IMG/VR virus record: IMGVR_UViG_3300027984_000001
Source: a virus
Length of the DNA: 64,000 bases
Direction: 5' to 3' (one strand)
Shown here: piece after piece, positions 1-64,000 of the stretch
Layout of the letters: each line of letters starts with the position of its first letter
Position numbering within the stretch: the first letter of the stretch is position 1
Notes under the pieces: generated by a model
What the model saw: only the letters and a program-made list of their open reading frames with translations
Databases searched by the model: none
Told to the model about the DNA's origin: nothing
Position numbers and translations under genes: made by a program

Positions 1-967
1 ATGGATCACATACTGACAGTGCATTTTGATTGCCTATTTGCAATACTGATTTACCAGACCCACGCACAAACATTTTTTCACTTGCATTAAACCATGGGAT
101 ATAATTAGCCGCCCCGCCGTCCCCTCTATGGATACCGTCCAGCAAATCAGCATTAAGATTTGACTGTAATGTTCCGTCTTTAACGGCATGATTAGCACCC
201 GCTATCTGCGTGGCCACGCTAGCGGGCGTCGCAAATGCGTTAGCATGATTCCCATCTAACATATCAGCATTTAAATTTGCCTGTAAAATTCCATTCTTTA
301 CAGCAAAATTACCCGCCGCAATGGCATTATTTACATATTCAATACTAGCATATGCTTCACCCATTAAACTATCAATAATATCCTGCGCCTGCTTAATCAT
401 TGCATTTACAGCATTAAGCGCCGTATTGACATCATTATGCATTGAATTAATAGCGTCATCAATCTGGTTATTTGCATTGTTGATAGCAATAGTCATAGCA
501 TATTGAATGTCATTAAATACCTGTTGCGCCTGTATAGTTAACTGTTGTAGCTGATCTTTTATTTGCTGTACGATGATTTCAATAGGTGAAACATACGACT
601 GCGATATCTTATCTAAATCAAGTAAATCACTAACAACCAAGAAGTTATAATACAATGTAGCGGCTCTTACTCCAGCCGCCGTATATAAATTAATATAAGC
701 CGTGACCCATCCGGGTGCTGAAAATATCTCATTGTTCAACAGATACGATATTCCAGTTGTGGATAATACACCATTTTCCACAACGTTAGAGCGATCGGGC
801 TTTTGGAATACCATTTCGGCCCTATTGAATAATGTATATTGTAATTCATTCGGCCCCTTATACACACGAAACATAAACCTGACGTTCTTTAGATTGGCTT
901 GATTTAAGACAATATCTGTCTTTTGTGTTGTTGGTTGGTCAAAGTCTAAATTAATCGTGTAATCCAT
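1..967 (-). CDS. tail fiber / receptor-binding protein, N-terminal BppU-like domain; 3' end lies beyond window
   Basis: ATG at 967 overlaps upstream stop (TAATG). Frame stays open to position 1. MDYTINLDFDQ... Ig-like N-terminus, coiled coil, repeated LNADMLDGxHA fiber motif. Confidence 0.6.
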   Translation of the reverse strand, partial: MDYTINLDFDQPTTQKTDIVLNQANLKNVRFMFRVYKGPNELQYTLFNRAEMVFQKPDRSNVVENGVLSTTGISYLLNNEIFSAPGWVTAYINLYTAAGVRAATLYYNFLVVSDLLDLDKISQSYVSPIEIIVQQIKDQLQQLTIQAQQVFNDIQYAMTIAINNANNQIDDAINSMHNDVNTALNAVNAMIKQAQDIIDSLMGEAYASIEYVNNAIAAGNFAVKNGILQANLNADMLDGNHANAFATPASVATQIAGANHAVKDGTLQSNLNADLLDGIHRGDGGAANYIPWFNASEKMFVRGSGKSVLQIGNQNALSVCDP

Positions 968-1230
968 TACAACCAACCCCCTACAATAATAAATGAAGTC
1001 CCACTACCGACTAACATTACTCTGTCCCCTACCTGTGGATTTGTATAATGTTTCATACGCTTATATATTTTTGAAGATGGTGACGTTTCCCCCATAAATC
1101 GTAAGATTGGATCTCCAGCCCCGTTTAATTGCACTACTATTGCATACTTCACGTCAAAACTTTGTTTCTGCGTGGTTTTTTGTTGTTCATTACTCCAATA
1201 CTCATTAGATGTAACTATATTCCCGGTCAT
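967..1230 (-). CDS. small baseplate/tail-associated protein, function unknown
   Basis: 87-aa ORF with start and stop overlapping its neighbours in the tail module. Confidence 0.5.
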   Translation of the reverse strand: MTGNIVTSNEYWSNEQQKTTQKQSFDVKYAIVVQLNGAGDPILRFMGETSPSSKIYKRMKHYTNPQVGDRVMLVGSGTSFIIVGGWL

Positions 1231-2354
1231 AACTCGACAACCCTTCGTCCTGAATGTTTCATCTGACCATTATATGACATTTGCACTTCCCAACTTGTTT
1301 CAGAAAACTTTTGCGGTGTATCAAATACTGTGGGGAAATCAACATATAGCGTGTCTTGCGCCCCATGTGTAGGCATAATTGCAGACGTAAAATCCAAATA
1401 ACCGTATGCAGACATGCTATTCAATGCTATACGTCTTGTAAAATTGTCTAACGCCGTTTGACTGGATATATCGTTAAGTTCCTCATAGTCAACAATGCGC
1501 CGTCCCCTATTCTCTATGGACGTAGGCGATTGCGGATTGTGATTTTCCACAACTGAAATATACTCGCTTGTACCCTCCAGATTGCGGGCCACTCGGATAA
1601 ACACATTAGGTTGACTTGTTAGATCCAACTTTTCCACAAAATCCGCATAAACTACACTGTCTTTACCTGCAATATACGTCTGTGTGATTGCCCTTAGTGC
1701 CGGTTCCACATATGGATTTGAAAAGAAAAAACCAACTTCATCGACGCCTATTGAGTTATAATTAATTTCTCCAAGTAGACCGTTAACCGCTTCTTTAACC
1801 TTTGTGCCTAATGGTATTTCCCTATCACGCGCTATTATAGCGGCATATGCTGGAATATTTATTTTACCAATACCTGATAACGCTAACATTTTATTTATTT
1901 CTGCAACGTAATTACTTCCAGCTTGAATAAAATACCGTTGTGTAAATCTATCTGATTCTATAATCATGGTTTTATCGTATGCACCTATTTCACGCTTAAC
2001 ATACTTACCAGATATATTTCTTTCAGGAGTTTCCAACATAAATATACCCATACTATATTCGACCGTATCACCTTTAGGCATGTGCAATACTACCCATGGT
2101 TGAATCTGATCTGATAAATAGTTAATATTACTTTGCAAATATTCATTCAACGTAAAAGATGCAGAACGTTTTATAGCCGCAAACAAATTATACTTTATTG
2201 TAGCGGCTTCAATGCCTGAAATTTCCCCTTGTTTCACATCTTGTTTATTCAACAAATCATATCTGAATGTTAATTGTCTGTTTCCAGCGCCCTCAAAATG
2301 AAGAACGCTGGAAATCTGAGCATCGGTATAATTACCCGGATTGAATACAAACAT
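1227..2354 (-). CDS. baseplate hub / tail-associated (Tal N-terminal-like) protein
   Basis: 375 aa, second gene after the tape measure. Call rests on position in a siphovirus tail-tip module. Confidence 0.5.
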   Translation of the reverse strand: MFVFNPGNYTDAQISSVLHFEGAGNRQLTFRYDLLNKQDVKQGEISGIEAATIKYNLFAAIKRSASFTLNEYLQSNINYLSDQIQPWVVLHMPKGDTVEYSMGIFMLETPERNISGKYVKREIGAYDKTMIIESDRFTQRYFIQAGSNYVAEINKMLALSGIGKINIPAYAAIIARDREIPLGTKVKEAVNGLLGEINYNSIGVDEVGFFFSNPYVEPALRAITQTYIAGKDSVVYADFVEKLDLTSQPNVFIRVARNLEGTSEYISVVENHNPQSPTSIENRGRRIVDYEELNDISSQTALDNFTRRIALNSMSAYGYLDFTSAIMPTHGAQDTLYVDFPTVFDTPQKFSETSWEVQMSYNGQMKHSGRRVVEL

Positions 2355-4399
2355 TACAACTCGACCTCTTCCGAATAATCCGACCTTTGAATATCAAACG
2401 AAACGACCCAACCATCCATATCAGGTTTATCGCTCAAACCGCTTGCAATTTGCCCAAAAATGGTACCGAATTTTCTATCTCTAACTACTAATGTATTATT
2501 TAATTCATTATATGCACGCAATATATTTCTTTCCTGTTTAGTAACGTAAAAGCTAAAGCTTAATAATTCATTAACCGATTCCCCTACTTGTATAACAGGA
2601 TACTTTCGGCCAATAAAATTAGTAAAATCTCTTTCCATTTGTTGTTTTCTTTCACGTTGTGGTTCATTGTCTACTTGCCGTAATAGCTTTAGCATATTGG
2701 ATCTATCTGTTACCGTCGCAATGGTAGTATACGGAAAATCTGTATATCCCGCCACTTGATTACTATCCGCGAATGCAAAGTTGGCCGTTACCACACGAAC
2801 ATAATAGACATATCTTTCATCCGGGGCGGCTGTATAATCATCATAATAATTTACGTCTACTGTTTTGGCAATTCGCTTAAACTTATTTGCGTCCGCCAAA
2901 CTACGATATACATATACATTATTTGATGCTAAATTGTCAAAATATAGTCTGTTACAAAACGCAATCGCTCTTGATACTTGTAAAGTAAGCGGCGGCGGTT
3001 GTTGGACGCTAATTGTAAAGTAAAACGTTGTCCATGTTGATTTAAGGCCATATTGATTAGCAATCCTGATATTAACCATATAATCCCCATTGGGGATTAA
3101 TTCTGTTATTGTGTGTTGACCTGCAACATAAGGAATATTATTCTTGACATACACACCATACAAAAAATTCGATATAGCCAAATCATAACTTAATACCCCA
3201 CTACCTGAGAAAAATATCGTTGGTCTGTTACTATTTGAAACGGCTGTAATAATAGGCGGCGGCGGCGCTCCAATAGTATAGAATGTGACTATACTACTCC
3301 ACGGGCCAACATCTCCCAATGCGCCATAAGCCCTGACTTGCCAATCTACTGTATGCTGACCGTCAATAACACCGGTTGTTAAAACAAGCGCACCTGTGGT
3401 ATTGCTTATGCTTTTCCATGCGCCACCGTCAATCCTATATTGCCCATCAAATGCTGACGGCGTGGCATCATACATGCTGGAATATAAAAATTCAAGATTT
3501 ACACCGGCGGAACCTATAACAGATATACCGACAGGAAACATAGGCGTCGGCGCAAGCGGCGGGTTTGTAGCTAAATTAAATGTTCCTTGTCCCCACGGCC
3601 CCCAGCCGTTATATTGCGTTTGTGTGCGAACCCGGATTGTTACCTGTGTATATGCTGTCATAGTATTAGCGGGTATAACATAGGTGTTTATAGTATCAGA
3701 TATAACAAAGTCTTTTAATGTAATGCCGCCTTGTACTATCTGAACCTGTGACGCAACCTGAGGATCAGGCGCAAGTAAATTCGGATTAGGCGCATGTGAC
3801 CACGTTGTTCTTATGTTCCCTTTGGGGTTCATAGTCATTGTCGGTTGTATATTTGTAGGCGCAAGCGGCAATAATGGATCTGCTGTAATAATTAATTGAT
3901 GACTGGAATCTGTCGCATATGCATTGCCCACAAGGGTATAACTACCGGCAAAACTCATGCCCATGTAACCGCCAAATACATTAGACATTTTTATAATACT
4001 TGTTACATCTGTATCCAAAATCCCCGATTGCAAATAATCGGCAGTAATGGAAACCATTAGCCCCGGGAATCCAGTGATATACTTATTATAGTCTATCGTT
4101 GGGTTTAAAAACATAGGCAAGTTGATATTATTAGAAACAAATGGTTGTATGCCATAAGCCGCCCGTGGGGTGGGCGGCGTTATAGCCATTGGATCTGTTG
4201 TCAATGATTGCCTATTCACTCTTAATATAACATTTGTTACGTTTAAGCGTAAAAATTGGGTAAAATCATACATACTCATTGTCATGTATGAATATGCCGC
4301 CGGGACATCACCGTAATGTATGCCTGTTAATAATGTGCCACTTGTACCGCCGGTCTTATAATATATGGCCGCTGGATTAATTGTATAAGTAGTCGCCAA
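2354..4399 (-). CDS. distal tail protein-like with Ig/FN3-like repeats
   Basis: 681 aa immediately after the tape measure. Pro/Thr-rich beta-rich repeats, Dit-like C-terminal part. Confidence 0.55.
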   Translation of the reverse strand: MATTYTINPAAIYYKTGGTSGTLLTGIHYGDVPAAYSYMTMSMYDFTQFLRLNVTNVILRVNRQSLTTDPMAITPPTPRAAYGIQPFVSNNINLPMFLNPTIDYNKYITGFPGLMVSITADYLQSGILDTDVTSIIKMSNVFGGYMGMSFAGSYTLVGNAYATDSSHQLIITADPLLPLAPTNIQPTMTMNPKGNIRTTWSHAPNPNLLAPDPQVASQVQIVQGGITLKDFVISDTINTYVIPANTMTAYTQVTIRVRTQTQYNGWGPWGQGTFNLATNPPLAPTPMFPVGISVIGSAGVNLEFLYSSMYDATPSAFDGQYRIDGGAWKSISNTTGALVLTTGVIDGQHTVDWQVRAYGALGDVGPWSSIVTFYTIGAPPPPIITAVSNSNRPTIFFSGSGVLSYDLAISNFLYGVYVKNNIPYVAGQHTITELIPNGDYMVNIRIANQYGLKSTWTTFYFTISVQQPPPLTLQVSRAIAFCNRLYFDNLASNNVYVYRSLADANKFKRIAKTVDVNYYDDYTAAPDERYVYYVRVVTANFAFADSNQVAGYTDFPYTTIATVTDRSNMLKLLRQVDNEPQRERKQQMERDFTNFIGRKYPVIQVGESVNELLSFSFYVTKQERNILRAYNELNNTLVVRDRKFGTIFGQIASGLSDKPDMDGWVVSFDIQRSDYSEEVEL

Positions 4400-7300
4400 T
4401 TATAATACCCCCAAGTTCACACGCTGTTGGAATATAAAATTTTTAAATACTTCCGTTAATTTTTGCACGTCATTTATATCCTCCAGAGGTACATTAATTG
4501 ATGGATTGAAATTTTCAATCATAATCCTTGGGTTGTTTGTTATTGAATTATTAGTTGTATCAATATTTCCAGCCATACCAGACAACTGAGTTGAAAAATC
4601 TCCGCTTGCAAAATTGCCAAATACTCCGCTTATGGTATTTTGGACTGCACTTGCCATCGAATCAATACCCTTTATAAATCCTTCACCCACGTTAATACCC
4701 ATATTAGCGAATAACCTCGATGGTGAATGCATTTGCATTTTTTCTTGTAATGCATCAATAGCGGCTTGACCCATTTCATCAATAGCTTGCTTTAACGGTT
4801 CAAACTGAGATTTAATACCCTTAATAAATCCATCAATAGTATTCTGTCCCGCGTAAACAAAATCAGTTCCGGCTTTTTCATTAAGCATAGCCGTTAATTC
4901 CTTTATTTTCGCGTCCGTTTCGTCCTTTAATGGCGCAAGTTCCTTTATTGCTTCTTCACGCGCAAGCGCCTGTTTTTCGCCCCATAATTTCACATAATTG
5001 TCAAGTTCCCCGGCAGACATTGACGCAAGGGCTGTTATTTCAGCGTTTGCTTTTGGCCCCATGTTACGCAATTCATCAAGCAAACCTTGATCTATACCCT
5101 TAGCGGCAAGACTATCCAAATTCGCCGCCCAATTCTCCATTTCTGTAACTTGCGCTTGTAAATTTGTCGTCAATGTTTCCGTTGATACCTTTTCTTTTGC
5201 TTTTAATTCCTCGAATAATCCAAATGAGTTCGCAATAGACTTTGAACGGCTGTCAATGGCATCCTGATATTTCTGTTCAGCGTCGGCCATCTGTCCTGTT
5301 ATTTTTTCTTGTTCAGCGAATAAACGTTGTTGCGCATCCATCAACTCTTGGTCTGCCTGTTTCCGCATGTCTGAACCTTCAAAATATTGTTGGGACGTTT
5401 GCATCCAGAAGTCTATTTCTTCCTGCATGGACATCATGTTATTCTCTTTGCGTAACTTTACCCATTCCTTATTGTTTTCAAACTCTTGTTTATATAATTC
5501 ATTACGTTCTTTTAGCATTTGGTCTGATAATTTATTGATGTTCTTGTCTATCTCAATGCGTTCCTTTGTTCCCTCTGCGTATCTCGACGTCAATTGTTGC
5601 CACATCTGTATCTCTTGATCTGCTTCATAATCTTCTTTTTGTCTGTATTGTTCTATCCACAGTTTAGCATTTGCAAATGTCTTTTTACTCATTTCAGCGG
5701 CGGCGTCTACTGTCTTTTTAGATTTTTTATCAATGATATCTGCCGATACATTTGTCAAGCTATTAGCGAAATCCTGCGCGGCAGTCTTTCCAGTGTCCAC
5801 GTTAACGCTTTTAGATATGCCATCAAGAATTATCGTTCCTAATTTTTTAGTAGTATCTGCAACCTGAGAAACGCTTGAGTTAATGCCCTCAATAATACCC
5901 TGCGCAATAGGTTTACCGACTTCATCTTCAAACGCCCCTGATGGGGATTGAATCTTTAATAAGCTTTTAACACTACTTAACGCATTAGACGCCATATTTT
6001 GAGCAGACGCAATAACATTTTTAGCACCAGCTTGAATACCCGAACTAATACCAGCCATCATATTTGACCCTATAGATGACATTTTCCCTACAATGCCAGA
6101 AAAAGCATTCAATAGATTACTTGCAATACCTTGCGCGGCGGTTACTACAGCTTGCCCTCCACTTGAAACACCGCTTTGTAAATTATTCATTGCTTCTGTA
6201 CCTTTTTGCTTCATTGCTTGTAATCCTGCGCGTACAGCTTCTACTGCATTATTGGCAAATGTTGTAAGGGTAGTAATAACTCCACTAACCGCCGCCGATA
6301 TTCCCTGACCTAATCCCGCAATGATATTATTGCCTATTTCAGCAAATACCGTTGATGGGGATGCTATGCCAAATATTCCCTTAATGGCATTAATAACCAT
6401 AGTTCCAAGACTTTTAATAGCTTCAATGGCGGCAGTTCCCGCCTGAGTAATGCCTTGCCCTAATCCTGCAATAATATCACCGCCTACTTTTGACATTTGA
6501 GCGGGAAAATCTTGAAAAAAATTAATTATACTTGTTCTTATTGATAAAATTGCAGTATTTAAAGCACCTATGATACTTGGCAAGTCTTGAACCAATGCGG
6601 AAAATACCTGTACGCCTATCTGCATCATCTGTGGAATAACTTGAGTAAACGCTGTAATTATACCTTGTATAATCTGTGGAATTGCTTGCACTATCCCCAT
6701 AATAATTGCTGGCGCATTTTCCACAAGTGCAATGAATAATTTTACTCCAGCTTCAACTAACATGGGCGTCATTGTTGCCAAACCGTTAACAATGCCTGTT
6801 ATGAGTTCTGGCAATACTGTAACTACTGCTTGAATTATAGCAGGCAGATTTTCTACTAATGCAGACAATAATTGTATGCCAGCTTCTACTATTTGAGGAA
6901 TCATAACTAATAAAGCCGATATAATACCATTTATTAATTCTGGTAATCTTTCGGTTAATGTTGGTAATGCGTTCAGTAAACCATCAACTAACCCTAATAT
7001 TAATTGCAAACCTGCATCAAGCAATAATGGCGCATTTACTATAAAAGCATCAAGCAATGACATTATAATATCAATAGCCGCTGGAATCAAAGTAGGTAAT
7101 GATTGCGCTATGCCTGTTATTAATTGCGCAAGAATATCCATTCCAGCTTGTAATAATAGTGGTAGATTTCGCTGTAAACCATTCATTATATTGGTAATCG
7201 CTTCTTGCGCTTGACTAATTAGCATAGGCAAGTTATCAGCGATTCCCTGTAATAATTGTGTGACAACACTTATACCTGTTGTATAAATCATTTCTGTATA

Positions 7301-8701
7301 CGACAAAAAACCAGATATAAAAGAAGTTATCAATTCAACAGCTAATGGAACTAATTGAGGTAATATAGTCCGGATACCGTCTAATAATGTATTAAATGCA
7401 TTCATTCCAGCAGTCATAATGCTATCAGAATTTGCCGTCAATCCTTCAATCAAAGAAGATATCATATCTACTCCGGCTTGAATAAATTGTGGCGCTAATC
7501 CTACAAAGTAATTGACAAGATCCGCTAATACGTTCCCTATTTCCGCTACCGCTCCACTTATACCCCCAGCATTTAAAGCAGACAATAATCTATCAAGCGC
7601 ATCATTCGCAACCCCAACGGCATCATTTAGCGGCTCTTGTAAATTTTGGTATAATGAAATTTGTATTGATTCCAGCGTACCGCTTAAACCTTCTAATGAA
7701 CCTTTTAAGTTATCAAGCATCGTTGTTGCCATTGCCTGAGCGGCCCCATCAGAATTTTCAAGTGAGGTTGTTAATGCATTTAATTTTTCTGGCCCTGCAT
7801 CAACCAAGGCAAGCATTCCAGATAATGCTTCTTGCCCGAATAATGTAGCCATTGCATTATTTTTTTGCGCGTCCGTCCAACCCTCTGTACCAGTTTGCAA
7901 CTGAGCAATAATACCTTCCAATGGTAACATTTTACCCTGAGCGTCAAAAAATGAAACACCCATTTCAGCCATGACGCCATTCATTTCTTTTGAAGGTTTG
8001 ACAATTCTTGATAATGCCGCTCGCAAAGTTGTACCTGCTTGACTGCCAATAATGCCAGCGTCAGACATAATACCAATAGCGGCGGCAGATTCTTCCATAC
8101 TTATACCCATAGCATTTGCAACCGGCGCTATATATTTCATAGCATCTCCCAAAGTTGCAACTCCAGCGTTTGTATCAGCGGCGGCTTTTGCCAATACATC
8201 CGCAACATGTCCTGCGTCTGACGCATCTAACGCAAACCCGCGCAATGTAGATGCGGCTATTTGAGATGACAATCCCAAATCTTCACCACTTGACGCGGCC
8301 AAATCCAACAATCCCGGCATAGCGGCCATTATTTCATTAGTAGAAAAACCTGCGGATGCTAAATTCTCCATACCTATAGCCGCTTCTTTCGCAGAAAAAG
8401 AAGTTGCCGCGCCCAAATCCACAGCCTGTTTTGTAAGATTGCCCAAATCATCCCCAACAGCCCCGGCGATAGCGCCAACTCTTGACATTTGCGCTTCAAA
8501 ATCCATTCCCGTCTGTATGGACTTAAGACCAAATCCCGATATAGCCGTGCCAGCAACTGCAATGCCTTTAGCAATAAATCCTATTGCATCATTTGCAACA
8601 TTATTGATTTTCCCTAATGCCTCTAATGCATTATTCAATCCTCCCGTGAAACCTTCATCTTTCAAGGATATAGTTGCAAATAAATTAAATAATTCTGCCA
8701 T
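4400..8701 (-). CDS. tail tape measure protein
   Basis: 1433 aa. MDFEAQMSRVGAIAG core typical of TP901-type TMPs. Long periodic LPxL/Ala-Ile-Gly helical repeats. Follows the G/GT chaperone genes. Confidence 0.9.
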   Translation of the reverse strand: MAELFNLFATISLKDEGFTGGLNNALEALGKINNVANDAIGFIAKGIAVAGTAISGFGLKSIQTGMDFEAQMSRVGAIAGAVGDDLGNLTKQAVDLGAATSFSAKEAAIGMENLASAGFSTNEIMAAMPGLLDLAASSGEDLGLSSQIAASTLRGFALDASDAGHVADVLAKAAADTNAGVATLGDAMKYIAPVANAMGISMEESAAAIGIMSDAGIIGSQAGTTLRAALSRIVKPSKEMNGVMAEMGVSFFDAQGKMLPLEGIIAQLQTGTEGWTDAQKNNAMATLFGQEALSGMLALVDAGPEKLNALTTSLENSDGAAQAMATTMLDNLKGSLEGLSGTLESIQISLYQNLQEPLNDAVGVANDALDRLLSALNAGGISGAVAEIGNVLADLVNYFVGLAPQFIQAGVDMISSLIEGLTANSDSIMTAGMNAFNTLLDGIRTILPQLVPLAVELITSFISGFLSYTEMIYTTGISVVTQLLQGIADNLPMLISQAQEAITNIMNGLQRNLPLLLQAGMDILAQLITGIAQSLPTLIPAAIDIIMSLLDAFIVNAPLLLDAGLQLILGLVDGLLNALPTLTERLPELINGIISALLVMIPQIVEAGIQLLSALVENLPAIIQAVVTVLPELITGIVNGLATMTPMLVEAGVKLFIALVENAPAIIMGIVQAIPQIIQGIITAFTQVIPQMMQIGVQVFSALVQDLPSIIGALNTAILSIRTSIINFFQDFPAQMSKVGGDIIAGLGQGITQAGTAAIEAIKSLGTMVINAIKGIFGIASPSTVFAEIGNNIIAGLGQGISAAVSGVITTLTTFANNAVEAVRAGLQAMKQKGTEAMNNLQSGVSSGGQAVVTAAQGIASNLLNAFSGIVGKMSSIGSNMMAGISSGIQAGAKNVIASAQNMASNALSSVKSLLKIQSPSGAFEDEVGKPIAQGIIEGINSSVSQVADTTKKLGTIILDGISKSVNVDTGKTAAQDFANSLTNVSADIIDKKSKKTVDAAAEMSKKTFANAKLWIEQYRQKEDYEADQEIQMWQQLTSRYAEGTKERIEIDKNINKLSDQMLKERNELYKQEFENNKEWVKLRKENNMMSMQEEIDFWMQTSQQYFEGSDMRKQADQELMDAQQRLFAEQEKITGQMADAEQKYQDAIDSRSKSIANSFGLFEELKAKEKVSTETLTTNLQAQVTEMENWAANLDSLAAKGIDQGLLDELRNMGPKANAEITALASMSAGELDNYVKLWGEKQALAREEAIKELAPLKDETDAKIKELTAMLNEKAGTDFVYAGQNTIDGFIKGIKSQFEPLKQAIDEMGQAAIDALQEKMQMHSPSRLFANMGINVGEGFIKGIDSMASAVQNTISGVFGNFASGDFSTQLSGMAGNIDTTNNSITNNPRIMIENFNPSINVPLEDINDVQKLTEVFKNFIFQQRVNLGVL

Positions 8702-9382
8702 TTAATCCCTCTATTCCTTTTTGGGGATCTCGCTTTTTCGCTTTTCTTTTACCTCCAGCTTTAAACATATTAATTATGTCCTGTGGGGTATAATCTCTCT
8801 TTTTATTATAAGTCTTTGATTTCTTATTTATTAAATCCCAATATCTAATAGGCATTTTCGGTTTTTTTAGTTTATGAATTGACGCATAATAAGTATTTAA
8901 TGCCAACATATCAGTTATATAAACATTTAAAAGCGTTTCATGATTATACATGGATTCTAAATAAAAAACCAAGGGCTTAAGGGCCATTGGTTTTACTCCC
9001 GCAATGTAGCGGATGATATTTTCCGGGCCAATGGCCCCAACCGTGGAAAAAAACGGATTAAATCCTTATCGGACAGTGTTTCCACAACCATATTCGCTAT
9101 TTCAATTACTTCTTTTTCTTCCAATTCGTCCTGCGTTGTTTCATATATCGTAGACAAAACAAATAAAATGCGGTCATATTGCCGTTTTAATAACAAATCC
9201 AATAAATCAAGAATAACCTTAATGCCATTTTCGGCGGCTTCTTCTTTACTGGTTCCTTCCGGCATAATACGATTTTTATCCCATTCGTTTATGTCTTTTA
9301 ACAATTCGCCGATTTCAGGCGTAATCGTTAAAAGTATATTCTTTAATACCTTTAGTTTTTTCTTGGTTAATAAATTTGACAT
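8685..9382 (-). CDS. tail assembly chaperone -1 frameshift fusion (gpGT-like)
   Basis: A -1 slip on T TTT TTT (9047-9053) joins the G frame to ORF 8685..8987 without stops (...LIRFF/STVGAIGPENIIRYIAGVKPMALKPL...). Confidence 0.6.
8993..9382 (-). CDS. tail assembly chaperone (gpG-like)
   Basis: Lies between major tail and tape measure genes. ATG 9382 overlaps the major tail stop (TAATG). Acidic, about 129 aa. Confidence 0.7.
   Translation of the reverse strand: MSNLLTKKKLKVLKNILLTITPEIGELLKDINEWDKNRIMPEGTSKEEAAENGIKVILDLLDLLLKRQYDRILFVLSTIYETTQDELEEKEVIEIANMVVETLSDKDLIRFFPRLGPLARKISSATLRE
9047..9053 (-). promoter_or_regulatory. programmed -1 ribosomal frameshift slippery heptamer U UUU UUU
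   Basis: Run of 7 T on the coding strand in X XXY YYZ register, 17 codons before the gpG stop. The downstream ORF is in the -1 frame. Confidence 0.6.
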
Positions 9383-10035
9383 TATTCTTCGAACGGCTCG
9401 CAATCATCAGTTGACGGCGTAGAATATTCAAACGTCCATATATTAATCGGGACTTCCTGCATCTTAGTAATATCTGCCTGAAATGCATGAAACTCAAACG
9501 GAATCGTTCCCTCTCCATCTGCCGGTAATGTCATTACCAAACCCACTGTATTCAAAACATTCTGCAATTCCACAACCAACAAATCACCATCATTATACAT
9601 TCCAGCCCATAGGAACGACGGCTGATAATGACAATCAAGTAAATTAGTGGATACAGTCAACGCGCCGTTTGCAGTATTAGTTTTAGGCGTAACCAAAACA
9701 CGCCGTAAATTATTCCTAGTGATTTCTTTCATAGTACCGCCTAAAAAGGCATCCCAACGCGTAATGACTTGCGAACCCACAACAGGAATCGTCATCCCCG
9801 CCATCGTTATCTCGCGAAACGTAGGAACTAAAGAAAATGTCCCATCTCCATCTGTCGCACCTATACACTTACCGGCTTCAAGGGCTGTTTGCAATATTGT
9901 TGCGGTCTCTTCCGCCGTTTGATCAGCATCAAAACTGTCTGTTTCAATCCCAAAAAAGAAGGCCCCTGGGCCTAATACCATATTTGACGCTGACGCAGGC
10001 GTAATCCCTGACGGTCTATACGGCATAACATTCAT
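9382..10035 (-). CDS. major tail protein
   Basis: 217 aa directly upstream of the chaperone pair. Beta-rich. Confidence 0.7.
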   Translation of the reverse strand: MNVMPYRPSGITPASASNMVLGPGAFFFGIETDSFDADQTAEETATILQTALEAGKCIGATDGDGTFSLVPTFREITMAGMTIPVVGSQVITRWDAFLGGTMKEITRNNLRRVLVTPKTNTANGALTVSTNLLDCHYQPSFLWAGMYNDGDLLVVELQNVLNTVGLVMTLPADGEGTIPFEFHAFQADITKMQEVPINIWTFEYSTPSTDDCEPFEE

Positions 10036-10041
10036 TCCTTT

Positions 10042-10527
10042 CTACAAAACATAATTACGTATAACAATACTAGCTATTCCGTGTTGAACATCTAATGATT
10101 CGGACGGCGTAACAAATTGTCCACTACCCGGATCTGTCCTATATCCAATAAAAGGATTTGATTGTTGCAATAATATTTGACCATCACAACCTAAATCCAA
10201 TAACCTTTCTTGGCCCTCTGGAATAGCTTCATTAATTTGTTGCAATATATCATCAACACGTGTGAAAAAGTTAGGACTGCCGATATTTCTATCCCACACA
10301 TGTACAGTAGATATCGTAAATCTTCTAAACTTTGGTTTGACAACCTCATAAGTTATATGTGGCCACGCTGACGCAGGCCATGCTGAAACATCAAGCAAGT
10401 TTCCTCTTGCATCCCTAAATTCAACCGTCCCTACTTGAAACGCTGGAACCGGACGCGGCGTAGGAACTGCTATTCTATTAATAAATTGGCTCCAAAATTG
10501 ATGATATGCAGACCTGATATTATGCAT
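10042..10527 (-). CDS. tail terminator / tail completion protein (by position)
   Basis: 161 aa between the connector genes and the major tail gene. Confidence 0.45.
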   Translation of the reverse strand: MHNIRSAYHQFWSQFINRIAVPTPRPVPAFQVGTVEFRDARGNLLDVSAWPASAWPHITYEVVKPKFRRFTISTVHVWDRNIGSPNFFTRVDDILQQINEAIPEGQERLLDLGCDGQILLQQSNPFIGYRTDPGSGQFVTPSESLDVQHGIASIVIRNYVL

Positions 10528-10893
10528 TTATCCAGCCGCCCCGCGTTCTGCCGCTTCACGTGATATCAATTCCATAGGATATAGCTGGAACTGAGATTCC
10601 GCAACATCAGGGCTTCTTTCGCCAATACCTGATATCCTGAAAAATGCATTATCTTCGTCCCGTCTTAATATATCATTAGGATTAAGACCCAATGCCATAT
10701 TTTCAGTCATGAAATTATATTGCGCCCTAATCCCTTGCGCTACCGCGACGCGAATTTCCGCTTGCCTAGCCTGTGATACTACGCCATAAACTTTCATTGA
10801 ATCGAATATAGTCCACAAAACGCCGCCAAATTCAGTTGGTATAGGTTGACGGCCCTGTAGCCAGTATAGCTTTTGATAATCGCTTATTGGCAT
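10528..10893 (-). CDS. head closure / head-tail joining protein (by position)
   Basis: 121 aa, abuts its neighbours in the neck module. Confidence 0.45.
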   Translation of the reverse strand: MPISDYQKLYWLQGRQPIPTEFGGVLWTIFDSMKVYGVVSQARQAEIRVAVAQGIRAQYNFMTENMALGLNPNDILRRDEDNAFFRISGIGERSPDVAESQFQLYPMELISREAAERGAAG

Positions 10894-10897
10894 AGCA

Positions 10898-11374
10898 TCA
10901 TATCCTTATTGATGAAAATATTCTATTAAATGGCCTTAACCGTATTTGAAAAACATCCTGCCATTGAACCGGCAAGCCGTTTTTATTAGTTGCGCGGCTC
11001 CAACTGTGTGCGCCTAATACATTTTCGGACGTGTATCCAGTCAACTGACCCGCTTTGCTTTTATTAAATTTGTCAATATCTTCACATAGTCTAATAAAAT
11101 CGCCCGGTATATTCAGGCCGAATATTAAACCATTCCACCGCTCGTTTTCGTCCGCGCCGGTTAATGTGTATATCCCTTCATGCCGTGCAATAATTTGATA
11201 AATACCGTCAACCAACAATGAGCCTGTTAATGCAATATATTGATTAACACGATAAATATTTTTTAACGCTATTTTACCGTCATTTAATTCAAAATCCCCA
11301 GACTCTGAACAAACATCAAAAAAGTTATTGCATTCGCGCATAATCGGCAATAAAATGCTACCCGCCACGCCCAT
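10898..11374 (-). CDS. head-tail connector protein (by position)
   Basis: 158 aa in the neck module. Its start overlaps the upstream stop. Confidence 0.45.
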   Translation of the reverse strand: MGVAGSILLPIMRECNNFFDVCSESGDFELNDGKIALKNIYRVNQYIALTGSLLVDGIYQIIARHEGIYTLTGADENERWNGLIFGLNIPGDFIRLCEDIDKFNKSKAGQLTGYTSENVLGAHSWSRATNKNGLPVQWQDVFQIRLRPFNRIFSSIRI

Positions 11375-12015
11375 TACATAACCACAACGTAACCAGTGAA
11401 CTGATTCATTGCCTTTATTGAAATATTTGTATTATCCCTTTGCACATCTACATTGACAAGTGAATAAACGCTACCCGCTTGCTGATATACTCCAAATGGA
11501 AACTTGCCATTATGCTCGAATGTCAATGTATATATTCCGTTAACCGGCCCGCCCCATCTTGGATCTGACGTTGTAAAAGGTTCCGGGGCCGGGCCTGCAA
11601 TACCATCCGGCGGCTGTGGAATAGGAAACCAACCCACAACCCCAGAAGAGGATGTGCCGTATAACATATCATTACCGGGCGGCGTTAATGGCGCAAGCTC
11701 TCGCGCATATCCAACCGGCGTTGATCCTGTGGTTATACTGGTAATACTTGAATTGACATTGCTTAACGCGCTTTGAATTGTACCAGTAGACGCGTTATAA
11801 TTATTCGCCGTCGTGGCGGTTATTGCGTTTTGGATTACATTCCCGCTTGCATCAAGTGCAGGGATGCCGTTTGGTTGTCCTATACTGGATGTAGGAATAT
11901 AGTTTGCCAAATCGGTAACATTGGCTTTTGCGCTATCCAAATACGTATTGTTATCATTTATCTTTTGCGTTAATTCATTTGCCGTAAACGGCGTTTGTAT
12001 TGGTATTAATGGCAT
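11374..12015 (-). CDS. fiber-like structural protein (possible head fiber)
   Basis: 213 aa. N-terminal fiber-type motif (IPALDASGNV), Thr/Ser/Asn-rich. Confidence 0.4.
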   Translation of the reverse strand: MPLIPIQTPFTANELTQKINDNNTYLDSAKANVTDLANYIPTSSIGQPNGIPALDASGNVIQNAITATTANNYNASTGTIQSALSNVNSSITSITTGSTPVGYARELAPLTPPGNDMLYGTSSSGVVGWFPIPQPPDGIAGPAPEPFTTSDPRWGGPVNGIYTLTFEHNGKFPFGVYQQAGSVYSLVNVDVQRDNTNISIKAMNQFTGYVVVM

Positions 12016-12037
12016 ATTATCACTTCCAATCTGACCA

Positions 12038-12187
12038 TTAATTTATTATTGCTTTAATTTTAGTTAATGCATTAACTAATGTCTGTGCAACGGAAACGAG
12101 ACTATCAGCCGTCGCGGCAGTATTTGAATTAACTATTACTGTCAAATCCCCAACTGATATAGGTGTAGTTATGTTAGTTAATGCCAT
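12038..12187 (-). CDS. small hypothetical structural-module protein (49 aa)
   Basis: ATG with GAAGGTG SD. Below the 60-aa ORF cutoff. Fills the gap between two structural genes. Confidence 0.4.
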   Translation of the reverse strand: MALTNITTPISVGDLTVIVNSNTAATADSLVSVAQTLVNALTKIKAIIN

Positions 12188-12197
12188 TGAATCACCT

Positions 12198-12920
12198 TCA
12201 AATAATGGCAATCTGCCCGCTAAACGGCAAATTGCTTATTAAGGATATATCCCCATTGGGGTACCGACGTGACGTATACAGTATGTTTTCCGCAAAATCA
12301 ATGCCGTTGCGCAAAACTTCCAATATTGACGCATACAACCCGTGTTCATGTTGCGCCGCTGATACCGTAAACCGAGCATTTGTCGCGTATGGTTCCCAAT
12401 CATTTACTGAAAACATTCCATGATAAACGTCTGCCGGTCTACTACCACCATCATCCTGTTTTACAGTATTCCATATGCCATTAGCAAAATACTCAAAATT
12501 GCCAAATGCTTCACGTATAAACGGCGTTGAATTGCCCGGCGTTTGGACATATACATTTGTGGGATTGGGTGGTTCTATTGGAGGATACCCGTCTTTATAG
12601 CCGCTCTCAATTACTTCAAGTTGCGCCGTATTTGTAGTCCTGAAATCTCCAGCGAATACAGAAACAAAGACTACTCCGGGCATCATTAATGTTTCATTCG
12701 GTATTTGACATTGATTGTCTATCAAAGGAACCTGCACGGCTCCAATATCTTCCCGAAAAAAGATAACCGTTTTACTTAAACGCACCCATTCACGGGAAAA
12801 GCGGAAATGTGCTAAAACATAGTTTTGATTCATTGCAGGTATTTTAACATTGGTAATCCTGTCAATATTAAACGCCGTAACGTCAAAGTTGACAACAGAA
12901 TTATTTATAGAATCTGCCAT
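12198..12920 (-). CDS. Ig-like (BppU_N-like) structural protein, possible head decoration
   Basis: 240 aa just after the capsid gene. Its N-terminus resembles the tail fiber N-terminal domain in this window. Confidence 0.45.
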   Translation of the reverse strand: MADSINNSVVNFDVTAFNIDRITNVKIPAMNQNYVLAHFRFSREWVRLSKTVIFFREDIGAVQVPLIDNQCQIPNETLMMPGVVFVSVFAGDFRTTNTAQLEVIESGYKDGYPPIEPPNPTNVYVQTPGNSTPFIREAFGNFEYFANGIWNTVKQDDGGSRPADVYHGMFSVNDWEPYATNARFTVSAAQHEHGLYASILEVLRNGIDFAENILYTSRRYPNGDISLISNLPFSGQIAII

Positions 12921-12961
12921 GAAATCACATCCTTATACTGCCCATGCGGGCAGTCAAAATG

Positions 12962-13123
12962 TTATTCATTACTGACCGCCCGCCTTTTTCTTGTTTTTAC
13001 TAGCTCTGGTTTTACAACTTCATTATTCACATTGTTTTCTATTTCTGGTTCTTTAATCGGCGGTTGAATATCCTCTTTTTTAACAGCACGTTGTAACGCT
13101 TTATCCCATATTAATTGTGGCAA
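12962..13123 (-). CDS. small basic hypothetical protein (53 aa)
   Basis: TTG start 8 nt after AAGGAGG, which overlaps the capsid stop. Followed by stem-loop 12937-12954. Confidence 0.4.
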   Translation of the reverse strand: MPQLIWDKALQRAVKKEDIQPPIKEPEIENNVNNEVVKPELVKTRKRRAVSNE

Positions 13124-13137
13124 TTATATTGCCCTCC

Positions 13138-14081
13138 TTATACAGTCCCGTTACCATTACCGTTCCCATTACCCGCGCTTACATCAATGCCTGTAATTGA
13201 ACCATGCATAAATGACGGGCCATGATCAAGGCCAATCTGCCCAAATAGCATCTCTCTTTCACTTGCGCCAATTTTAGCAAGCGGCTCGGTGAAAAGAATG
13301 CCTTTACCGGGAACCTCCTGAAACACCGGGGCGCAATAGGATACATCCACAACTGCCAACGCATCCGGCGGCATAAAGCGATTCCAGACAATGCCCAAAC
13401 GCCCAAAATCAAACTCTATTTCCTGAATATTCAAACCACCAACATTACGAGTAGGCGGCAATGCAAAGCCCACAACCAAGTTATAAATTTCGGTTATACG
13501 CTGTTTTAAATACGCGCCGACCATCATGACCGGATTCTGAAACATAGCCCCGCCATCGGCCATTTCCCTGAAAAGAGTATTCAGCATATTTTTGTCGAGC
13601 GGTGCGCCCGCCGCATCAATATGCGTTCCGCCGGGCAGTTGTGTAGCTTCAATTATGCCGCGTGTCCTGTTTGCTACAGCCGCGCTTGACGCTCTCTGGA
13701 ATGTACCCGCAATAAACGAATGTTCTACATCACGTGCAACTTTAATAAGTTTCTGCTGTAACTGCCAATCAAACTCATTCGGCGGATTAGCCGCTTGATT
13801 AGCAATGTTTACACCGCTCATAAGGCCCATGTTCGATAGCTTAACATAAGTTAAATCTATTGCTTCTTGATGGATCTGCACTACATTCGTTACTTGCTCA
13901 CGCGTAATGTGTGAAGGCGGCGGGCTTATAATAGACGCTGTTTCAGAAATATTAGGCTGTTCAGCGGGCGGATGCGCATACAACTGCGCCACAACGAACT
14001 CCCAAGCGCGGGTAATCATCCCGCCGGTCAATCCGCCAATCATTGATAAAAACGGAGTATTTACTGGATCTGCCGTAAATA
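13138..14081 (-). CDS. major capsid protein, exon 2
   Basis: Contains the TPFLSMIGGLTGG capsid motif. The frame is restored by splicing to exon 1. The ORF-track start (TTG 14085) has no SD. Confidence 0.8.
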
Positions 14082-14391
14082 CCAAAATATTAAAATGGGT
14101 ACACTACTCCCACTCCGCTAATAACTTAGCGTCTTTATTTTTCAATAAAGTGTAGACTATATTATTATCCCATTAGGATTCCTGCGCTGTCCCAGTGATT
14201 TTAGGGCATCTTAGTCGTTGAACCTTCCACTTTTCGCGGCTTGGCGGCTGATTATCCAATATTATTAGTTTTTAGCATTCACGCATAAGCTTATTTCATC
14301 TTTACGTTTTAGCCTAATAATCTCTAAGGATTTCCCAGCAATTCACAGGATTATTCGATACGCGTTTCCGCGTAAAGGAACAATTTCGGTT
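14082..14391 (-). mobile_element. group I self-splicing intron (ORF-less, 310 nt) in the major capsid gene
   Basis: Core elements P AAUUGCUGGGAAA, Q AAUCAGCC, R GUUCAACGACUAAGA and S AUAGUCUAC are present. Also P7 GACUA/UAGUC, two GAAA hairpins, a U.G 5' splice site and a terminal G at 14082. Confidence 0.8.
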
Positions 14392-14449
14392 ATTCTCCGC
14401 TATAATTCGGCAGATTCCAAGTTGTGCCTGTTCCGGCGATTAATGCCAT
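14392..14449 (-). CDS. major capsid protein, exon 1 (19 codons + 1 nt)
   Basis: ATG 14449 follows an AAGAGG SD and encodes MALIAGTGTTWNLPNYSGE. Ends in GAAU, which pairs with the intron guide sequence. Confidence 0.7.
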
Positions 14450-14469
14450 ATACATAAACCTCTTTTATA

Positions 14470-15162
14470 TTAAATTTTATTTAATAATGCAAATTTACCA
14501 TAATATTGAATTGCGGCATTATTATAAGCCATTGCCGCATCAACCTCGTTGTCAAAACTACCTAAATAATGCAACAGATTATTATATCTTATATTTGCAC
14601 ACCATTGACGTTGATTTTTATGGTACGATACACCTTTGTAAATACTTAACTTTTTATTAGCTGTTTTCCTTTGATTCATAATATTTTGATGAAATGTAGC
14701 AATTCTTAAATTCGATTTTCTGTTATTTGCGCCATCTCCATCAATATGATCAACAACCATATTCGAAGGGCATTGCATAATCAAATGATGCAATTTAAAT
14801 CTTTTGGTTCCACCTCCACCGCATTTTACATAGCCATCATCTACTTGCCAAAATCTATGACCTAGTAAATGAACATCCTCTTTATCCATATAAAATACTG
14901 CATTAGGTTGAACGTTTACATTTATTACCTTTACCACATCATTTAAATCAATAATAATCATCGGACATTTAATACTGCCGCATTTCCACTCATTTGATTT
15001 TTTATTTTTTATAATAATGCCATTCTCAAACTGTATATCAAAATCTTTTGCTGTTCTATATTCTATCACCTTGGCCATTAAACCATTATTCATACGTCTA
15101 ATTTCGCCAGTTTTATCAATACGCTGATTATTTTTTGCCCACTCGCGCCCTATATTAATCAT
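14470..15162 (-). CDS. free-standing HNH homing endonuclease with AP2 DNA-binding domain
   Basis: HNH_3-type motif (DHIDGDGANNRKSNLR...HQN) plus a C-terminal AP2-like YKGVSYHKNQRQWCANIRY...AAMAYN. Lies between the scaffold and capsid genes. Confidence 0.8.
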   Translation of the reverse strand: MINIGREWAKNNQRIDKTGEIRRMNNGLMAKVIEYRTAKDFDIQFENGIIIKNKKSNEWKCGSIKCPMIIIDLNDVVKVINVNVQPNAVFYMDKEDVHLLGHRFWQVDDGYVKCGGGGTKRFKLHHLIMQCPSNMVVDHIDGDGANNRKSNLRIATFHQNIMNQRKTANKKLSIYKGVSYHKNQRQWCANIRYNNLLHYLGSFDNEVDAAMAYNNAAIQYYGKFALLNKI

Positions 15163-15279
15163 CCCCTAGATTAACCCTCAATCATAATCATGGGGGGAGC
15201 GGCCGAGGATTGCCGCCATTCGTCCCATCGAACTATCCCATTTATAAATTATGCCAATAATGGCGCAATTTATCGTTTT

Positions 15280-15939
15280 TTAATTTACCACAACGCCCTT
15301 GGAAAAAGCTTCCCTCTTAATTCTCAATAAATCGGCAGTAGTCTTTCCTGCCTTTTTAGCGGCGTCATATTGCGCCTGATAATTAACTTCTCCGGAGGGT
15401 AATCGTGTCTCTGAGGGCTTTTGTTTCAATCTTTTTTCCAGCATTTCTGTTGCAAGCTTATCCACAACACCCGGCTTATGATACTCATACTCCGAAAACA
15501 TATCAATAATGCTTTGTATGTTTTCGGCTGTTACTTTCTCATAATCTACAAGACTTGCGAATGTTTTGGGGATCTGCTTTTCCACAAACGCATCTTCAAC
15601 CGTGCGCCGTAAACTGTCGGCGCGTTGTCTGCGCTCGTATTGCTCTTCCAATGACTTCTTTTGTCTTAATAATTCCTGTATTTGCTCATCTTTGTTCATT
15701 GCTTTAAATCTAGCTTCTTCGCTAATTTGCTGATCCAGCAAAATGCGTTGACGTTCAGCTTCTTTCTTCCGCGCCGTTTCCGTCGCTTGGGAAATTCGCT
15801 TATCAATGAATTTTTGCAATTCTGAATCTGTCTTAATCAATTCCTCGTAGTTTAACATCCTACTAGTAATTGGCTCTGGTTCTATATTATTCTTGTCAAC
15901 TTCTAATTGTTCGTTGTTGACAATAGGCTCATCAGCCAT
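15280..15939 (-). CDS. capsid scaffolding protein
   Basis: Acidic coiled-coil protein (DUF4355-like). ATG 15939 follows an AAGGAG SD. Upstream of the capsid gene. Confidence 0.7.
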   Translation of the reverse strand: MADEPIVNNEQLEVDKNNIEPEPITSRMLNYEELIKTDSELQKFIDKRISQATETARKKEAERQRILLDQQISEEARFKAMNKDEQIQELLRQKKSLEEQYERRQRADSLRRTVEDAFVEKQIPKTFASLVDYEKVTAENIQSIIDMFSEYEYHKPGVVDKLATEMLEKRLKQKPSETRLPSGEVNYQAQYDAAKKAGKTTADLLRIKREAFSKGVVVN

Positions 15940-16010
15940 TGATTGTCTCCTTTTGCCCTTGTCGTATTCAACCGACAAGTGCATATTATTTTATATGACC
16001 CGCAAGGGTA

Positions 16011-17246
16011 TCATGCATTTAAAACTTTTATTTCAAACTTCAAATCATTTAAAAACTGATTAATTAAGTCCAATGTCATATCATTACGTATAACTACACG
16101 TTGCAATACAATATTGGATAAATTATCCGGCATTGCATATGCTGGAATCATCCAGCCTTTTAATGACATTCTATCACTTAAATTAAATAATGTCCAGTTT
16201 TTTTTCTCTTGTAATGTCCATGTAACAATTGGTATATCAATCCGACCCGCCCATAATTGGAATACTCCTATTTTCAAGATTTCATCCATAAGATAATAGG
16301 CTATTCTCATAGACATTTCATGAATAGCTTTTATACCATCAAACCCATAGCGTATAAATACCCAATATTGCAATAAAACTTGCGCACCGGGTCTTGTAAA
16401 ATTCAATGTGTTTGTTGGCATATGCCCTCCAAGATAATCCACGTAATGAATTAAACTTTTAGGGAAATAACTTCTATGCCGCCAAACTACCCAACCTATG
16501 CCCGGATACACTAATCCGTATTTATGGCCTGAGGTATTAATTGAGACAACACGTTTAATTCTGAAATCCCATCCAAAATTAGATTGCAGAAACGGCGCAA
16601 TCATCCCACCGCTTGCCGCGTCAACATGGATGGGAATATCAATATTCTGCTGTTCACTCATATCATTTAGCACTTGATTAACGCTTACAATGTCATCATA
16701 TTGCCCGGTATAAGTTATTCCAAGTGTAACCACAACACCAATAGTATTGTCATCAACCAATGACAATATACTATAACCATCCAACACTTTATGATGTTGT
16801 GATATTGGGGCGTACCTTGGTTCTACGTCAAAATAATTACAAAACTTTTTCCAGCACACATGTGCCGTTGTTGACATTACAAGATTAGGTTTACTTTTGC
16901 CGGTCAAACCTTCACAACGGCGTTTCATTGCCAAACCTGCCATTATACAGGCTTCGGACGAACCCACAGTAGAAAAACCTATTGCATTATCAACATTCTT
17001 ACAATGCCATAAATCGGCTATTATTTTCCAACATCCGTTTTCAATAGCTGTTGTTTGTGGATTTTCCGACTTATCAATTAGGTTTTTCCAATAGTATTTA
17101 GCATACAATTTGTTTGCGTACTCTTCCATTTCAGCCGTTATGAATGTTTCTATATTCTTTTGTGGATCTGCATCCTGCTTTAAACGTTCAAGTATTATTT
17201 GATATGCCTTTTCTGGTAACATAGGCTCTTTGGGCAATATATCCAT
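16011..17246 (-). CDS. gad: glutamate decarboxylase (PLP-dependent, GadB-like)
   Basis: Colinear with E. coli GadB motifs: ADLWH, GSSEAC, HVDAASGG, the PLP-lysine motif SGHKYGLVYPGIGWVVWR, and VDYLGG..NFTRP. Confidence 0.85.
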   Translation of the reverse strand: MDILPKEPMLPEKAYQIILERLKQDADPQKNIETFITAEMEEYANKLYAKYYWKNLIDKSENPQTTAIENGCWKIIADLWHCKNVDNAIGFSTVGSSEACIMAGLAMKRRCEGLTGKSKPNLVMSTTAHVCWKKFCNYFDVEPRYAPISQHHKVLDGYSILSLVDDNTIGVVVTLGITYTGQYDDIVSVNQVLNDMSEQQNIDIPIHVDAASGGMIAPFLQSNFGWDFRIKRVVSINTSGHKYGLVYPGIGWVVWRHRSYFPKSLIHYVDYLGGHMPTNTLNFTRPGAQVLLQYWVFIRYGFDGIKAIHEMSMRIAYYLMDEILKIGVFQLWAGRIDIPIVTWTLQEKKNWTLFNLSDRMSLKGWMIPAYAMPDNLSNIVLQRVVIRNDMTLDLINQFLNDLKFEIKVLNA

Positions 17247-17602
17247 TACTCTAAGCCATCCGCCAAATTTTCAGCCGCAACCTCTCTCCATACGTCAGTG
17301 TTTTCAATAATGGCATCTCTTAAATAGGGTCTACCCGTCATACGCGCCGTGCCGTCGTGTACCCAAGTTGCATATTCCATATTTGAACCGATAGCAACGG
17401 AATCCCCATCCGGCCATCCCGGCATTGATGTAATAGAGCGCATTAAATCTCCAGTAATACGAATAGGCTTGCCGTATCTACTTTCCAGATAATCAACTGT
17501 TACTCCAACAGCCGCTTGACCTATAGCGGTTAGCGCCTTTTTCTTATTAGCATCATATCTATTCTTAATTTTAATTGAATGGTCAACTATTGTTACTGGC
17601 AT
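17246..17602 (-). CDS. HK97 gp10-family phage protein
   Basis: Start moved to MPVTIV (ATG 17602, GGAGAGG SD). YATWVHDGT....GRPYLRDA motif. Confidence 0.55.
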   Translation of the reverse strand: MPVTIVDHSIKIKNRYDANKKKALTAIGQAAVGVTVDYLESRYGKPIRITGDLMRSITSMPGWPDGDSVAIGSNMEYATWVHDGTARMTGRPYLRDAIIENTDVWREVAAENLADGLE

Positions 17603-18551
17603 CGTAATCCCTCTCCGCAATAGATATGCCCTTTGCGCGTTTAGCTTCAACTTCCTGTTGGTACCGTTCAAATGATTTTGACATTGCCCATGCATTATGT
17701 TGTCTTAACGCGGGGCTAATAGTCTGAACCATAGGCACACTGACACAAAAACAATTTATGATATTAGCGGCATTTGACCCACTTCCAGTATTGTCACCGG
17801 GGTATTTTAAACCATTGGAAAACTCTTCCCCAACATCGACAACCTGCATATGCGTTAACTCATGCAATTCCCGTGTTCTAACAAGACGCGCCATCCATCT
17901 ATTTTGCATACCTATGCCCATATTTTCCGCTTCTTCATATCCCATATAGCGGCCCTGAGATTGTACGCGTGTACGTTCTGTCTGTGCAACGCGCCGTGCT
18001 TGTCTATAGCTTTGGCCCGTGACTTCGCGAATGCGTTTAATTATTTTAGGTTGACCCTCACCCAACATCACACTTTGTATTAAATGGTTTTGCAACCGTT
18101 GAACTATTGGCTTGCTTTGCCCTAAATTCCTATAGGCTATTTTGGTAAACGGCGGTTCCTTTTCTGATACCAACACGGCAAGCTGATTCCTGTCGTATAA
18201 AGTCCAATCCAAATCAAGACCCGTCTGCCGGTTGATAGAAAAGGCTGAATAGTCATAATTCAATGTAAATATGCCCGTCATTTCACCCCTGACGATATCC
18301 GCCGCCGTCTCTCCAGCCCTTGCAATCTCAGACGCGATTATATTTGTTTGCTTTTGACGGCGTATTACTTCATTGGCGAATGCCTTGCGCTTTGCTTCGG
18401 GCGCATCCGCTGGTAATGACGCTAACTTTTGTATCCATTCCTTTTCATTTTCAACAGCTTTTTTATATGCTTCATTATACACACCCTCCAGCCGCTTAGA
18501 CAATGCCCTCATTCGGTCATCGGTCATCTTCGTTGCGATATCAATAGCCAT
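17583..18551 (-). CDS. head morphogenesis protein (SPP1 gp7 / Mu F-like)
   Basis: 322 aa downstream of the portal. RRVAQTERTRVQSQG motif. Confidence 0.75.
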   Translation of the reverse strand: MAIDIATKMTDDRMRALSKRLEGVYNEAYKKAVENEKEWIQKLASLPADAPEAKRKAFANEVIRRQKQTNIIASEIARAGETAADIVRGEMTGIFTLNYDYSAFSINRQTGLDLDWTLYDRNQLAVLVSEKEPPFTKIAYRNLGQSKPIVQRLQNHLIQSVMLGEGQPKIIKRIREVTGQSYRQARRVAQTERTRVQSQGRYMGYEEAENMGIGMQNRWMARLVRTRELHELTHMQVVDVGEEFSNGLKYPGDNTGSGSNAANIINCFCVSVPMVQTISPALRQHNAWAMSKSFERYQQEVEAKRAKGISIAERDYDASNNS

Positions 18552-20224
18552 TATTGTTGAACTGCCTGACTAACAATAGGCTGTACTTGTGGTTGTGTCT
18601 GCTGTATAGGTTGTGTTTGTGGTAATGTTTGCGGTTGTTGTGGTAATGGTTGACCCGGCAATGTAGTATCACTGATAACCTGCTCGGTTTGATTCATTGA
18701 CAAATCTTCTTCCGCTAACCGCTCTGATTCCATAACCCCTATTTCTTCCCCATATAACAACTGTAAAGCATATTCCTCGGATATTAATTGATTATTTCTA
18801 AGTTCGACTATTTGTTCAGGCTTAGATGGACGTATCTGATCTGCGTTAATCTTAGTCAATTCGCCCTCTGGGTCTACTTTCAAACCGGCTTCGTTTATTG
18901 CGCTTTTAGCGGATAACAATCCCGCGTCTTTAGCTTTAATAGCCCGCGCAACCTGTACATCCACGTCAGTAGGTATATTCCGCGTAAAAGTAACATCAAT
19001 TTTTCTAAAATCAAATGAGGTGTTATTTTTTATATTTAGCCTATTAGTTATAATTTCCCACAATCGTAAATACCCGCGCTTAAACACCTTATCAATTACA
19101 GCGGCATATTGATCCAATCCATACAATTTATATCCAAGCGCAACCCCTGACGCATTTCCCGCGAATGATTCATCTGTCATATTGGGTACATTTGAAATCA
19201 TAGTAATAATAGTCTCAAGTTTTTTCAATACATCCAACATGCCTGAATAATTGACATTTTTTATCAACCATTGCATATTGCCGCCCTCGCGTAAGAATAC
19301 CGCCTTTGCATCAAATAGTTCCTTTTCCTCTTGTTTCCATACTGGGTTGACTTCTCGCACTGGTTGATTGTATTCATTCATAATCATTGCGCCGTCAGGC
19401 CCTTGCACATTCACAAACATAGGATTAGAAGGATTATATCCAGCAATTAATAACTTAGCGTCATCGTTATATTGCGTCATATTTTTGATATTTTTTATCA
19501 TATTTTCATACATATCAATGACGCCGATTACAGGTTCAAATATGCCTATGCTATCAGGATTTTCGAAAGACGTAACCGGCACGTCTCCCCATTCAACGGG
19601 GCGCTCATCCATTAGTTGCAATTCACCGTGAATATTATAATCCACAAATGGAATAGGCAAGCCATCGGAAGAATAAATCCTTTTATAATTTTCGGTTATA
19701 ACCTCCAGCCTTATCATTTCTATGCCTTTATCATCATACTCCATAAATCTACGTAAAAAGGCAATAGGATACGGCGGTGTATTATAATCATAAATACAAA
19801 TACTTTGCCTACTGTCGGCCCGTGTATAAACAACCTCATTATCTTCATTTTCCAAAACGTTTAAATATGCCGCGCCCGTGACAATATAATCATGAATTAA
19901 TTCCGTAAATGTAGCGGCATCATCATTATATCGCCTTATATTATCAATGGCGGCTTGGAAATCCTCCGATTTATCGCTGTCCACAACGGAATATGATGGG
20001 GCTTTCCCGCTTAAATATCCTTGTACCATATGAACGATATAATACTCAAACGCGATTGTGACGCGTTCTTCCTCACTTGACATAAATTGGTTATCATAAA
20101 CTTTACGGCGATAACGATTGTACAATTTATTCCTGAACTCAAAATAAGGCTGTATAAGCATTAACAATTCAGATATCTTTTCGCCAGTCAAATTATCAAA
20201 ATAACCCGGATTAAGTTGTATCAT
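18551..20224 (-). CDS. portal protein
   Basis: 557 aa following the terminase. SPP1 gp6-like size and position. Gln/Pro-rich C-terminal tail. Confidence 0.8.
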   Translation of the reverse strand: MIQLNPGYFDNLTGEKISELLMLIQPYFEFRNKLYNRYRRKVYDNQFMSSEEERVTIAFEYYIVHMVQGYLSGKAPSYSVVDSDKSEDFQAAIDNIRRYNDDAATFTELIHDYIVTGAAYLNVLENEDNEVVYTRADSRQSICIYDYNTPPYPIAFLRRFMEYDDKGIEMIRLEVITENYKRIYSSDGLPIPFVDYNIHGELQLMDERPVEWGDVPVTSFENPDSIGIFEPVIGVIDMYENMIKNIKNMTQYNDDAKLLIAGYNPSNPMFVNVQGPDGAMIMNEYNQPVREVNPVWKQEEKELFDAKAVFLREGGNMQWLIKNVNYSGMLDVLKKLETIITMISNVPNMTDESFAGNASGVALGYKLYGLDQYAAVIDKVFKRGYLRLWEIITNRLNIKNNTSFDFRKIDVTFTRNIPTDVDVQVARAIKAKDAGLLSAKSAINEAGLKVDPEGELTKINADQIRPSKPEQIVELRNNQLISEEYALQLLYGEEIGVMESERLAEEDLSMNQTEQVISDTTLPGQPLPQQPQTLPQTQPIQQTQPQVQPIVSQAVQQ

Positions 20225-20442
20225 TTGCTTTTTGCCTTCTTATCCACAGAATGACTGATTTTAGCGGCTGATTCCTGTGACATCCCTTTATCCCGTGCAT
20301 TCGCATACGTCTTTTTCCCAGCGGCAGTCGTAACACCATGCGGGGCCAAATAATATCCCTTTTCCCCTTTGGTTATACTGGATTCTGAAAAACCCTTCTT
20401 TTTTGCTTCTGCTTTTGCGGATGCCATGGTTTTATTCGGCAA
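20221..20442 (-). CDS. small basic hypothetical protein
   Basis: 73 aa, Lys/Ala-rich. TTG start after a GAGGTGA SD. Confidence 0.5.
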   Translation of the reverse strand: MPNKTMASAKAEAKKKGFSESSITKGEKGYYLAPHGVTTAAGKKTYANARDKGMSQESAAKISHSVDKKAKSK

Positions 20443-20545
20443 TTCATCTCACCTCTTTACTTTTTCTTAGTTGCTTTATCAGCTTCATAACGACAGTCTT
20501 TTGCGCTATTCTTTCTACTATTAGACTTTGCCATAATATAACCCC

Positions 20546-21859
20546 CTATATTCTAAGATTAGACGTTGATATATTTGATTGTACGTCTATTAATCTTAGT
20601 AAACTCGCGGCGGAATCTGCGCAATCATCATGCTCTGCATTTTCAGTGTAATCCATAATTTCATTAAGATATTCCGGGTCTGTATCCTCCATAAAAATGA
20701 TATTATTCCATGCTCTTTTTAAATACGTACTTATTTTGACGTATTTGTTCATACTCTCATGATATGGTTCATTCGCAAACCCGCCCCGGCGGCGTATTTC
20801 TTTTGCCAAGTAACCTTTATCAGCATTATCCTCAGTAGATATACTACCCCCGAAATACTGTTCTTTAATTTTTAAAAATTCATTTAAGCAATTATCAATG
20901 TGCGTTTTGCGTATCTTCCCCAACACATATATAATATTGCCCATTTTACGCGCAATAGTGAACGCGCTCCCATCCTTACCGCCATATGCCGCGTCAATAT
21001 GACAAATGCCGTTGTATATTTTAGTTTTGTCAGCTTCAAACCTTGGCGGCGTTGTGAATAATGCATCCTCAGTTGCAATAAATTCCAACTCATAATTTGC
21101 CGCAAATAAAGAGGGCGTCATAGATTGACGAATATCCTCTATTTCATCCCGTGTCATCAAACCAGATTCAAAACACGTACACTTCACTTTGTTAGGCATT
21201 AACGTTGCCGCATCTTCCTTATGCCAACACGTTCCCGTATTAACTATGCGCCCACCGCGATTTTTTATATTCTGCAATTCAAAATATACTTGCCGTGTGT
21301 GATTACGTTCTGCCGGGCTTATCCTATCACGCATATTGATTATATCATCCGTATAAACAATATTTGCATGTTTACCAGTCAGACTGCCGCCAACGCCAAT
21401 ACCTAATAGTTGAACCGCACCCCGAACATGTGTAACTAAATTCGTACTAATTTCATTCTGGTTAGATTTTGTTAATATCAGCTTGCGCTCATATAGTTTA
21501 AACACAATATGCTGAATAACTTCACTTGTTAGTATTTTCTTTACCTGATTGATAACCTCTACTACATCGGCATCGGTCTTACGTAAGAATATAATATTAT
21601 GCTTTGGATATAATATAATACGTAATGCAATAGCAATAGAAAGACAAGTCGTTTTATAACTACCCCTGTGGGCTTGCAATGTATAGTCTAACTTGCCAAA
21701 TGCAAATTCTTTTATCCAGTCGTTATGCAAATCTGTTAATCTATCAAACCCACACCATACACCTATTTGACGTGGATTATCTTTACATAAATTCAAGTAA
21801 CTAATCTGCGGTTTCGTTAGTTTCATCATTGCCATTAATATACGCTTCAACAGCGTCAA
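20546..21859 (-). CDS. terL: terminase large subunit
   Basis: 437 aa. Walker A-like HRGSYKTT, plus a C-terminal nuclease-type acidic region. Overlaps the small-subunit gene. The true start may be an internal Met (MKLTKPQ). Confidence 0.8.
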   Translation of the reverse strand: MTLLKRILMAMMKLTKPQISYLNLCKDNPRQIGVWCGFDRLTDLHNDWIKEFAFGKLDYTLQAHRGSYKTTCLSIAIALRIILYPKHNIIFLRKTDADVVEVINQVKKILTSEVIQHIVFKLYERKLILTKSNQNEISTNLVTHVRGAVQLLGIGVGGSLTGKHANIVYTDDIINMRDRISPAERNHTRQVYFELQNIKNRGGRIVNTGTCWHKEDAATLMPNKVKCTCFESGLMTRDEIEDIRQSMTPSLFAANYELEFIATEDALFTTPPRFEADKTKIYNGICHIDAAYGGKDGSAFTIARKMGNIIYVLGKIRKTHIDNCLNEFLKIKEQYFGGSISTEDNADKGYLAKEIRRRGGFANEPYHESMNKYVKISTYLKRAWNNIIFMEDTDPEYLNEIMDYTENAEHDDCADSAASLLRLIDVQSNISTSNLRI

Positions 21860-22181
21860 TAGTTTCTGACGTTTTTTTGCTTATTTCAATTTCCTGCATA
21901 TCTTTTTGACCCAAAAAATTCTTTCCAAGGAAAATAGCCATTGCCGCGCTACTTTGTGCAAGCTGAAATTGCGACCTCCGTAAGGATATCTTCCCGCTCC
22001 CACGCTTTAATTCGAATATTTCGGAAAAATGTTTCCCGTACGTTCTAATACACCAATTATCAAGAGTTTTGTCTGAACAATCGAAAAAGAATAAAAACTC
22101 CATCAACGTACATTGCAAGCCGCATAAATTTTCAAATTGTTTTTGGTCTATTTCCTTTTTTGGCCTACCTGCTTTAGCCAA
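21801..22181 (-). CDS. terS: terminase small subunit
   Basis: 126 aa. N-terminal HTH (AGRPKKEIDQKQFENLC). Directly upstream of terL. Confidence 0.7.
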   Translation of the reverse strand: MAKAGRPKKEIDQKQFENLCGLQCTLMEFLFFFDCSDKTLDNWCIRTYGKHFSEIFELKRGSGKISLRRSQFQLAQSSAAMAIFLGKNFLGQKDMQEIEISKKTSETIDAVEAYINGNDETNETAD

Positions 22182-22189
22182 TTATATGA

Positions 22190-23041
22190 TCACCTCTTTT
22201 TCACAGATTCATCCAATATCATAGGGACGCAATTATCCCATCTTATATGATGATGCAATCTTTTATGATTATCTCCCATCTCTCTAATGGTAACACATGA
22301 CGGGGCCATCATTACAGTATAAAACGACTTTAGATACGTACCAGTATCCAAATACACATCGGACATTCCACCTTTATTTTTTTGTGTAGTAGTCTGCACT
22401 ATATTACATCTTGATGTAGACAATAATAACTTTCCCCGCATACCCAACGTAACATAAGTATTAACGTCCTCATTTATTCTACCAACAAACCAAAATCTAT
22501 TAGATGTTTTGCAAAAAAAAGTATTCATAGTTTTGCGCATAATGCCTTTAGCGTAATTCTTGCTATCAGCCCCACCGATAAAATCTCCACCTTGGGCAAA
22601 TGCGACCGTTAATGCATTTGTATCCTCCAGTAAATTTATCATACGCTGAAATACTTGATCCGCATTTTTAACCTGAATAGTCATTAGTTTATTGCCTTTT
22701 ATATATCTATATTCCAAATCGCAATAATCATCATCAAGTTCTAAAAAATATTTTAAATTAAGATTTTCTGCAATGTCAAAACAAGCATTTCTCGCATAAA
22801 CAATAGTACGCATATCGTCAAATGTATCTGCTGTATCGAACCTATTTGATATATTTAGCTTGTCAAACGTAATAACAGACTTACCATATTTTTTATAATA
22901 CTCATTCGCTGATTCATCTTTATTATCGATGATAATATATATTTTTCCAGTATATCCCACTGTTTTAAGGGTCGATAAAGTTTTGACGTTATTTGCCCTG
23001 CCGTGTGATAGAATAAAACAAGCAAAATCATTGTTCATCAA
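22190..23041 (-). CDS. GT-A-like (DxD) putative glycosyltransferase, specificity unknown
   Basis: 283 aa. Rossmann-like N-terminus FILSHGR...IYIIIDNKDE and an LELDDDY motif. No TM segment. Confidence 0.35.
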   Translation of the reverse strand: MMNNDFACFILSHGRANNVKTLSTLKTVGYTGKIYIIIDNKDESANEYYKKYGKSVITFDKLNISNRFDTADTFDDMRTIVYARNACFDIAENLNLKYFLELDDDYCDLEYRYIKGNKLMTIQVKNADQVFQRMINLLEDTNALTVAFAQGGDFIGGADSKNYAKGIMRKTMNTFFCKTSNRFWFVGRINEDVNTYVTLGMRGKLLLSTSRCNIVQTTTQKNKGGMSDVYLDTGTYLKSFYTVMMAPSCVTIREMGDNHKRLHHHIRWDNCVPMILDESVKKR

Positions 23042-23744
23042 GTAAATCCTCTAATGATTGACTAATAAAGTCGTGTAACTTAACAAAACCGTATTCAATA
23101 GCCTTATCATAATCAATGATAACAAGCCCTGATTTTTCCATCAACTCTTGAACTTCTATGCTTGCATGAACATAAAATTCTGCTATTTTCTTGTAATTAA
23201 AAACATAATGCCTGTATGCCGCCTTAATTAAAAAATCTTTAATATATTCATCTATTGAACTATTAGTTATTTCATTGATTAACTCATCGGCCTTTTCAGT
23301 ATCCAGTAAGGAATCAATATCCGGGGATTCGCCATTCAATTCATAAACCGGAGTAATAACTTTATCAGTATAAGTCGAATCATCTAGGTTATCATCATTC
23401 AATGAGAAGCCAAAACGCTCCATATTAAAATCAAACAAATCCCCTAATTCAACATCCAATAAATTCATATCCCATTCCGACAATTCCGACGTCTTATTAT
23501 CCACAAGCCTATAGGCTTTTATTTGTTGTTCCGTCAAATCATCAATAATTACACAAGGTATAGTTTGTATTTTTAACTTTTGAGCGGCCTTTACTCTTGT
23601 ATGTCCCGCAACTATTGTATTGTTTTTATCAATAATTACAGGGTTCCTGAACCCAAACTCTTTTATACTGTTAACTACAGCATTAACGGCAGAATCATTT
23701 TTGCGCGGATTATGTTCGTACATTTTAAGACTTTCAATAGACAT
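23028..23744 (-). CDS. ParB-like nuclease domain protein
   Basis: ParB N-terminal motifs (NPR, IVAGHTRVKAA). 238 aa. Confidence 0.7.
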   Translation of the reverse strand: MSIESLKMYEHNPRKNDSAVNAVVNSIKEFGFRNPVIIDKNNTIVAGHTRVKAAQKLKIQTIPCVIIDDLTEQQIKAYRLVDNKTSELSEWDMNLLDVELGDLFDFNMERFGFSLNDDNLDDSTYTDKVITPVYELNGESPDIDSLLDTEKADELINEITNSSIDEYIKDFLIKAAYRHYVFNYKKIAEFYVHASIEVQELMEKSGLVIIDYDKAIEYGFVKLHDFISQSLEDLLDEQ

Positions 23745-23761
23745 ATTATATATTTGAATAA

Positions 23762-25051
23762 TTACACCCCCTTAATCAACTCTGCTTTTTGTTTGGTAAA
23801 TTCTTCCCACCTATCAACTATTAAATCACAATAACCGCAATCTAACTCCATAATATAACAAGCCCTGTTTAATTGTTCACACGCTATCAATGTACTGCCT
23901 GACCCTCCAAACGGTTCAATAACAATATCATTAATATCAGTCATTGCTTTGACATATTCTGCCGGGAATCCAATAGGGAAAACTGCCGGATGATCTTCGC
24001 GAATAGGGCCTTTTTCGCTATATAAAGATAATACACTTGTCATTTTTTTTAACGGATTGCTTGTATCCCCAACTGCACTATATTTTGTCGACCCATCTTT
24101 TTGTCGTCTTGTATTAACAGTTCTTAAATCACGATCCTTCTTGTCCCATGTGCAATTAATATCATAGTATTTAGTCCCAAAAACAAAAACCCATTCATGA
24201 CAAATCGGAAAAAATGCATGTTGCAAACCTATACTTCCAGAATTAATCTGATTCCAGATATTCCACGCCAATAGCTTATAACCGCATTGCTTAGCTTTTT
24301 CAATGTATGCATCCCAATATTGTACGATCTCGTACTCTTTACGTTGAATACCTAAATTAATACATTGATAATCGGTATACTTTTTATAGACATCAATAAA
24401 ATTAATTAAATTGTCTATAGAAATATCCTTATCCCCTCCATAAGTCCGCATATCGGAATATGGCGGGGACGTAAATAAGATGCGCCCTTTTTGTTTATTC
24501 ATTAGCAAATCGACATCATTTACATTTGTTGAATCCCCGCATACTAGCCTATGTTTACCCAACTTATAAACATTGCCTCGTTTAGTCTTAGGTATAATAG
24601 GCGGTTCTTTGTCATACTCATCCTCAGTAATTTCAATAGTATTAATATCGTCCTGTTGAATAGCAGAAATTGAATTTATATCAAACCCAAAATCAGCCAT
24701 ATTCATATCGAATATATTGCTTAATTCATCTTTTAATATATCAATATCCCATTCAGATTCATTAGTTTTATTATCCGCAAGCCGCAATGCATTCATTTCT
24801 TCTTGCGTCAAACCTTCTGCAATAACACATGGTACAGTATTCATTTTTAGCCGCTTCGCGGCTAGTAGTCTGGCGTGGCCAATAATGATATCATTATTAT
24901 TTGAGATTACCAGTGGTTGTTGCCATCCAAATGATTTTATACTATTGGAAACCTTGGTTATTTGTTCATCAGAATGTTTTTTTGCATTCTTGGGATAAGG
25001 TTTTAAATCTTTGATAGACTTTTCAATTACTTGAATAATATCACACCCCAC
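23762..25051 (-). CDS. ParB-domain / DNA methyltransferase fusion (N6A or N4C, beta class)
   Basis: ParB N-domain (IIGHARLLAAKRL) plus motif IV TSPPY and motif I EPFGGSGST. GTG start. Confidence 0.8.
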   Translation of the reverse strand: MGCDIIQVIEKSIKDLKPYPKNAKKHSDEQITKVSNSIKSFGWQQPLVISNNNDIIIGHARLLAAKRLKMNTVPCVIAEGLTQEEMNALRLADNKTNESEWDIDILKDELSNIFDMNMADFGFDINSISAIQQDDINTIEITEDEYDKEPPIIPKTKRGNVYKLGKHRLVCGDSTNVNDVDLLMNKQKGRILFTSPPYSDMRTYGGDKDISIDNLINFIDVYKKYTDYQCINLGIQRKEYEIVQYWDAYIEKAKQCGYKLLAWNIWNQINSGSIGLQHAFFPICHEWVFVFGTKYYDINCTWDKKDRDLRTVNTRRQKDGSTKYSAVGDTSNPLKKMTSVLSLYSEKGPIREDHPAVFPIGFPAEYVKAMTDINDIVIEPFGGSGSTLIACEQLNRACYIMELDCGYCDLIVDRWEEFTKQKAELIKGV

Positions 25052-25065
25052 AAATAATGTAATCT

Positions 25066-25071
25066 ATTATA
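25066..25071 (-). promoter_or_regulatory. -10 box (GAATATAATAGATTA) upstream of the ParB-methyltransferase / late operon
   Basis: Same -10 box family as the early cassettes. No clear -35. Confidence 0.35.
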
Positions 25072-25082
25072 TTCATAAACAT

Positions 25083-25114
25083 AAAAAAACCATATATTGT
25101 ATTATATGGTTTTT
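25083..25114. terminator. bidirectional intrinsic terminator
   Basis: A-run, CCATATA/TATATGG stem, T-run. Confidence 0.6.
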
Positions 25115-25128
25115 AAAAAATTTGTCAA
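25101..25128 (-). promoter_or_regulatory. TTGACA-16-TATAAT promoter overlapping a terminator hairpin
   Basis: Consensus hexamers. The -10 lies inside hairpin 25090-25109. Confidence 0.4.
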
Positions 25129-25338
25129 CTATTTGTTTGTTGTGGGTCGATATAAAATAAATGCCCTTTCTCTTAATGGCCCGTGGCCTAATTTATTAAT
25201 GTCGTCAAACTGATAATCTATATGCACTATATCTGCGATATTATTTGCATGATTCCTTAACCACTCATTAACTTCTGATTTGAGATTCCCTTCAAACATC
25301 GAACCAAAGGTTCTAACTTCCTCTACTTGAAATAACAT
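25129..25338 (-). CDS. hypothetical protein
   Basis: 69-aa ORF abutting the thioredoxin gene. Followed by a terminator. Confidence 0.5.
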   Translation of the reverse strand: MLFQVEEVRTFGSMFEGNLKSEVNEWLRNHANNIADIVHIDYQFDDINKLGHGPLRERAFILYRPTTNK

Positions 25339-25595
25339 TAATTAAACCAGCTTTCCAGTTCATCCACTGGCATAACTTCTGTATGTGCCTTAATGGCCCA
25401 GCCATCGTCTCCCAATAACACTAATTTAGGCAACGCTGTTACATGGTATTCTTCTGCCAAACGTGGATTTAATTCTACGTCAATCAATTCCAGAATAACC
25501 TTGTCAGAATACTTACTGCAAACATTTTGAACCACAGGCTTAAATTTTTGACAAGCACTGCACCAACTGCCAGTAAAATATAATAATGTCATCAT
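25338..25595 (-). CDS. trx: thioredoxin-like protein
   Basis: WCSAC (CxxC) active-site motif at the thioredoxin position. 85 aa. Confidence 0.75.
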   Translation of the reverse strand: MMTLLYFTGSWCSACQKFKPVVQNVCSKYSDKVILELIDVELNPRLAEEYHVTALPKLVLLGDDGWAIKAHTEVMPVDELESWFN

Positions 25596-25608
25596 GACTA
25601 AATACCTC

Positions 25609-25806
25609 CTATAAAGATAATTGTTCTATGTCATCTCTTGTGTATTCAGACCTTTTGATTTTATTTTTAATAAGCTTATCAGAACGTGTCATTCCTTTTA
25701 GGATATATCCCGCTTCGCGCATGGATTGTAAAATGCTGTCGGCATAACCTCCATCCTGCTCATCCGATTGCATTAATAAAACTTTATCGCGATATACTTC
25801 AAACAT
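25609..25806 (-). CDS. hypothetical protein
   Basis: 65-aa co-directional ORF. Confidence 0.5.
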   Translation of the reverse strand: MFEVYRDKVLLMQSDEQDGGYADSILQSMREAGYILKGMTRSDKLIKNKIKRSEYTRDDIEQLSL

Positions 25807-25810
25807 GTTA

Positions 25811-26995
25811 TTAAATCATTCCTTTCGGCGTTCCGTACATATCCACAAGCCTAAATATATCAAAACTTCTTATCTGGAAATGACATTTATCAACTGGCGA
25901 ACTCCAATCTCCGCCCCACTCAAGGCCAACATCTTTTCCTATTTGACCTATTTTGTCTAAAAAATCTCCATCGTACTCATGGCCAACAATATCTTGAATA
26001 ACATCAAAGGCAAGCCCCCAGTTATGGTAGCTATATGGATATTCCGCGTTAGTAACAATATCTCCCGGAACCGTTCGACCCATAGAGTATAATTCATTCT
26101 GACGTTTTTCGCTTCTTAATGTCTCCACAACTTTTATTTTCATGCCTTCTTCATGTGCAATCTGCAATAAATTATTCATTTTATTTTGTACGTCAGGGTT
26201 CATTCCTGACCACAATTTAGTAGGCTTGTAATAATGAAACACATGTTGGGGATAATTAGAATCCCCATACGAACTGCGCCCCAATTTATTACACTGGATA
26301 GCGGAAAACAACTTTGCGTTTTCTTTCGAATATCCTCCCCTACCCTGCGCCCACGGAATAAAACCCAGTCCATAATTATAGCCTTGCAATGCTAATTTTA
26401 TACATGTTAAATCGTTCGGGGATTCCACCCCAGCCATATCCAAGGCATCCGCTAAATAGTGTATTCCGCATTGCAAAGAGTAATCTATATCTTTTATGCC
26501 ATTCGGCTCTGATGGAAATCTATTGTTATACGGACATTCCGCCGCTTGCATAATATCAGCGTGAACACCACCTGATTCCTGTTGTGCAACCGCTTTAATT
26601 AGTTTAATATATCTTTCAATGCCGTATTTCTGAGCATAATATTCAATTCTATCGGCATATCGCTCTATATTACTTGATATGCCTACAGCGGCCATATCCC
26701 CGCCACTATATAGCAACTCATTCATTGAAGCATACATGGATGTGTCCTCATTAGATATATCCGTTGAATCCATATTGCTTAAATTAACACCGTTATTATT
26801 TGTACCCCAATTTATTACATTGAACGATCCTGTCCAATCGACTTTATTTGCGACCCAATCAACCTGCGTATCAGTATTCCAGTCAACCTGATTATCTGAT
26901 CCCCATTTAATACTTTCGGCGGCAAGCGTACATACCGTTAATGGTACTGCACACGCCGCCGTTAATACAAATATTTTTAATTTATTCCCTTTCAT
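25811..26995 (-). CDS. secreted bifunctional cell-wall hydrolase (lysozyme-like/SLT + M15 peptidase)
   Basis: Signal peptide MKGNKLKIFVLTAACAVPL. AQQESGG transglycosylase motif. C-terminal M15 motifs SYHNWGLAFD and DKCHFQ. Confidence 0.75.
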   Translation of the reverse strand: MKGNKLKIFVLTAACAVPLTVCTLAAESIKWGSDNQVDWNTDTQVDWVANKVDWTGSFNVINWGTNNNGVNLSNMDSTDISNEDTSMYASMNELLYSGGDMAAVGISSNIERYADRIEYYAQKYGIERYIKLIKAVAQQESGGVHADIMQAAECPYNNRFPSEPNGIKDIDYSLQCGIHYLADALDMAGVESPNDLTCIKLALQGYNYGLGFIPWAQGRGGYSKENAKLFSAIQCNKLGRSSYGDSNYPQHVFHYYKPTKLWSGMNPDVQNKMNNLLQIAHEEGMKIKVVETLRSEKRQNELYSMGRTVPGDIVTNAEYPYSYHNWGLAFDVIQDIVGHEYDGDFLDKIGQIGKDVGLEWGGDWSSPVDKCHFQIRSFDIFRLVDMYGTPKGMI

Positions 26996-27019
26996 TTCAC
27001 TACCTCTCATTACTTATAA

Positions 27020-27637
27020 CTATTTCTGTCCATCCGGCCATTGAATATCATTTTCTTTTATTGCTTTTTGAACATCCTGTGTAATACTTGTACCGACATA
27101 AGATTCCGGGTCTATATATTGAGATTGAGTATCGTCAAAACTACCGCCATCACCGCCATGTACAATGCCCTGAGCGTCCGTATGGGTCGTACTTACCGAA
27201 CCTTCGGCGGGCGCTCTTTTATCCTCCACGTTTGGTATAAATAAATCCCAATACCATTTAGGCCCTCCGATACTTTCCATTTCCTGCGCTATTTGTTCTT
27301 GGGACTTATCTACCTTTGACCCTTGAAATGCGCTTATCGCGTCATCTAGCGCCGTCCTCCAAACTTTTTCTTGCGGGTCTGTTATTGTTTCTTTAGGCGC
27401 GTATGCCCAATCAAACGACTTCAATCTTTCATCATTTATCGTTTGTTCCGGCACGCCCTCTGCTTGCATTTCCTCCCTTGTTTTATCCCTCAAGCCGGTC
27501 GCATCATCTCCATAGGCAATCCACGATATAGTATCAGCTTCTTTCTCAGCAATAGCTTGTTTAGCAGAATCCCCTATTGCCGTTACCCCTTGCCAAACTA
27601 TTTGCTTACTTGCTTCTTTTCCTGTATCTAGTACCAT
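27020..27637 (-). CDS. hypothetical acidic protein; probably N-terminally extended to 27760/27763 with a signal anchor
   Basis: 205-aa ORF. 41 in-frame upstream codons encode KTILTIAAIIFGLYLLG right after a GGAAGGAGG SD, but the only available starts there are ATT or ATA. Confidence 0.6.
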   Translation of the reverse strand: MVLDTGKEASKQIVWQGVTAIGDSAKQAIAEKEADTISWIAYGDDATGLRDKTREEMQAEGVPEQTINDERLKSFDWAYAPKETITDPQEKVWRTALDDAISAFQGSKVDKSQEQIAQEMESIGGPKWYWDLFIPNVEDKRAPAEGSVSTTHTDAQGIVHGGDGGSFDDTQSQYIDPESYVGTSITQDVQKAIKENDIQWPDGQK

Positions 27638-27775
27638 ATTAGCGCCTTTTTGAATACTTTGCGCAAATTGGTTATTTAAATTAGGATTAGCCGAAAAATC
27701 AGTATTGCCCAGTAGATACAGACCAAATATAATAGCGGCTATTGTTAATATTGTTTTTATAATATTCCTCCTTCC

Positions 27776-29113
27776 TTACTTCATTACGCCGCTCATGGTA
27801 TCACTAATTGCATTTTTAACGTTATTGGATATTGACCCTTCCGCAAATGCCTGTGGATCCAGATATGTTTGCGGCGACTGCGTAGATTGTGATTTTTTTA
27901 TTTGTATTGACCCTTCCGATTTCACAATTAACTTTTGCGAGTTAACAAATACTGCTGGCGTCGGCGTCGGCGTCGGCGTGGCCTGTTTTGGCTTTGCCGT
28001 GGGCTTAGGTGTATTTGTGCTAACCCGAACATCTCCAGATTTTTCTTTCGACTTTGGCTCCTGTTTCTTTTCCTGAACCGGCGCGGATGTTTCTTCATTC
28101 TGTGCCGGTTCAACCGGTTGATTATCTTCACTATTTATCACAATAGGTGTAGGCGCTGGCGCTTGCGTCGGCGCAGACGTGGGAACCAGCGTTAGTTTAT
28201 TTTTGATTTCCACGTCTGGCCTTAACCGCAATATAGCCTTTGCACTTGATACGCCGGATGAATCAAGCGGAATCTTTCCCGCTCGCATTCTTATTAAAGC
28301 ACTCGCATTATCTGTATTAGACATAGGTACAACTTTTGACGCGTACAAATCTTTATACAATAAAGACATCCCGCCATCTAACAAAGTGTAAATTTCCCCG
28401 TCTAACACATATATATCACCCGGTTGCGCCTTGTCATGACCGGGCCAAATAAATACCGCCAAATCCGGCCTGTCGGTTAATGACATCAACATATCCACAG
28501 TAGTTGACCCAAATGGTAGAACCAAGCCATCCTTTAGTAAGGTATACGCGTGCCCATCAGCGGCAATCATTATATCACCCGGCACGGCATCTTCAGGCTT
28601 TACCAATACTGTTTCCTGTGCTATTTGCTCGGGCGTTTTCCATGGGTCAGGTTGTGGGATCGGCGTCAATGTAGGGGAGTCTGTTTCCTGCCCTTGCGTT
28701 TGTTCAACTGTATTATCTGCTTGCGCATTATCCACAACCTGAGTATTGTCAACCGGCGGCTGATTTTGATTTACTGCCATTATCGCGCCCTGTACAGCGT
28801 CAGATATTAGTTGTTTTATTTCATCAGCCGTCATCGTGTCTGACGACGGTTGTTGTTGAATATTTTGGGTATCAGTAATACTGCTCAAATCTTGAGTATC
28901 AGTATTACTGCCCAATAATTGTTTATTTGATACCTGCGCCGTGCTACTATCGTTTGGATCATACACATGCACAGTATAAGGATTACTTGTCGGTTGCCAT
29001 ATCGCGTTTAATGCGGCGGCTGTCTGTTGTGTAGCTGTTTGGGCATTAGATGTATTGATATTAATAATACCGTTATAATATAAAATGCCCATAATACCTA
29101 CAATAAACAACAC
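27776..29113 (-). CDS. membrane-anchored Pro/Thr/Gln-rich protein
   Basis: 445 aa. N-terminal TM (FIVGIMGILYY), low-complexity linkers including (TP)4. Confidence 0.6.
   Translation of the reverse strand: MLFIVGIMGILYYNGIININTSNAQTATQQTAAALNAIWQPTSNPYTVHVYDPNDSSTAQVSNKQLLGSNTDTQDLSSITDTQNIQQQPSSDTMTADEIKQLISDAVQGAIMAVNQNQPPVDNTQVVDNAQADNTVEQTQGQETDSPTLTPIPQPDPWKTPEQIAQETVLVKPEDAVPGDIMIAADGHAYTLLKDGLVLPFGSTTVDMLMSLTDRPDLAVFIWPGHDKAQPGDIYVLDGEIYTLLDGGMSLLYKDLYASKVVPMSNTDNASALIRMRAGKIPLDSSGVSSAKAILRLRPDVEIKNKLTLVPTSAPTQAPAPTPIVINSEDNQPVEPAQNEETSAPVQEKKQEPKSKEKSGDVRVSTNTPKPTAKPKQATPTPTPTPAVFVNSQKLIVKSEGSIQIKKSQSTQSPQTYLDPQAFAEGSISNNVKNAISDTMSGVMK
27957..27980. repeat. tandem hexamer (GGCGTC)x4 encoding (Thr-Pro)n
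   Basis: Seen directly. Explains the spurious Arg-rich ORFs on both strands here. Confidence 0.8.
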
Positions 29114-29136
29114 AAATAATCCTGAATTGTTTCCCC

Positions 29137-29394
29137 TCAGACAGCATCACCTCTCGGGCCTATCCAGTCATAATGACAAACCTCCGGTAATAAACATGTG
29201 TAATGACCGTCCAGTAATCCATAATGGCGGCAAACCTCACACGTTATCATAGGCCGTTGATCCTCTATAGCTAATTCTAAGGCGTGTATTAAAAACCGCA
29301 CGTCGGAAATATTTACCTTTCGGGATGTATCATCATCCAGTTTATCCTTTATATCCTCTATTCTTTCCCTATAATCCATGCCCTCACTTCCCAT
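29137..29394 (-). CDS. small Cys/His-rich protein downstream of tubZ
   Basis: 85 aa (or 80 aa from MDYRE). CxxC...C...C pattern. Confidence 0.5.
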   Translation of the reverse strand: MGSEGMDYRERIEDIKDKLDDDTSRKVNISDVRFLIHALELAIEDQRPMITCEVCRHYGLLDGHYTCLLPEVCHYDWIGPRGDAV

Positions 29395-29398
29395 GCCT

Positions 29399-30433
29399 TT
29401 ATTTTTTTACTTTATACTTCGCGAACAAATCATCTGTTGAGATTTTTTTGACCGGCGGGCGCTCGCTTAGATATTCCACAACCTTTATTTCGGTTTTAGG
29501 CACAATCTTTTTCTGCTCACGCGCCTTTTGTCTCTTTTCGTTTACATCATTGACATATTTGCTCATTTCTGATATTCTGTTTGTTGGGGCGCTTAAACCT
29601 GTTAAAAGGCATAACGTCTGACTAGGATTGTCTGCCGTAAAGGTTATTAACGGCTCCCCCACAATTTCTTTTATCTTATTTACGTCCATTGCGGACGACG
29701 CCGCCAACAAGATGTATTCAATCAGTTGGTCGTTTTCCATTGGCACATACAAACCGCTCTTAACGGCATTAATCAATTTATCAATGGCGCTTTGTTCTTT
29801 TGGCAATCTGGCAATAACGCTATAGCCGGATGCCGATAAAACACGCTTCAAATCAGCGTTGTCTATAACTGCGCCGATATCTTTCAAACCCGGCAATGTC
29901 AATACTGCGTCAAGCTGATTAACAAACTCTGTATTTATCTTTTCTTTATCCCATGCATTATTATCCAAGGCAAATATGGCCGCCAAACCCTCAATGTCAT
30001 TCAATTCATTAATGCATTCAACGGCATTTGCGTGGGCTTGCAACGATTCCTGATACGCGGGGAAAACCACAATCGCGCATATTCTTTTATCTGGATGTGC
30101 CTGTATCAAATTTTCAATCAATAACGGGGATGAGCCTGACCCCGTGCCGCCACCAGCTGAAAACACAACAAAAATGAACTGGGTTGTCAATTTATCGCTT
30201 ATAAAATCATTTATTTTTTCCCATTGCCCAGTTGTCAGGCGCTTGGAAACATTGCGATCGCAACCGCTTCCCTCCGCACCGGTAACATGATACATATACT
30301 TCGTTTTTCCAAGGGTATCAAGACCTCCCAAGCTTGTGTCAATATACATGGCAGTATAACCCGCGTTTTCGAAAAGTCTTGCAATATTCCCCCCGGCTTG
30401 GCCAACCCCCAAAAAGGAAACATCATTCTTCAT
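29399..30433 (-). CDS. tubZ: tubulin/FtsZ-family GTPase (TubZ/PhuZ-like)
   Basis: GVGQAGGN N-terminal motif and the exact tubulin signature GGGTGSG. Basic C-terminal tail. 344 aa. Confidence 0.8.
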   Translation of the reverse strand: MKNDVSFLGVGQAGGNIARLFENAGYTAMYIDTSLGGLDTLGKTKYMYHVTGAEGSGCDRNVSKRLTTGQWEKINDFISDKLTTQFIFVVFSAGGGTGSGSSPLLIENLIQAHPDKRICAIVVFPAYQESLQAHANAVECINELNDIEGLAAIFALDNNAWDKEKINTEFVNQLDAVLTLPGLKDIGAVIDNADLKRVLSASGYSVIARLPKEQSAIDKLINAVKSGLYVPMENDQLIEYILLAASSAMDVNKIKEIVGEPLITFTADNPSQTLCLLTGLSAPTNRISEMSKYVNDVNEKRQKAREQKKIVPKTEIKVVEYLSERPPVKKISTDDLFAKYKVKK

Positions 30434-30450
30434 TCCTTCCTTAATTCCTC

Positions 30451-30717
30451 CTAATAATATATTTTATTTTTAAAATCACAATCAATTACCTCATACAGCT
30501 GATACGGAAATACGTCATCCTCTGAATATTCCGTCAGGCCGCGAATCCAATCGAGGGCATACATGCGGCCCTCCAACTTTACCACACTGGTAATATAAGC
30601 GAACCAGCCGGGTTTATGCCCGCGCATCCTGTCTGTTTCGTGACTTTTAAACTCAATCATTTCATCCTCTGTTAGGTCTATGTGTGCATTTATTTTATCA
30701 ATTAAAACACCTAACAA
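30451..30717 (-). CDS. hypothetical protein between the tubR-like and tubZ genes
   Basis: 88-aa co-directional ORF. Confidence 0.5.
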   Translation of the reverse strand: MLGVLIDKINAHIDLTEDEMIEFKSHETDRMRGHKPGWFAYITSVVKLEGRMYALDWIRGLTEYSEDDVFPYQLYEVIDCDFKNKIYY

Positions 30718-30719
30718 AA

Positions 30720-30956
30720 TTATTCCTCTCCAGACAATTCTTTCAGAATATTTATCCCCTTCTGTGTAATATAGAATACTTTTGAGTGCCCATCCATCAT
30801 ACCATGAGCGGTATACCCTTCACGGCGCAACATATTTAGGCGATTATAAATCGTCCGTTCGCAAACCCCAGCTATTTCAATCTCTCGCGTTTTGACCGCC
30901 AATAGCTTAGTCGTGTATCCGCCTTTTAATAGATAATCCAACAAAACTGCATCCAA
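30720..30956 (-). CDS. tubR: winged-helix DNA-binding protein (TubR-like candidate)
   Basis: 78 aa. wHTH pattern (ERTIYNRLNMLRREGY). First gene of the tubZ cluster. May start at ATT 30965 (the SD is 9 nt upstream). Confidence 0.5.
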   Translation of the reverse strand: MDAVLLDYLLKGGYTTKLLAVKTREIEIAGVCERTIYNRLNMLRREGYTAHGMMDGHSKVFYITQKGINILKELSGEE

Positions 30957-31022
30957 CCTACTAATTTTTCAATACCTCCTTCCTCGCTTATTTTGGGGCC
31001 GATTTCTCAGCCCCATTTGCCA

Positions 31023-31421
31023 TTACCTCCACTCGACTTTTAGCGTTATATTATCGCCGCCCTTAGCAATATCGTTTTTAGCATCCAACCAAAACGTATA
31101 ACTACCGCGCGTGGCGACCCCTATTGTGCCTATTCGGAATCCATCCTTGCCACTGATATCATTCCAGAATACCTGTATCGGCCCCCTTTTATTGTTCAAA
31201 TCTGTAAAATAATACTTAATTTGATACCTTGCATCCGCGCTCCCGCCTGACGTATAGATATTTACTTTTTGCCATAAATCCGTATTTTTTAACTTTAGCG
31301 TTACGTGTTTGCTCTTTACAATCCCCGCTGAAATACTTTTTATAGGCTTTGCCCATACTCCAGTTACCGCGCTTACGGACATAACTACCGATAGCAATAT
31401 ACCGATTACTTTTTTAAACAT
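31023..31421 (-). CDS. secreted hypothetical protein
   Basis: Start moved to MFKKVIGILLSVVMSVSA (GGAGGA SD). Signal peptide present. Confidence 0.6.
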   Translation of the reverse strand: MFKKVIGILLSVVMSVSAVTGVWAKPIKSISAGIVKSKHVTLKLKNTDLWQKVNIYTSGGSADARYQIKYYFTDLNNKRGPIQVFWNDISGKDGFRIGTIGVATRGSYTFWLDAKNDIAKGGDNITLKVEWR

Positions 31422-31468
31422 TTTGTCATCCTCCAATGTCATTCTAATATTGGCTAACCTTACAATAT

Positions 31469-31497
31469 ATTATATGCACCCTTTTGTATTTTGACAA
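31469..31497 (-). promoter_or_regulatory. promoter TTGTCA-17-TATAAT with GCATATAATATATT box
   Basis: Hexamers and spacing read directly. Upstream of 31421. Confidence 0.6.
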
Positions 31498-31527
31498 CAC
31501 ATCAAATAATATTAATGTAATTTTAAT

Positions 31528-31707
31528 CTATCTTAGCGTAATAGACAAAACCGTATATTTTTTATGCTTTATATCTTCCAGTATATTGTTTATCATATCA
31601 TCTGTTAAAAAGTCTATACTTAATTCTTTAGCAAATACGCGGTATGCCTTAATCAATGGCCGAACAACCGGCCTGTTTAAAATATCTGCGGGAATCTCAA
31701 TCGTCAT
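31528..31707 (-). CDS. hypothetical protein (59 aa)
   Basis: The ATG directly follows the upstream stop (TAAATG). Below the ORF cutoff. The plus-strand ORF 31484..31825 is its shadow. Confidence 0.45.
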   Translation of the reverse strand: MTIEIPADILNRPVVRPLIKAYRVFAKELSIDFLTDDMINNILEDIKHKKYTVLSITLR

Positions 31708-31833
31708 TTATCGGCCTATATTCAATTTTATTATAATCAAATCGTTGTCTTTATCCACAACACCATTAATATGCGCCAGACACACATTGTTTGTGTGCTC
31801 TTTGGCGATATTCCAGTTGAATTGATAATCCAT
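31708..31833 (-). CDS. hypothetical protein (41 aa)
   Basis: The ATG abuts the methyltransferase stop codon. Confidence 0.4.
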   Translation of the reverse strand: MDYQFNWNIAKEHTNNVCLAHINGVVDKDNDLIIIKLNIGR

Positions 31834-32544
31834 TTATTCTATATCCTCCAATCTTACCTGCAATTTTTCGTTTTCAATTCGCGCCTGTGCCTTTTTGTAA
31901 TAATCCTCATTTATCTCAAATCCACAATATTCATATCCGGCTCGATAACACGCTATTAATAAACTTGCGGAACCTACATGAGTATCTAATATTTTATCGC
32001 CTGTTTTTGCAAATTGATTTAATAACCATGTATATAATTTTATAGGCTTTTGTGTCGCGTGAAATCGCTTTTCCGAATACTTAGAAGTATTCCCACATTC
32101 GCCATACGGAGGGATCCTAACTATTTTCGCATTACGATTAAATGATGTCCATACATATTCACACATAGCCATTGTAAAATTCTCGGGGATATGTTTATCC
32201 CAAACTACAAAACAACGCGTCGGGGGTAATGAAAAATAATTGCCGCCGAATATAATTTGATTCTCACTTACCCGAAACAATTCGTCAAAATACTCCTGAC
32301 CCGGCGCAATATCCCATTCTATAATTGTTTTGCCGTATTTAGCGGCATATCCGCCACCAGTCCTATGGACGCTTATATCTGGTTTATGCTTGTCAAACCG
32401 TTCATCAAAATTCTCCCCATTAGAAAAGTCTTTACCTGCGCCGCCGAACGGCGGATCAATTATTGCTAATTGGAAATACTTATCAGGAAATTGCTTCATC
32501 CCATCCATGCAATCAAAATTATATAAACAATTAAGCTCTAACAT
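31834..32544 (-). CDS. DNA methyltransferase (beta-class N6A/N4C)
   Basis: Motif IV IIDPPFGG, followed by motif I LDTHVGSAS. Confidence 0.8.
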   Translation of the reverse strand: MLELNCLYNFDCMDGMKQFPDKYFQLAIIDPPFGGAGKDFSNGENFDERFDKHKPDISVHRTGGGYAAKYGKTIIEWDIAPGQEYFDELFRVSENQIIFGGNYFSLPPTRCFVVWDKHIPENFTMAMCEYVWTSFNRNAKIVRIPPYGECGNTSKYSEKRFHATQKPIKLYTWLLNQFAKTGDKILDTHVGSASLLIACYRAGYEYCGFEINEDYYKKAQARIENEKLQVRLEDIE

Positions 32545-32906
32545 TACAACTCGACCTGCTTACCGTCCATGCTATTAGCTGTCATTTCCTCGCGCAATTT
32601 TTCGTTTATTGTCATTTCGCCCGTTTCGTCATCATCCCATGGGGATTGGTCATCCACTTCCACGGCAATAGCCCTGCGGGGAATACTCGCCAATATATCA
32701 GCAACATCATAAAACAATGGAAAGAATGGGGAACCGGCATCCTCATGTTTTTTCGCGAACTCCCACGCCCGTTCTGTCAACGTGACCGCATAATCATATG
32801 GGGTCAAAACCGACATTTCCCCACATTCCTTCGCAAACAAGAACAAATCCCCGAAACATTTATAATCCCTACCGTTTTTGCTAAAATCATACGGGGAACC
32901 GCTCAT
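32544..32906 (-). CDS. hypothetical protein
   Basis: 120-aa ORF with start and stop overlapping its neighbours. Confidence 0.55.
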   Translation of the reverse strand: MSGSPYDFSKNGRDYKCFGDLFLFAKECGEMSVLTPYDYAVTLTERAWEFAKKHEDAGSPFFPLFYDVADILASIPRRAIAVEVDDQSPWDDDETGEMTINEKLREEMTANSMDGKQVEL

Positions 32907-33080
32907 TTATTCAACCTCCATTTCAGCCCATTCAATAAATCCGTCCCAACAACTAATACCATATTCGCCAAAACGACAACTACCATACGCCGGGCAATTT
33001 TCACACTCAATGTCAACTAGCCCATCAATATTAAACGATTCCGGCGTTAATTCCTGCCGCCATTTCTCAAAATTAGTCAT
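32907..33080 (-). CDS. MTNFEKW-family small Cys-rich protein, paralog 1 (57 aa)
   Basis: MTNFEKW...CENCPAYGSC...C..GFIEWA. Below the ORF cutoff. Its ATG lies 8 nt inside the end of the upstream ORF (ATGACTAA). Confidence 0.6.
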   Translation of the reverse strand: MTNFEKWRQELTPESFNIDGLVDIECENCPAYGSCRFGEYGISCWDGFIEWAEMEVE

Positions 33081-33273
33081 TGTTAATTATCACATCTCCC
33101 CATTTTTTAAAAACATCCCAACACGACCCATCGGACAACTGGCCTGAACAATCCATTACTGCCGGGCATTTATGGCACGGCAGTTTTATCACATCTGAAT
33201 CATATGCGCTTTTAAAATCCGCCATTGTCGGCGGCGCATACGTTGTCTTTACCCATTCTTCAAAACGCGTCAT
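33073..33273 (-). CDS. MTNFEKW-family small Cys-rich protein, paralog 2
   Basis: MTRFEEW...CHKCPAVMDC...C.DVFKKW. Confidence 0.6.
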   Translation of the reverse strand: MTRFEEWVKTTYAPPTMADFKSAYDSDVIKLPCHKCPAVMDCSGQLSDGSCWDVFKKWGDVIINND

Positions 33274-33349
33274 AAAGCAATTATTCCCCTCCCATATTCA
33301 TTCCTCCCCGTCCATGTGAACGCTTTTTCATTTGATAACCTTATATCAT

Positions 33350-33377
33350 ATTATATGTTTCAAATTGCAAATATCAA
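33350..33377 (-). promoter_or_regulatory. promoter TTGATA-16-TATAAT
   Basis: ACATATAATATGATA box upstream of paralog 2. Confidence 0.5.
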
Positions 33378-33512
33378 TCATGTTATTTCATCTTTAATTA
33401 TATTCTAATGTTCATAGCGCATTTAGGGCGTTTTATTGCATTTTAAACCAATGGGGTATAAATATACCATACATGCCGCTAGGCGTTAAAATCGGGCCTA
33501 TTCTGTACGTTT

Positions 33513-34031
33513 TTAAGGCGCTGTCATTAACCACTCATATACGTAATAATATAAGGCCCGATATATCCAACGGGCCGCCAGTTCTTTCGGCACGAATGAA
33601 ACATTAACATTATATCTCATAACTAAAGTTAAAAGGGACGCCATATATGCAGACGGGTCAAGATCCGTTTTATAATTATGTTTCATGATATCAGCATACC
33701 CACGCAAGCCCTCCACCACAAGGAAAAAACGAGCGTTTTTGCCGCGCTCCATTTCCCGCATAAACCGTGCTCGTTGTTGAGATAAATTACTGGACAATTC
33801 TTCTAAGGACGCTTTTCTTTCTATCGCAATCCCATTTTCATATGAATAACCATATGGAAAATATTCACTTTTAGGTATTTCGCAGGAATAGTCTGCAAAA
33901 TTCAGCTTGCGCACAATATAAGGGACAGACATTTCTTCTAGCTCCTTTATAATGTGTACATTCGCTTTCTCACGGCTATCAATGATAATCCGCAAACCGC
34001 TTAATACGCTATCACGTTCTTTCTTAGTCAT
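33513..34031 (-). CDS. ERCC4/XPF-Mus81-type nuclease
   Basis: IIDSREK ... ADY ... IERK catalytic pattern. 172 aa. Confidence 0.7.
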   Translation of the reverse strand: MTKKERDSVLSGLRIIIDSREKANVHIIKELEEMSVPYIVRKLNFADYSCEIPKSEYFPYGYSYENGIAIERKASLEELSSNLSQQRARFMREMERGKNARFFLVVEGLRGYADIMKHNYKTDLDPSAYMASLLTLVMRYNVNVSFVPKELAARWIYRALYYYVYEWLMTAP

Positions 34032-34197
34032 TGCTTATATCATTTGCCCAATTTATAAAATTTTGTTCGCACTCTCCTAAGCTATAAATATCCAATGCAT
34101 TACATCTATCAAATGCAGGGCATTCGCCACAACTTAAATCTGCAATATACCGCTTCCAAATCCACATCGGTGAAATAATTTTCTCAAAATTAGTCAT
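34024..34197 (-). CDS. MTNFEKW-family small Cys-rich protein, paralog 3 (57 aa)
   Basis: Start moved to MTNFEKI (same ATGACTAA overlap as paralog 1). CGECPAFDRC...C..NFINWA. Confidence 0.55.
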   Translation of the reverse strand: MTNFEKIISPMWIWKRYIADLSCGECPAFDRCNALDIYSLGECEQNFINWANDISND

Positions 34198-34390
34198 CAA
34201 CGACCTCCGTTTCAGCCCATTTTTTGAATATATCAAAACAAAACAAATTTGTATTATTATCGCATTCATACTGCGCCGGGCAATCCTTACACGCGAATAT
34301 AGCATACCAACCCTGAACGCCGTAAGAATCTATCGTACGGGATAATACTTTTCCGGCCTGTTCTTGTTTCCATTTATCAAAATTAGTCAA
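34190..34390 (-). CDS. MTNFEKW-family small Cys-rich protein, paralog 4
   Basis: MTNFDKW...CKDCPAQYEC...C.DIFKKWA. Confidence 0.6.
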   Translation of the reverse strand: MTNFDKWKQEQAGKVLSRTIDSYGVQGWYAIFACKDCPAQYECDNNTNLFCFDIFKKWAETEVVDD

Positions 34391-34684
34391 TTATTCATCT
34401 CCTATTGTCATCTGACCCTCCAACGGCTGAACATCCTTTTTTGCTTTCAGGCATTCAATAAGTGGTCTATCATTTTTAGGAAACGGCTTGTTAAAATGCC
34501 CACATGCGGCCCATGAAATAGCCCAATCTGAGGATTCCGAACGCGTATCACCATACCCGGCGCATTTTTTATAATTCCTACCCCTGTGCTCATACCGAAT
34601 GAGATTAGAGCATTCTTTGCAAATATGCCCTTCTTCCTTCCCGTATTTTCCATACATATTGGCCTGTCGTCGCGCCATCTTCAT
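34391..34684 (-). CDS. Cys-rich (zinc-binding?) hypothetical protein
   Basis: 97 aa with CKEC...C...C...C pattern. Confidence 0.55.
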   Translation of the reverse strand: MKMARRQANMYGKYGKEEGHICKECSNLIRYEHRGRNYKKCAGYGDTRSESSDWAISWAACGHFNKPFPKNDRPLIECLKAKKDVQPLEGQMTIGDE

Positions 34685-34917
34685 GATTTATTACTTGCCT
34701 GCTTTCTTTTATTTTTTAATTCATGCATTTTTTGACCACACATACAACCATATACCGTTGGATATTTATAAGTGCAGTCAAACGGTGAACTACAAGAAAT
34801 CACTTTGTAACCATAAAAATTAAGTTTCTTTTTAGCCGGGCATTTGCTTTTACCATATTCAACCGGCAAAATAATATCGTCGTTTAATTCTACTGGTAAA
34901 ATAAAATCATCATTCAT
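34681..34917 (-). CDS. Cys-rich hypothetical protein
   Basis: 78 aa, overlapping start and stop. Confidence 0.5.
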   Translation of the reverse strand: MNDDFILPVELNDDIILPVEYGKSKCPAKKKLNFYGYKVISCSSPFDCTYKYPTVYGCMCGQKMHELKNKRKQASNKS

Positions 34918-35299
34918 CTTTAGTCAACCTCAAGTATTCCTTTAATACTTCATCCAGCATACTGAATTTACCGGCAGTATCACGTTTAACAAGCTTTATC
35001 ATTGCATATTTTCTGAATACATTCCTTCGATTTTTTTCTTCCGCTTTTATCGCGGCATCCTTGAAATATTTCTGCATTGCATTCCATTTATTTGACACAT
35101 CTTCAAACGTATGCCCAAACACTGTATTGCCGCAACATTTTACCTCTATGTCCGGTTCTAATCTATCTCCAATATTTTCAACTATTATTTCCGGATCTCT
35201 CCCGCAATAGGCGCATTTATCAAATCTCTCTTTGTGTATCAAAATCAAGACCCCTTTCATCAACCACATATCCCATAAATCCAATTTTACCTCTCGCAA
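34910..35299 (-). CDS. Lar-like restriction alleviation family protein (start uncertain)
   Basis: CAYCG...CCGN...WN pattern typical of the Lar family. The N-terminus overlaps the upstream ORF, so the true start is probably internal. Confidence 0.45.
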   Translation of the reverse strand: MREVKLDLWDMWLMKGVLILIHKERFDKCAYCGRDPEIIVENIGDRLEPDIEVKCCGNTVFGHTFEDVSNKWNAMQKYFKDAAIKAEEKNRRNVFRKYAMIKLVKRDTAGKFSMLDEVLKEYLRLTKDE

Positions 35300-35453
35300 T
35301 TACACACCACATAAGTATATGGCTATCAGACGGGCATTTCATAATATCGCAATTATGCGCAGTATCTTCCTCTAATGGTTCCCCGTAAATAATTAATTCA
35401 TTAGTAGACACATCCAAATAAGCTTCAGTTATATGAGGAAACTCGACTATCAT
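35220..35453 (-). CDS. hypothetical protein
   Basis: 77-aa co-directional ORF. Confidence 0.5.
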   Translation of the reverse strand: MIVEFPHITEAYLDVSTNELIIYGEPLEEDTAHNCDIMKCPSDSHILMWCVIARGKIGFMGYVVDERGLDFDTQREI

Positions 35454-35467
35454 AATTTAACCTCCTT

Positions 35468-35593
35468 TTATCTTTTAAGAACAATTTTAACAATAAAATA
35501 AACCGCGCACCAAATAGTTACTAGTCCTCCAAGCACCCACTCAATAATTTTATCAATGGCGTTAACCTGCGCCCAAACCTGTAACCAATTCAT
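35468..35593 (-). CDS. small single-pass membrane peptide (41 aa)
   Basis: ATGA overlap with the upstream stop. Hydrophobic core LGGLVTIWCAVYFIVKIVL. Confidence 0.4.
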   Translation of the reverse strand: MNWLQVWAQVNAIDKIIEWVLGGLVTIWCAVYFIVKIVLKR

Positions 35594-35784
35594 TGCTTTA
35601 AACCCTCCATTTTAAAAATATCAACGTCTGATTTAATACACCATTTTACCCGGAAAGACTTGCCGCAATTCGCGCATTCTATGTTATACCTTCCTGCGCC
35701 CCATTCGTCTATATATCCTAAATACACATCATTTTCACACTGGCAATAGGGACATTCTACTTCTATTTCAAAATCTGCGACCAT
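35590..35784 (-). CDS. zinc-ribbon protein
   Basis: Start at MVADFE (GGGAG SD). CPYCQC...CANCG. Confidence 0.55.
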   Translation of the reverse strand: MVADFEIEVECPYCQCENDVYLGYIDEWGAGRYNIECANCGKSFRVKWCIKSDVDIFKMEGLKQ

Positions 35785-35785
35785 A

Positions 35786-36022
35786 TTAAATCTCCCACGA
35801 ATAACCACAATTTTGACAAACAGCCATATTTTTCTGATTGAACGTAGTTTTCGCCGTTCCCTTGCGCTTACCTACCAATAGCCATAATCCACACGTAAGG
35901 ATTATCAGCGTCCAACGCCCAATAGCCCACAAACACCCGCTATTTTTCTGCCGGGTCTTAGCGTTATCTTGTATGACCGTATATGATATTCTATCATAAC
36001 CGCACTTTGGGCATTTATTCAT
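35786..36022 (-). CDS. zinc-ribbon membrane protein
   Basis: CPKCG ... TM segment ... CQNCG. 78 aa. Confidence 0.55.
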   Translation of the reverse strand: MNKCPKCGYDRISYTVIQDNAKTRQKNSGCLWAIGRWTLIILTCGLWLLVGKRKGTAKTTFNQKNMAVCQNCGYSWEI

Positions 36023-36302
36023 TTTTAAATTCCTCCAGCTTCTTTTTTAAATATTCAACGTGTTTTTCAGCTTCTTTTATTTTAAAACAATATTTTGATA
36101 TCTGAGTATTATTATGTTCGCCTATAAGCTTGCCATTGTTCATGCTTTGAACTTCCAATCGCCATTTGTTAGCATCCTTCCCGATTCTTGCGTTTAACGC
36201 TTTTTCGGCCTGCGCGGGCGTATCTGTTTTTATACCGAACTGAAATTCTTTAGTAACGGCATTCCATACGCCATAAGCATTACAAGATCTTAATTTTTTC
36301 AT
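36015..36302 (-). CDS. hypothetical protein
   Basis: 95-aa co-directional ORF. Confidence 0.5.
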   Translation of the reverse strand: MKKLRSCNAYGVWNAVTKEFQFGIKTDTPAQAEKALNARIGKDANKWRLEVQSMNNGKLIGEHNNTQISKYCFKIKEAEKHVEYLKKKLEEFKNE

Positions 36303-36398
36303 TACATAATTCCGCCTATTTTAATTTTAAATATACTATTCGGCATATGCCGATAAAGACTATCACACAAACAATTCTTACTACAATATATCCTAACA

Positions 36399-36914
36399 TT
36401 AATCATCAACCCTCGTTTTATCGCATAATAAATGCAATATTCTCTCAACAAAACCAACATAATCTGGCGCAATTTCAATCTTATCTTTATGTCCTTCATA
36501 ATAACTCAAGGCATCACCGCCAAACTTATACCCCATCGCTTGCCAATCGCAAATCATTTCCACATAAGATAATAGCTGATACAAACTTTCATTCGGTTTG
36601 TTAATCCAGTATTGCCAATGATGCGGATTATTTTTGTAATGATGTTCCCAAGCTTTTTCAAATTGATTTTCTTCTTTTGACTCTAACTTGCAAGGATAAA
36701 AATATTCCCTATATTGCGTAAACTCTTCCGCACTATATTTGCTCAAATCATGCCATCTAATCATGCCATCCAATAGCCTGAACTTCCAGTCGTCATAAAC
36801 AAATGATTCATTTTTACATTTATACTGAACTTCGTCCCACGCTAACGCAACGTTTTTTCTATGCTCTTCAATGTAATTACAATATTCTATAAATTTATCG
36901 TTAATTTCGCTCAT
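36399..36914 (-). CDS. hypothetical protein (His/Trp-rich)
   Basis: 171 aa. RWHDLSKY and HHYKNNPHHWQYW motifs. SD GGAGGA. Confidence 0.55.
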   Translation of the reverse strand: MSEINDKFIEYCNYIEEHRKNVALAWDEVQYKCKNESFVYDDWKFRLLDGMIRWHDLSKYSAEEFTQYREYFYPCKLESKEENQFEKAWEHHYKNNPHHWQYWINKPNESLYQLLSYVEMICDWQAMGYKFGGDALSYYEGHKDKIEIAPDYVGFVERILHLLCDKTRVDD

Positions 36915-37027
36915 ATATCCTCCTATAGCTTATTTTTCCTGTCATATAACCATTTATAAATAATATACGGCAATGCCTTAATACCGTCATGGATTGCCTG
37001 AAATGCAACTATTGTTAACGTTATCGG

Positions 37028-37177
37028 CTATAATAAATATGACAACATATCAAGACCGCTCGTACTGCGTCTCTCCCCATATTCCTTTAATTCCATTACG
37101 GTTAACAAAACATAGGTTACTATTGCCATTAAAATATAAATTGCTGTACTTATCAAACTAATTTTTAAAAAGGCCAT
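37028..37177 (-). CDS. small membrane protein (49 aa), followed in frame by TAG and a second hydrophobic segment
   Basis: MAFLKISLISTAIYILMAIVTYVLL. An in-frame TAG at 37028-37030 is followed by 34 more sense codons, up to TAG 36923-36925. Confidence 0.35.
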   Translation of the reverse strand: MAFLKISLISTAIYILMAIVTYVLLTVMELKEYGERRSTSGLDMLSYLL

Positions 37178-37365
37178 AATTCAACCTCAATACGTGCGCC
37201 GCTTGGATTATCACATTCAAAACTAAAATCAAATATACGGTCGCATTTCTGACATTCAAAAACCAGTTCAACCCCTTCGGTATGTTCTAAAGTGTCTTTG
37301 TGCTTGCAATCATCATACCCACACACAGGGCAAACAATAAAACCCTTGTCGTTAATCAACTCCAT
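37165..37365 (-). CDS. zinc-ribbon protein
   Basis: CPVCG...C...CQKC. 66 aa. Confidence 0.55.
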   Translation of the reverse strand: MELINDKGFIVCPVCGYDDCKHKDTLEHTEGVELVFECQKCDRIFDFSFECDNPSGARIEVELWPF

Positions 37366-37564
37366 GCAATTCCCTCTTTTCGTTAATAAAATCGTCCAAT
37401 ATACTATTGATTAAATCCGTCGCGCTCCTATTGTCTGAATATGCTAACCGGCATATTGCGTCATACGTTTCTTGCTTCAAATGCAATAAAATCCGCTTAT
37501 CTCTAACTATATGCTTTAGCGGAGGTCTGCCCGCCCTCACAATTATATCATCTCCTTTTAACAT
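37352..37564 (-). CDS. ribbon-helix-helix (CopG/Arc-like) DNA-binding protein
   Basis: 70 aa, RHH-like pattern. First gene behind the promoter at 37584-37612. Confidence 0.5.
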   Translation of the reverse strand: MLKGDDIIVRAGRPPLKHIVRDKRILLHLKQETYDAICRLAYSDNRSATDLINSILDDFINEKRELHGVD

Positions 37565-37583
37565 TATTTCATGTATATAATAT

Positions 37584-37612
37584 ATTATATGCTTTATATC
37601 TCAAAATGACAA
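37584..37612 (-). promoter_or_regulatory. promoter TTGTCA-17-TATAAT with GCATATAATATATT box
   Basis: Upstream of the RHH gene. Confidence 0.6.
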
Positions 37613-37629
37613 TCCCACACAAAACATAT

Positions 37630-37914
37630 TTATTTATCCTTTTTGCCCAACCATTGTATTATCGCGCCCGCCTGTTTGGCTGTTAATCGCGGCTTGACAT
37701 CCATATATCTTTTCATCAGCCTATATGCATAATTATTTTGCGCATCGCTCGCAGGGATGCCGTCATCAATGTTATCAGGGTTTTTTATCCATCGTTGCCA
37801 TTGACCACAATCAACGCAATATTGGCCCAAATGGGGGCCTGTTTGCCGTGTTTCTATCACAGATGACCCGCAAAATCTACAAACATCCATTCTATAAACC
37901 TCCAATATTTTCAT
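37630..37914 (-). CDS. zinc-ribbon protein
   Basis: CRFCG...CVDCG. 94 aa. Confidence 0.55.
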   Translation of the reverse strand: MKILEVYRMDVCRFCGSSVIETRQTGPHLGQYCVDCGQWQRWIKNPDNIDDGIPASDAQNNYAYRLMKRYMDVKPRLTAKQAGAIIQWLGKKDK

Positions 37915-37959
37915 TTTTAATAGTCTATCCTTGCGCTAAAACACGCTAAAACAGATCAT

Positions 37960-38295
37960 TCCAGTCACTTTCGCCCCCTTTAGTCACTTCGTGGTCACTT
38001 TTTCAAACCCTTATAAATGGCTTAAATACTATATAATATTAATATAAATATATATATGTGACCAATGTGACCAATGTGACCATGTTTCATAGGTATATGA
38101 TGATGTATAAAATCTCGACAACGTAATCGAATATTTGTTTGTCGTCGACGTTGACGTTGAGGTATAAAAGATAGATGGTATATAAGTGTTTTTTGTGGTC
38201 ACTGGTCACAACCCCCGGCAAATAGCATATTTACGCCATTTGCCGGGTGACGGATGAACTAACTTTCGATTTTTTGTTAGTCACATTGTGACTAT
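37960..38295. repeat. iteron-rich AT-rich region, candidate replication origin
   Basis: At least 11 copies of (A/G)GTCAC/GTGAC(C/T). These include 3x GTCACTT (37963-38000), tandem GTGACCAAT x2.9 (38058-38083), TGGTCAC x2 (38196-38209) and palindrome 38278-38294. AT-rich core at 38020-38057. Confidence 0.55.
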
Positions 38296-40857
38296 TCAGT
38301 CATAGTCATCAAATGACTTTTGGCTTAATTTTACGTATTTTGCGTCATTCTTATTGATCCTCAAATGATGCGTGGGCCGGTTTTTTTTATCCGGTATCAT
38401 ATATCCCTTTTTTAACCATTCCTTTTTTATCGCATCCAATGAATACCCGTTTTTCAACATTGCGGCGTCCAGTGTTGAATAGTTTATATAAATACTATTG
38501 TCCTGAACGTCCTTTTTGCCGTAACATTCCCCATTATTATCTTCTAATACCGTCCTGAACCTTGCGTCATTTGCCGCCGCCCAATCCAATACCCATTCAT
38601 AGGCGCGTTCTGACACATCGACATCCTGTTTTGTTCTAAGGAAATCTGAAAAGGTTTTAATGTCTATTATCTGCTCATTGAAAATAAACTTTGCCGCAAT
38701 GCAATCTGCCACGTATACAGCGGCCATGCTTGCCGCTTGCTTCTCTTCTGTGGATTTGAGATATTCTTTTTTGGCATCATCTAAAAGGCTCTTATAATCA
38801 TTATCACGGCGCAACGCGTCAACAAATAGTTTACCTGCATGACCGTAATTATTTTTCAAGAAATCCACGGTTTTTACGCCGTCCTCAATTATCCGCATAT
38901 CCGAAACATCAATCTCAATAACACGGTTCTTTGTTCCGCCGCCGCTATTATTGGCAGTTATTGGATCTTCCCCTGAAAAAATCATACTGTTTCTCCAATG
39001 GTAAACAACATCAACGCTGGAATCTGCGCGTAACCTTCCTCTATCGCTCCCCTCTGTTACCGTCATAATGAATTTATCATACCCATCATAATAATTTTTG
39101 ATTGTCTGTAGTTCATCTCCTATAAAGGGTAAATTTTTTAGGAAAATATTCATTTTTAGCGTATAATTTTGCGTGTTATTCAGGCTCCGTAAATATTTGC
39201 CCATTGAAGGATTTCCCCATATGGACGCCGCAACCATAAGTGTAACCGTCTTTCCCGTTCCTGTTTTGCCGTGGATATGCATAATAAACGGCAGTTGGTT
39301 GAATTGTTCAAGCATAACGCTTGCAAAACTCGCATCAGTAACCGCGCGGACAACTGGATTCTTTCTTAATTCCTTTACAAACTGAATCCATTCTTGCACA
39401 TTACCTTTGCTTTTAATTGAATCAAAAACGTCTTTAAATTCGCCGGTACCATCAAATACAAATTTATTGCAATCATACGGCAAAAATTTGTTATCATGCC
39501 ATCCAATGGATGAAACGCTATCACACACAGGTATAATGTCCTCGTTTAACATCTCTAGGTCGTTTAGATATGCTACTAGCGCCCCGGCATTTTCACTTGT
39601 TACTCCAATACCGTCCAATGGTAGTTTAGTAACAATCTTAGTTTTATTCGCAATAATGGATTTATCATAAATACCAGTTTTCCATTTATTACGACGCTTA
39701 TATTTAATTTCAACCTTTTCCTGCTTTGATTCTTGATTTACTAGGATTCTTGAAATGTAAATCGGATGCCTACATGCATAAATCACTTTGTTTTCCCCCA
39801 CTGTTTTCCATATGCCGGATTCATCTACTGTCCACGCGCCACAATCCAATAATGGCTGATTCTCAAAAATAATTTTATTCCCATTGCTGTCGGGTTGCGT
39901 ATCTTTGAAACGCTCGTCATCCTGCCGTGCAGTTGTGGTTAATGAACTTAAAACGCTTGGAATTGTTCTTGTTTCCAAATAATCCTTGCGCTCGCATTTC
40001 TTTTTATGCGGTTCATCTTTTTGTGTAAAATAAGGACTATTCAAGAACGTATCTTTGATAACATTAATATTACCATTTGCCCAATACGCTAATTTAGAGA
40101 TAAAACCCATATCATCCTGAGATTCATTGCCTATTGGACGTGCGCCATAATAATAATTTTTCAAAATATCGTCTTTTTCAAGGCCAATCTTCACATATTC
40201 GTCGTCTGAAATACTATTCTCAATGCCTTTGCTATAAACATTGCCGGGGCTTTGTGGAAAAGCAATTATGTTTTGCTTAGGCTTTTCTGCTAAATATGCA
40301 TCATAGACCAACTGCAATTCATTTGTTCGTTCATTTACTGGCTTGCGTTCCCCGTAAATATTGCCTGTTATTGTAAAGAATCTACCAGCCTGATAAATTT
40401 CAAGTCCAACTAAATCTTTTCTTTTGTGTTCAAGATTTATATTACCACGGGCAAATATATGCAACCCTTTACCAGACGGCGAAATTTCAGTATAACTATC
40501 AAGTTTATCAACGATATCCTGAGCGAATTTTGAAAAATGCCCATCAATAAAACATTTATCAATGTCAATTCCAATAATATCATTACCGCCGAATGCAAAA
40601 CCAAGGCCATCATACCGCCCAATAACCTTTACAGCTTCTTCAAATGAAACCCATAAAGACGGTGTTGTCTGCCCTCCGGGCCTGCCTGTCTTGACGCTAT
40701 ATGGCTTTTTATCTAATTTTTGCTTTCCCTTATCCACAATCCACACGCCGCGCCATGCGACCCAGCTATTTTGTCGTTTCAATTCATCCGCTATATTGTT
40801 CAGATTCTGCAAATCAAATTTAGGGACTATGTTTGTTGTGGTTAAGACCTCCGTCAT
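38296..40857 (-). CDS. bifunctional primase-polymerase / SF3 helicase (DUF927/VirE-like)
   Basis: N-terminal prim-pol (GIDIDKC, SPSGKGLHIF). Walker A HGKTGTGKT. 853 aa. Confidence 0.8.
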   Translation of the reverse strand: MTEVLTTTNIVPKFDLQNLNNIADELKRQNSWVAWRGVWIVDKGKQKLDKKPYSVKTGRPGGQTTPSLWVSFEEAVKVIGRYDGLGFAFGGNDIIGIDIDKCFIDGHFSKFAQDIVDKLDSYTEISPSGKGLHIFARGNINLEHKRKDLVGLEIYQAGRFFTITGNIYGERKPVNERTNELQLVYDAYLAEKPKQNIIAFPQSPGNVYSKGIENSISDDEYVKIGLEKDDILKNYYYGARPIGNESQDDMGFISKLAYWANGNINVIKDTFLNSPYFTQKDEPHKKKCERKDYLETRTIPSVLSSLTTTARQDDERFKDTQPDSNGNKIIFENQPLLDCGAWTVDESGIWKTVGENKVIYACRHPIYISRILVNQESKQEKVEIKYKRRNKWKTGIYDKSIIANKTKIVTKLPLDGIGVTSENAGALVAYLNDLEMLNEDIIPVCDSVSSIGWHDNKFLPYDCNKFVFDGTGEFKDVFDSIKSKGNVQEWIQFVKELRKNPVVRAVTDASFASVMLEQFNQLPFIMHIHGKTGTGKTVTLMVAASIWGNPSMGKYLRSLNNTQNYTLKMNIFLKNLPFIGDELQTIKNYYDGYDKFIMTVTEGSDRGRLRADSSVDVVYHWRNSMIFSGEDPITANNSGGGTKNRVIEIDVSDMRIIEDGVKTVDFLKNNYGHAGKLFVDALRRDNDYKSLLDDAKKEYLKSTEEKQAASMAAVYVADCIAAKFIFNEQIIDIKTFSDFLRTKQDVDVSERAYEWVLDWAAANDARFRTVLEDNNGECYGKKDVQDNSIYINYSTLDAAMLKNGYSLDAIKKEWLKKGYMIPDKKNRPTHHLRINKNDAKYVKLSQKSFDDYD

Positions 40858-40890
40858 TTGATCACCTTCCTTGTATGTTGGGTCTATATT

Positions 40891-41079
40891 TTACACAACT
40901 TCTTTAATTTCTTTTGTTTTAAAATAATTAATTAAAGCTATTTCCCCTAATTTACTAATAGGCTTTGACCCTTGCGCCCATCGTGATATAGTAACATGAT
41001 TTACTCCAATATCATCAGCAATATCACGATTTGATACTTTATATTTAGCACGTAAAATCCTTAATTCTTCTGCTGTCAT
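40891..41079 (-). CDS. XRE-family HTH regulator
   Basis: Start moved to MTAEELR (GGAGGTGA SD). The ORF-track ATG 41097 abuts the promoter -10 box (41098-41103). Confidence 0.65.
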   Translation of the reverse strand: MTAEELRILRAKYKVSNRDIADDIGVNHVTISRWAQGSKPISKLGEIALINYFKTKEIKEVV

Positions 41080-41097
41080 TATCTCACCTCCATACAT

Positions 41098-41138
41098 ATT
41101 ATATGCAATATATTAACAAAATGTTAATTCATTGACAT
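41098..41138 (-). promoter_or_regulatory. early promoter cassette
   Basis: TTAATCTAATTTTAAT UP-like element, ATGTCA-17-TAATAT, then the GCATATAAT box. Confidence 0.55.
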
Positions 41139-41150
41139 TAAAATTAGATT

Positions 41151-41193
41151 AAAAAAAACCGGCGTTATTCAGCCGGTTTTTTTTTTTTTTTTT
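41151..41193. terminator. bidirectional intrinsic terminator with T17 tract
   Basis: A8-CCGGC GTTATTCA GCCGG-T17. Confidence 0.75.
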
Positions 41194-41220
41194 AATCGTT
41201 AAACTCTTTCAATAATAAAA

Positions 41221-41421
41221 TTAATATTCAATTCTTTCGGCGTTAGCCCACTCATCGAATATTTTTATACATATATTTTCATTCCATACTGTATACCATT
41301 GATCACAATTACCTATTGCAGGACAACCATTGCAATACCCAGTAGCGTAACGTCGGTCAATAAATAATTCAATTATTTCCATAGGGTTAACATAGGTTTT
41401 CCAATATTCTATATTTGTCAT
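41221..41421 (-). CDS. MTNFEKW-family small Cys-rich protein, paralog 5
   Basis: MTNIEYW...CNGCPAIGNC...C.KIFDEWA. Confidence 0.6.
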   Translation of the reverse strand: MTNIEYWKTYVNPMEIIELFIDRRYATGYCNGCPAIGNCDQWYTVWNENICIKIFDEWANAERIEY

Positions 41422-41462
41422 ATTTAATCCTCTTTATTTAAAAAATCAGCATTTTCAGCCGG

Positions 41463-41933
41463 TTAAAATTCATTATATTTGTCTAGTGCTTCGCGCAAAT
41501 CATTTATTATTAGGCTTTCATCACCATGTTTAACCAAAAAAAAATCGTTTATAGTTTGTGCGTAAAGGAATCCCCATAATTCATTTTCGACTACATCTGC
41601 ATAATGCTTCACCTTATGAACGACCCAGCCGTCCGTTATCTCAATTAGTTTATCCCAATAATCATAATTATAGTTAATATTCCACTGTGCGTAATTATCG
41701 CTATTCCAAAGACTAGCCAATCCCATGATATACTGCTGATTAACAACACTTGTATTTTCTTCACAAACATACTCAATGCTATAATCATCCTTTGTTGAAC
41801 TTAGATGAATCGCGCTTACCAGATCGCCAACAAATAACCGTGTGCCATAACTATCGGACATATTCGTAACGGTTCCCATTGTACCATGATAGCCTTCCAT
41901 GCCGCCCGTGCCTTGCGTTAATATTCTCTTCAT
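41463..41933 (-). CDS. hypothetical protein
   Basis: Start moved to MKRILTQ (GGAGGA SD). Confidence 0.55.
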   Translation of the reverse strand: MKRILTQGTGGMEGYHGTMGTVTNMSDSYGTRLFVGDLVSAIHLSSTKDDYSIEYVCEENTSVVNQQYIMGLASLWNSDNYAQWNINYNYDYWDKLIEITDGWVVHKVKHYADVVENELWGFLYAQTINDFFLVKHGDESLIINDLREALDKYNEF

Positions 41934-42193
41934 ATTATTTTCCTCCAAATTTTTATAATTTGTAACCAAGGTTCTAAGCCTTCCGGCATCCATTCGATTT
42001 CTGCCAATTCAAATCCCAACTGGTTTAATTGTTTTGCCCGGCGCTTATCGTCTGATTGTGAATAAGACGTTCTTAATTCCGTATCTTTGATAACTTCCGC
42101 CGGTAAATCTCTGTATTTTATTTCGTATACTTTCGTTATATTGCCAATGTCATGTAAAACCGTAATGTTCTTTTCCATTCTTAGGGTTTTCAT
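41930..42193 (-). CDS. hypothetical protein
   Basis: 87 aa, ATGA-type overlaps with its neighbours. Confidence 0.5.
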   Translation of the reverse strand: MKTLRMEKNITVLHDIGNITKVYEIKYRDLPAEVIKDTELRTSYSQSDDKRRAKQLNQLGFELAEIEWMPEGLEPWLQIIKIWRKII

Positions 42194-42510
42194 TGCCGGG
42201 GCATCCTTGGAGATTTTTCCAGATCGCGCCTAATAGAAACATATTCCCCATCGTCGTCATCATACTCCAGATCGTCATAAAAAAATCCGTTTTTGTTTGC
42301 CCAAATCTGCAATTTATAATATGTCTTACGCCCTAGCGGTCTATCGGACATAAAGTATTTATTTACAACCTGTTCCGCGCATAATGCTAGTTGGAAATGC
42401 GTTACGTCTTTTCTTGAGTATGCCCATTGCCGTATTTCTTCGCCTGTGGCATTCATGCCATTGCGGCATAATTGAATAAATTCTTCCTGATATTCTGCGA
42501 AACTTTTCAT
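42190..42510 (-). CDS. hypothetical protein
   Basis: 106 aa. SD AAGGAGG preceded by a GC hairpin. Confidence 0.55.
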   Translation of the reverse strand: MKSFAEYQEEFIQLCRNGMNATGEEIRQWAYSRKDVTHFQLALCAEQVVNKYFMSDRPLGRKTYYKLQIWANKNGFFYDDLEYDDDDGEYVSIRRDLEKSPRMPRQ

Positions 42511-42564
42511 AATAAACCTCCTTATATTTGCCCCGCCGAATGGCGGGGCCTGTTGGTTAATGTG

Positions 42565-42831
42565 TTATTCTTTGAGCGCATTGGCGATAATTGATTCCAA
42601 CTCGCATTCGCTCTTATCCATTACCGAAAAATAACCTTGTTTCGGAATTAGGACGATTGATAATTGATGCCGTTCGCCATTGTATGTTACGTCGAAGGTT
42701 GCGGCGCTCCACGCGGGATTTGTGCTGGCCTGTTGGATGTAGGTTTCAACCGCTATGGGGTTACTTTCTTCAAAACGGAACCCGGCATCCGTAATTTTAG
42801 CCATCAAAGTTGTTATATTGCTTGTTAACAT
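42565..42831 (-). CDS. hypothetical protein behind a long structured leader
   Basis: 88 aa. SD AAGGAGG. Leader of about 115 nt, GC-rich. Confidence 0.55.
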   Translation of the reverse strand: MLTSNITTLMAKITDAGFRFEESNPIAVETYIQQASTNPAWSAATFDVTYNGERHQLSIVLIPKQGYFSVMDKSECELESIIANALKE

Positions 42832-42955
42832 GGTAAATCCTCCTTATGGGATTGCGCCCGCCCCTTAATTTCAGGCTGTCGGCGTATGTAGGTTGTCGTC
42901 GCGATACTGCCCTGCCGCTTTCGCGGTTCTGGTACGCTCAACCTTTATCTACTAT

Positions 42956-42994
42956 ATTATATGCTATTGTATTCCAAGTGCTACACTATGTCAA
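42956..42994 (-). promoter_or_regulatory. early promoter cassette (TTGACA-17-TACAAT + GCATATAAT box)
   Basis: Consensus -35. Drives the long GC-rich leader. Confidence 0.6.
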
Positions 42995-43032
42995 TATATT
43001 TTTATTACATTTGTGTAACATTGAATGCCGAT

Positions 43033-43341
43033 TCATTCGGCCATCAATTCAAGTTGTCTGATAACATCCGCGCTTATGGCGTCGTTCGCCAAATCAACGA
43101 TTTTAAAATGGGATTGCATAAATATTTTATCAGAAACATTCACCGTACAAAACGGATAATGCATCTCATAGTTTCTCTTTGGCGATACTACATATAACTC
43201 CGGATTGCCTTTGCCGTCCTTAGCGGCATATAACATATCGGCGGCTTTGTTGATTGTTCGCGCCCATTGGGGATTATACCCAAATCTTTCAACTTCCTGC
43301 CCTTCGATTTTTTTAGTCATTGCAATTTTAAATAATTTCAT
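43033..43341 (-). CDS. hypothetical protein
   Basis: 102 aa. TTGGAGG SD behind a promoter cassette. Confidence 0.55.
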   Translation of the reverse strand: MKLFKIAMTKKIEGQEVERFGYNPQWARTINKAADMLYAAKDGKGNPELYVVSPKRNYEMHYPFCTVNVSDKIFMQSHFKIVDLANDAISADVIRQLELMAE

Positions 43342-43372
43342 TTTTTAACCTCCAATTTTTTATATCTAATAT

Positions 43373-43412
43373 ATTATATGTATATAGTATCACATGTGTT
43401 ACAATTTGTAAA
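43373..43412 (-). promoter_or_regulatory. early promoter cassette
   Basis: TTTACA-17-TACTAT plus the ACATATAATATATTAG box. Confidence 0.55.
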
Positions 43413-43549
43413 ATTAAAGTTTGATTAGAAAATATTTTATAAAATCATATGCAATCGATTGCTTTTAACGTTTCCATATCCACAGGTAAATATATCACCT
43501 GAACGGGTAGATACGATTTAAACGCAATCTGGCGTCATTTCAGGGCATT

Positions 43550-43570
43550 GTAAAAGCGGCTTGCGCCGCT
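43550..43570 (-). terminator. intrinsic terminator
   Basis: AGCGGC/GCCGCU stem followed by UUUU on the minus strand. Confidence 0.55.
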
Positions 43571-43692
43571 TAACTCCAATATCTTTTATACAGAAAAATC
43601 ATAATGCCGGTTAAAACTAAAATTCCTACGGCCCACATCAGGCCGATATTATGCGTCGTTCGAATTGCTATCTGATATTGTTCTGCTGTCAT
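43570..43692 (-). CDS. small membrane peptide (40 aa)
   Basis: AAAGGAGGTGA SD, TM helix GLMWAVGILVLTGIMIFLY. The longer 112-aa ORF-track frame has no SD. Confidence 0.5.
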   Translation of the reverse strand: MTAEQYQIAIRTTHNIGLMWAVGILVLTGIMIFLYKRYWS

Positions 43693-43705
43693 TTCGTCAC
43701 CTCCT

Positions 43706-43885
43706 TTATACATGCTTAATAGTTTTATAATTGATATTGATAGTACAATATAAGCCGCTTTCGTTGAATACATCAATCTCATTTGTATTTTTACTTGACG
43801 GGTAGGCCCGGAACTTACCCCGGGCCTGCGGTAGTTTTGCCCTGAATATCTCAATGGCTGTCTTAATTTTGTCTTTGTTGTCCAT
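43706..43885 (-). CDS. hypothetical protein (59 aa)
   Basis: Start at MDNKDK after a GAGAGGA SD. Confidence 0.45.
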   Translation of the reverse strand: MDNKDKIKTAIEIFRAKLPQARGKFRAYPSSKNTNEIDVFNESGLYCTININYKTIKHV

Positions 43886-43889
43886 AATG

Positions 43890-44102
43890 CTATATCCTCT
43901 CCGTGCAACCGTCCGCATTCATGAATTGAATAGCGCCCTCTAGCGTGTCAAAATGCGCTGATTTAAAATTTGCTATCGCCCAGTATGGATGCTCTTTGCC
44001 GGGATTGAATAAAATCCCGCATGAATGCTTATCCTTAGTTTTGCTTTCGTTCGTCCAGTATTTTTTGACCTCCGTATAACCATTACGAATTTTACCAGCC
44101 AT
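43890..44102 (-). CDS. hypothetical protein
   Basis: 70-aa co-directional ORF. Confidence 0.5.
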   Translation of the reverse strand: MAGKIRNGYTEVKKYWTNESKTKDKHSCGILFNPGKEHPYWAIANFKSAHFDTLEGAIQFMNADGCTERI

Positions 44103-44287
44103 TATTTACCCTCCAATGGATTGAATTTTTTAACCGGCATGACTTCAATAAATGCCGTCTGTAGCTGTTTGTTCTTGTTTGCCGTTTCCTTGGCGGCATC
44201 CAGTGATTCACTTTCGAGATAATATCTCTTGAATAATCCTGTATTACCTCTCATTTGAATAAATTCATCAATCCTATACATATGCAT
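44102..44287 (-). CDS. hypothetical protein
   Basis: 61 aa. SD TTGGAGG preceded by GC hairpin 44304-44321. Confidence 0.5.
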   Translation of the reverse strand: MHMYRIDEFIQMRGNTGLFKRYYLESESLDAAKETANKNKQLQTAFIEVMPVKKFNPLEGK

Positions 44288-44357
44288 TTAGTAAACCTCC
44301 AACCCCGCCCATGCGGGCGGGTATTCTTATTAGATTTCTGAATCTTTATCTACTTAC

Positions 44358-44397
44358 ATTATATTCAAATTATAACAATGTGATACACAGAATACAA
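44358..44397 (-). promoter_or_regulatory. early promoter cassette (tandem)
   Basis: TTGTAT-17-TATAAT and GTATCA-17-TATAAT, offset by 11 nt. Confidence 0.6.
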
Positions 44398-44474
44398 TTA
44401 AAATATGATTAAAATTAAATTAAGGATTTTTTATGCATATGGCATATGTTTTTATTTCATGGTATAATTATATC

Positions 44475-44520
44475 GTCTATATACCCAGCGTGCATTTTGA
44501 TGCATCCTGACGCGTTTTTA
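44475..44520 (+). ncRNA. candidate short plus-strand transcript
   Basis: Extended -10 TGGTATAAT (44460-44468), then hairpin TGCAT/ATGCA within GCG...CGC, followed by TTTTT (44516-44520). Confidence 0.25.
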
Positions 44521-44528
44521 AGGCATTA

Positions 44529-44550
44529 TAAAAGCGGGTTGTCACCCGCT
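44529..44550 (-). terminator. intrinsic terminator
   Basis: AGCGGGU/ACCCGCU stem followed by UUUUAU. Confidence 0.6.
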
Positions 44551-44792
44551 TAGTCATACTCATCTAAAATAAATTCACTTAACTCTCTCCCTGTATCTGT
44601 GGGGACGCCGTTGTCGCGCAAACTGTATACCCAAACAACCCGCGCATTATGATGCACGCGTGATGGCTGTATTCGAGCTTGCCAAACGACCGCACGGCCT
44701 TCGCGCTTATCTGCCGGAATCTCCAGTTCGTTATCTTTGTCAAATCCTAGGAATGCCAAAACCTTATTGACTGTATTATTATTTAATTTCAT
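44550..44792 (-). CDS. hypothetical protein downstream of the MNT gene
   Basis: 80 aa. The ATG abuts the MNT stop. Followed by a terminator. Confidence 0.5.
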   Translation of the reverse strand: MKLNNNTVNKVLAFLGFDKDNELEIPADKREGRAVVWQARIQPSRVHHNARVVWVYSLRDNGVPTDTGRELSEFILDEYD

Positions 44793-45080
44793 TTAATCCC
44801 TCCTATAAATCCATTTTAAGTCGTTCATAATATTTTGAAATAATTGCGTATTTTTATTGTCAAACAATACGTAATAAGGCAATTCATCAATTTCTCTTGC
44901 ACATCTTTCCTTCATTTCGCATAATGCAGTAATGTAATCATTAATCTGTTTATCGTCATAGTCAATTAGTAAATCTAAATCGCTATCAAATGTCTGCTCG
45001 CGCCGCGCAAATGAACCAAAAACCCCTAGCTTTATTATGCTAGGGTGTTTTTTAGCAATGTTAACGATTCTTTCAAACAT
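44793..45080 (-). CDS. mntA: minimal nucleotidyltransferase (MNT) domain protein
   Basis: GVFGSFARRE...DSDLDLLIDY motif. Start at ATG 45080 after a GAAGGAGGG SD. Confidence 0.75.
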   Translation of the reverse strand: MFERIVNIAKKHPSIIKLGVFGSFARREQTFDSDLDLLIDYDDKQINDYITALCEMKERCAREIDELPYYVLFDNKNTQLFQNIMNDLKWIYRRD

Positions 45081-45388
45081 TCGTTTGTTCCCTCCTTCAT
45101 TAACTCTTGACATATAGCCCATACAACCTTAAAATCCACGCCCATATAATTATGACTGGAAACATTCCTTAACCGGCGTAATTGCGGTAACTGGACTGGC
45201 GAATCATCCCGTAAGTTCTTATCACATTCAGTAACATTTGTAATTAATTGGGTAATCGCGTATTTCTCACATAATGAATTTTTAAGTGATTCCCAACTGT
45301 CCATACCGCTCATAATAGACTTAATATCAGCGATATATTTTTGAATTTGGCGGATATTTTGAATATCCGTATGGACTGATTTTATCAT
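45035..45388 (-). CDS. hepT: HEPN (DUF86) domain protein
   Basis: RxxxH motif LRNVSSHNYMGVD. Start at MIKSV after a GGAGGGA SD. Overlaps the MNT gene by 46 nt. Confidence 0.7.
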   Translation of the reverse strand: MIKSVHTDIQNIRQIQKYIADIKSIMSGMDSWESLKNSLCEKYAITQLITNVTECDKNLRDDSPVQLPQLRRLRNVSSHNYMGVDFKVVWAICQELMKEGTNECLKESLTLLKNTLA

Positions 45389-45418
45389 TTTTGTTCCCTC
45401 CATGTTTCTATCTGATAT

Positions 45419-45458
45419 ATTATATGCATATACTAACAGAATGTTTCACGGAATACAA
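45419..45458 (-). promoter_or_regulatory. early promoter cassette (tandem), drives the HEPN/MNT operon
   Basis: TTGTAT-17-TAGTAT and GAAACA-17-TATAAT. Confidence 0.6.
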
Positions 45459-45492
45459 TGGCATAATATTAGAATTTAATTAAAAATATTTT

Positions 45493-45521
45493 TTGACGTT
45501 TTGTTGACTTAGGCATATAAT
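45493..45521 (+). promoter_or_regulatory. plus-strand promoter TTGACG-17-TATAAT, antisense to dcd
   Basis: Near-consensus hexamers with a 17-nt spacer and the same GCATATAAT box as the minus-strand cassettes. Confidence 0.5.
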
Positions 45522-45559
45522 GATATGGATATTAAATAAAACATCAAGGATGTGATTTT

Positions 45560-45673
45560 ATGGCTTATTTGTTAATCTCAATTAAACTCTTTATACAGCA
45601 TACTAGGCTGTATCCCCTTATTAGCTTGGTATTTACCCATGGAATTATATTCTACATAATCCCCCTCAATTAA
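45560..45673 (+). CDS. possible 37-aa hydrophobic peptide antisense to the dcd 3' end
   Basis: AAGGA SD 9 nt before the ATG. MAYLLISIKLFIQHTRLYPLISLVFTHGIIFYIIPLN. Could equally be a shadow ORF. Confidence 0.25.
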   Translation: MAYLLISIKLFIQHTRLYPLISLVFTHGIIFYIIPLN

Positions 45674-46099
45674 GTGATAATATATCTGACAGATTTCAAC
45701 GTAAGGATATATCCTTATTGGCTGTACACAATGTATTTCTAACGTCCTATATCCCTTAAACCCCACATCCCCGAATCCTGCCGTTATGTGTATAAACAAA
45801 CCTAGTCTGCCTATTGAAGATCTACCCTCTAACATAGGCACTAGACCATTTGTTTCTGTATATTCTAAAGTTCTTCCTAGGTATAATGTTCCGGGAAAAA
45901 GCTCCAATCCTTCGTTAGGTATGGTTATCAATTTTGTTTTATGTTGTTTCTTTATATCTAGTATAGGTTCATCATAGACCATCAACTCATTGTGAAGTTT
46001 TAAATTGTAGCTGTTTGGGTTCAAACAATTTTTGTCAAATGGATCTATCACAATTTGCTTATCCAATCTTTTTTCTATTTCCAACCCAGATAATATCAC
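45578..46099 (-). CDS. dcd: dCTP deaminase
   Basis: MILSGLEI..., NPNSYNL, EGRSSIGRLGLFIH motifs typical of Dcd. GTG start. Confidence 0.8.
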   Translation of the reverse strand: MILSGLEIEKRLDKQIVIDPFDKNCLNPNSYNLKLHNELMVYDEPILDIKKQHKTKLITIPNEGLELFPGTLYLGRTLEYTETNGLVPMLEGRSSIGRLGLFIHITAGFGDVGFKGYRTLEIHCVQPIRIYPYVEICQIYYHLIEGDYVEYNSMGKYQANKGIQPSMLYKEFN

Positions 46100-46160
46100 C
46101 TAGTAACCCCCGATTTTTATACTTTATAAAAAACGTTTCCCTGCTTCATGGATAGTATAA

Positions 46161-46186
46161 AATAAAACCGGGGTTTATTCCCCGGT
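46161..46186 (-). terminator. intrinsic terminator overlapping the DUF3310 stop
   Basis: CCGGGG/CCCCGG stem followed by UUUUAUUUU. Confidence 0.65.
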
Positions 46187-46417
46187 TTTTTCATTCTTTA
46201 ACAAATCCGCGTAATGGCTTAAATAATATATTGCTTTCAGGATATCGTCCAGTTCGCTATTTCCTTCCTTATATCCTGCCCTTACAATATATTTCAATGC
46301 CGTCCCTTTGTAATAGTTTAATCCCCATGCGTCAACGGCTGTTAAAACCTCTAGCCCGCCACGATTATAATATTCAGGATGTTCTATTGTCATTTTATCA
46401 TTCCTATTGTAATGCAT
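46175..46417 (-). CDS. DUF3310-family protein
   Basis: GTALKYIVRAGYK....DILKAIYYL pattern. 80 aa. Confidence 0.6.
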   Translation of the reverse strand: MHYNRNDKMTIEHPEYYNRGGLEVLTAVDAWGLNYYKGTALKYIVRAGYKEGNSELDDILKAIYYLSHYADLLKNEKTGE

Positions 46418-46533
46418 TGAGATAAACGCCTAATTTTAATTAATGCTTGACGATAGTATAATTATCCATGAAAACACATAACATTTAAAATTGCCATACA
46501 TTCACTGAGCAGTAATGCAAGATAACCGCAATG

Positions 46534-46977
46534 CTATTGCATTGACCTACCCCGCAATAGATATTCTTGACTAACTTTTAATAGTTTCGCTAGTATGGGG
46601 ATATACTTGTCATGCACAAACAATTTACCACGTTCATAACGGCTATATACAGATTGAGAAATACCCAATTTGTCCGCAACGTCCTGTTGGGAATACCCCA
46701 TGTTCACACGACTAATGTGTAACCTTAAACCAACGCCGGTTCTTTTAGCCGGGCGCGGCTCTTCATTGACCGGCCCGGCTATTAAATCCTCCATCGAAAC
46801 ATTTAAAAAATCCGCCAAACGCTTAACAGTATCGTATTTTGCAAATCCCCCTTCCTCATATCTCTTTATATGCTTATTATATGCGCCTTCATCAAAACAT
46901 TTAAACGCTAGCTTATGTCTTGTCAATCCTTTTTCTTCCCTTATCTTTTGTAAATTTTTAAGCGTATATAATGTCAT
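46534..46977 (-). CDS. XRE-family regulator with two HTH domains
   Basis: Two HTH_3-like repeats (GLTRHKLA... and GYSQQDVADKLGISQSVYSRYERG). Confidence 0.7.
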   Translation of the reverse strand: MTLYTLKNLQKIREEKGLTRHKLAFKCFDEGAYNKHIKRYEEGGFAKYDTVKRLADFLNVSMEDLIAGPVNEEPRPAKRTGVGLRLHISRVNMGYSQQDVADKLGISQSVYSRYERGKLFVHDKYIPILAKLLKVSQEYLLRGRSMQ

Positions 46978-46985
46978 GATATCAT

Positions 46986-47258
46986 TTATAAAACTTGTTC
47001 TGTATTCGAAAGTAATGCTGGATTACCTAAAAAATGCGAAAAATTATTCAGCAAATTGCCTTCTTGGTCATACGACGGCTCGCCGCAATTCTTACACATA
47101 CTTTTCAACGGCGTAACTGAGCACAAACAACAATCGCAAGGATTTTCCAGTATTTCTCGCGGGAAATGCTCATATTCCATTCTTTGTATTACAGTTTTAA
47201 TACTTTTTTGTCTGTTGAAATACCGCTCGCGGTCTGTCATTATTATTCCTTCTTTCAT
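46986..47258 (-). CDS. Cys-rich hypothetical protein
   Basis: 90 aa. CDCCLC...CKNCG. Confidence 0.5.
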   Translation of the reverse strand: MKEGIIMTDRERYFNRQKSIKTVIQRMEYEHFPREILENPCDCCLCSVTPLKSMCKNCGEPSYDQEGNLLNNFSHFLGNPALLSNTEQVL

Positions 47259-47482
47259 AATGTTTTCATTCTTAAAATAAATTCATCATCCGTTATATCT
47301 GTGGGGATGCAATCCAACGCATCCACTATACGCCGAAAAGTTGAATACATGACCGGCGCGTTGTGGTTTATTCCGCGTATGACATTGTATGACATATCTA
47401 TGCGTTGAATCAACTTTGATGTGTTAATACCCTTTTCATACTGTTTAATCTTTAGTAAATTTTTGTCAATTTTTATTTTCAT
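47255..47482 (-). CDS. HTH DNA-binding protein
   Basis: 75 aa, XRE-like helix-turn-helix pattern. Confidence 0.5.
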   Translation of the reverse strand: MKIKIDKNLLKIKQYEKGINTSKLIQRIDMSYNVIRGINHNAPVMYSTFRRIVDALDCIPTDITDDEFILRMKTL

Positions 47483-47502
47483 AATTCATTCCTTTATGGA
47501 AT

Positions 47503-47527
47503 ATAAAGCCCGGCATAATGGCCGGGC
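47503..47527 (-). terminator. intrinsic terminator after the SSB-like gene
   Basis: GCCCGGC/GCCGGGC stem followed by UUUAUAUU. Confidence 0.65.
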
Positions 47528-47541
47528 GCATATTATTAATA

Positions 47542-48120
47542 TTAAAACGGGAGGTCATCCTCATAGTCATCAGGTATATTGTTTACATTTTCTGTTGTGG
47601 ATTTGCCGTTAACATTCGTCGGTTTATTTGTCGCCGGTTTATCCTCCGGGACTTTGAACTCACCTGAGCGGATTTTATCCACCGAACGCGGGGCCATTGG
47701 CTTGACATTCCATTTATAGTCACCGCTAGTAGACGCAAAATATTCCGTACGCTGGAATAGCATTCCGATAAGTTTGCCGCGCAACGTTTGTTCATCCCAA
47801 TCCCATGTATAACCGCTATTGCTTTTTTCAATCGACGTTATCAGGCCCTTAAAATATCTTTGCGAATTGCCCTCCGTCATTTGATAATAAACACACGGCC
47901 ATTTTTTAGGCTCAAACGTATTGGCCTTAAATTGTTTGTCGAAAAAGTATTTGTATTCGCCTTCGGCGACATCTAATTCCAGCACTAACATTTCTTTGCC
48001 TGACTGCGAATTGAGGACGTGCGCATTATTAATCACACATACATAACCGCCCGGCGGCAGTTGCTGAAATTCACCCGGCAATGCCGGGGCAATTTTTTCC
48101 CATTCTTGGGGTTTTTTCAT
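47542..48120 (-). CDS. DUF669-type single-strand DNA-binding protein
   Basis: Follows the Sak4-like gene. Acidic C-terminal tail DDYEDDLPF, like SSB tips. Confidence 0.65.
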   Translation of the reverse strand: MKKPQEWEKIAPALPGEFQQLPPGGYVCVINNAHVLNSQSGKEMLVLELDVAEGEYKYFFDKQFKANTFEPKKWPCVYYQMTEGNSQRYFKGLITSIEKSNSGYTWDWDEQTLRGKLIGMLFQRTEYFASTSGDYKWNVKPMAPRSVDKIRSGEFKVPEDKPATNKPTNVNGKSTTENVNNIPDDYEDDLPF

Positions 48121-48208
48121 AATATCATTCTCCTTTTATATTATTATTTTCAGCATTAAGCTGATAGTAATCGCGTATTATTGTATTTACTCCCATTGGA
48201 AATGTTTG

Positions 48209-48814
48209 TCAATCTTTTTTTTCAGCAAATCCGTAATAATCCCTTATGGCATCATCAACAAATTTTAAATCGTTTTCAATTTCTAAAGGGAATAATTCCA
48301 TGGGAGATTTGGCCGGTGTCATGCCGTCACTGTTAGTTATAAATTTGTACTGCCCGGCGTCAATTTTCGCTAATAACACGATTGAAAACATACCTTCAAC
48401 CGTTAACTGTTGGTCTAACATTTTGCCTACCGTTTTGGCTTTTAAAACGCCCGTATCGCTGATTTCTGTATGATGGAGAAAATAAACAATTACATCGTCT
48501 GGCAATTTACGGACTTGGTCAATGAGATTCCGAAAGTTGACGGCGATTTCTGTGAATTTGCTATAATTGTTGATGTTCGCCTTATCGAACATTTCGAACG
48601 CCATCAAGAACTGACTGTCATCAATGACATATTTTTTCAGCGTGGGCTTATTCAAACTTTTCTGTATCGTCTGATACGTCGCGTTATTAATGATTTTATT
48701 CATCTTTTTGCGGAATGGCAATGGTTTACCCGCCACGTTGAATATGCCTACTTCATTCGGTTCAAAATTTCTGAGTGAACAACTCTTACCTAACCCGCTG
48801 GAACCTAAAATCAA
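48209..48814 (-). CDS. Sak4-like RecA-fold ATPase (AAA_24); probable true start ATC 48829
   Basis: P-loop GSSGLGKS only 4 residues after the TTG start. ATC lies 8 nt after GGGAGG and adds GIAVL (strand beta1). Confidence 0.7.
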   Translation of the reverse strand: MILGSSGLGKSCSLRNFEPNEVGIFNVAGKPLPFRKKMNKIINNATYQTIQKSLNKPTLKKYVIDDSQFLMAFEMFDKANINNYSKFTEIAVNFRNLIDQVRKLPDDVIVYFLHHTEISDTGVLKAKTVGKMLDQQLTVEGMFSIVLLAKIDAGQYKFITNSDGMTPAKSPMELFPLEIENDLKFVDDAIRDYYGFAEKKD

Positions 48815-48849
48815 AACTGCTATTCCGATAAGTCATTCCTCCCTTATAT

Positions 48850-48993
48850 TTATTCCCAACTTCCGCACGTATCATCATATGCGGCAACATCATGCCAATA
48901 CGTACAATATGGCGTTCCGTTTGCTATTGATGAAAGATATGCGCAATTTTCGCAGGTCTGCATTGTATCATTATCGTCGTAAAAATCGTCCAT
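48850..48993 (-). CDS. small Cys-rich protein (47 aa)
   Basis: AAGGAGG SD. CENC...C...C pattern. Below the ORF cutoff. Confidence 0.45.
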   Translation of the reverse strand: MDDFYDDNDTMQTCENCAYLSSIANGTPYCTYWHDVAAYDDTCGSWE

Positions 48994-49023
48994 TTCATGA
49001 CCTCCTTATTATCATTATAGTAT

Positions 49024-49063
49024 ATTATATGCTTTATCTAATGTTTTGTTACACGGAATACAA
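49024..49063 (-). promoter_or_regulatory. early promoter cassette (tandem)
   Basis: TTGTAT-17-TAGATA and GTAACA-17-TATAAT. Confidence 0.6.
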
Positions 49064-49089
49064 TAATATAAGATTAAAATTCAATTAAT

Positions 49090-49581
49090 TTATCTTATCC
49101 TTAATCCCTCAGTTTGATATAGTTCCGCGCCGTCGATAACCTTACCCAATTTAAGATCAGATATTAACCCTTGCTTATCCACACGTGCTGGCGGCTGTAT
49201 CCAATATTCGGCAGGAATGCGTTTTTCATCAACCATAACTGATGGAGGATTTTTCTGCATTGTAAAAGTGAATAATAGTGTTTTTATCTTTTTTAAATCA
49301 AGCGCAATCATTGAGTTTTGCAATGCGACTTTTAGCCGCTCGACGTTATTTTCAATGGACTTACGCCGTCCCTCCAGCCGTTCCTCTTCCGCCTTAATGG
49401 CGTCAATATCGGCATTCAAAGATTTTATCAGCATGGCGTATGCATTGCATTTATCGGCGTAATCTACTTCCGATAGTTTTATTTCCGACATAACTTGAGA
49501 CGCGGCATCATCCGTTTCGCCGTCTGACAATAAATCATACAACCGGCGTAAATTGCCGGTTAAGTTATATAGACTTGCCAT
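49090..49581 (-). CDS. Gp157-family protein
   Basis: MASLYNLTGNLRRLYDLL..., coiled coil. Typical partner upstream of Sak4/SSB. Confidence 0.6.
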   Translation of the reverse strand: MASLYNLTGNLRRLYDLLSDGETDDAASQVMSEIKLSEVDYADKCNAYAMLIKSLNADIDAIKAEEERLEGRRKSIENNVERLKVALQNSMIALDLKKIKTLLFTFTMQKNPPSVMVDEKRIPAEYWIQPPARVDKQGLISDLKLGKVIDGAELYQTEGLRIR

Positions 49582-49582
49582 A

Positions 49583-49786
49583 TTATCCCTCATCTTTCAT
49601 AATTCGCATAGACTCCATTACACAATCATAGCACCAATATTCATCATCGGTTATCGGTAAAAATCTGTCACCATCATAGATATCCCCGCCGCACCTATCG
49701 CATACATATAATGGCGCGTCATCCTCTAAAAAACCATCGCGCTCCATTTGTAAAATCCTGTAATCAGTCATCTTATTCATCCTCAT
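49583..49786 (-). CDS. zinc-ribbon protein
   Basis: CDRCG...CYDC. 67 aa. Confidence 0.5.
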   Translation of the reverse strand: MRMNKMTDYRILQMERDGFLEDDAPLYVCDRCGGDIYDGDRFLPITDDEYWCYDCVMESMRIMKDEG

Positions 49787-50090
49787 TCACAATTTTATTA
49801 CCATGTTCATCATAAATGCCATATTGCACAAATAACGGCGTCAAATCTGTACGTATTCCCTCCAGCCGGGTATTAACATCTTCAAATTTTTCTATGACCG
49901 AATTATATTTCTCAATGACTGACCACATAGCATCGACGTGTTGTTTTATAACGGCTATATCAGATTTATCCTCAATTAGAGCCTGATTCATTCCCGCTAC
50001 AAGTTGCAATGTCTGCACTTGATTCGCCGCCATATCCCGCATGGTTTTGTCTTTCGCATCCAGTTGGTTAACTACTTCCTGCAATCCCAT
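49773..50090 (-). CDS. hypothetical coiled-coil protein
   Basis: 105 aa. Preceded by the conserved hairpin-SD module. Confidence 0.5.
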   Translation of the reverse strand: MGLQEVVNQLDAKDKTMRDMAANQVQTLQLVAGMNQALIEDKSDIAVIKQHVDAMWSVIEKYNSVIEKFEDVNTRLEGIRTDLTPLFVQYGIYDEHGNKIVNEDE

Positions 50091-50139
50091 TGTTTTATCT
50101 CCATTCTGCCGGGTTAAGCCGCCCGGCCCGGCTATTTAT

Positions 50140-50457
50140 TTATCTGAGTTCTTTTTCCTCAATCCAGCAGCCGCCCCAAAATCGGCTATATATATTTACT
50201 TGCTTATAGTGTCCGTTCCGCTTTACGCGATATTCGCGTAAAGGGTAAAACATGTTATTTGAGGCTGGATCTGTTGTTCGGCTTATAAGCTCCATGTATT
50301 CATCATAGTTTTTCGAAAGTATGTAGTGTACCGCTGTATAGAAATCAGCTAAAATTTGGGAGTTTATTTTTTCGTGATCTGTTTCCCATCCCTTTATTAC
50401 TGGTTCAGTAAAATAGTTCATAGTCTTTGTTTCCGCGTCGTAATAGTTTTTTTCCAT
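50140..50457 (-). CDS. hypothetical protein
   Basis: 105 aa. Preceded by the second copy of the hairpin-SD module. Confidence 0.5.
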   Translation of the reverse strand: MEKNYYDAETKTMNYFTEPVIKGWETDHEKINSQILADFYTAVHYILSKNYDEYMELISRTTDPASNNMFYPLREYRVKRNGHYKQVNIYSRFWGGCWIEEKELR

Positions 50458-50508
50458 TTTGAAATCCCCTTTCTGCCGGGTTTAGCCGCCCGGCTCGGCT
50501 TATATTTT

Positions 50509-50661
50509 TTAGAATCCCGTTGTGGAATCGAATCTGATGAAATTCTCTTTTAATTGCACCTTTCCGATAAACTTAACCATTGCCTGCGTTGTCTTGAAAA
50601 ATTTTTCCTTTGTAACGACCTGATCTTTCGCGTTAACTTCAATCCATCTTAACCCGTACAT
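50509..50661 (-). CDS. hypothetical protein (50 aa)
   Basis: GGAGG SD, ATG 50661. First gene behind promoter cassette 50693-50732. Confidence 0.45.
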   Translation of the reverse strand: MYGLRWIEVNAKDQVVTKEKFFKTTQAMVKFIGKVQLKENFIRFDSTTGF

Positions 50662-50692
50662 TCCATAACCTCCTTAATCATCATTCTACTTT

Positions 50693-50732
50693 ATTATATG
50701 CTCATTATATCAATGTGTTACATAGAATACAA
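50693..50732 (-). promoter_or_regulatory. early promoter cassette (tandem)
   Basis: TTGTAT-17-(TG)ATATAAT and GTAACA-17-TATAAT. Confidence 0.6.
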
Positions 50733-50748
50733 GGCATTAAGATTAGAA

Positions 50749-51003
50749 TTAGATTAATTTATTTTCCTCATTCATGATGAATATTTTGGCGTCCTCCAGC
50801 GTATCCCAATCCGATTTTTTACTGCTAGGCGCAAATAATGTGAATGTATCATCGCCGTTATTTTTAAAAGTCTCATAAGTAAACCATACGCCGCTATAGC
50901 AGGGGAAATAATTAGGTTCTTTGTGAATCAGCCATTGTAAAACGCCATCAATAAAAACCCAGTATTCAAAATCATTAATTTTCTTATAAATTATGCTTTT
51001 CAA
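50749..51003 (-). CDS. hypothetical protein
   Basis: Start moved to TTG 51003, 7 nt after GGAGG. Confidence 0.5.
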   Translation of the reverse strand: MKSIIYKKINDFEYWVFIDGVLQWLIHKEPNYFPCYSGVWFTYETFKNNGDDTFTLFAPSSKKSDWDTLEDAKIFIMNEENKLI

Positions 51004-51063
51004 TATGATACCTCCAATAATCGGGCGTCCATGCTTGTAACCGTCCTGCCGCATTACCAGCCA

Positions 51064-51273
51064 TTATGGCCGTAACTCTGCGCTTATTTCATTTTCGAAT
51101 ATTTCATATAATCTTTGGGTATTCCCATCGGCTATAAATTCATATTCATTGTCTCCGTAATTCGCAATTAAGCGATAACCCGTTTCTGTCTTATAGTCGA
51201 TAAAATACTCAACCCCGTCTATCGTTCCAAGTGCTTCAACAAAGAATCCAACTTCATTTACTTTTAATTTCAT
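51064..51273 (-). CDS. hypothetical protein
   Basis: 69 aa. TTGGAGG SD behind a promoter cassette. Confidence 0.55.
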   Translation of the reverse strand: MKLKVNEVGFFVEALGTIDGVEYFIDYKTETGYRLIANYGDNEYEFIADGNTQRLYEIFENEISAELRP

Positions 51274-51299
51274 TTTTTTTAACCTCCAATTTTTTATCT

Positions 51300-51345
51300 A
51301 CTATATTCTATGCATTATCTTATCATAGTGTTACATGGAATACAA
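51300..51345 (-). promoter_or_regulatory. early promoter cassette (variant with 6-nt insertion)
   Basis: TTGTAT-17-TAAGAT. Downstream box CATAGAATATAGTAG. Confidence 0.5.
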
Positions 51346-51391
51346 TATACTTTAATTAGAATTGCATTAAAGATTTTACCCCACAAGCGGC

Positions 51392-51715
51392 TCATTCAGC
51401 CGCTTGTTTGGAATATTCTAACATTTCATATAATGCTTCAAGCAATGATTTTTTGGTTATCCGCAACCATGCGTCCAACATAGTCTTTTTAGTCGTCTTG
51501 TAATTTTTAACAACCATATCGTAATATGTCCAGTATCCCCAAACGGCGCACATATCAATATCGGCACCAAAATAATAACAATTAATATCTGAAAAGCTTG
51601 AGATTAAACCCCTTATTTCCCAAATCTTGCCTGTATGCCAATTTTTATGCGGGCACGTTATCGAAAATTTTTTTGCCTGTTGAATTGCTTCTTTGATTCT
51701 TTCAGTGTTATACAT
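51392..51715 (-). CDS. hypothetical protein
   Basis: Start moved to MYNTER after a GGGAGGA SD. Confidence 0.5.
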   Translation of the reverse strand: MYNTERIKEAIQQAKKFSITCPHKNWHTGKIWEIRGLISSFSDINCYYFGADIDMCAVWGYWTYYDMVVKNYKTTKKTMLDAWLRITKKSLLEALYEMLEYSKQAAE

Positions 51716-51752
51716 CTTTTTGTTCCTCCCTGTTTTGTTTGTTTCTACTATT

Positions 51753-51781
51753 ATTATATTCCATGGAATACAATTTGACAA
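51753..51781 (-). promoter_or_regulatory. early promoter cassette (short variant) TTGTCA-17-TATAAT
   Basis: The TTGTATTCC element is retained inside the spacer. Confidence 0.55.
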
Positions 51782-51831
51782 TTAAAATTAGATTAAAAAA
51801 ACGGCTTTCACCGCTTTATTTTGAAATCAGT

Positions 51832-52080
51832 TTATATAATCTCTTTAATATTATTTTTAGCGCATTCAGCCCCAATCGCATACTGACAACCTTCGCCGTC
51901 CTCAAAAACATAATAATTTTTTCGTTCTTTTCCACAACATTCACAATGTTCGGGCATACCGCCCTTGACTTGCTTATCATACGCTAATTTTAATGTTAAG
52001 CCGCTCCATCCTTGCGGATATAATGCCTGTGTGTATTTGTTTGGTTTTATCTCAATAGCATACATTACACCTTTAATCAA
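51832..52080 (-). CDS. Cys-rich hypothetical protein
   Basis: TTG start after AAGGAGG. CECCG...C..C pattern. Confidence 0.5.
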   Translation of the reverse strand: MIKGVMYAIEIKPNKYTQALYPQGWSGLTLKLAYDKQVKGGMPEHCECCGKERKNYYVFEDGEGCQYAIGAECAKNNIKEII

Positions 52081-52343
52081 TTTATGACCTCCTTGTATTC
52101 AATTTTATCTCTAATTGACAATGATGCTGATTTGGTGAAAATAAATGACTTAAACCAATCGTTCATTTTGATGGGTTTGACCTTCGCATCCCATTCAGCG
52201 TCAATCGCAATATACACCAATTTTTCGAGTTCTGCCATTTCATGCTCTAACGTATCAAATATTTCATCTGGCGTATCGTCCGGCAATCCCATGTAATAAT
52301 TATGTTTTTCATTTATTAATCGTCTTATTTCATTTCGATTCAT
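52077..52343 (-). CDS. hypothetical protein
   Basis: 88 aa. GGAGGG SD behind a promoter cassette. Confidence 0.55.
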   Translation of the reverse strand: MNRNEIRRLINEKHNYYMGLPDDTPDEIFDTLEHEMAELEKLVYIAIDAEWDAKVKPIKMNDWFKSFIFTKSASLSIRDKIEYKEVIN

Positions 52344-52373
52344 TCCATACCCTCCAAAAATTCAACCTAATAT

Positions 52374-52413
52374 ATTATATTCATATACTAGCATAATGTT
52401 TCACGGAATACAA
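52374..52413 (-). promoter_or_regulatory. early promoter cassette (tandem)
   Basis: TTGTAT-17-TAGTAT and GAAACA-17-TATAAT. Confidence 0.6.
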
Positions 52414-52436
52414 TATAGATAAATTAGAATTGAATT

Positions 52437-52463
52437 AAAAAAAATAGACCGTATATAATACGG
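52437..52463 (-). terminator. intrinsic terminator
   Basis: CCGTAT/ATACGG stem followed by U8. Confidence 0.55.
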
Positions 52464-52464
52464 C

Positions 52465-52710
52465 CTATCCGAACATTATTAAAACAATCCCTAATGGTAT
52501 AAAGACAACCCCACACATAAAAAGACATCCTGAATGTTTTTTAGAATCGGCGTACTGCTTAGGCGTTATTTTAGGATTATTAAGCGTGACAAAAACGCCT
52601 TTAAAGATAATACCAATGATAAAGATAAATGCCGCTATTCCTGTGGATAATAAAAAGATCCCGATTTTTTTTGTTATACCAGACCGCCCCTTCCAGCAAA
52701 TAACAAGCAT
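52465..52710 (-). CDS. two-TM membrane protein
   Basis: 81 aa with two hydrophobic helices. Confidence 0.5.
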   Translation of the reverse strand: MLVICWKGRSGITKKIGIFLLSTGIAAFIFIIGIIFKGVFVTLNNPKITPKQYADSKKHSGCLFMCGVVFIPLGIVLIMFG

Positions 52711-52883
52711 ACCCCTACAAGAATTAAAAGGACTGCCGTCATGCAGATAAAGCCGAATAAAAAACCTACAATGGTAAAAAACGTTAGTCTATTCTTATCA
52801 ATATACTGGAGTAAATTCATTCCGTTAACGCGCATTTTAGGAAATATTATCTTTATAATTATCCCAAATGCGACAAAATACAC
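52674..52883 (-). CDS. two-TM membrane protein; probable true start ATT 52922
   Basis: The GTG start truncates TM1. ATT lies 6 nt after GGAGGG and completes QIAGTLLSGIGIVYFVAFGIII. Confidence 0.5.
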   Translation of the reverse strand: MYFVAFGIIIKIIFPKMRVNGMNLLQYIDKNRLTFFTIVGFLFGFICMTAVLLILVGVCLLFAGRGGLV

Positions 52884-53123
52884 AATCCCAATTCCTGATA
52901 ATAATGTTCCCGCAATTTGAATTTATATCCCTCCAAATTTCCACAATATGAATATAGATTTTAAATATGTCATATTGCAATAATATTGACATTATCTTGT
53001 ATAAACAATAGCTAAAGAATAACAATATATTAATGTAATTCACTCCAATTTGTATTCATGTATCGTCATATTATATTCATGCTCCGCCATATTAGATACA
53101 CATTATTTCATTTTTAATTCATT

Positions 53124-53160
53124 TGAAAAGCAGAATAATACAAATAATTTTATTCTGCTT
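53124..53160 (-). terminator. intrinsic terminator overlapping the ftsK-like stop
   Basis: 11-bp stem AAGCAGAATAA/TTATTCTGCTT followed by UUUC. Confidence 0.6.
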
Positions 53161-55042
53161 CATCTTCAATGTTATTATTGTATTTTTTTACAATTAGACC
53201 AACAGCCGTCTTGCTTAATCCTGTTTCAGCGGCGATTTGACGTATGGATAATGATTGTTTACGCAATTCCATAACTCTACTGTCCCGACTGTCCTCTTGG
53301 GACGCCGAAAAACTGTCCCGGACGCTGTCCTGAGCACTTGGGACGCTGTCCCGACCGTCCCGTACACTGTCCATGCCATATAGTGGGACGATTTTGGGAC
53401 GCATAAACGGAATAACATTACCAATCTTATCTGCCCATGTATTTTTTGATATTTCAACTTCTAGTTGTTCATAATCATTTTGTTCTATTGGCGGCTCATC
53501 CATCAATGATATCTTATCGGCAATGGCCTTCACACGAAACGCAACCCCACGCCCATCTACAAAATACCCCATGCCGCGAATAAACGATTCATATTTAAAA
53601 TACAATTCTCCACGCCGCATTAAAGCCGCCGCTTGCCGGTTCCCATTGCCTAAAATGACCATTGATTCTTTTTCAGATTCAACCGGTAGGCATACCCGAC
53701 AACGAAAATTGCAAGTTATAGACTTGTCAATAGCGTTACCGTCAGGGCGTTGAGATGCTAAAACTATAAGAATATTAAATCCCCGCGCTATTCGCGCAGA
53801 CTTTACAAGAATATCCTTTATCTCTGGATAATCATCTATCACCGTGTCTATTTCGTCAATAACCAGCAATAGCGGCGTAAATTCCGCTAATGGATCTTTA
53901 GCTCTTACGGCCCGGCGCTCATTTATAATACCTTCAAAAAACACCATATTATCCATAAGCGTATCTTCATTAATGACTACATCTTTTAGTAAATGCGGTA
54001 AATCATTGAATAACCCAAGATCATGTTTTACTACATCTATAATCATCATTTGTAAAGTTTCAGGCGTATTTTTGTATGCCAATCCAAGTATTAAAGAGAA
54101 TAACCATGTAGTTTTACCCATGCCGGTTGAACCCGCAACCAATAGATGATTGTTATTAAATAAATCAACATTTATCGGTTGACCGTTTGTATCCACCCCG
54201 ACAGGGATTAAAAGCGGGTTGTGCATAAAATTTTGGTCATCCAACAATGTATCAAAGTTTATTGCGTTAATCTTTTCTTTTGGCTTGTTAACCAACAATG
54301 TAATAAGCCCATCTTCGTGTTCTCCAAAGTTGACGACGCTTGCATCCTGTTTCAACGCAAGCGCCAGTTCATTCTTTAATCCCATGATTTGGCCTACCTT
54401 ACAACCCGGCCCCGGCTGAATATAATACTTACGTGCCGCGTTACCATCAACAGACTTAACCAGACGGGCATTAATACCCATCTGATCAAATACACCCTGT
54501 ATCGGATGTTGTTTAATAATATTCCTCTCCGTTGATGGACGCGCCATAATTGTATTGACTTGACGGGAATCTGTGGGCCGCTGTCCGCCTGTAGGCCCGC
54601 GCATTGCGTGACCTTTGCGGATGCGGGCGTACGCCGCGACTAATTTCATACGCCCCCGGTAAAAAGGGATTAATACCGCAACCCCAGCAATTATATACAT
54701 ACCAAGTGGGCCAAACCATCCCATAATAATAATACTAATAATATATGGGATTGCGCCAAATAATGCAGATTGCCATACGCTTAATGCCGCGCATACCAGC
54801 AGACCCACCACAAACATAAGTAAATATTTTATCGGATGCCAATACGTAAACTGCATGTACAATCCCCATCCCAAAAATACCACTAGCCCATAGCGGGCAA
54901 TCCCAAAACAATAAACGAATAAAGTATTTAAGTTCGCCCCCGCTGTACCCGTGCCTTTCCCTGTTAGACATCCAACACATCCAATAACCATCAATATAAT
55001 GATTAACCAGCGGAATAGTGGGCTTTCGTTCCTATAACTCAT
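53150..55042 (-). CDS. FtsK/SpoIIIE-family (TraB-like) membrane DNA translocase with C-terminal HTH
   Basis: N-terminal TM helices. Walker A GSTGMGKT and Walker B LLVIDE. C-terminal HTH LSIRQIAAETGLSKTAVG. Confidence 0.85.
   Translation of the reverse strand: MSYRNESPLFRWLIIILMVIGCVGCLTGKGTGTAGANLNTLFVYCFGIARYGLVVFLGWGLYMQFTYWHPIKYLLMFVVGLLVCAALSVWQSALFGAIPYIISIIIMGWFGPLGMYIIAGVAVLIPFYRGRMKLVAAYARIRKGHAMRGPTGGQRPTDSRQVNTIMARPSTERNIIKQHPIQGVFDQMGINARLVKSVDGNAARKYYIQPGPGCKVGQIMGLKNELALALKQDASVVNFGEHEDGLITLLVNKPKEKINAINFDTLLDDQNFMHNPLLIPVGVDTNGQPINVDLFNNNHLLVAGSTGMGKTTWLFSLILGLAYKNTPETLQMMIIDVVKHDLGLFNDLPHLLKDVVINEDTLMDNMVFFEGIINERRAVRAKDPLAEFTPLLLVIDEIDTVIDDYPEIKDILVKSARIARGFNILIVLASQRPDGNAIDKSITCNFRCRVCLPVESEKESMVILGNGNRQAAALMRRGELYFKYESFIRGMGYFVDGRGVAFRVKAIADKISLMDEPPIEQNDYEQLEVEISKNTWADKIGNVIPFMRPKIVPLYGMDSVRDGRDSVPSAQDSVRDSFSASQEDSRDSRVMELRKQSLSIRQIAAETGLSKTAVGLIVKKYNNNIEDEAE
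53280..53401. repeat. array of 12 GGGAC(G/A)/CTGTCC(C) motifs inside the ftsK-like gene
   Basis: 7 direct CTGTCC(C) copies plus 5 inverted GGGACG copies within 122 bp, including GGGAC-GCT-GTCCC palindromes. GC-rich island in an AT-rich gene. Confidence 0.7.
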
Positions 55043-55064
55043 TTAAACACCTCCCTTCATTTTC

Positions 55065-55427
55065 TTATGAAAATAACTTTCTGTGGGCATATTCAGATAA
55101 AGTTTCTCCGCAATCCTGAGCACGCATTTTTAATTCTATTTTTTCGTCTGGAGTAAGGCGCATTCTTAAAAAATCTGACGCTGTCTCCCTAACCTTCTCA
55201 AGTCCATAAAATGGATATAAATTTTTAGGCATAGGCGCACCCATAAGTTTACGCGGATGCAAACCAGTATACGGTTTAAAATCTTTTTCTGTTATTACGC
55301 GAAATGGGTCAATGCTAATCGCTACTAGCCTATTCCCTTTATTGCGGGATACCCCCGCAAATTCTAAAATATATTCAGTGGGGAGTGATTTTACTCCCCA
55401 TACATTGACAACCTTCAATTTTCCCAC
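55065..55427 (-). CDS. MobC-like ribbon-helix-helix protein
   Basis: C-terminal MRLTPDEKIELKMRAQDCGETLSEYAHRKLF. GTG start. Confidence 0.55.
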   Translation of the reverse strand: MGKLKVVNVWGVKSLPTEYILEFAGVSRNKGNRLVAISIDPFRVITEKDFKPYTGLHPRKLMGAPMPKNLYPFYGLEKVRETASDFLRMRLTPDEKIELKMRAQDCGETLSEYAHRKLFS

Positions 55428-55549
55428 TCCCCCTCTAACACCTTAATTGTAGCGGCATATGCCGCAATCTTGCCCTTATAATACCGCGCCAGTTCCGGCA
55501 TTGCCAAATCATTTTTCAGATAATCGGCAAGCCCCTGTGCTTTTATCAT
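55415..55549 (-). CDS. hypothetical protein (44 aa)
   Basis: ATG ORF overlapping the next start. Below the ORF cutoff. Confidence 0.35.
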   Translation of the reverse strand: MIKAQGLADYLKNDLAMPELARYYKGKIAAYAATIKVLEGEWEN

Positions 55550-55574
55550 CTCTTTTTCAATTTGCCCGATCGCG

Positions 55575-55763
55575 TCAAGATTCAATGTCCACGTCCTCCT
55601 CTATCAATTCGTCTTTCATGATACGCAATGCTTGGGTTAACCCATCTAATACGGCCCGATAGTAATCTGCCAACCATCCCGCTGTAAATCTTTTAATGTC
55701 ATTATCTGTTACTTGAATCAGATGTTCAATCCGGTTAATCGCGTTATCATTTATCAATGTCAA
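55575..55763 (-). CDS. hypothetical protein
   Basis: 62-aa co-directional ORF. Confidence 0.5.
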   Translation of the reverse strand: MTLINDNAINRIEHLIQVTDNDIKRFTAGWLADYYRAVLDGLTQALRIMKDELIEEDVDIES

Positions 55764-55926
55764 TCACCGTTTCTTGTAATAGCATCCGCAATATAAATTT
55801 ACGCGCGTCAATGGTTCCCTTCATGTAAGACCGCATAAACTCAGATTCCCATTTGTCAATATCCGTTTCATCAGATACAATGAGATGTTCTAATGTTTCA
55901 ACCACCCTATAATTGATATACTTCAT
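55747..55926 (-). CDS. hypothetical protein (59 aa)
   Basis: GGAGGA SD 8 nt before ATG 55926. Confidence 0.5.
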   Translation of the reverse strand: MKYINYRVVETLEHLIVSDETDIDKWESEFMRSYMKGTIDARKFILRMLLQETVIDIDK

Positions 55927-56007
55927 TTTTTTATTCCTCCCATTTAATAATATTTTTGGCTATCCTCATGTAATGCAATATTTTGAGCAGATATCTAATG
56001 TCAGTTA

Positions 56008-56301
56008 TTATTCGTCCATCACCTCGCAATACGGCTCCGGCCATACACCATGGTACACATATCCTACCGACGGATGATACCCCGGCTTGACAATAACGTC
56101 CGCGTTTACCGCACATATTTTTTTATACAAGACTAAAGGCTCTGATATATAGGCTTCACGCGCAATGCGTATGCCGTTGTGGATCTGGTTAACCCATAGC
56201 CATTCGTTTCTTTCGTCTAAAGTTTCAAACCCATGTAAAATCACATGATCCTCTATATTGTTTATCTCCAACCCGCCGAGCTGTTCAAGCGCATAATACA
56301 T
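56008..56301 (-). CDS. hypothetical protein
   Basis: Start at MYYALEQ after an AAGGA SD. Confidence 0.5.
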   Translation of the reverse strand: MYYALEQLGGLEINNIEDHVILHGFETLDERNEWLWVNQIHNGIRIAREAYISEPLVLYKKICAVNADVIVKPGYHPSVGYVYHGVWPEPYCEVMDE

Positions 56302-56449
56302 AACACACATCCTTTATCAATATTGCAATTTGTTAAGGCTGTTTTGTTCAGCATTTCGCCCTATGCACTGGCCGGGCGCGGCCCGATTATATCCTACCGC
56401 CCCACTGGCTATTAAGCGGCGGCGGGGCGTTTTTATCACTTTTTTTGAG

Positions 56450-56632
56450 TTATTCCAATGGATTTTTGTATTTGTGGATTATTATCCTATATTCATTACC
56501 GGCTGTCGTGCTATAAATTGTTTCTGTGACAAAGTTATCGTCATTTTGTACTTTCAATTTGACGCCGGGGATTAACCTAATTGCATTTTGCACGGCGCGA
56601 GTGAATGAAACAACGTCATCCTTAATTTCCAT
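56450..56632 (-). CDS. hypothetical protein
   Basis: 60-aa ORF overlapping the upstream stop. Confidence 0.45.
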   Translation of the reverse strand: MEIKDDVVSFTRAVQNAIRLIPGVKLKVQNDDNFVTETIYSTTAGNEYRIIIHKYKNPLE

Positions 56633-56873
56633 TTTGTTCCTTCAGCATATCCACACTATATAAATTTGCTATTCTCTTTTGTTTACCGATTCCCAGTTCA
56701 GCCCAAAATTTCGTATTATATTGCTGGCGTTTGACCTTTGCCGGTTCCATTTCGGCACTAATTATTTTACACATTTTATCGCTGATCTTTTCGGCTATAG
56801 CCGTTACCATTTCTTGATGGTATCCGCACGGCTTTTTCACGCCTGTAAAATACGTGACTTTCATTTTTTTCAT
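56622..56873 (-). CDS. hypothetical protein
   Basis: 83 aa. AGAGAGG SD. Confidence 0.5.
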   Translation of the reverse strand: MKKMKVTYFTGVKKPCGYHQEMVTAIAEKISDKMCKIISAEMEPAKVKRQQYNTKFWAELGIGKQKRIANLYSVDMLKEQNGN

Positions 56874-56924
56874 ATTTATAACCTCTCTTTGTTTGTGGTA
56901 TTGGAAGGGCTTTTCAGCCCTTCC

Positions 56925-57056
56925 TTATTCCTCGTCGTAATCCGATTCATTTAAATCGTGCTCGTATTTTTCATACAACCAAGCTTCGCGCCTTCTTAAC
57001 CTGTCATACGGCGTCTCACCTGTATCCTCCATCCATGTAATATCATAACTTGTCAT
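56925..57056 (-). CDS. small acidic protein (43 aa)
   Basis: AGGGAGG SD behind promoter cassette 57088-57127. Followed by stem-loop 56903-56924. Confidence 0.45.
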   Translation of the reverse strand: MTSYDITWMEDTGETPYDRLRRREAWLYEKYEHDLNESDYDEE

Positions 57057-57087
57057 TTTGCAACCTCCCTTATTGTCTATCTAATAT

Positions 57088-57127
57088 ATTATATGCTAAT
57101 TATATCAGCGTGTTACACATAATACAA
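57088..57127 (-). promoter_or_regulatory. early promoter cassette (tandem)
   Basis: TTGTAT-17-(TG)ATATAAT and GTAACA-17-TATAAT. Confidence 0.6.
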
Positions 57128-57141
57128 ATTAAACTTTGATT

Positions 57142-57171
57142 AAAAAAAGCGGCTTATAAATTTAAACCGCT
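57142..57171 (-). terminator. intrinsic terminator
   Basis: AGCGG/CCGCU stem followed by U7, which merges into the cassette UP element. Confidence 0.5.
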
Positions 57172-57555
57172 TTTGATGACTGGCCAATAATTAATGACCA
57201 TATGATAACCTGCATACCATAATGTAAATATAACCATATACCTAATAAGCGGCGCAATGAACGGAAGTTCACCTCTGATAATCCACCACAACCGGCTTGA
57301 TGCTTTTTTTCTTTGATTGCAATTTACACAGGCCGTTGTCAGGTTAGATAAATTGTTTACCCCGCCCGAATACCAGCGATATTTCCAGCGCAACCAGCGG
57401 GATTCCTGAACGGCATGAATACTGTGGATATGATCAATCTGAATATTATTTTTATTAAGTAATAGCTTACCACAATAGGCACAAAAATACGGCCCTCTGT
57501 GCACTTTAAAATATTCATATCGGCAGTTATCAGCACGAACATACTTATAATTCAT
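57154..57555 (-). CDS. HNH endonuclease with C-terminal hydrophobic tail
   Basis: CAYCG...IDHIHSIHAV...CVNCNQRK. Confidence 0.7.
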   Translation of the reverse strand: MNYKYVRADNCRYEYFKVHRGPYFCAYCGKLLLNKNNIQIDHIHSIHAVQESRWLRWKYRWYSGGVNNLSNLTTACVNCNQRKKASSRLWWIIRGELPFIAPLIRYMVIFTLWYAGYHMVINYWPVIKSGLNL

Positions 57556-57766
57556 TTACCTTTGGTTCCCATAAAAAACAATTTATTCTAACATACTCAT
57601 TTGTGGGTAAAACGCCGCATGTTTTCCTTTTGGCGCAATTATTACAGTTGTTTAATTTAGCGATATTATTTGTATTCTGTTTAAACCAACAACAGTTGCA
57701 TGTACACCCGGCCCATAATTCTAGCCCAGATTTTACCTTTTGGGAATATTCTCCATCTATTGTCAT
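57545..57766 (-). CDS. Cys-rich hypothetical protein
   Basis: 73 aa with 9 Cys. Confidence 0.5.
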   Translation of the reverse strand: MTIDGEYSQKVKSGLELWAGCTCNCCWFKQNTNNIAKLNNCNNCAKRKTCGVLPTNEYVRINCFLWEPKVNEL

Positions 57767-57957
57767 AATTCCTCCTCCATGACAACTAATCTTTTATGAT
57801 ATGCTTTTAAAATCTTGTCACATGTACACAACATCGGAGATGTTTCATGATTAGCAATTCTATAAATTGTAGAAAAGCTAACCCCTGTCATAGCCGCAAC
57901 GTCACGCAATGTTTGACCTGAATCTAATATCCTATTTAGAAATTTGTAAAAATCCAT
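57763..57957 (-). CDS. HTH DNA-binding protein
   Basis: 64 aa. LRDVAAMTGVSFSTIYRIAN HTH. Confidence 0.55.
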   Translation of the reverse strand: MDFYKFLNRILDSGQTLRDVAAMTGVSFSTIYRIANHETSPMLCTCDKILKAYHKRLVVMEEEL

Positions 57958-57975
57958 ATCACCCCTCCAAACATT

Positions 57976-57981
57976 ATTATA
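57976..57981 (-). promoter_or_regulatory. -10 box TGCATATAATAATG upstream of the HTH gene 57957
   Basis: Same -10 box family. Weak -35. Confidence 0.4.
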
Positions 57982-58001
57982 TGCAAAAATGCAACAAATA
58001 A

Positions 58002-58595
58002 TTACGCGAACATAGATTCCCTAATCTTTTTGACGGCCCTTAGCCTTATTTGACCGACATTAGATTTTGAGCATCCAAGTATAGCGGCGATTTCCTTTTC
58101 GCTCTTATCCTGAACATACATCATATTGATAACGTATTTATATTTTTCGCTTAAACATTCAATGGCCTTTGCTAACAAAATCTTGTCAATCCATTGGTCT
58201 GCGTTCTGTTTCGGATCTTCCGTTGATTCCAGTATGGATTGATACTCTCCAGATTCTGCGCCTATAGTATACTCGCTAACTTCATTCCCCCAGCGTTGTT
58301 CCTTGCGCAAATAAAGGATAATTTCATTTGTAATAAGCCGCGTTGCATAGGTTGAAAAATGGACGCTCTTTTCAAACTTGAACGTATTTATTGCATTTAA
58401 TAAGCCTACATTACCGATTTGAACTAAATCTTCAAAGGTTGCGCTAATGCCGTTATATTCATATTTATGCGCAATCTTAGCAACCAACCTTTGATTGTGT
58501 TCAATGAATAAATCGCGAGCTTTTAAATCGCCCTTTTGCGCTTTATAAAGCAACGCGTTGTTTTCTTCCAATGATAGAACCTCCATGTATTTCAT
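58002..58595 (-). CDS. sigma-70 family RNA polymerase sigma factor (sporulation-sigma-like size)
   Basis: Region 2 (DLVQIGNVGLLNAINTF...YATRLITNEI) and region 4 (EKEIAAILGCSKSNVGQIRLRAVKKIR). Confidence 0.8.
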   Translation of the reverse strand: MKYMEVLSLEENNALLYKAQKGDLKARDLFIEHNQRLVAKIAHKYEYNGISATFEDLVQIGNVGLLNAINTFKFEKSVHFSTYATRLITNEIILYLRKEQRWGNEVSEYTIGAESGEYQSILESTEDPKQNADQWIDKILLAKAIECLSEKYKYVINMMYVQDKSEKEIAAILGCSKSNVGQIRLRAVKKIRESMFA

Positions 58596-58620
58596 GTTTT
58601 CCCCTCCCACGGGATAATAT

Positions 58621-58666
58621 ATTATATTCTATGTATTAGAATAACATAGTGTTACATGAAATACAA
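58621..58666 (-). promoter_or_regulatory. early promoter cassette (variant) driving the sigma factor gene
   Basis: TTGTAT-17-TATTCT. Box CATAGAATATAATATATT. Confidence 0.55.
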
Positions 58667-58679
58667 TTAGAAATAGATT

Positions 58680-58715
58680 AAAAATATAGCCGCCACGGGA
58701 GGTAGACGGCTATAT
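58680..58715 (-). terminator. intrinsic terminator
   Basis: 9-bp stem ATATAGCCG/CGGCTATAT followed by UUUUU. Confidence 0.6.
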
Positions 58716-58763
58716 AGGATTGCATTATGTCAAGCCTTGGGGGAGAGCGTATGCGCAATCCAT
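58680..58763 (-). ncRNA. candidate small RNA (promoter + two hairpins + terminator, no ORF)
   Basis: Promoter TGGACA-17-TATAAT (58770-58798). Stem GGATTGC/GCAATCC (58717-58761), then terminator hairpin 58684-58715 plus a U run. Only a 12-codon ORF without an SD. Confidence 0.4.
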
Positions 58764-58769
58764 ACTTAC

Positions 58770-58798
58770 ATTATATTCTATTCAAATGCATATGTCCA
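58770..58798 (-). promoter_or_regulatory. promoter TGGACA-17-TATAAT of the candidate sRNA
   Basis: Hexamers and spacing read directly. Confidence 0.45.
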
Positions 58799-58831
58799 TT
58801 ACATTTATTTTACCATATATTACATTTTATG

Positions 58832-59239
58832 TCATTTGATTTTGTTAGATAACGCATCAGCCCGGACTTGAAATCCCTTAACCATTATTTGACTATCCTT
58901 ATCATAGGCATATTTCCTGCATTCATCAATAAACATGCGCATGTGCTCATATTCAGATTTTCCTATTACCCTATTCCCTTTTGTGTAATAGGTATCCGCG
59001 TCTGACATTTCATGTTCTATAAGCATATAATAATCGGATGCCCTTTTCCCTGCTATTGGCGGCTGATTTTGTATCAATTCAAATTGCGGTTCCGGTTGTG
59101 GAAATGATTCCTTTGATAATTCATTTTTTAATGTATAAAGAGCGGCCAATATAACGGCTCTGTCCTTTGTAGGTTCTTCAAACAATAGAATAGGTATTGT
59201 TTTATCAATAGATATTATCCAATCATCAGCGGTATACAT
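58832..59239 (-). CDS. hypothetical protein
   Basis: 135-aa co-directional ORF. Confidence 0.55.
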   Translation of the reverse strand: MYTADDWIISIDKTIPILLFEEPTKDRAVILAALYTLKNELSKESFPQPEPQFELIQNQPPIAGKRASDYYMLIEHEMSDADTYYTKGNRVIGKSEYEHMRMFIDECRKYAYDKDSQIMVKGFQVRADALSNKIK

Positions 59240-59242
59240 TTT

Positions 59243-59368
59243 TCACCGCCTAAATACTGAGACGCTATATAAAATAGCCGCCAGTAGAATAGCAACTAAC
59301 ATGACCACAAGAAACAATGCCGCATTGCTTAAATACAAATCTCCAATATATGCCGCTGTCTCACTCAT
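59243..59368 (-). CDS. small membrane peptide (41 aa)
   Basis: AGAAGGTGA SD. TM LFLVVMLVAILLAAILY. Confidence 0.45.
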   Translation of the reverse strand: MSETAAYIGDLYLSNAALFLVVMLVAILLAAILYSVSVFRR

Positions 59369-59397
59369 TTGTTCACCTTCTAAAAATCCCGCTGATT

Positions 59398-59970
59398 CTA
59401 TATCGGCGGGATATCCTTGTATAAATGCTTTAATTTTTTACGGAACAAGTTTTGTATTTCTGTCTGCATCCCTATAACCTGTGCTGAATCATACTCCATA
59501 AAAGACAACTGATCTCCTATTTTAGATATAAAGGCGTATTCTTCCGCCACATCATTAATTATTTTTTGTATCAATCCATAATCTGACATATCGTTACTTT
59601 CGACAAGCGCCTTGCCGATTTGACTATATAGATTAAGTGTATCGGCTTCCCATTTAAGGTATTCACTGTAGGCAGATTGGAGAATATGCCATTTCTGATT
59701 AGACGATAATTGACTTTGTTTCCTGCCATTAATTAATGATTCTATTAAATTTATATCGTTTGTGGATTTGTCTTGCGGGATATATCCATACATAGTTATG
59801 ATATGCCCTTTAACCTGACGTTTTGTATATCCTTCCTCAATATACTGATAATTATGTTGTTCAGCAAAACCGACAAGGGCCAAAAATAAAAATAAATCTC
59901 GGTTTTGCGAATGAAATATTAATGCGTTTGTTAGTCTATCGTCAGCCTGAATTAATAACTCAAGGCTCAT
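59398..59970 (-). CDS. hypothetical helical protein (weak ferritin-like resemblance)
   Basis: 190 aa. LALVGFAEQHNYQYIEE is reminiscent of ferritin helix B, but the iron ligands are not clearly conserved. Confidence 0.5.
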   Translation of the reverse strand: MSLELLIQADDRLTNALIFHSQNRDLFLFLALVGFAEQHNYQYIEEGYTKRQVKGHIITMYGYIPQDKSTNDINLIESLINGRKQSQLSSNQKWHILQSAYSEYLKWEADTLNLYSQIGKALVESNDMSDYGLIQKIINDVAEEYAFISKIGDQLSFMEYDSAQVIGMQTEIQNLFRKKLKHLYKDIPPI

Positions 59971-59971
59971 T

Positions 59972-60763
59972 TTATCGCATTCCTACATTAACTCCGGTTC
60001 CAAGTATCCCGCGTTTTGCCTCATTTTCCGTTCGTGTTATTTCTAATGCCGCCCGCGCTTCATTCACTCCACGTAAATAATTTTCATTTGCTATGCGTTC
60101 TTGCTCTATCTTTTTAGCTTCGGCACGTCTGGCCGCATCATTAACCACTTCCGCTTCCGTTTCCATCTCCATACGTGGATTATCTGAGCGCATATCATTG
60201 GATGGGGTTGTTTTAGCTTCTCCACGAACAAAACGCCCTGTACGCCTACTTCTTTTAGGCAATCGACGTGCGGCTTCCATTCCTCCATCAGCTTCATACT
60301 CTTGCTCATATTCGTTCCCATTGGATCTATATTCCATTTCCTGACGGGCCGTTCTACGCGCTTCATCCCGTGCCGTTTCCATTATTTCTGCCAGCATTTC
60401 ATCCATATTAACATTATCATAATCCGATCTGTATCCACGTCTGCCACGTTCGGTTCCCGGCATGCCCCTTCTCATTTTTGAAGGTTCATGATATTCCTGA
60501 CCATCGTTTCTGTATTCATCATAACTATTTCTATATTCATTTTTTCTTAACTGTGGTAATGGCCCCGGAAAAATATTCTGCCATGAAAAGGGTTGCTGAC
60601 TTCCAGACTTAAAGCCTATAGGCTGTTTACCGTCCCCGCCCATATATCGCTGTAATACGTCCTTTAACCCAGTGTCTTTTATTTCACACAACAAATTAAG
60701 AACCTCAGTAAATACAGCCCCTGCTGATAGATTGGCGATTGCCTGAGCATCCCGCATCTCCAT
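59972..60763 (-). CDS. highly charged Arg/Glu/Tyr-rich protein; possible N-terminal extension from ATC 60844
   Basis: 263 aa. 27 in-frame upstream codons (IEDLKKLIKRLESELAEYETKL) lie behind an AGAAGG SD. Confidence 0.55.
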   Translation of the reverse strand: MEMRDAQAIANLSAGAVFTEVLNLLCEIKDTGLKDVLQRYMGGDGKQPIGFKSGSQQPFSWQNIFPGPLPQLRKNEYRNSYDEYRNDGQEYHEPSKMRRGMPGTERGRRGYRSDYDNVNMDEMLAEIMETARDEARRTARQEMEYRSNGNEYEQEYEADGGMEAARRLPKRSRRTGRFVRGEAKTTPSNDMRSDNPRMEMETEAEVVNDAARRAEAKKIEQERIANENYLRGVNEARAALEITRTENEAKRGILGTGVNVGMR

Positions 60764-60872
60764 TTTGCCGCCAGAACTTAACTTCGTTTCATACTCCGCG
60801 AGTTCACTTTCTAACCTTTTAATTAATTTTTTTAAATCTTCGATTGTTAAAACCTTCTTTCGTGCATATAAT

Positions 60873-60897
60873 ATAAAAGGCGGGCAAATACCCGCCC
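60873..60897. terminator. bidirectional intrinsic terminator
   Basis: GGCGGG/CCCGCC stem flanked by A and T runs. Confidence 0.65.
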
Positions 60898-60909
60898 TTT
60901 ATTTTTTAT

Positions 60910-61725
60910 TTACCAAATAACGCGCCTATTCATGCATCCACAATTCGGAAGATTGGCAATAACTAACTGACCATTGTTAGATGACTTAACAGGAATCCTT
61001 GTCAAATCTCCACACGTACGCGGTGTCTGTGTCCATGCCGCTATATTACTACCCATTGCAGTATTGATATTGAAACAACGCACAGGAATTACGACCCAGA
61101 TTTCTTTATCGATAAGTGCCCCGCAATCAAATACCAGTATTTCAATCGTCGTACTGCAATCTGCCATCGTCATATTGCTAATAATCCTAAACTCAAAATG
61201 ACGCGGCGGCTTGCATTCGCAATCATCATGCCCATGATCTACTAATCCTTCAACAGACTGATCTTGCGGCGCAAGTTCTATCAGAGGATTAGTATCAAAT
61301 CTAATACCATCCCGTGTAAACATATGACAGTTTTGACGCAAAACAGATTCTATGTTTGCCGTGGAAAAGGCGAACGTATGTTGATTACCGTCTTTCAACA
61401 GTGCATAAACAGGAAAATTACCGCTAACAACGTTGATAGAATCTGATGGAATCTCCAAAATAAAATTCCGATTCATTCTAAAACCGTCAACATCGCCTAT
61501 AAGGAAAAGACTATTCTGCACTCCCTCAATTTGTGCAACGCGTTCTATTGTTATGACTTTAGGCGGCTCGCAAGGCATAGGGAACTTATGCGTGACTGTA
61601 CTGCAAATAAATCCATGTCCACAATCGCATTCCCTACCAACCGTCGCTCGACCCGCTGTAAATCCACAACCAATAGCACGTTGGACGTTATCTGCCGCCC
61701 TCATTGGGAAAAAACCATCAATCAT
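60910..61725 (-). CDS. Cys-rich hypothetical protein
   Basis: 271 aa with 17 Cys. Followed by a terminator. Confidence 0.55.
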   Translation of the reverse strand: MIDGFFPMRAADNVQRAIGCGFTAGRATVGRECDCGHGFICSTVTHKFPMPCEPPKVITIERVAQIEGVQNSLFLIGDVDGFRMNRNFILEIPSDSINVVSGNFPVYALLKDGNQHTFAFSTANIESVLRQNCHMFTRDGIRFDTNPLIELAPQDQSVEGLVDHGHDDCECKPPRHFEFRIISNMTMADCSTTIEILVFDCGALIDKEIWVVIPVRCFNINTAMGSNIAAWTQTPRTCGDLTRIPVKSSNNGQLVIANLPNCGCMNRRVIW

Positions 61726-61834
61726 TAATAAGCTCCTCTTAATTTATATTAAGCGGAGAGCATAGACCCCCGGCAGGTCTAATGTCTCGACGCTTATGTC
61801 AAATTGCGCCCGGAACGCAATTAAACATCAATTT

Positions 61835-62545
61835 CTAACAATACCCCGGCGCGGCGTATCCGTTTGACCCACAATATTGCGCAACCGGCATATAAGGATG
61901 ACCATATTCAGGGATATAAGCGGGTCTTGGAATTTTCATCCGCTCTTCCGCAAGCTTTTCTTTTAACATGTCTATTTCTGACCTATTCAGTCTATCTTCT
62001 ATCTTGCGAAATCCCTCGGATTGCGCGAATAACAATTCTTTAGTATTCTGCAATGCTAAAATAGCGGAATCCTTAAATCCTAATCCAGTATCATACCTGA
62101 CCTGATCCGTTAAGCGTGCCTGATCATAGAACCCTTTATCTGTGGCCGTGCGATTTTCATAAAAATACCGCGCATTATCCATGGATTGAGTATAGGCATT
62201 GTCTTTTATTTCTGTACGTGTTTGTGCAAACTCGCGCATCATATCTCTTTCGACATCCCATATATGCGCCGTTGAATTAAAATTACACGGGTCACAACAT
62301 GAGCCGCATCCCTTTTGTTGGTTATTCATTGCGCCAACCGCCAACGCTGGCGCAAGTGCGTTCATGGGATTGTCGTTGTATTCTTTATGGCGTGACTCAT
62401 CCCTTCGCCATATGAGGATTAACGCAAAAAACACTATAACAATGGCGAAAATCCATATGCCTGACCCCCAAATATTGCGGTCATCTCCCTGCCCACCTGT
62501 AGCTGTTAATACGTTTGGTAATCCTCCAGTATTTTCATAGACCAT
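61835..62545 (-). CDS. single-pass membrane protein with Cys cluster and Tyr/Pro/Gly-rich C-terminus
   Basis: 236 aa. TM GIWIFAIVIVFFALILIW. CGSCCDPC cluster. Confidence 0.55.
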   Translation of the reverse strand: MVYENTGGLPNVLTATGGQGDDRNIWGSGIWIFAIVIVFFALILIWRRDESRHKEYNDNPMNALAPALAVGAMNNQQKGCGSCCDPCNFNSTAHIWDVERDMMREFAQTRTEIKDNAYTQSMDNARYFYENRTATDKGFYDQARLTDQVRYDTGLGFKDSAILALQNTKELLFAQSEGFRKIEDRLNRSEIDMLKEKLAEERMKIPRPAYIPEYGHPYMPVAQYCGSNGYAAPGYC

Positions 62546-62597
62546 TCATTTCACCTCTTTTGTAATTAAGTTAATTTATAATAGCCAATGGTAAACA

Positions 62598-62626
62598 TTG
62601 ACAAATTATCCAGACCGGCATATAAT
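62598..62626 (+). promoter_or_regulatory. plus-strand consensus promoter TTGACA-17-TATAAT
   Basis: Perfect hexamers and a 17-nt spacer, in an intergenic gap. Confidence 0.55.
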
Positions 62627-62632
62627 ATTAGT

Positions 62633-62707
62633 GTCGGGCTTTCGTTCTCCGGCCTCCTTATGGTTCACCCGCTTGGATATTGGGCTTATTCAAGCGGGTC
62701 TTTAATT
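62633..62707 (+). ncRNA. candidate plus-strand small RNA
   Basis: Consensus promoter TTGACA-17-TATAAT (62598-62626) on the plus strand. 9-bp hairpin ACCCGCTTG/CAAGCGGGT (62667-62699) followed by CUUUAAUU. Contains CCUCCUU. Confidence 0.4.
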
Positions 62708-62992
62708 GCCTTCATGATAAAACTTGGGGTCTTTATCCTCTTCATATTTCTTTTTTAAACGTTCATATTCTTTTCGCTCTTTATCATCGCCGTCAGATTC
62801 TTTTTCTTTGCCTTCCATTTCTTGTTTTTGGAAATCCTTTAAACCTTTAACATCATCATCATCAAGTAATTCCTGCACCTTTTTCAGTTTGGGCTTGGAT
62901 AGCGTTGATAATCCTATAATAATTGTCCCTAACCCTAAAACTGCTAATGGCTTGATAAGCTTTTCTAACATTTCATCTTGTTCTTTACCCAT
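62702..62992 (-). CDS. small membrane protein with Lys/Glu/Asp-rich tail
   Basis: Start moved to MGKEQ (TAATG overlap, GGAGG SD). Confidence 0.5.
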   Translation of the reverse strand: MGKEQDEMLEKLIKPLAVLGLGTIIIGLSTLSKPKLKKVQELLDDDDVKGLKDFQKQEMEGKEKESDGDDKERKEYERLKKKYEEDKDPKFYHEGN

Positions 62993-63579
62993 TATTTGAC
63001 CTCCAATACTTTCATTCTTTTCCCAACTACATCCCAACAAATAGACTTTATAAAATTCAAAACATACAAATTCTGATTAGCGGGATAATCTATCATATAA
63101 CTATGCTCATAACAATCCATAACTATTAATGGATACATCCCCACAATCAAACCGCTATCATGTGCATCCAGTAGAATATTTTGTAATGCGCAAGTCTTTA
63201 ATTCATATGCCGCTATGCACCATCCACGGGCCGCTTGCCCTGTAGATAAAAAATCATTACACCAATTTTCATAACTTCCAAAACAATCCTGCGCTAGTTT
63301 GACGTATGCCTTATCTGGTTCATGCTTATCACGACAAGCGTTGCGGAAAAATGATTCATGCAATAACACACTACTCAAGTTATAACTTAATTCTTTCTTT
63401 AATCCCCTATAATGTGAGTAATTTTTATTAGCTTTTTCTGGCTTGCTATCCTGAGATAATTCGCTTAATATCTCATTTGCTTTATCAACATATCCTACAT
63501 ATAACTTATAATGAGCCTGAAACGCTCTATCGCTAACGAACGAAACATTATGACTATATGTAATGGCCTTTACCATCAT
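62992..63579 (-). CDS. sod: Fe/Mn superoxide dismutase-like protein
   Basis: Colinear with SodA: AHYKLYVGYV, LLHESFF, GWCIAAY, MDCYEHSYMIDY. All four metal ligands (H, H, D, H) are present. Confidence 0.7.
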   Translation of the reverse strand: MMVKAITYSHNVSFVSDRAFQAHYKLYVGYVDKANEILSELSQDSKPEKANKNYSHYRGLKKELSYNLSSVLLHESFFRNACRDKHEPDKAYVKLAQDCFGSYENWCNDFLSTGQAARGWCIAAYELKTCALQNILLDAHDSGLIVGMYPLIVMDCYEHSYMIDYPANQNLYVLNFIKSICWDVVGKRMKVLEVK

Positions 63580-63884
63580 TTATCACCGATAAAAAATTTT
63601 AAAATAGTATTTAAATTTCCCGTTTCTTTCAGAATATGTTCAGCATGGGGAATAATATCGTCTGGTTTTTTTTGTTTAAAAGATTGCCATATTTGATTAT
63701 CCTTTAACGCGCCGTCCCATCCTCTACTTTTCGCTATTTGTTCTAAACCGGCCATTACTGCCCCGACTGACTTTTCGGACTGGCCTATCTTCATTGCTTG
63801 ATTCATTATTTGCCCGGCTTCGGGCATTTTGCCGGTTATCCACTTCCAAACGTTCGCCATCAATGGCTGAGGTATTAGCGGCAT
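63576..63884 (-). CDS. hypothetical protein
   Basis: 102-aa ORF with ATGA overlap to the sod-like gene. Its N-terminal part overlaps another open frame. Confidence 0.45.
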   Translation of the reverse strand: MPLIPQPLMANVWKWITGKMPEAGQIMNQAMKIGQSEKSVGAVMAGLEQIAKSRGWDGALKDNQIWQSFKQKKPDDIIPHAEHILKETGNLNTILKFFIGDK

Positions 63885-64000
63885 CCGATATCATCTCTTT
63901 TACTTCACATAGTAAATTTTCCAAATCATTAAGCTGTTCCTGCATTCTATCAATGCGCGGCGTTAATATGTTCTGCTCATTAGATTGTTCTTGTTTATTA
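63724..64000 (-). CDS. partial coiled-coil ORF entering from beyond the window
   Basis: The frame is open from position 64000. It overlaps 63576..63884 by 160 nt, so only one of the two frames is likely real in the overlap. Confidence 0.3.
   Translation of the reverse strand, partial: NKQEQSNEQNILTPRIDRMQEQLNDLENLLCEVKEMISDAANTSAIDGERLEVDNRQNARSRANNESSNEDRPVRKVSRGSNGRFRTNSEK

What the first reader, a model, noticed from the sequence alone, without database searches (positions are those of the whole stretch)
14082..14391. Self-splicing group I intron splits the major capsid protein gene; splice sites can be defined from sequence
**The split gene.** The capsid ORF in the track (13138..14085) starts at a TTG with no SD and lacks an N-terminus. 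364 nt upstream, a 19-codon ORF with a good SD (ATG 14449) reads MALIAGTGTTWNLPNYSGE-stop.

**Group I core.** The 310 nt in between carry, on the minus strand, the four conserved group I elements:
- P: AAUUGCUGGGAAA (14331-14343)
- Q: AAUCAGCC (14246-14253)
- R: GUUCAACGACUAAGA (14209-14223)
- S: AUAGUCUAC (14152-14160)

**Other pairings.**
- P4 pairing GCUG/CAGC and P7 pairing GACUA/UAGUC are possible.
- Two hairpins are GAAA-capped (14359-14374 and 14133-14150).
- A guide sequence GUUC (14378-14381) pairs with the exon-1 end GAAU (14392-14395), giving the canonical U.G at the 5' splice site.
- The intron ends in G at 14082.
- A 4-bp P10 is possible (AAAU 14383-14386 with AUUU 14077-14080).

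**Result of splicing.** Excising 14082..14391 restores the frame exactly, giving ...NLPNYSGE-L-FTADPVNTPFLSMIGGLTGG..., a 333-aa capsid protein. The intron has no internal ORF.
Basis: partly seen in the sequence, partly recalled or inferred. Interest (0 to 1): 0.8.

Follow-up and report, generated by a model that had tools for sequence, protein, structure and literature searches.

The report
Group I intron splitting phage capsid gene
The major capsid gene of this uncultivated phage is interrupted, 19 codons in, by a 310-base self-splicing-type (group I) intron, with a stand-alone homing-endonuclease gene inserted just upstream; this is a well-known kind of selfish element in phages, so the case is clean but ordinary.

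Summary
The finding is confirmed to the nucleotide. Rfam's group I intron model hits window 14402..14133 (minus strand) at 68.6 bits (threshold 50, E 2.7e-15), and it is the only hit above threshold in the 64 kb.

Removing 14082..14391 joins a 19-codon exon to the "TTG-start" ORF. The product is a 333-aa SU10-type major capsid protein. Its junction reads NYSGE-L-FTADP, exactly as in dozens of uninterrupted homologues. No other junction gives the invariant Leu.

The fold is supported by compensatory changes in related phage introns (24 of 49 pairs).

New here: an intact HNH/AP2 endonuclease gene (14470..15162) lies 78 nt upstream of the intron site. Both it and the intron are absent from the closest relative and from the 80 nearest capsid loci in IMG/VR. 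This matches the known "collaborative homing" layout of a free-standing endonuclease plus an ORF-less intron, but cleavage specificity is untested.

Splicing itself is inferred, not shown. Verdict: a new member of a known kind, of modest interest.

The parts
14392..14449 (-). Major capsid protein exon 1: 19 codons plus the first base of the Leu20 codon. Starts at ATG 14449, with the Shine-Dalgarno sequence AAAGAGG ending at 14459.
   Evidence: The N-terminus MALIAGTGTTWNLPNYSGE matches intron-less homologues.
14082..14391 (-). Group I intron, 310 nt, with no endonuclease ORF.
   Evidence: RF00028 at 68.6 bits, E 2.7e-15. Covariation with related phage introns. Absent from the intron-less relative L001.
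13138..14081 (-). Major capsid protein exon 2: the last two bases of the Leu20 codon through the stop codon.
   Evidence: 74% nucleotide identity to the L001 capsid gene from 14079 onward.
14377..14398 (-). P1. The exon-1 end GG(A)GAAU plus intron AA pairs with the internal guide sequence UUGUUCC (14383..14377). The U14392.G14381 wobble pair marks the 5' splice site. The UAA at 14392..14390 stops translation of unspliced RNA right at the junction.
   Evidence: Rfam alignment; sequence.
14359..14374 (-). P2 hairpin with a GAAA tetraloop.
14344..14350 (-). P3 5' strand, UCCUGUG. Pairs with 14180..14186.
14222..14339 (-). P4-P6 domain: P4 14339..14335/14251..14247; P5 14331..14328/14257..14254; P5a 14321..14314/14268..14261; P5b about 14307..14281; P6 14245..14243/14224..14222; P6a 14239..14236/14230..14227.
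   Evidence: Compensatory changes in P5, P5a, P5b, P6 and P6a; P4 is kept but never covaries in this set.
14212..14216 (-). P7 5' strand, GACUA, inside the R element. Pairs with UAGUC at 14155..14159 in the S element, forming a pseudoknot with P3.
   Evidence: Invariant in the four aligned introns.
14188..14208 (-). Single short hairpin between P7 and P3', in the P7.1/P7.2 position typical of subgroup IA.
   Evidence: Three pairs with compensatory change (helix 9).
14180..14186 (-). P3 3' strand, CGCAGGA.
14167..14179 (-). P8 hairpin.
14155..14159 (-). P7 3' strand, UAGUC.
14133..14150 (-). P9 hairpin with a GAAA tetraloop.
   Evidence: Five of seven pairs covary.
14093..14131 (-). Peripheral hairpins P9.1 (14131..14116) and P9.2 (14115..14093).
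   Evidence: Minimum-free-energy fold only; not tested by covariation.
14082..14082 (-). Terminal G (omega-G) at the 3' splice site. U14084-G14083 can pair with C14152-A14151 to form a 2-bp P9.0.
   Evidence: Sequence. This is the only 3' site that restores the frame and the Leu codon.
14077..14080 (-). Exon-2 bases AUUU, which can form a 4-bp P10 with AAAU at 14383..14386.
   Evidence: Sequence. Not above chance.
14470..15162 (-). Free-standing HNH endonuclease gene, 230 aa, with an HNH_3 catalytic domain and a C-terminal AP2-like DNA-binding domain. Its stop codon is 20 nt before the capsid ATG and 78 nt before the intron insertion site.
   Evidence: Pfam HNH_3 32.5 bits (cut-off 24.8) and AP2 24.7 bits (below the cut-off of 33.3). 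phrog_99 HNH endonuclease, E 1.6e-33. GC 30.6% against 38.4% for the window. Absent from L001 and from the 80 nearest capsid loci in IMG/VR.
15163..15279 (-). 117-nt spacer between the scaffold stop and the HNH start. Part of the DNA that is inserted relative to L001.
   Evidence: Sub-threshold int-alpA RNA match at 15175..15243.
15280..15984 (-). Head scaffolding protein gene. It is the left-hand neighbour, and in relatives it directly abuts the capsid gene.
   Evidence: phrog_172, E 4.7e-13. 49% identical to the L001 scaffold protein. In L001 the scaffold and capsid genes are 24 nt apart.

Best explanation
A 310-nt group I intron (14082..14391, minus strand) sits inside codon 20 (Leu) of the phage's major capsid protein gene.

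**How it works (inferred from the established group I mechanism).**
1. The late transcript folds into the conserved core, P1 to P9.
2. The exon-1 end GAAU pairs with the guide sequence GUUC, giving a U.G pair at the 5' splice site.
3. An external guanosine bound in P7 attacks after U14392.
4. The freed exon-1 3'-OH then attacks after the terminal G14082.
5. This joins U14392 to U14081 and creates UUA (Leu), giving a continuous 333-aa SU10-type capsid ORF.
6. On unspliced RNA, the UAA formed at the junction stops ribosomes before they can enter and unfold the ribozyme.

**Status of the claims.**
- Shown here: the ribozyme sequence and structure, the unique junction, and the identity of the protein.
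- Inferred: that splicing actually occurs.

**A second, less certain part (about 45% likely).** The intact HNH/AP2 endonuclease gene inserted 78 nt upstream, between the scaffold and capsid genes, may be the intron's mobility partner. It would cut intron-less capsid alleles at or near the conserved insertion site. Repair from the donor genome would then copy both the endonuclease gene and the intron, and the intron would protect its own genome by disrupting the target. This is known as collaborative or trans homing.
For: **Intron identity**
- RF00028 at 68.6 bits, E 2.7e-15, over the full-length model.
- All core elements are at the stated coordinates.

**Fold**
- The consensus fold with three related phage introns recovers P4 to P9.
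- 24 of 49 pairs carry compensatory changes and 95.9% of cells are paired.
- 0 of 500 shuffles reach the observed values, and slid partners give at most 7 such pairs.

**Junction and protein**
- The spliced ORF covers SU10_MCP profile positions 2-291 of 292 at 200.6 bits.
- Uninterrupted homologues read NYSGELFTADP across the junction.
- Intron-less relative L001 aligns colinearly with both exons.

**A living phage rather than an artefact**
- The same sequence is 100% identical in two independent assemblies.

**Relatives**
- The closest intron relatives are in other phages. They include the annotated split capsid gene of Bacillus phage SP-15, at 79.5% identity over P3-P7.

**For the endonuclease partnership**
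- The gene is intact.
- It is the only HNH of its kind found in the window, and the intron is the only intron, and they lie 78 nt apart.
- Both are missing from the nearest relative and from the 80 nearest capsid loci in IMG/VR.
- The gene's GC content is anomalously low.
- The insertion site lies in a block (nt 34-70) that ranks among the most conserved DNA stretches of the gene.
- The layout matches published collaborative-homing cases (PMC3984707; PMC10448857).
Against: **Against the intron reading**
- There is no RNA evidence of splicing.
- P10 is only 4 A-U pairs.
- P4 has one U x C mismatch at its outer end.
- Only one short hairpin stands where IA2 introns have P7.1 and P7.2.

**Against the partnership**
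- No cleavage data exist.
- Only one lineage carries the pair, so co-occurrence is a single observation.
- The nearest HNH homologue (45% identical) sits next to an unrelated head gene with no intron.
- Homing endonuclease genes cluster near essential phage genes anyway (PMC10448857).
- No intron-less allele of this same phage was found to show ongoing mobility.
Confidence: 0.92

Rival explanations
1. The HNH gene and the intron are independent selfish elements that happen to be neighbours. The HNH would be a free-standing homing endonuclease spreading by intron-less homing into the scaffold-capsid spacer. The intron would be an old, now immobile passenger.
For: - Homing endonuclease genes cluster beside essential phage genes regardless of introns (PMC10448857).
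- The closest HNH homologue is free-standing next to a different head gene.
- No closer copy of the intron was found anywhere, which argues against a recent spread.
Against: - This is the only such HNH and the only intron found in 64 kb, and they lie 78 nt apart.
- Both are absent together from the nearest relative.
- The intron insertion site lies well within the reach of co-conversion from any cut near the HNH gene.
Confidence: 0.4
2. Endonuclease turnover. The intron once carried its own endonuclease ORF in a loop and later lost it. A new free-standing endonuclease then arrived next door, so the pair is a historical by-product and not a cooperating unit.
For: - This alternative is proposed explicitly for such layouts in PMC10448857.
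- Several related introns do carry internal or adjacent endonuclease ORFs: SP-15, Vibrio 1.232.O, Enterococcus EF1 and L102.
Against: - No remnant of an ORF is visible in any loop of the 310-nt intron.
- The idea is not distinguishable from collaborative homing by sequence alone.
Confidence: 0.15
3. The intron is a decayed, non-splicing relic. The capsid protein would be made from the TTG at 14085 or the ATG at 14043, without the first 19 or more residues, or as two separate polypeptides.
For: - Public gene callers annotate exactly such truncated products, of 293 and 301 aa.
- No RNA data exist.
Against: - The ribozyme core is complete and scores above the Rfam threshold.
- Its helices keep pairing with compensatory changes.
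- The missing N-terminal residues W11, L13, P14, N15, G18 and L20 are invariant in homologues.
- There is no Shine-Dalgarno sequence before the TTG.
- Exon 1 keeps a good Shine-Dalgarno sequence, the frame and a conserved sequence.
Confidence: 0.04
4. Assembly artefact: a chimeric contig has placed an unrelated intron-like fragment inside the capsid gene.
For: The window comes from a metagenome assembly.
Against: - The sequence is identical over 6.2 kb in an ENA assembly (67.9-kb contig) and a separate Logan assembly of another run.
- The insertion is exact to the base and preserves the frame.
- The guide sequence is complementary to the flanking exon.
Confidence: 0.01

Closest known systems
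Phage group I introns of the IA/IA2 type in essential genes (for example T4 td/nrdB, Twort orf142, SPO1 DNA polymerase); here specifically the intron in the major capsid gene of Bacillus phage SP-15 (KT624200)
   Same: - Rfam Intron_gpI core.
- 79.5% nucleotide identity over P3-P7 to the SP-15 intron, which also splits a major capsid gene annotated as a two-piece join.
- The same extended P5 arm, GAAA tetraloops and R/S elements as the introns of Streptococcus phage Str-PAP-1, Staphylococcus phage DW2 and Vibrio phage 1.232.O.
- More than half of viral group I introns are reported to be IA2 (PMC11835236).
   Different: - A different capsid family: SU10-type here, T4 gp23-like in SP-15.
- A different insertion site.
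- No internal endonuclease ORF, whereas SP-15 has one.
- Only one short hairpin where IA2 has P7.1 and P7.2.
- No copy closer than about 80% identity was found in any collection searched.
Collaborative (trans) homing pairs: cyanophage S-PM2 psbA intron with F-CphI, T3/phiI DNA polymerase intron with a free-standing HNH, and the ICP1 terminase intron with an adjacent T5orf172 endonuclease gene
   Same: [quoted passage not shown]
- An intact free-standing endonuclease gene immediately beside the interrupted gene.
- As in ICP1, the endonuclease gene lies next to a very short N-terminal exon (PMC3984707, PMC10448857).
   Different: - The target gene is the capsid gene.
- The endonuclease is of the HNH_3/AP2 type.
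- The defining property, cleavage of the intron-less allele at the insertion site, has not been tested here.
SU10-type major capsid proteins (Pfam PF17236, also named DUF5309)
   Same: A full-length match at 200.6 bits. Thousands of homologues exist in phage and prophage contigs, and the annotated ones are major capsid proteins of Propionibacterium and Mycobacterium phages.
   Different: This is the only interrupted member among the roughly 100 nearest relatives examined.

Membership tests
Group I catalytic intron (Rfam RF00028) | Covariance-model score at or above the curated gathering score. | tested here: met
   68.6 bits against 50, E 2.7e-15, model positions 1-253 of 253.
Group I catalytic intron (Rfam RF00028) | Conserved core helices P3-P9, including the P4 (P/Q) and P7 (R/S) pairings and the P3/P7 pseudoknot. 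| tested here: met
   All helices were located. P4, P5, P5a, P5b, P6, P6a, P7, P8 and P9 are kept in four related introns, with 24 of 49 pairs showing compensatory changes; P4 and P7 themselves never vary, so they add no covariation. P3 is supported by the Rfam alignment and the fold only.
Group I catalytic intron (Rfam RF00028) | The 5' splice site follows a U that forms a U.G wobble pair with the internal guide sequence in P1. | tested here: met
   U14392.G14381 lies within a 6-7 bp P1 in the Rfam alignment. Most intron-less relatives have C at this base; the intron-bearing allele has T.
Group I catalytic intron (Rfam RF00028) | The intron ends in a G (omega-G), and exon ligation restores the host gene. 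| tested here: met
   G14082. Ligation gives a 333-aa ORF that reads ...SGELFTADP... as in uninterrupted homologues.
Group I catalytic intron (Rfam RF00028) | Guanosine-dependent self-splicing activity. | not testable with these tools
   This needs in-vitro transcription and splicing, or RNA reads across the junction.
Subgroup IA2 | Two extra hairpins, P7.1 and P7.2, between P7 and the 3' strand of P3 (from my own knowledge of the Michel-Westhof classification). | tested here: inconclusive
   Only 25 nt with one 3-5 bp hairpin lie there (14188..14208). Relative DW2 has room for two hairpins. The subtype covariance models were not available.
Collaborative (trans) homing pair | An intron without its own endonuclease ORF, plus an intact free-standing endonuclease gene beside the interrupted gene. 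| tested here: met
   The longest sense ORF in the intron is 28 aa. The HNH_3/AP2 ORF of 230 aa ends 78 nt from the insertion site.
Collaborative (trans) homing pair | [quoted passage not shown] | not testable with these tools
   No biochemical data. The only indirect support is that the insertion site lies in a highly conserved DNA block.
Collaborative (trans) homing pair | The endonuclease gene and the intron are present or absent together among related genomes. | tested here: inconclusive
   Both are absent in L001/L002 and in the 80 nearest capsid loci in IMG/VR, and both are present only in this phage. That is one lineage, so one observation.
SU10-type major capsid protein (PF17236) | A full-length match above Pfam's gathering score. 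| tested here: met
   200.6 bits against 24.1; residues 4-318 match profile positions 2-291 of 292, but only for the spliced product.
HNH homing endonuclease (HNH_3 with AP2-type DNA-binding domain) | An HNH_3 catalytic motif above the cut-off, plus a DNA-binding domain. | tested here: met
   HNH_3 at 32.5 bits against 24.8, with the motif VDHIDGDGANNRKSNL present. phrog_99 at 117.9 bits. AP2 at 24.7 bits is below its cut-off of 33.3, so the AP2 call is tentative. Homologues carry both PF13392 and PF00847.

The most novel reading that the evidence does not exclude
The HNH/AP2 endonuclease and the ORF-less intron form a working collaborative-homing unit that targets the conserved N-terminal-arm coding block (PNY-x-GELF) of SU10-type capsid genes. 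This would be an additional example of this proposed intermediate stage in the origin of mobile introns, here in a capsid gene. It could also act in phage-phage competition, by cutting the capsid gene of co-infecting intron-less relatives.
Probability: 0.4. Interest if true: 0.45.

Novelty: new member of a known kind. Interest (0 to 1): 0.3.

Why it matters
**Annotation.** Public gene calls for this phage's capsid protein are truncated, at 293 or 301 aa instead of 333. Recognising the intron corrects them. The case also shows how short upstream exons get lost in metagenomic phage annotation.

**Biology.** It adds a clean case of a group I intron in a capsid gene, with splice sites pinned to the base. 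It also offers a candidate endonuclease-plus-intron pair for testing the collaborative-homing model of how mobile introns arise. Neither point changes current understanding, because phage group I introns in essential genes, capsid genes included, and adjacent free-standing endonucleases are well documented.

Tried and rejected
- **Close DNA relatives in GenBank phages.** Megablast of 13000-15200 found none.
- **Other capsid genes with an intron at this site.** The 80 nearest IMG/VR loci and all homologues inspected are colinear, with no intron or HNH match. One of the two search patterns spans the junction and favours uninterrupted genes; the other does not.
- **A closer copy of the intron.** An IMG/VR pattern scan gave 6 loci at or below 77% identity. 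A JGI metagenome pattern scan gave 20 loci at or below 78% over the core. Nothing is closer than SP-15.
- **An intron-less allele of the same phage.** A search of metagenome contigs found none.
- **A shared genomic context for the HNH lineage.** The nearest homologues (45-46% identical) are free-standing in unrelated contexts, so there is no lineage-level link to capsid genes or introns.
- **Alternative splice junctions.** Splicing after GAA before GUA, or after GAAUA before A, was rejected because it gives Val without a 5' U, or a stop codon.
- **Formal subgroup assignment.** Not achieved, because no subtype models were on hand.
- **Spacer upstream of the HNH gene.** The int-alpA-like match is below threshold and its fold is not unusual (z = -1.1). 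It is not claimed as a feature.
- **Literature search.** I looked for an experimentally spliced intron in a phage capsid gene and found none in the papers opened. The SP-15 GenBank annotation is the concrete precedent.

Full report
**Observation**

On the minus strand the window reads: scaffold gene (15280..15984), a 230-aa ORF (14470..15162), a short ORF starting at ATG 14449 and ending ...NLPNYSGE-UAA, 310 nt without a meaningful ORF, and then a 315-codon ORF starting at TTG 14085.

A scan of the whole 64-kb window, both strands, against all 4227 Rfam families gives a single hit above a gathering score. It is RF00028 (group I catalytic intron) at 14402..14133 on the minus strand: 68.6 bits against a threshold of 50, E 2.7e-15, covering the full model. 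A more permissive scan finds no second intron. The intron's predicted folding energy is 3.9 standard deviations below that of shuffled sequences.

**Splice sites**

The Rfam alignment builds P1 from the exon-1 end GG(A)GAAU plus two intron bases, paired with UUGUUCC. This puts the U.G wobble at U14392/G14381. The intron ends in G14082. Joining U14392 to U14081 makes UUA (Leu) and a continuous 333-codon ORF.

- **Pfam.** The spliced product matches SU10_MCP from profile position 2 to 291 of 292 at 200.6 bits.
- **Homologues.** A search of 5.8 billion proteins returns 3354 homologues. Of these I inspected 25 uninterrupted sequences (P0001 is this phage's own truncated gene call). All read ...W-N-L-P-N-Y/F-x-G-E/D-L-F-T-A... 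straight through the junction, including P0002 (83% identical and also 333 aa).
- **Invariant residues.** In an 18-sequence alignment W11, L13, P14, N15, G18, L20, F21, T22 and A23 are invariant.
- **Alternatives.** Shifting the junction by one base either way gives Val without the required 5' U, or a stop codon. The junction is therefore fixed by sequence alone.
- **Intron-less relative.** L001 is a 51.9-kb JGI contig. Its DNA aligns with both exons and has nothing between them: GAG C|TT TTT in L001, GAA T|intron|TA TTT here.

**Structure**

The helices are:

- P1
- P2, with a GAAA loop
- P3
- P4, P5, P5a, P5b, P6 and P6a
- P7
- one short hairpin in the P7.1/P7.2 position
- P8
- P9, with a GAAA loop
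- P9.1 and P9.2

A 2-bp P9.0 and a 4-bp P10 are also possible.

BLAST of the intron against GenBank phages finds 201 records that match the P3-P7 core. The best is the intron in the split major capsid gene of Bacillus phage SP-15, at 79.5% over 146 nt. That gene is annotated as a two-piece join with an endonuclease ORF inside. Of the seven related loci scanned, five carry at least one Rfam group I hit above threshold; in three of them the hit coincides with the BLAST match to this intron, and SP-15 and BpSp gave no hit above threshold.

I aligned the window's intron with those of Vibrio phage 1.232.O, Streptococcus phage Str-PAP-1 and Staphylococcus phage DW2. RNAalifold recovers P4 through P9, and 24 of 49 pairs carry compensatory changes. 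Counting on that structure gives:

- 95.9% of cells paired, against 78% in shuffles.
- 0 of 500 shuffles reaching any of the measures.
- At most 7 covarying pairs when the 3' partners are slid by 1-3 columns.

The structure was derived from the same alignment, so this test is partly circular. The slid controls and the independent Rfam model agree with it.

The extra hairpin between P7 and P3', together with the affinity to phage introns, points to subgroup IA. IA2 proper has two hairpins there, so I leave the subtype open.

**Neighbourhood**

The 230-aa ORF directly upstream is an intact HNH endonuclease:

- Pfam HNH_3 at 32.5 bits, above its cut-off.
- An AP2-like C-terminal domain at 24.7 bits, below its cut-off.
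- phrog_99 "HNH endonuclease", E 1.6e-33.

In relative L001 the scaffold and capsid genes are 24 nt apart. In the window about 810 nt are inserted exactly between the scaffold stop and the capsid Shine-Dalgarno sequence: a 117-nt spacer plus the HNH ORF. The HNH ORF has 30.6% GC, which puts it in the lowest 1.1% of same-size windows.

None of the 80 nearest capsid loci in IMG/VR has either the HNH gene or the intron. No HNH paralogue and no other homing-endonuclease family turned up among the 34 window ORFs scanned. The intron insertion site lies in a DNA block (nt 34-70 of the coding sequence) that is among the ten most conserved 30-nt windows of the gene across 69 distinct relatives. The window centred on the site itself ranks 90 of 969.

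**Mechanism**

The best-supported reading is ordinary group I splicing that restores the capsid mRNA. The junction-spanning UAA halts ribosomes on unspliced RNA.

The layout is an ORF-less intron in a conserved essential gene with an intact free-standing endonuclease gene beside a very short first exon. This is the arrangement described as collaborative or trans homing for cyanophage S-PM2 psbA, for T3-like DNA polymerase genes and for the ICP1 terminase gene (PMC3984707; PMC10448857). I rate that partnership at roughly 40-45%. The defining property, cleavage at the insertion site, is untested, and only one lineage carries the pair. The closest HNH homologue sits beside a different head gene with no intron. 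The rival readings are independent neighbours and endonuclease turnover.

**Reality of the sequence**

Two independent assemblies are 100% identical to the window over 6.2 kb spanning the locus: the ENA ERZ27257338 contig of 67,875 bp and one from the Logan assembly of SRR6206236. An assembly artefact is therefore very unlikely. A capsid gene that could not be spliced would not persist.

**Novelty**

Group I introns in phage essential genes are abundant. One recent study reports thousands of them in gut jumbo phages and confirms part of them by metatranscriptome reads (PMC12880540). More than half of viral group I introns are reported to be IA2 (PMC11835236). A capsid-gene example is already annotated in SP-15.

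This is a new member of a known kind. It is notable mainly for how cleanly the splice sites can be fixed and for the candidate collaborative-homing partner. Interest 0.3.

Noticed in passing
window 16011..17246 (-): A 411-aa PLP-dependent decarboxylase (Pfam Pyridoxal_deC, 188.8 bits) is encoded inside the head-morphogenesis module, between the Mu-F-like gene and the scaffold gene. It holds the same position in the relative L001. This is an unusual place for a metabolic-type enzyme.
   Followed up: no
window 51021..51082 (-): A candidate twister (type P5) self-cleaving ribozyme: RF02684 at 36.5 bits, just under the gathering score of 37.6. E is 5.7e-4 for the whole window, the full model is covered, and the conserved GCAGAG / UAAUGCGGCA / CAAGC stretches are present.
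   Followed up: partly
window 15175..15243 (-): A sub-threshold match to the int-alpA RNA motif (RF02996, 28.8 bits against 35.8) in the 117-nt spacer just upstream of the HNH gene. That spacer is part of the DNA inserted relative to L001. The fold energy is not unusual, z = -1.1.
   Followed up: partly
window 22190..25051 (-) and 45578..46099 (-): A probable DNA-modification cluster. It comprises a TET-associated glycosyltransferase (TAGT, 124 bits), a ParB_N-domain protein (23028..23744), a ParB-N/DNA methylase fusion (23762..25051) and, further away, a dCTP-deaminase-like protein. This hints at hypermodified phage DNA.
   Followed up: no
window 29399..30433 (-), 58002..58610 (-), 62992..63579 (-): The phage encodes a TubZ-like tubulin, a sigma-70-family sigma factor and an Fe/Mn superoxide dismutase.
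   Followed up: no
P0001; L091 4144-5025; L092 4120-5025: Public gene calls for this phage's capsid protein are N-terminally truncated, at 301 and 293 aa starting at internal codons, because the intron was not recognised.
   Followed up: yes
L088 (Vibrio phage 1.232.O, MG592596) 1441-1711; L090 (ICP1, HQ641347) 560-2780: In Vibrio phage 1.232.O, an unannotated Rfam group I intron (83 bits) begins at the 3' end of the annotated capsid CDS and is followed by an HNH ORF. That capsid gene is therefore probably split and mis-annotated too. In ICP1, HNH ORF80 lies just upstream of a region (locus 1501-1626) that matches this intron's core in BLAST, followed by ORF79, a C-terminal gene fragment; Rfam's only hit in that locus is a separate, 5'-truncated intron at 1-284. 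This resembles the layout in the window.
   Followed up: partly
L089 (Enterococcus phage EF1, MF001358) 661-1233: Two group I intron hits (52 and 88 bits) lie within 600 nt, upstream of an annotated 'HNH homing endonuclease # Phage intron'. These may be tandem or nested introns.
   Followed up: no

Follow-up and report, generated by a model that had tools for sequence, protein, structure and literature searches.

The E. coli gene infC, which encodes IF3, and the pcnB gene are translated from AUU codons that lie behind a Shine-Dalgarno (SD) site. These codons are read by the initiator tRNA and give low expression that depends on IF3 proofreading. Each of the two is a single housekeeping gene whose feedback loop has been worked out. 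They are the only confirmed non-canonical starts in E. coli, where AUA, AUC, AUU and CUG yield 1-2% of AUG (bioRxiv 10.1101/063800). In S. aureus, initiation-site mapping by Ribo-Ret located starts at AUA (infC, ccpN and citZ) and AUU (cvfC1), each behind an extended SD motif (Kohl et al. 2026, PMC13009471). Apart from infC, these were tested with reporters, which were expressed at about 10-30% of the AUG level (PMC13009471).

We analyzed a 64-kb stretch of viral DNA, hereafter the window (IMGVR_UViG_3300027984_000001; 64,000 nucleotides), which is the first part of a viral contig 67.8 kb in length (JGI metagenome 3300027891). Like infC and pcnB, genes of this phage have a near-cognate codon behind an SD site, but unlike those two single genes they make up about 8% of the genes and are of many kinds. 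The phage also resembles the S. aureus cases in its Bacillota setting (inferred here), in its strong SD sites and in a fitting spacer, which is 6-9 nt in the phage. Whereas the S. aureus work gave direct evidence for four such starts in a whole genome, the phage has at least eight in 64 kb, supported by comparative evidence; furthermore, the SD of one phage codon, ATC 60844, is weak, unlike the extended SDs of S. aureus. The mechanism is already known and the window phage is a dense new example of it. What is new is how many well-supported cases a single phage contains, together with the turnover of start codons among orthologs, including structural genes, and a heptamer linked to Sak4 genes. 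From the evidence described below, we consider it likely that these genes truly begin at the near-cognate codons AUU, AUC and AUA and, in one case, CUG.

The window has a G+C content of 38% and every gene lies on its minus strand, to which all features given below belong. Its terminase is 56% identical to Enterococcus and Lactococcus phage terminases, and the best 80 genome-borne homologs of its Sak4-like ATPase are nearly all in Clostridia. A megablast search with 6 kb against a phage collection gave no match. The phage is uncultivated and, judged from these similarities, its host is probably a member of the Bacillota, class Clostridia. The contig also encodes a TAGT-family protein and a PLP-dependent decarboxylase close to the packaging genes, which suggests base hypermodification of the phage DNA.

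The ATC codon of the Sak4-like ATPase gene

The Sak4-like AAA_24 ATPase gene (48209..48829) would encode 206 aa from an ATC codon at 48829-48827. The SD site GGGAGG (48838..48843; duplex with the 16S tail -11.2 kcal/mol) ends 8 nt before this codon, an in-frame TGA lies between them at 48835-48833, and the only canonical codon, a TTG, is at 48814. These positions and spacings had been proposed from the letters of the window by an earlier sequence-only reading and were all correct when the sequence was re-read, as were the coordinates, motifs and spacings of the four other starts that it proposed. The single error was its count of 4 residues between a TTG start and the P-loop: there are 3 (M-I-L) before the P-loop glycine.

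The same reading held that the ATC start adds a missing β1 strand, and the predicted structure agrees with this. In the AlphaFold2 model (mean pLDDT 85.5, and 94 for the first ten residues) β1 comprises residues 3-8 and is followed by the Walker A motif GSSGLGKS, of the class GxxGxGKS/T, while a protein started at TTG 48814 would begin at residue 6, inside β1. The Pfam AAA_24 match (28.4 bits; curated cut-off 27) extends from residue 3 to residue 176 and covers profile positions 3-194 of 195. I69, D70 and D71 of the Walker B-type hhhDD motif are invariant in 19 homologs. The gene is preceded by Sipho_Gp157 and followed by a DUF927 helicase, and the protein of the next gene has the acidic C-terminal tail DDLPF; this placement fits a Gp157 - Sak4 - DUF669/SSB-like - helicase module.

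Alignment with homologs showed that the extended N-terminus is kept and that the ATC aligns with the ATG or GTG of more than 100 of them. Of 39 IMG/VR loci, about 33 had ATG or GTG at the codon aligned with ATC 48829 and 2 had ATC; in 80 genome contigs this codon was ATG (69), GTG (5), ATC (3) or ATT (1). About 6% of the Sak4 genes in this sample start at ATC or ATT. When phage records were searched by tblastn, most Sak4 matches began at query residue 1, and those in Hafnia phage Meifeng and coliphage TL-2011a began exactly at the annotated GTG or ATG. The available DNA of the other phages with an ATC-started Sak4 gene contained no further weak starts. Two other routes into the reading frame were rejected. 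Read-through of the in-frame TGA does not fit an upstream frame that is not conserved and homologs that start at M-G. A +1 frameshift from the out-of-frame ATG of the leader into the Sak4 frame was rejected by reasoning, as ACU-UAU-C is no known slippery site and there is room for two codons only.

Weak start codons in other genes of the window and in a related phage

The four other proposed starts were compared with a syntenic relative, G001 (IMGVR_UViG_3300027891_000011; 40-94% protein identity to the window), with L156 (Ga0209629_10000018), which is of the same type as G001 but a longer contig, and with more distant homologs. The gene for a small 2-TM protein of 82 aa (52674..52922) would start at ATT 52922-52920, which has GGAGGG 6 nt upstream (7 nt from the GGAGG core) and a TAA immediately upstream. 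The ortholog in G001 has GTG at the aligned codon behind AAGGAGG, and its protein begins VQIAGIILSG, compared with IQIAGTLLSG in the window. The proposed start of the 2-TM protein is therefore matched by the GTG of a syntenic ortholog.

The gene for a charged 290-aa protein (59972..60844) would start at ATC 60844-60842. The AGAAGG that lies 8 nt upstream belongs to a weak SD (GAAAGAAGG; -5.2 kcal/mol), and the first ATG, at 60763, follows after 27 codons. The ortholog (L043/G001) has ATA at the codon aligned with the ATC. The 27 codons are conserved between the two phages, with 9 synonymous-only and 5 replacement codon differences (counted by eye), and the upstream sequence TATTATATG..GAAAGAAGGTTTTA is conserved as well. 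Both the ATC and the 27-aa extension suggested earlier are upheld by the aligned ATA and by these mostly synonymous changes.

The gene for a signal-anchored protein of 246 aa adjoins the endolysin gene (27020..27760). Here GGAAGGAGG is followed by ATT 27763 and then ATA 27760, and ATG 27637 comes 42 and 41 codons later, respectively; either had been offered as the start of a 41-aa anchor. The GGAGG is 6 nt from ATA 27760 (27760-27758) and only 3 nt from ATT 27763, so that the ATA is the better candidate and the ATT an alternative. Scans of IMG/VR found no relatives of the signal-anchor, TubR-like, 33297, portal or tubulin genes, and word-indexed protein searches with two of these genes returned only the window's own shortened products. 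An exhaustive phmmer search with the signal-anchor protein gave two distant homologs, P0003 (41% identity) and P0004, in which the first residue (M/V) aligns with ATA 27760 and the same hydrophobic anchor is present. The L156 ortholog also keeps the anchor. Thus the anchor itself was borne out, and of the two codons the ATT is less well placed than the ATA.

The TubR-like winged-helix protein gene (30720..30965; 81 aa) probably starts at ATT 30965-30963, to judge from the position of its SD and two conserved residues. AGGAGG lies 9 nt before the ATT and 18 nt before TTG 30956, as had been noted, and is part of the strongest SD of the window (GAAGGAGGT; -12.5 kcal/mol). The L156 ortholog begins MELSRTDA, compared with xISRLDA in the window; because S-R is kept, the two codons between the ATT and the TTG are conserved. 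Gene callers disagree on this gene (74 or 78 aa). Four of the five proposed starts therefore have direct homolog evidence, and the use of ATT 30965 is the weaker case.

Further weak starts were found in the window. The ParB-like gene (23028..23759; 243 aa) would start at ATT 23759-23757, which is preceded by AAGGGGGTG with the SD core 7 nt away. This ATT aligns with ATG in L029 and L027 (MQII and MQIV) and with ATT in L156 (IQIY in both the window and L156). An in-frame ATG follows only 5 codons downstream and may be used, alone or additionally. The adjacent ParB-methyltransferase gene (23762..25036; 424 aa) would start at ATT 25036-25034, which aligns with an annotated start in Streptococcus phage Javan213 (ATG) and with an ATG in prophage Lj771 that lies upstream of the annotated CDS start there. 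In this gene the relative likewise reads ATT ATT CAA GTA and lacks a canonical start. The SD of ATT 25036 is weak (-6.0 kcal/mol), and a GTG at 25051, 5 codons upstream and without an SD, may be used alone or additionally.

The gene for a 454-aa membrane protein (27776..29140) probably starts at CTG 29140-29138. GAGAGGTGA lies 6 nt upstream, and at the position of the CTG the L156 ortholog has its GTG start, within the same TGA-TGY-TRT context. A possible start at ATA 33297-33295 was seen in a small gene (33073..33297); it has CGGGGAGGA 5 nt upstream, and a second SD lies 12-13 nt before ATG 33273. The capsid ORF at 14103 was rejected as a weak-start case, as its start is absent because of a group I intron.

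About eight genes of the relative also have weak starts. Most of these are other genes than in the window, and three or four are common to both phages. The orthologs of the 60844, 23759 and 25036 genes carry ATA, ATT and ATT, respectively. In the relative, the portal gene starts at ATT, a tail gene at ATA and a DUF669-like gene at ATT, whereas the window orthologs all have ATG. The tape measure gene of the relative has an ATA directly after a TGA and its first canonical codon is number 61, and yet its N-terminus aligns from residue 1 with the ATG-started protein of the window. The signal-anchor ortholog has no canonical start; an ACG, an uncertain candidate, lies 6 nt after GGAGGA. On the alignments of these two phages, strong start codons in one correspond to weak ones in the other and vice versa, and the weak-start habit belongs to the phage lineage.

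Density, initiation and alternative explanations

At least 8 of about 103 ORFs in the window start at ATT, ATC, ATA or CTG, which is about 8% of the genes. The sequence-only reading had remarked that five such cases in one phage would be unusual; the remark holds, and three more cases are added to it. An in-frame stop lies upstream with no canonical start in between at 48829, 52922, 30965, 60844, 27760, 23759 and 29140. The SD core is 6-9 nt before the weak codons, and the canonical strong-SD starts of the window peak at 7-9 nt. Five of the weak-start sites have SD energies of -9.8 to -12.5 kcal/mol. Overall, the SDs of weak starts are stronger than those of canonical starts (median -11.1 vs -7.1 kcal/mol; one-sided Mann-Whitney p = 0.03). 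At three of the window's strongest SDs (-12.5, -11.9 and -11.2 kcal/mol), canonical codons are absent from the usable range, which holds only an ATY that opens a long ORF.

We scanned the coding strand for ATY codons that lie behind a strong SD and upstream of the first canonical start. The window yielded 6 of these alongside 28 canonical strong-SD genes; across 505 kb of related viral loci the counts were 8 and 325 (Fisher p = 7e-4). With stricter criteria, the density was 1.09 per 10 kb for the window, compared with 0.27 for other loci totalling 622 kb. These results indicate that the weak-start pattern exceeds chance.

In the mechanism that we favor, a strong SD would pair with the 16S rRNA tail and, at the spacing usual for this genome, bring the weak codon into the ribosomal P site. 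The initiator fMet-tRNA would read the codon with one mismatch, so that the protein would start with Met. The predicted N-terminal peptide would be, for example, Met/fMet-GIAVLILGSSGLGK, and the ATPase would begin Met-Gly-Ile-Ala-Val-Leu. Initiation would be weaker than with an AUG and presumably subject to IF3 proofreading; consequently, the weak-start genes would be made at reduced, tunable levels. We infer the initiation at weak codons and, from the E. coli and S. aureus reporter data, the lowered yield and the role of IF3. A variant initiator tRNA encoded by the phage was dropped as an explanation, as no tRNA gene was found in the window, the rest of the contig, G001 or the other relatives' loci scanned. 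An IF3- or IF1-like gene of the phage was dropped as well, there being none among the precomputed Pfam hits from about position 17,000 of the window to the far end of the contig.

Several of the weak codons come just after an upstream stop, and reinitiation may therefore contribute besides SD-led initiation. The upstream stop is 2 nt before ATT 23759, 20 nt before ATC 48829, 13 nt before ATT 27763 and 16 nt before ATA 27760. A mini-ORF of 6 codons ends 2 nt before ATC 60844 and is kept in the relative (ATG CAC GAA AGA AGG TTT TAA in the window and ATG TGC GAA AGA AGG TTT TAG in the relative), whose tape-measure ATA also directly follows a TGA. That initiation depends mainly on termination-reinitiation or 70S scanning, rather than on fresh SD-led binding of the 30S subunit, nevertheless appears unlikely. 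The previous stop is 227 nt before ATT 52922 and 54 nt before ATT 30965, and most sites have a strong SD at optimal distance, which reinitiation alone would not need. Moreover, this alternative concerns how the ribosome arrives and not where the start is located.

The public annotations place the starts elsewhere. The JGI and ENA gene calls use TTG 48814, GTG 52883, TTG 30956, ATG 60763 and ATG 27637, with called products of 201, 74/78, 205 and 261 aa, and ATT 23759 and ATT 25036 each have a canonical codon no more than 5 codons away. We regard it as improbable that translation starts at such canonical codons and that an ATY behind an SD is coincidental. An SD at a usable distance is missing from the nearest canonical codons (that of TTG 30956 is 18 nt away), and homologs have their start codons at the position of the ATY and not at that of the downstream codon. 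Starting downstream would also remove half of β1 from the ATPase, half of TM1 from the 2-TM protein, the conserved 27-aa segment and the signal anchor that homologs keep. The public gene calls in fact cut the first strand of the ATPase, the signal anchor, half a membrane helix and the conserved 27-residue segment. Weak start codons in place of ATG thus lead gene finders to annotate genes too short, and finders limited to ATG, GTG and TTG will mis-start genes in related Clostridia phages too.

Most homologs carry ATG or GTG at these positions, and orthologs in the two related phages often differ, with ATG in one and ATY in the other. This would be expected if each ATY were a recently mutated ATG in a gene that is losing expression and decaying, its weak codon being unselected. 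However, none of these genes showed a frameshift or a stop, their N-terminal extensions change in the manner of coding sequence, and eight hits on start codons with no other damage are unlike neutral decay. Weak codons persist at matching positions in orthologs of 54-63% identity (ATC/ATA, ATT/ATT and ATT/ATT), and ATC recurs in six diverged Sak4 genes. Furthermore, the portal and tape measure genes of the relative, which a tailed phage needs, carry ATT and ATA. We therefore judge decay of these genes to be very improbable.

Positions 17020-37637 are identical across the JGI 3300027891, ENA and Logan assemblies. In a second metagenome (JGI 3300002175), positions 28296-50858 are 99.996% identical, the compared regions being identical or one gap apart. 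The same sequence in assemblies from two metagenomes indicates that the unusual codons are not assembly errors. Sequencing or assembly errors at a true ATG, for which modified DNA, as suggested by the TAGT-family protein and the decarboxylase, might be the cause, have a negligible chance of explaining the weak codons, given these identities, the recurrence of the same ATC in unrelated metagenomes and MAGs, and the fact that errors would not strike start codons alone whereas about 90 other genes of the window keep ATG, GTG or TTG.

Possible relaxed start-codon proofreading and the heptamer before Sak4 ATC codons

The heptamer ATGACTT (48830..48836) lies between the SD and the ATC of the Sak4-like gene and contains both an out-of-frame ATG and the in-frame TGA. 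ATGAC(T/C)T directly precedes the ATC in all six ATC-started Sak4 genes found (window, L029/L030, L065, L084, L100 and L107), with ATGACCT in one of them. It occurs in none of the more than 100 ATG- or GTG-started Sak4 homologs. The upstream genes differ among the six loci, so the heptamer was rejected as coding sequence of a conserved upstream gene; the SD sequences differ as well. We found no conserved RNA structure around ATGACTT.

The ATC genes do not form a single group of Sak4 genes in either of two trees. A careful tree of 38 Sak4 proteins contained three of the ATC genes and needs three label changes, at least two of them imposed by well-supported branches. In a quick tree, built from 115 proteins, there were six label changes for six ATC leaves. 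In this quick tree the nearest neighbors are ATG- or GTG-started for five of the six ATC genes, and the sixth, the long-branched L065, is nearest to the window gene. The ATGAC(T/C)T-ATC unit was probably passed on through recombination events at the 5' end of the Sak4 gene. The strict linkage makes ATGAC(T/C)T-ATC a defined 10-nt element.

A broader proposal can be put forward tentatively. In the two related phages, start-codon proofreading might be relaxed by a host or phage factor to the point where weak codons nearly match AUG, in place of dose tuning for each gene. Separately, ATGAC(T/C)T-ATC may be a mobile start module with a regulatory role of its own; we regard these readings as possible, though doubtful. 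A lineage with about 1 gene in 12 on a weak start is a natural test of whether weak codons are a dosing device or reflect lax proofreading by the host. Dosing would fit the DNA-binding, nuclease, methylase and membrane proteins, and the weak starts of the relative's portal and tape measure suggest lax proofreading. Further pointers to lax proofreading are the share of weak starts per phage, the two-way flips and the possible ACG start.

Two smaller points concern the heptamer leaders. A stretch of 26 nt of the L029 leader also precedes a non-Sak4 ORF in L054, and from the sequences this shared stretch looks like a mosaic junction. The out-of-frame AUG of the heptamer may act as a decoy that limits initiation at the AUC.

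Possible spread of the Sak4 start module

The 26 nt that form the start of the ATC-initiated Sak4 ATPase gene in locus L029, GGAAGGAGTGATGACTTATCGGATTA, were also found in locus L054 (minus strand, pattern match at 1704-1719), where they lie 5' of an unrelated 130-codon ORF whose codon 12 is an in-frame ATG. The L054 copy looks like a remnant of a Sak4 5' end left at a mosaic junction. Upstream of position 1501 in L084, the gene preceding another ATC-started Sak4 gene overlaps the Sak4 start and ends in KRKTAGGYLWEYE, which is similar to the tail with which free-standing homing endonucleases bind DNA at their C-terminus. Endonuclease-driven co-conversion could have spread the module of the ATGACTT heptamer and its ATC.

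In L132, from a Ruminococcus metagenome-assembled genome, the Sak4 gene starts (at 1501) with ATT after AAAGGAGGAG and lacks ATGACTT; this ATT is an independent weak start within the Sak4 family. The homolog in L077 (at 1501) carries TGC at the aligned start codon. After a run of A comes an ATG that is off the reading frame by a single base, and the TGC is probably the product of a one-base assembly error.

Genes with a late first canonical start in related and gut phages

The syntenic relative G001 contains, at 23429-24616 of locus L045, an ortholog of the window gene starting at ATG 967. No canonical start occurs in the first 62 codons of this ortholog, and no ATT, ATC or ATA codon lies at a usable distance from its Shine-Dalgarno (SD) site AAGGGGAGTGG; the codon aligned with the window ATG is AAA. 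For the signal-anchor gene, the ortholog in L156 (3091-3130), a longer contig of the G001 type, has ACG and ACA in place of the window ATT and ATA, 6 nt past GGAGGA. With no canonical start upstream of codon 30, this ortholog may start at the ACG. An additional weak start may be present in the human-gut phage L001 (MT835521), in which a 420-codon ORF on the minus strand near 28198 has an ATT 6 nt after CAAGGAGGC and its first canonical start 24 codons downstream of that ATT.

A mini-ORF preceding ATC 60844

A mini-ORF of 6 codons on the minus strand (window 60845-60870; ATG CAC GAA AGA AGG TTT TAA) ends with its stop 2 nt upstream of the ATC 60844 start. Its counterpart in the relative (L043, about 2975-3000) reads ATG TGC GAA AGA AGG TTT TAG. 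The SD of the ATC 60844 gene sits inside the mini-ORF, which is itself preceded by an intrinsic terminator made up of a GGGCGGG..CCCGCC hairpin and a T run. The mini-ORF may serve as a coupling device.

Other genes of the window

Pfam hits identified a TAGT-family (PF20691) gene at 22190-23041, immediately 5' of the terminase genes. Among the head genes, at 16011-17246, they identified a gene for a PLP-dependent decarboxylase. Together, these two genes hint that the DNA of the window phage contains hypermodified bases. In the early region, precomputed Pfam hits marked a HepT-like/nucleotidyltransferase pair and a dCTP deaminase-like gene (45035-45403 and 45578-46099); the pair is of the toxin-antitoxin type.

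What the first reader, a model, noticed from the sequence alone, without database searches (positions are those of the whole stretch)
53280..53401. Dense GGGAC/GTCCC motif array inside the 3' end of an FtsK/TraB-like translocase gene, just before its C-terminal HTH
**What is seen.** Within 122 bp there are 7 direct CTGTCC(C) copies (at 53280, 53289, 53313, 53325, 53346, 53355 and 53367) and 5 inverted (G/C)GGACG copies (at 53299, 53320, 53340, 53385 and 53396). Some form GGGAC-GCT-GTCCC palindromes. The segment is a GC-rich island in an AT-rich gene. It encodes a low-complexity linker (DSVRDGRDSVPSAQDSVRDS) between the ATPase and an HTH.

**Why it matters.** The combination here is a membrane FtsK-like motor, a C-terminal wHTH, a short repeat array at the 3' end of its own gene, and no relaxase nearby. 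This recalls Streptomyces TraB with its clt/TRS repeats. A MobC-like RHH gene lies immediately upstream.

**Possible roles.** The array could be a cis site for DNA translocation, transfer or partition of a phage-plasmid.
Basis: partly seen in the sequence, partly recalled or inferred. Interest (0 to 1): 0.7.

Follow-up and report, generated by a model that had tools for sequence, protein, structure and literature searches.

The report
Docking-site array inside DNA-pump gene
A tailed phage carries a gene for a membrane-anchored FtsK-type DNA pump, and the part of that gene coding for a floppy linker holds a dense cluster of GGGAC(A/G) sites; eleven relatives, mostly next to plasmid-type genes, carry their own versions there, so the array is most likely the pump's own loading site, a design so far described only for Streptomyces TraB/clt conjugation.

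Summary
Twelve GGAC(A/G) cores (7 in one orientation, 5 in the other) lie in 53280-53401, and they include 8 of the window's 42 GGGAC/GTCCC pentamers. The array sits in the segment of a 630-aa TM + FtsK alpha/beta motor + three-helix HTH protein (53150-55042, minus strand) that codes for a disordered linker.

It is a DNA-level feature, not a by-product of the peptide:
- Synonymous resampling of the same peptide gives 0.9 copies against 12 observed.
- The inverted copies fall in all three reading frames.
- No tandem repeat is detected.

I found an unannotated, metagenome-only family with this architecture. All 12 lineages examined at DNA level carry an array of a lineage-specific 5-6-bp core at the same place. 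In all 11 non-window loci it is the densest k-mer cluster of the whole locus. The core follows the HTH recognition helix, not the motor phylogeny. One pair has about 90% identical motors and a swapped array+HTH cassette. For a held-out member I predicted GAACCG/CGGTTC from the peptide alone, and the DNA confirmed it.

Best reading (0.6): a clt-like loading site for the pump's own HTH. This would be a TraB/clt-type system in a new protein family, embedded in the coding sequence, in loci with plasmid genes and in a probable phage-plasmid. DNA binding has not been tested.

The parts
53280..53401 (.). Array of 12 GGAC(A/G) cores. On the coding strand, 7 read GGAC and 5 read GTCC. Eight copies are full GGGAC/GTCCC. 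Spacing between cores is 5-17 nt. The array includes GGGAC-AGC-GTCCC and GGAC-AGC-GTCC palindromes and three exact copies of TTGGGACG.
   Evidence: Synonymous resampling gives a mean of 0.91 and a maximum of 6 in 20000, against 12 observed. The inverted copies lie in all three reading frames. There is no tandem repeat, no significant single-strand fold (z = -1.15) and no Rfam match.
53150..55042 (-). Gene for a 630-aa membrane-anchored FtsK/SpoIIIE-type translocase with a C-terminal HTH (P0001).
   Evidence: ORF. Pfam FtsK_SpoIIIE scores 72.9 bits (cut-off 24) and FtsK_alpha 25.9 bits (cut-off 22.9). It matches PHROG 1358 'FtsK/SpoIIIE-like' at 1e-42. The best PDB sequence match is the FtsK motor at 1e-25. 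Foldseek's top hits are FtsK motor domains (E = 1.6e-24, target TM-score 0.72-0.77), ahead of TcpA (7e-16).
54617..55021 (-). N-terminal hydrophobic helical region (aa 8-142), the predicted membrane anchor.
   Evidence: The AF2 model has helices at 8-26, 33-46, 49-66, 70-88 and 97-142. Kyte-Doolittle 19-aa windows score >= 1.6 between aa 6 and 128.
53501..54505 (-). Alpha + beta motor domains (aa 180-514), including the Walker A motif GSTGMGKT.
   Evidence: (pLDDT 80-94).
53294..53497 (-). Segment coding for the disordered low-complexity linker (aa 516-583). The array lies in its 3' half.
   Evidence: The AF2 model has pLDDT of about 30 over aa 516-583. The linker cannot be aligned between family members.
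53177..53302 (-). C-terminal three-helix HTH domain (aa 581-622). Its recognition helix is SKTAVGLIVKKY.
   Evidence: The AF2 model has helices at 581-595, 600-607 and 611-622 with pLDDT 86-88 and no beta wing. Weak Pfam hits are HTH_23, HTH_28, Sigma70_r4_2 and HTH_7. The HTH is conserved at the C-terminus of all family members.
55065..55427 (-). Upstream 120-aa gene with a C-terminal ribbon-helix-helix-like motif. It is a possible regulator or accessory protein, and membership in the module is uncertain.
   Evidence: The NikA-like Pfam hit scores 23.3 bits, below the cut-off of 27. The NCBIfam MobA hit scores 20 bits against a cut-off of 80. It is 49% identical and syntenic in the one orthologous phage. 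It is absent from the members whose operon has two small membrane-protein genes instead.

Best explanation
The array is a cis-acting recognition and loading site for the protein encoded by the same gene.

**Proposed mechanism.**
- The product is a membrane-anchored hexameric FtsK-type double-stranded-DNA pump.
- Each subunit carries a small three-helix HTH on a disordered tether about 65 residues long.
- Each HTH reads one 5-6-bp GGGAC(A/G) core.
- Twelve cores packed into about 120 bp let several HTHs of one hexamer bind together. A short, weak site thus becomes a specific address by avidity.
- This places the motor on the element's own DNA, and the motor then pumps that DNA across a membrane or a closing septum.
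- The site is written into the DNA that codes for the tether, where the protein sequence is nearly unconstrained. Site and reader therefore travel as one cassette.

**What the pumping is for is less certain.** The candidates are cell-to-cell transfer as in Streptomyces TraB/clt, or forced segregation of a plasmid or plasmid-prophage into a daughter cell or forespore. The relatives sit next to Rep_3 and ParAB plasmid genes, and the phage encodes TubZ. I therefore favour a plasmid-derived transfer or segregation module borrowed by a phage-plasmid.

**Shown:**
- the array exists and is a DNA-level feature;
- the array is conserved in position across the family;
- the core motif goes with the HTH class.

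**Inferred:**
- that the HTH binds the array;
- that the protein forms a hexamer;
- that it pumps DNA, and for what biological purpose.
For: **1. The feature is at DNA level.**
- Resampling synonymous codons for the same peptide, with the phage's own codon usage, gives 0.91 +/- 0.92 GGAC[AG] copies (maximum 6 in 20000). Twelve are observed.
- All 7 Asp codons in the array are GAC. The window's ORFs use GAC for 22% of Asp codons, and the rest of this gene uses it for 5 of 30.
- The four strict inverted copies occupy all three reading frames.
- There is no tandem repeat.

**2. The only close orthologue keeps the array but not the peptide.**
- P0002 is 41% identical. It has 13 GGAC[AG] copies at the same place, against 1.8 expected, in all three frames. 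Its linker peptide is different (QDGQTDSRTDGRTDS).

**3. The array is a family trait.**
- A profile search of 1.84 billion representatives found proteins of about 620-690 aa with the same TM + motor + linker + HTH plan.
- All 12 lineages whose DNA I could read carry an array of a lineage-specific 5-6-bp core 130-450 nt before the stop codon.
- The cores are GGGAC[AG], CGGAC[AG], GGGAAC, GGAAAC, CGAACG, CGATAC, TGATAC, CGATGC and GAACCG.
- Arrays hold 5-16 copies, against 0-0.6 expected from the rest of each locus.
- Copies usually fall in several reading frames, and in 7 of the 12 lineages in both orientations.

**4. An unbiased scan finds the same place.**
- With no prior motif, the densest 5-mer cluster of the whole locus falls in this gene segment in all 11 non-window loci.
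- Sixteen control loci with other FtsK-like genes show no cluster of that size at such a position.

**5.
- Recognition helices with V-Q-R go with GAT[AG]C in three separate motor clades.
- Helices with V-[GA]-x go with GGAC[AG] in three clades.
- Motors that are 69% and 65% identical (L027/L031 and L025/L029) carry different cores and different helices.
- P0302 and P0130 are about 90% identical up to '...FDLFIP'. After that point both linker and HTH are unrelated, and the cores are GAACCG and CGGAC.

**6. A held-out prediction held.**
- The P0302 peptide has 'RF' repeats and 'EP' repeats. From this alone I predicted one DNA motif, GAACCG, and its reverse complement, CGGTTC.
- The DNA has 6 + 9 copies in about 300 nt. 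That is 15 of the 26 copies in a 15.6-kb locus.

**7. The HTH is the only constant partner.**
- The upstream genes differ between members. Two phage members have an RHH gene, and five other members have two small membrane-protein genes.

**8. The motor looks like a dsDNA pump.**
- An alpha domain is present, and the best structural matches are FtsK motors bound to dsDNA.

**9. There is a precedent.**
- Streptomyces Tra/TraB proteins bind clusters of 5-9-bp direct or inverted repeats (clt). In TraB of pSVH1 this is done by the C-terminal DNA-binding domain.
- In pWTY27 the clt overlaps the 3' end of traA (PMC3583192, PMC4447253, PMC4170104).
Against: - No binding, translocation or transfer has been tested. 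Every functional step is inferred.
- The array and the HTH lie within 300 bp of each other. Their joint inheritance could therefore reflect physical linkage alone.
- Disordered linkers tolerate slippage. In several members (L001, L029, L028) many copies are head-to-tail runs with a period of 4 or 5 nt, which slippage could maintain without function.
- The match between recognition helix and core is imperfect. I predicted GGGAAC for P0138 from its HYVHD helix, and it has GGGACA. The window's different helix reads almost the same core.
- I chose the cores after seeing the data. The unbiased scan only partly removes that bias.
- The mixed orientation of copies gives no translocation polarity, unlike KOPS or SRS.
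- All family members are single metagenomic contigs of unknown host. None could be shown to be a complete circular replicon, so the absence of a relaxase or a T4SS is not established.
Confidence: 0.6

Rival explanations
1. The array is a neutral by-product of a low-complexity linker. Replication slippage and duplication in a disordered, unconstrained segment produce lineage-specific DNA repeats with no DNA-level function. Alternatively, the peptide (D/S/R-rich) is what selection acts on.
For: - The segment encodes a disordered linker.
- Every lineage has its own motif, as random expansions would give.
- L001, L029 and L028 contain true head-to-tail runs such as (GGAC)4-5 and (GATGC)4.
- In L030, L027 and L032 the copies are all direct and mostly in one frame. 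L032 does not exceed the synonymous-resampling maximum.
Against: - In the window the copies are dispersed, not tandem.
- Five of the window's 12 copies are inverted, and the strict inverted copies lie in three frames. Slippage cannot make inverted copies.
- Codon choice is far from neutral for the peptide.
- The same core persists across lineages whose HTHs are only 24-61% identical and whose linker peptides cannot be aligned.
- The 'RF' and 'EP' peptide repeats of P0302 are reverse complements of one DNA motif.
- The array is the densest k-mer cluster of the whole locus in 11 of 11 non-window loci.
Confidence: 0.15
2. The array is bound by a different protein and has a regulatory role. Candidates are the upstream RHH protein or an XRE-type repressor. 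It could serve as an intragenic operator or roadblock that limits expression of a toxic pump, by analogy with kil-kor control of traB.
For: - An RHH gene lies directly upstream in both phage members. RHH proteins typically bind arrays of short repeats (general knowledge).
- XRE-type HTH genes lie upstream of the gene in most of the non-phage loci.
- traB expression is toxic and is repressor-controlled in Streptomyces (PMC4447253).
Against: - The RHH gene is absent from the members whose operon has two small membrane-protein genes, yet these still have arrays.
- The arrays sit 1.6 kb inside the gene, not at a promoter.
- The core motif follows the in-gene HTH recognition helix.
- The XRE comparison between L029 and L034 was uninformative, because the two proteins are only 37% identical.
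Confidence: 0.12
3. The array is a replication origin. It would consist of iterons embedded in a gene, as in lambda O/ori or SPP1 gene 38/oriL, with the AT-rich region downstream of the gene acting as the unwinding element.
For: - Short repeats in both orientations lie inside a linker-coding segment, and AT-rich DNA follows within about 150 bp.
- The gene lies just upstream of the recombination and replication module of Gp157, Sak4, SSB and primase-helicase.
Against: - A much more typical origin candidate lies in non-coding DNA directly after the primase-helicase gene, at 37960-38300. It has about 8 GTCAC/GTGAC copies, three tandem TGGTCACAT units and a long A+T run.
- In two related loci (L026, L031) a Rep_3 initiator gene is present, which normally has its own iterons next to rep. 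The array nevertheless stays with the FtsK-HTH gene.
- An FtsK-type pump is not a known initiator.
Confidence: 0.05
4. The array is a packaging (pac) site or another terminase target. Alternatively, the protein is a conventional type IV coupling protein working with a relaxosome at an oriT.
For: - The motor shows detectable fold similarity to the pCW3 coupling protein TcpA (E = 7e-16).
- There is an RHH with a faint NikA/MobA-like signal.
- Pac sites often lie inside genes (general knowledge).
Against: - TerS and TerL lie 31 kb away, at 20546-22181. The non-phage members examined show no terminase gene.
- No relaxase was seen in the window or in any related locus.
- FtsK motors match better than TcpA, and an alpha domain is present.
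- Arrays of 5-6-bp cores do not resemble nic sites.
Confidence: 0.04

Closest known systems
Streptomyces TraB (or TraA/Tra) with its clt locus (pSVH1, pIJ101, pJV1, pWTY27 and AICEs)
   Same: - It is a membrane-anchored FtsK-like hexameric pump with a C-terminal DNA-binding domain.
- That domain recognises a local cluster of short (5-9 bp) direct or inverted repeats on its own replicon.
- The clt lies at or next to the 3' end of the tra gene. In pWTY27, 16 bp of it lie inside traA.
- The motif differs from plasmid to plasmid, and no relaxase is needed (PMC3583192, PMC4447253, PMC4170104, PMC12857230).
   Different: - The DNA-binding domain here is a plain three-helix HTH, not the gamma-like winged helix.
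- The whole array lies inside the coding sequence, in the linker-coding DNA.
- Sequence similarity to a Streptomyces plasmid protein is only generic (23.9% identity, E = 4e-6).
- The elements have low to medium GC (35-60%). They include two tailed phages and contigs with Rep_3 and ParAB plasmid genes.
- There are no spd genes. Some members instead have two unrelated small membrane proteins.
FtsK/KOPS and SpoIIIE/SRS chromosome translocases
   Same: - The alpha/beta motor fold is the best structural and sequence match.
- There is an N-terminal membrane anchor and a long linker.
- A C-terminal DNA-reading domain directs loading on specific short sequences.
   Different: - There is no gamma domain; PF09397 is absent, whereas nearly all cellular hits have it.
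- The recognition sequence is not dispersed, polar or over-represented across the genome. GGGACAG occurs 4 times outside the array against 2.8 expected for the whole window, and there is no second cluster.
- The sites form a single local array in both orientations.
Origins embedded in their initiator genes (lambda O/ori-lambda, SPP1 G38P/oriL)
   Same: A cluster of protein-binding repeats is written into the linker-coding part of the gene whose product binds them. Site and reader are therefore inherited as one unit (general knowledge).
   Different: The protein here is a membrane-anchored FtsK pump, not an initiator. A separate and more typical origin candidate exists at 37960-38300.
FtsK-like type IV coupling proteins of Gram-positive conjugative elements (TcpA of pCW3, Orf21 of Tn916)
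   Same: These are membrane-anchored FtsK-superfamily ATPases on mobile elements of low-GC bacteria. TcpA is the second-best class of structural match.
   Different: Those proteins work with a relaxase, an oriT and a T4SS, and lack a C-terminal HTH (general knowledge). No relaxase was found here, FtsK is the better match, and the intragenic array has no counterpart.

Membership tests
FtsK/SpoIIIE dsDNA translocase superfamily | P-loop beta (RecA-like) FtsK_SpoIIIE domain | tested here: met
   PF01580 scores 72.9 bits against a cut-off of 24. PDB FtsK motors match at 1e-25. Foldseek gives E = 1.6e-24 and target TM-score 0.72-0.77.
FtsK/SpoIIIE dsDNA translocase superfamily | Alpha domain preceding the beta domain | tested here: met
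   PF17854 FtsK_alpha scores 25.9 bits against a cut-off of 22.9, over aa 171-233.
FtsK/SpoIIIE dsDNA translocase superfamily | N-terminal transmembrane anchor | tested here: met
   Hydrophobic helices span aa 8-142 in the AF2 model, and hydropathy windows score >= 1.6. The Pfam FtsK_4TM model itself did not hit.
FtsK/SpoIIIE dsDNA translocase superfamily | C-terminal gamma winged-helix domain (PF09397) | tested here: not met
   There is no PF09397 hit. The C-terminus is a three-helix bundle without a wing.
FtsK/SpoIIIE dsDNA translocase superfamily | Dispersed, strand-polar, over-represented recognition octamers (KOPS/SRS) | tested here: not met
   The motif is not enriched outside the array and shows no polarity beyond the base skew.
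Streptomyces TraB/clt single-protein dsDNA conjugation | FtsK-like membrane pump encoded on the mobile element | tested here: met
   The relatives lie on contigs with Rep_3 and ParAB plasmid genes.
Streptomyces TraB/clt single-protein dsDNA conjugation | clt: a local cluster of short direct or inverted repeats at or near the 3' end of the tra gene | tested here: met
   There are 12 cores in 53280-53401, which is 130-250 nt before the stop codon. Equivalent arrays occur in all 12 lineages.
Streptomyces TraB/clt single-protein dsDNA conjugation | C-terminal winged HTH whose helix alpha-3 reads the repeats | tested here: not met
   An HTH is present, but it is a plain three-helix HTH_23/28-like fold. 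The core motif does follow the recognition-helix class. Binding itself cannot be tested with these tools.
Streptomyces TraB/clt single-protein dsDNA conjugation | Specific binding of the protein to the repeats, and transfer that depends on clt | not testable with these tools
   This needs EMSA or ChIP and mating assays.
Streptomyces TraB/clt single-protein dsDNA conjugation | No relaxase or T4SS on the element | tested here: inconclusive
   None was found in the window or in 12 loci. However, many ORFs have no hit and no contig could be shown to be complete.
Streptomyces TraB/clt single-protein dsDNA conjugation | Close sequence relationship to actinomycete TraB proteins | tested here: not met
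   The best Streptomyces plasmid hit has 23.9% identity and E = 4e-6, which is weaker than cellular FtsK.
Relaxosome / type IV coupling protein module (MobC or NikA RHH + relaxase + T4CP) | Relaxase gene and an RHH accessory protein that reach family thresholds | tested here: not met
   The NikA-like hit scores 23.3 bits, below the cut-off of 27. MobA scores 20 bits against a cut-off of 80. No relaxase was found.
Known anti-phage defence systems (PADLOC) | Full-length match to a defence-system component | tested here: not met
   There are only partial hits of the generic FtsK/HerA domain to SspH, mad8 and HerA models.

The most novel reading that the evidence does not exclude
A tailed phage, probably a TubZ-partitioned phage-plasmid, carries a self-contained 'pump plus address label' module. 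With it the phage could move its double-stranded genome directly into a neighbouring cell, a daughter cell or a forespore without making virions.

More generally, low-to-medium-GC mobile elements would possess a previously unrecognised TraB-like single-protein dsDNA transfer system. Its specificity would be set by a swappable cassette in which the binding-site array is translated as the tether of the domain that reads it.
Probability: 0.2. Interest if true: 0.9.

Novelty: new variant of a known kind. Interest (0 to 1): 0.72.

Why it matters
- **Range of the principle.** A December 2025 review describes transfer of unprocessed double-stranded DNA by one FtsK-like protein and a clt site only for Streptomyces and other actinomycete elements (PMC12857230). 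A second, unrelated-looking family built on the same principle would widen the known range of this route of horizontal gene transfer or segregation. This family has a different DNA-binding fold and occurs in low-to-medium-GC contigs with plasmid genes and in tailed phages.
- **Overlapping codes.** The DNA that codes for a disordered tether is at the same time the binding-site array for the domain hanging on that tether. This explains otherwise odd peptide repeats: in one member, 'RF' and 'EP' repeats are the two strands of one motif.
- **A directly testable specificity code.** The array and the HTH are exchanged together as a cassette between motors that are about 90% identical. That offers a natural specificity code (recognition helix against 5-6-bp core) that can be tested with a handful of EMSAs.
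- **Annotation.** Such arrays could mark the cis sites of many 'FtsK/SpoIIIE-like' genes in phages and plasmids. These genes are at present filed as morons of unknown role.

Tried and rejected
**Searches that found nothing useful.**
- DNA similarity to known phages: none.
- tblastn against PLSDB and INPHARED with three family members: only generic motor-domain hits and no full-length relative.
- The search for related loci in viral, metagenome and genome collections: only the one orthologous lineage or unrelated FtsK genes.
- Re-searching the word-indexed protein database with the family profile: cellular FtsK only.
- Paper search for the sample accession numbers: nothing. The habitat and host are therefore not established. 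My recollection that these JGI samples are termite-gut metagenomes is unverified.

**Readings tested and rejected.**
- Structured RNA or single-stranded DNA element: the fold z-score is -1.15 and there is no Rfam hit.
- KOPS-like genome-wide signal: no enrichment outside the array.
- Packaging motor or pac site: TerS and TerL lie elsewhere.
- RHH protein as the array's partner: it is not conserved in the family.
- Defence system: only generic domain hits.

**Tests that were partial or uninformative.**
- My first covariation prediction was only partly right. For P0138 (HYVHD helix) I expected GGGAAC and found GGGACA. The P0129 prediction (GAT[AG]C) and the P0302 prediction (GAACCG/CGGTTC) were right.
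- Circularity test of the smaller related contigs: no terminal overlaps.
- Comparison of XRE repressors between the cassette-swapped pair: uninformative, because they are only 37% identical.
Full report
**1. The observation.**
- Positions 53280-53401 hold 12 GGAC/GTCC cores.
- On the + strand, CTGTCC occurs at 53280, 53289, 53313, 53325, 53346 and 53367. The variant CCGTCC occurs at 53355. (G/C)GGACG starts at 53299, 53319, 53340, 53385 and 53396.
- Eight of the window's 42 GGGAC/GTCCC pentamers lie here. The expectation for a 130-nt window is 0.085, so P is about 4e-9 after scanning the window. Block shuffles never exceed 4.
- The only two GGGAC-N(1-12)-GTCCC pairs of the window are here.
- GC is 60% against 42% for the gene.
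- Tandem Repeats Finder sees no tandem array. The single strand does not fold better than shuffles (z = -1.15). Rfam has no match.

**2. The gene.**
- The array lies in ORF 53150-55042 on the minus strand, which encodes 630 aa.
- Pfam finds FtsK_SpoIIIE (72.9 bits) and FtsK_alpha (25.9 bits), both above their cut-offs. It does not find the FtsK gamma domain.
- The AF2 model (mean pLDDT 74.7) shows these parts:
  - hydrophobic helices at aa 8-142;
  - a disordered stretch at 144-177;
  - a confident alpha/beta motor at 180-514;
  - a disordered linker at 516-583 (pLDDT about 30);
  - a confident three-helix bundle at 581-622 with no wing.
- Pfam sees the C-terminal bundle weakly as HTH_23, HTH_28 or Sigma70_r4_2.
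- The best solved relatives are FtsK motors, including the dsDNA-bound forms. Their sequence E-value is 1e-25, the Foldseek E-value is 1.6e-24, and the target TM-score is 0.72-0.77. They rank ahead of the coupling protein TcpA (7e-16) and of EssC/EccC.
- The array therefore occupies the DNA that codes for the 3' half of the disordered tether, plus the first residues of the HTH domain.

**3. The genomic setting.**
- All genes of the window are on the minus strand.
- The window is a tailed-phage genome. It corresponds to a 67.8-kb contig.
- Identified genes:

| Gene | Coordinates |
|---|---|
| TerS and TerL | 20546-22181 |
| Endolysin | 25811-27010 |
| Primase-helicase | 38296-40857 |
| SSB-like protein | 47542-48120 |
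| Sak4 | 48209-48814 |
| Gp157 | 49090-49593 |
| Sigma factor | 58002-58610 |

- The FtsK-like protein is therefore not the packaging motor.
- A TubZ-type GTPase lies at 29399-30433. Pfam Tubulin scores 5e-16 and TubZ_C_3 scores 1e-11. No integrase was found among the ORFs scanned. A plasmid-prophage lifestyle is therefore plausible.
- The 120-aa gene directly upstream (55065-55427) has only a sub-threshold NikA-like RHH signal.

**4. DNA motif or peptide repeat?** I resampled synonymous codons for the exact linker peptide, using the codon usage of 50 ORFs of the window.
- The result was 0.91 +/- 0.92 GGAC[AG] copies, with a maximum of 6 in 20000 trials. Twelve are observed.
- All 7 Asp codons in the array are GAC. 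Across the window's ORFs GAC makes up 22% of Asp codons, and in the rest of this gene it is 5 of 30.
- The direct copies all read xGG-GAC-AGx. The inverted copies (CGTCCCAA three times and CGTCCCAC once on the coding strand) encode R-P-K, V-P-L, V-P-S and A-S-Q, so they lie in three different frames.
- Slippage cannot make inverted copies.

**5. The orthologue.**
- Only one close relative exists, P0002 (41% identity). It lies in a second phage with the same local gene order, including the RHH gene at 49% identity.
- Its linker peptide is different (QDGQTDSRTDGRTDS).
- Its DNA nevertheless holds 13 GGAC[AG] copies at the same place, against 1.8 expected from the peptide. The copies lie in all three frames, and there is one inverted pair, CCGGAC-N8-GTCCGG.

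**6. A family.**
- A profile search of 1.84 billion representative proteins, followed by one further homology search, found 13 more proteins of about 620-690 aa, or fragments of them. All have the plan TM + motor + unalignable low-complexity linker + C-terminal HTH.
- All are metagenome-only singletons without names. None occurs in PLSDB or INPHARED.
- I could read the DNA of ten of them. With the two phages this makes 12 lineages.
- Two loci carry Rep_3 initiator genes, and one of these also carries ParA and ParB.
- One gene lies next to a lysozyme-like/C39-peptidase gene.
- No relaxase was seen in any locus.
- Five members have two conserved small membrane-protein genes directly upstream in place of the RHH gene.

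**7. Every member has an array.** In all 12 lineages the DNA 130-450 nt before the stop codon holds 5-16 copies of a lineage-specific core. The rest of each locus predicts 0-0.6 copies for a stretch of that length.

| Locus (protein) | Core | Orientation (+/-) |
|---|---|---|
| window (P0001) | GGGAC[AG] | +4/-4 |
| L001 (P0002) | CGGAC[AG] | +9/-1 |
| L026 (P0121) | CGGAC[AG] | +9/-1 |
| L029 (P0130) | CGGAC[AG] | +16/0 |
| L030 (P0138) | GGGACA | +6/0 |
| L027 (P0125) | GGGAAC | +5/0 |
| L032 (P0150) | GGAAAC | +8/0 |
| L033 (P0128) | CGAACG, often as GAACGTTC | +6/-2 |
| L025 (P0126) | CGATAC | +9/-2 |
| L031 (P0129) | TGATAC | +5/-5 |
| L028 (P0143) | CGATGC | +7/0 |
| L034 (P0302) | GAACCG | +6/-9 |

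- In 10 of the 11 lineages tested this way, the copy number exceeds every one of 5000 synonymous resamplings. L032 ties with the maximum. L034 was not put through this test.
- Copies usually occupy two or three reading frames.
- I chose the cores after seeing the data, so I also ran an unbiased scan for the densest 5-mer cluster in each whole locus. In all 11 non-window loci the top cluster is this array. In the 64-kb window it ties for first place. Sixteen control loci with other FtsK-like genes show nothing comparable at such a position.

**8. The core follows the HTH, not the motor.**
- Motor-domain identities do not predict the core. L027 and L031 are 69% identical but carry GGGAAC and TGATAC. 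L025 and L029 are 65% identical but carry CGATAC and CGGAC.
- The residues that follow the conserved Val of the recognition helix do predict it:

| Residues after the Val | Core | Lineages |
|---|---|---|
| V-Q-R | GAT[AG]C | three, from three motor clades; HTH identity 24-39% |
| V-[GA]-[LED] | GGAC[AG] | four, from three clades |
| V-H-D | GGGA[AC][AC] | two |
| V-F-T | GGAAAC | one |
| V-Y-N | CGAACG | one |
| V-H-R | GAACCG | one |

- The cleanest case is P0302 against P0130, both from the same sample. They are about 90% identical up to '...FDLFIP'. After that the linker and the HTH are unrelated, and the cores are GAACCG and CGGAC. The array and the HTH were exchanged together as one cassette.
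- Caveat: the two parts are adjacent, so linkage alone can carry them together. What linkage does not explain is that the core survives while the surrounding linker becomes unalignable and the HTH diverges to about 30% identity.

**9. Predictions.**
- For P0129 (V-Q-R) I predicted a GAT[AG]C core. The DNA has TGATAC ten times.
- For P0138 (HYVHD) I predicted GGGAAC. The DNA has GGGACA, which is close but not the same.
- For P0302 I predicted the motif from the peptide alone. Its 'RF' repeats (CGG TTC) and 'EP' repeats (GAA CCG) should be the two strands of one motif. The DNA has 9 CGGTTC and 6 GAACCG copies in about 300 nt, arranged in blocks. That is 15 of the 26 copies in the 15.6-kb locus, and it is the densest cluster of the locus.
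- No peptide-level explanation accounts for two peptide repeats that are reverse complements of each other.

**10. Mechanism proposed.**
- By analogy with FtsK/KOPS and TraB/clt, the HTHs of the hexamer bind several cores at once. Each HTH sits on a tether of about 65 residues and reads 5-6 bp.
- Twelve cores spaced 5-17 nt apart give avidity and specificity, and load the motor on the element's own DNA.
- The mixed orientation of the cores means there is no polarity. Polarity is not needed for a circular replicon.
- Placing the site in the tether-coding DNA costs little at protein level and ties the site to its reader.
- These steps are inferred. The shown facts are the DNA-level nature of the array, its conservation across the family, and its association with the HTH class.
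- The purpose of pumping is the least certain part. It could be cell-to-cell transfer, or segregation into a daughter cell or forespore.

**11. Rival readings.**
- Neutral slippage or peptide selection (0.15). Some members have head-to-tail runs of period 4 or 5. The points in sections 4-9 argue against this reading.
- Binding by another protein with a regulatory role (0.12). The RHH gene is not conserved, and the position is 1.6 kb inside the gene.
- Replication origin (0.05). A classical origin-like region lies in non-coding DNA right after the primase-helicase gene, at 37960-38300. It has about 8 GTCAC/GTGAC copies, three tandem TGGTCACAT units and a long A+T run.
- Pac site, or oriT with a coupling protein (0.04). 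The terminase genes lie elsewhere, no relaxase was found, and FtsK matches better than TcpA.

**12. Comparison with what is known.**
- Streptomyces clt loci are clusters of 5-9-bp direct or inverted repeats. They are specific to each plasmid and are bound by the plasmid's Tra protein. In TraB of pSVH1 the C-terminal winged HTH does this. In pWTY27 the clt overlaps the 3' end of traA (PMC3583192, PMC4447253, PMC4170104).
- A December 2025 review describes this mode of transfer only for Streptomyces and other actinomycete elements (PMC12857230).
- The present family works like TraB/clt in outline, but it is not a member of that family:
  - it has a different DNA-binding fold;
  - it shows only generic sequence similarity;
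  - its site is fully intragenic;
  - it occurs in low-to-medium-GC elements that include tailed phages.
- No NCBIfam, PHROG or PADLOC model describes it beyond 'FtsK/SpoIIIE-like'.

**13. Verdict.**
The HTH is plain, not winged. The RHH protein is neither a firm MobC nor a conserved partner of the array.
- Novelty: a new variant of a known kind.
- Confidence that the array is the pump's own recognition site is 0.6.
- Interest is 0.72.

Noticed in passing
window 37960-38300: Non-coding region directly after the primase-helicase gene. It has about 8 GTCAC/GTGAC copies of the window's 39, a palindrome TAGTCACAATGTGACTA, three tandem TGGTCACAT units and then a run of about 50 nt of A+T. It looks like the phage replication origin.
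   Followed up: partly
window 29399-30433 (-): TubZ-type tubulin GTPase. Pfam Tubulin scores 5e-16 and TubZ_C_3 scores 1e-11, and it also matches the PHROG 'tubulin PhuZ'. In a 68-kb siphovirus-like genome with no integrase seen, this suggests a plasmid-prophage with type III partition. I did not look for tubR or tubC.
   Followed up: partly
window 22190-23041 (-) and 45578-46099 (-): A beta-glucosyl-HMC-alpha-glucosyltransferase-like protein (PHROG 842, 1e-67) and a dCTP deaminase (PHROG 1663, 7e-42). The phage DNA may carry a hypermodified, glycosylated base.
   Followed up: no
window 23028-25051 (-): Two adjacent genes with ParB-like nuclease N-terminal domains, one of them fused to a DNA methyltransferase. 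They lie just upstream of TerS. A further methyltransferase lies at 31834-32544.
   Followed up: no
window 44793-45403 (-): A HepT-like/MNT (nucleotidyltransferase) toxin-antitoxin pair inside the phage early region. The same kind of pair occurs next to the family member on the L026 contig (HEPN/NTP_transf_2) and in L002.
   Followed up: no
window 62992-63579 (-): A 195-aa product with a precomputed Pfam Sod_Fe_C (iron/manganese superoxide dismutase C-terminal) hit, near the start of the early region. It has no PHROG match.
   Followed up: no
L029 6001-7350 and L034 10001-12067: Two family members from the same sample have motors that are about 90% identical. Their linker-array + HTH cassettes are unrelated, and the breakpoint lies exactly at the start of the linker ('...FDLFIP').
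   Followed up: yes
L025 2224-2636, L026 3643-4025, L027 3600-4057, L031 4779-5148, L032 3586-3970: Five non-phage family members have two conserved small membrane-protein genes directly upstream, with stop and start codons overlapping. One product is about 53 aa. The other is 71-97 aa and ends in CPxCG. They have no Pfam hit and may be partners of the pump.
   Followed up: partly
L026 6447-6461: Three further CGGAC copies lie about 470 nt downstream of the family gene's stop codon, inside a 62-aa ORF with weak HTH_38/HTH_23 hits. This may be a second small site or a remnant of a cassette.
   Followed up: no
window 53128-53160: A perfect 11-bp inverted repeat (AAGCAGAATAA / TTATTCTGCTT, 11-nt loop) spans the stop codon of the FtsK-like gene. 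It is AT-rich and the terminator scan did not call it.
   Followed up: no
L001, L029, L028 linker arrays: Head-to-tail runs with a period that is not a multiple of three lie inside the coding sequence, namely (GGAC)4-5 and (GATGC)4. A slip of one unit would shift the frame and remove the HTH, so phase-variable loss of the DNA-reading domain is conceivable.
   Followed up: no
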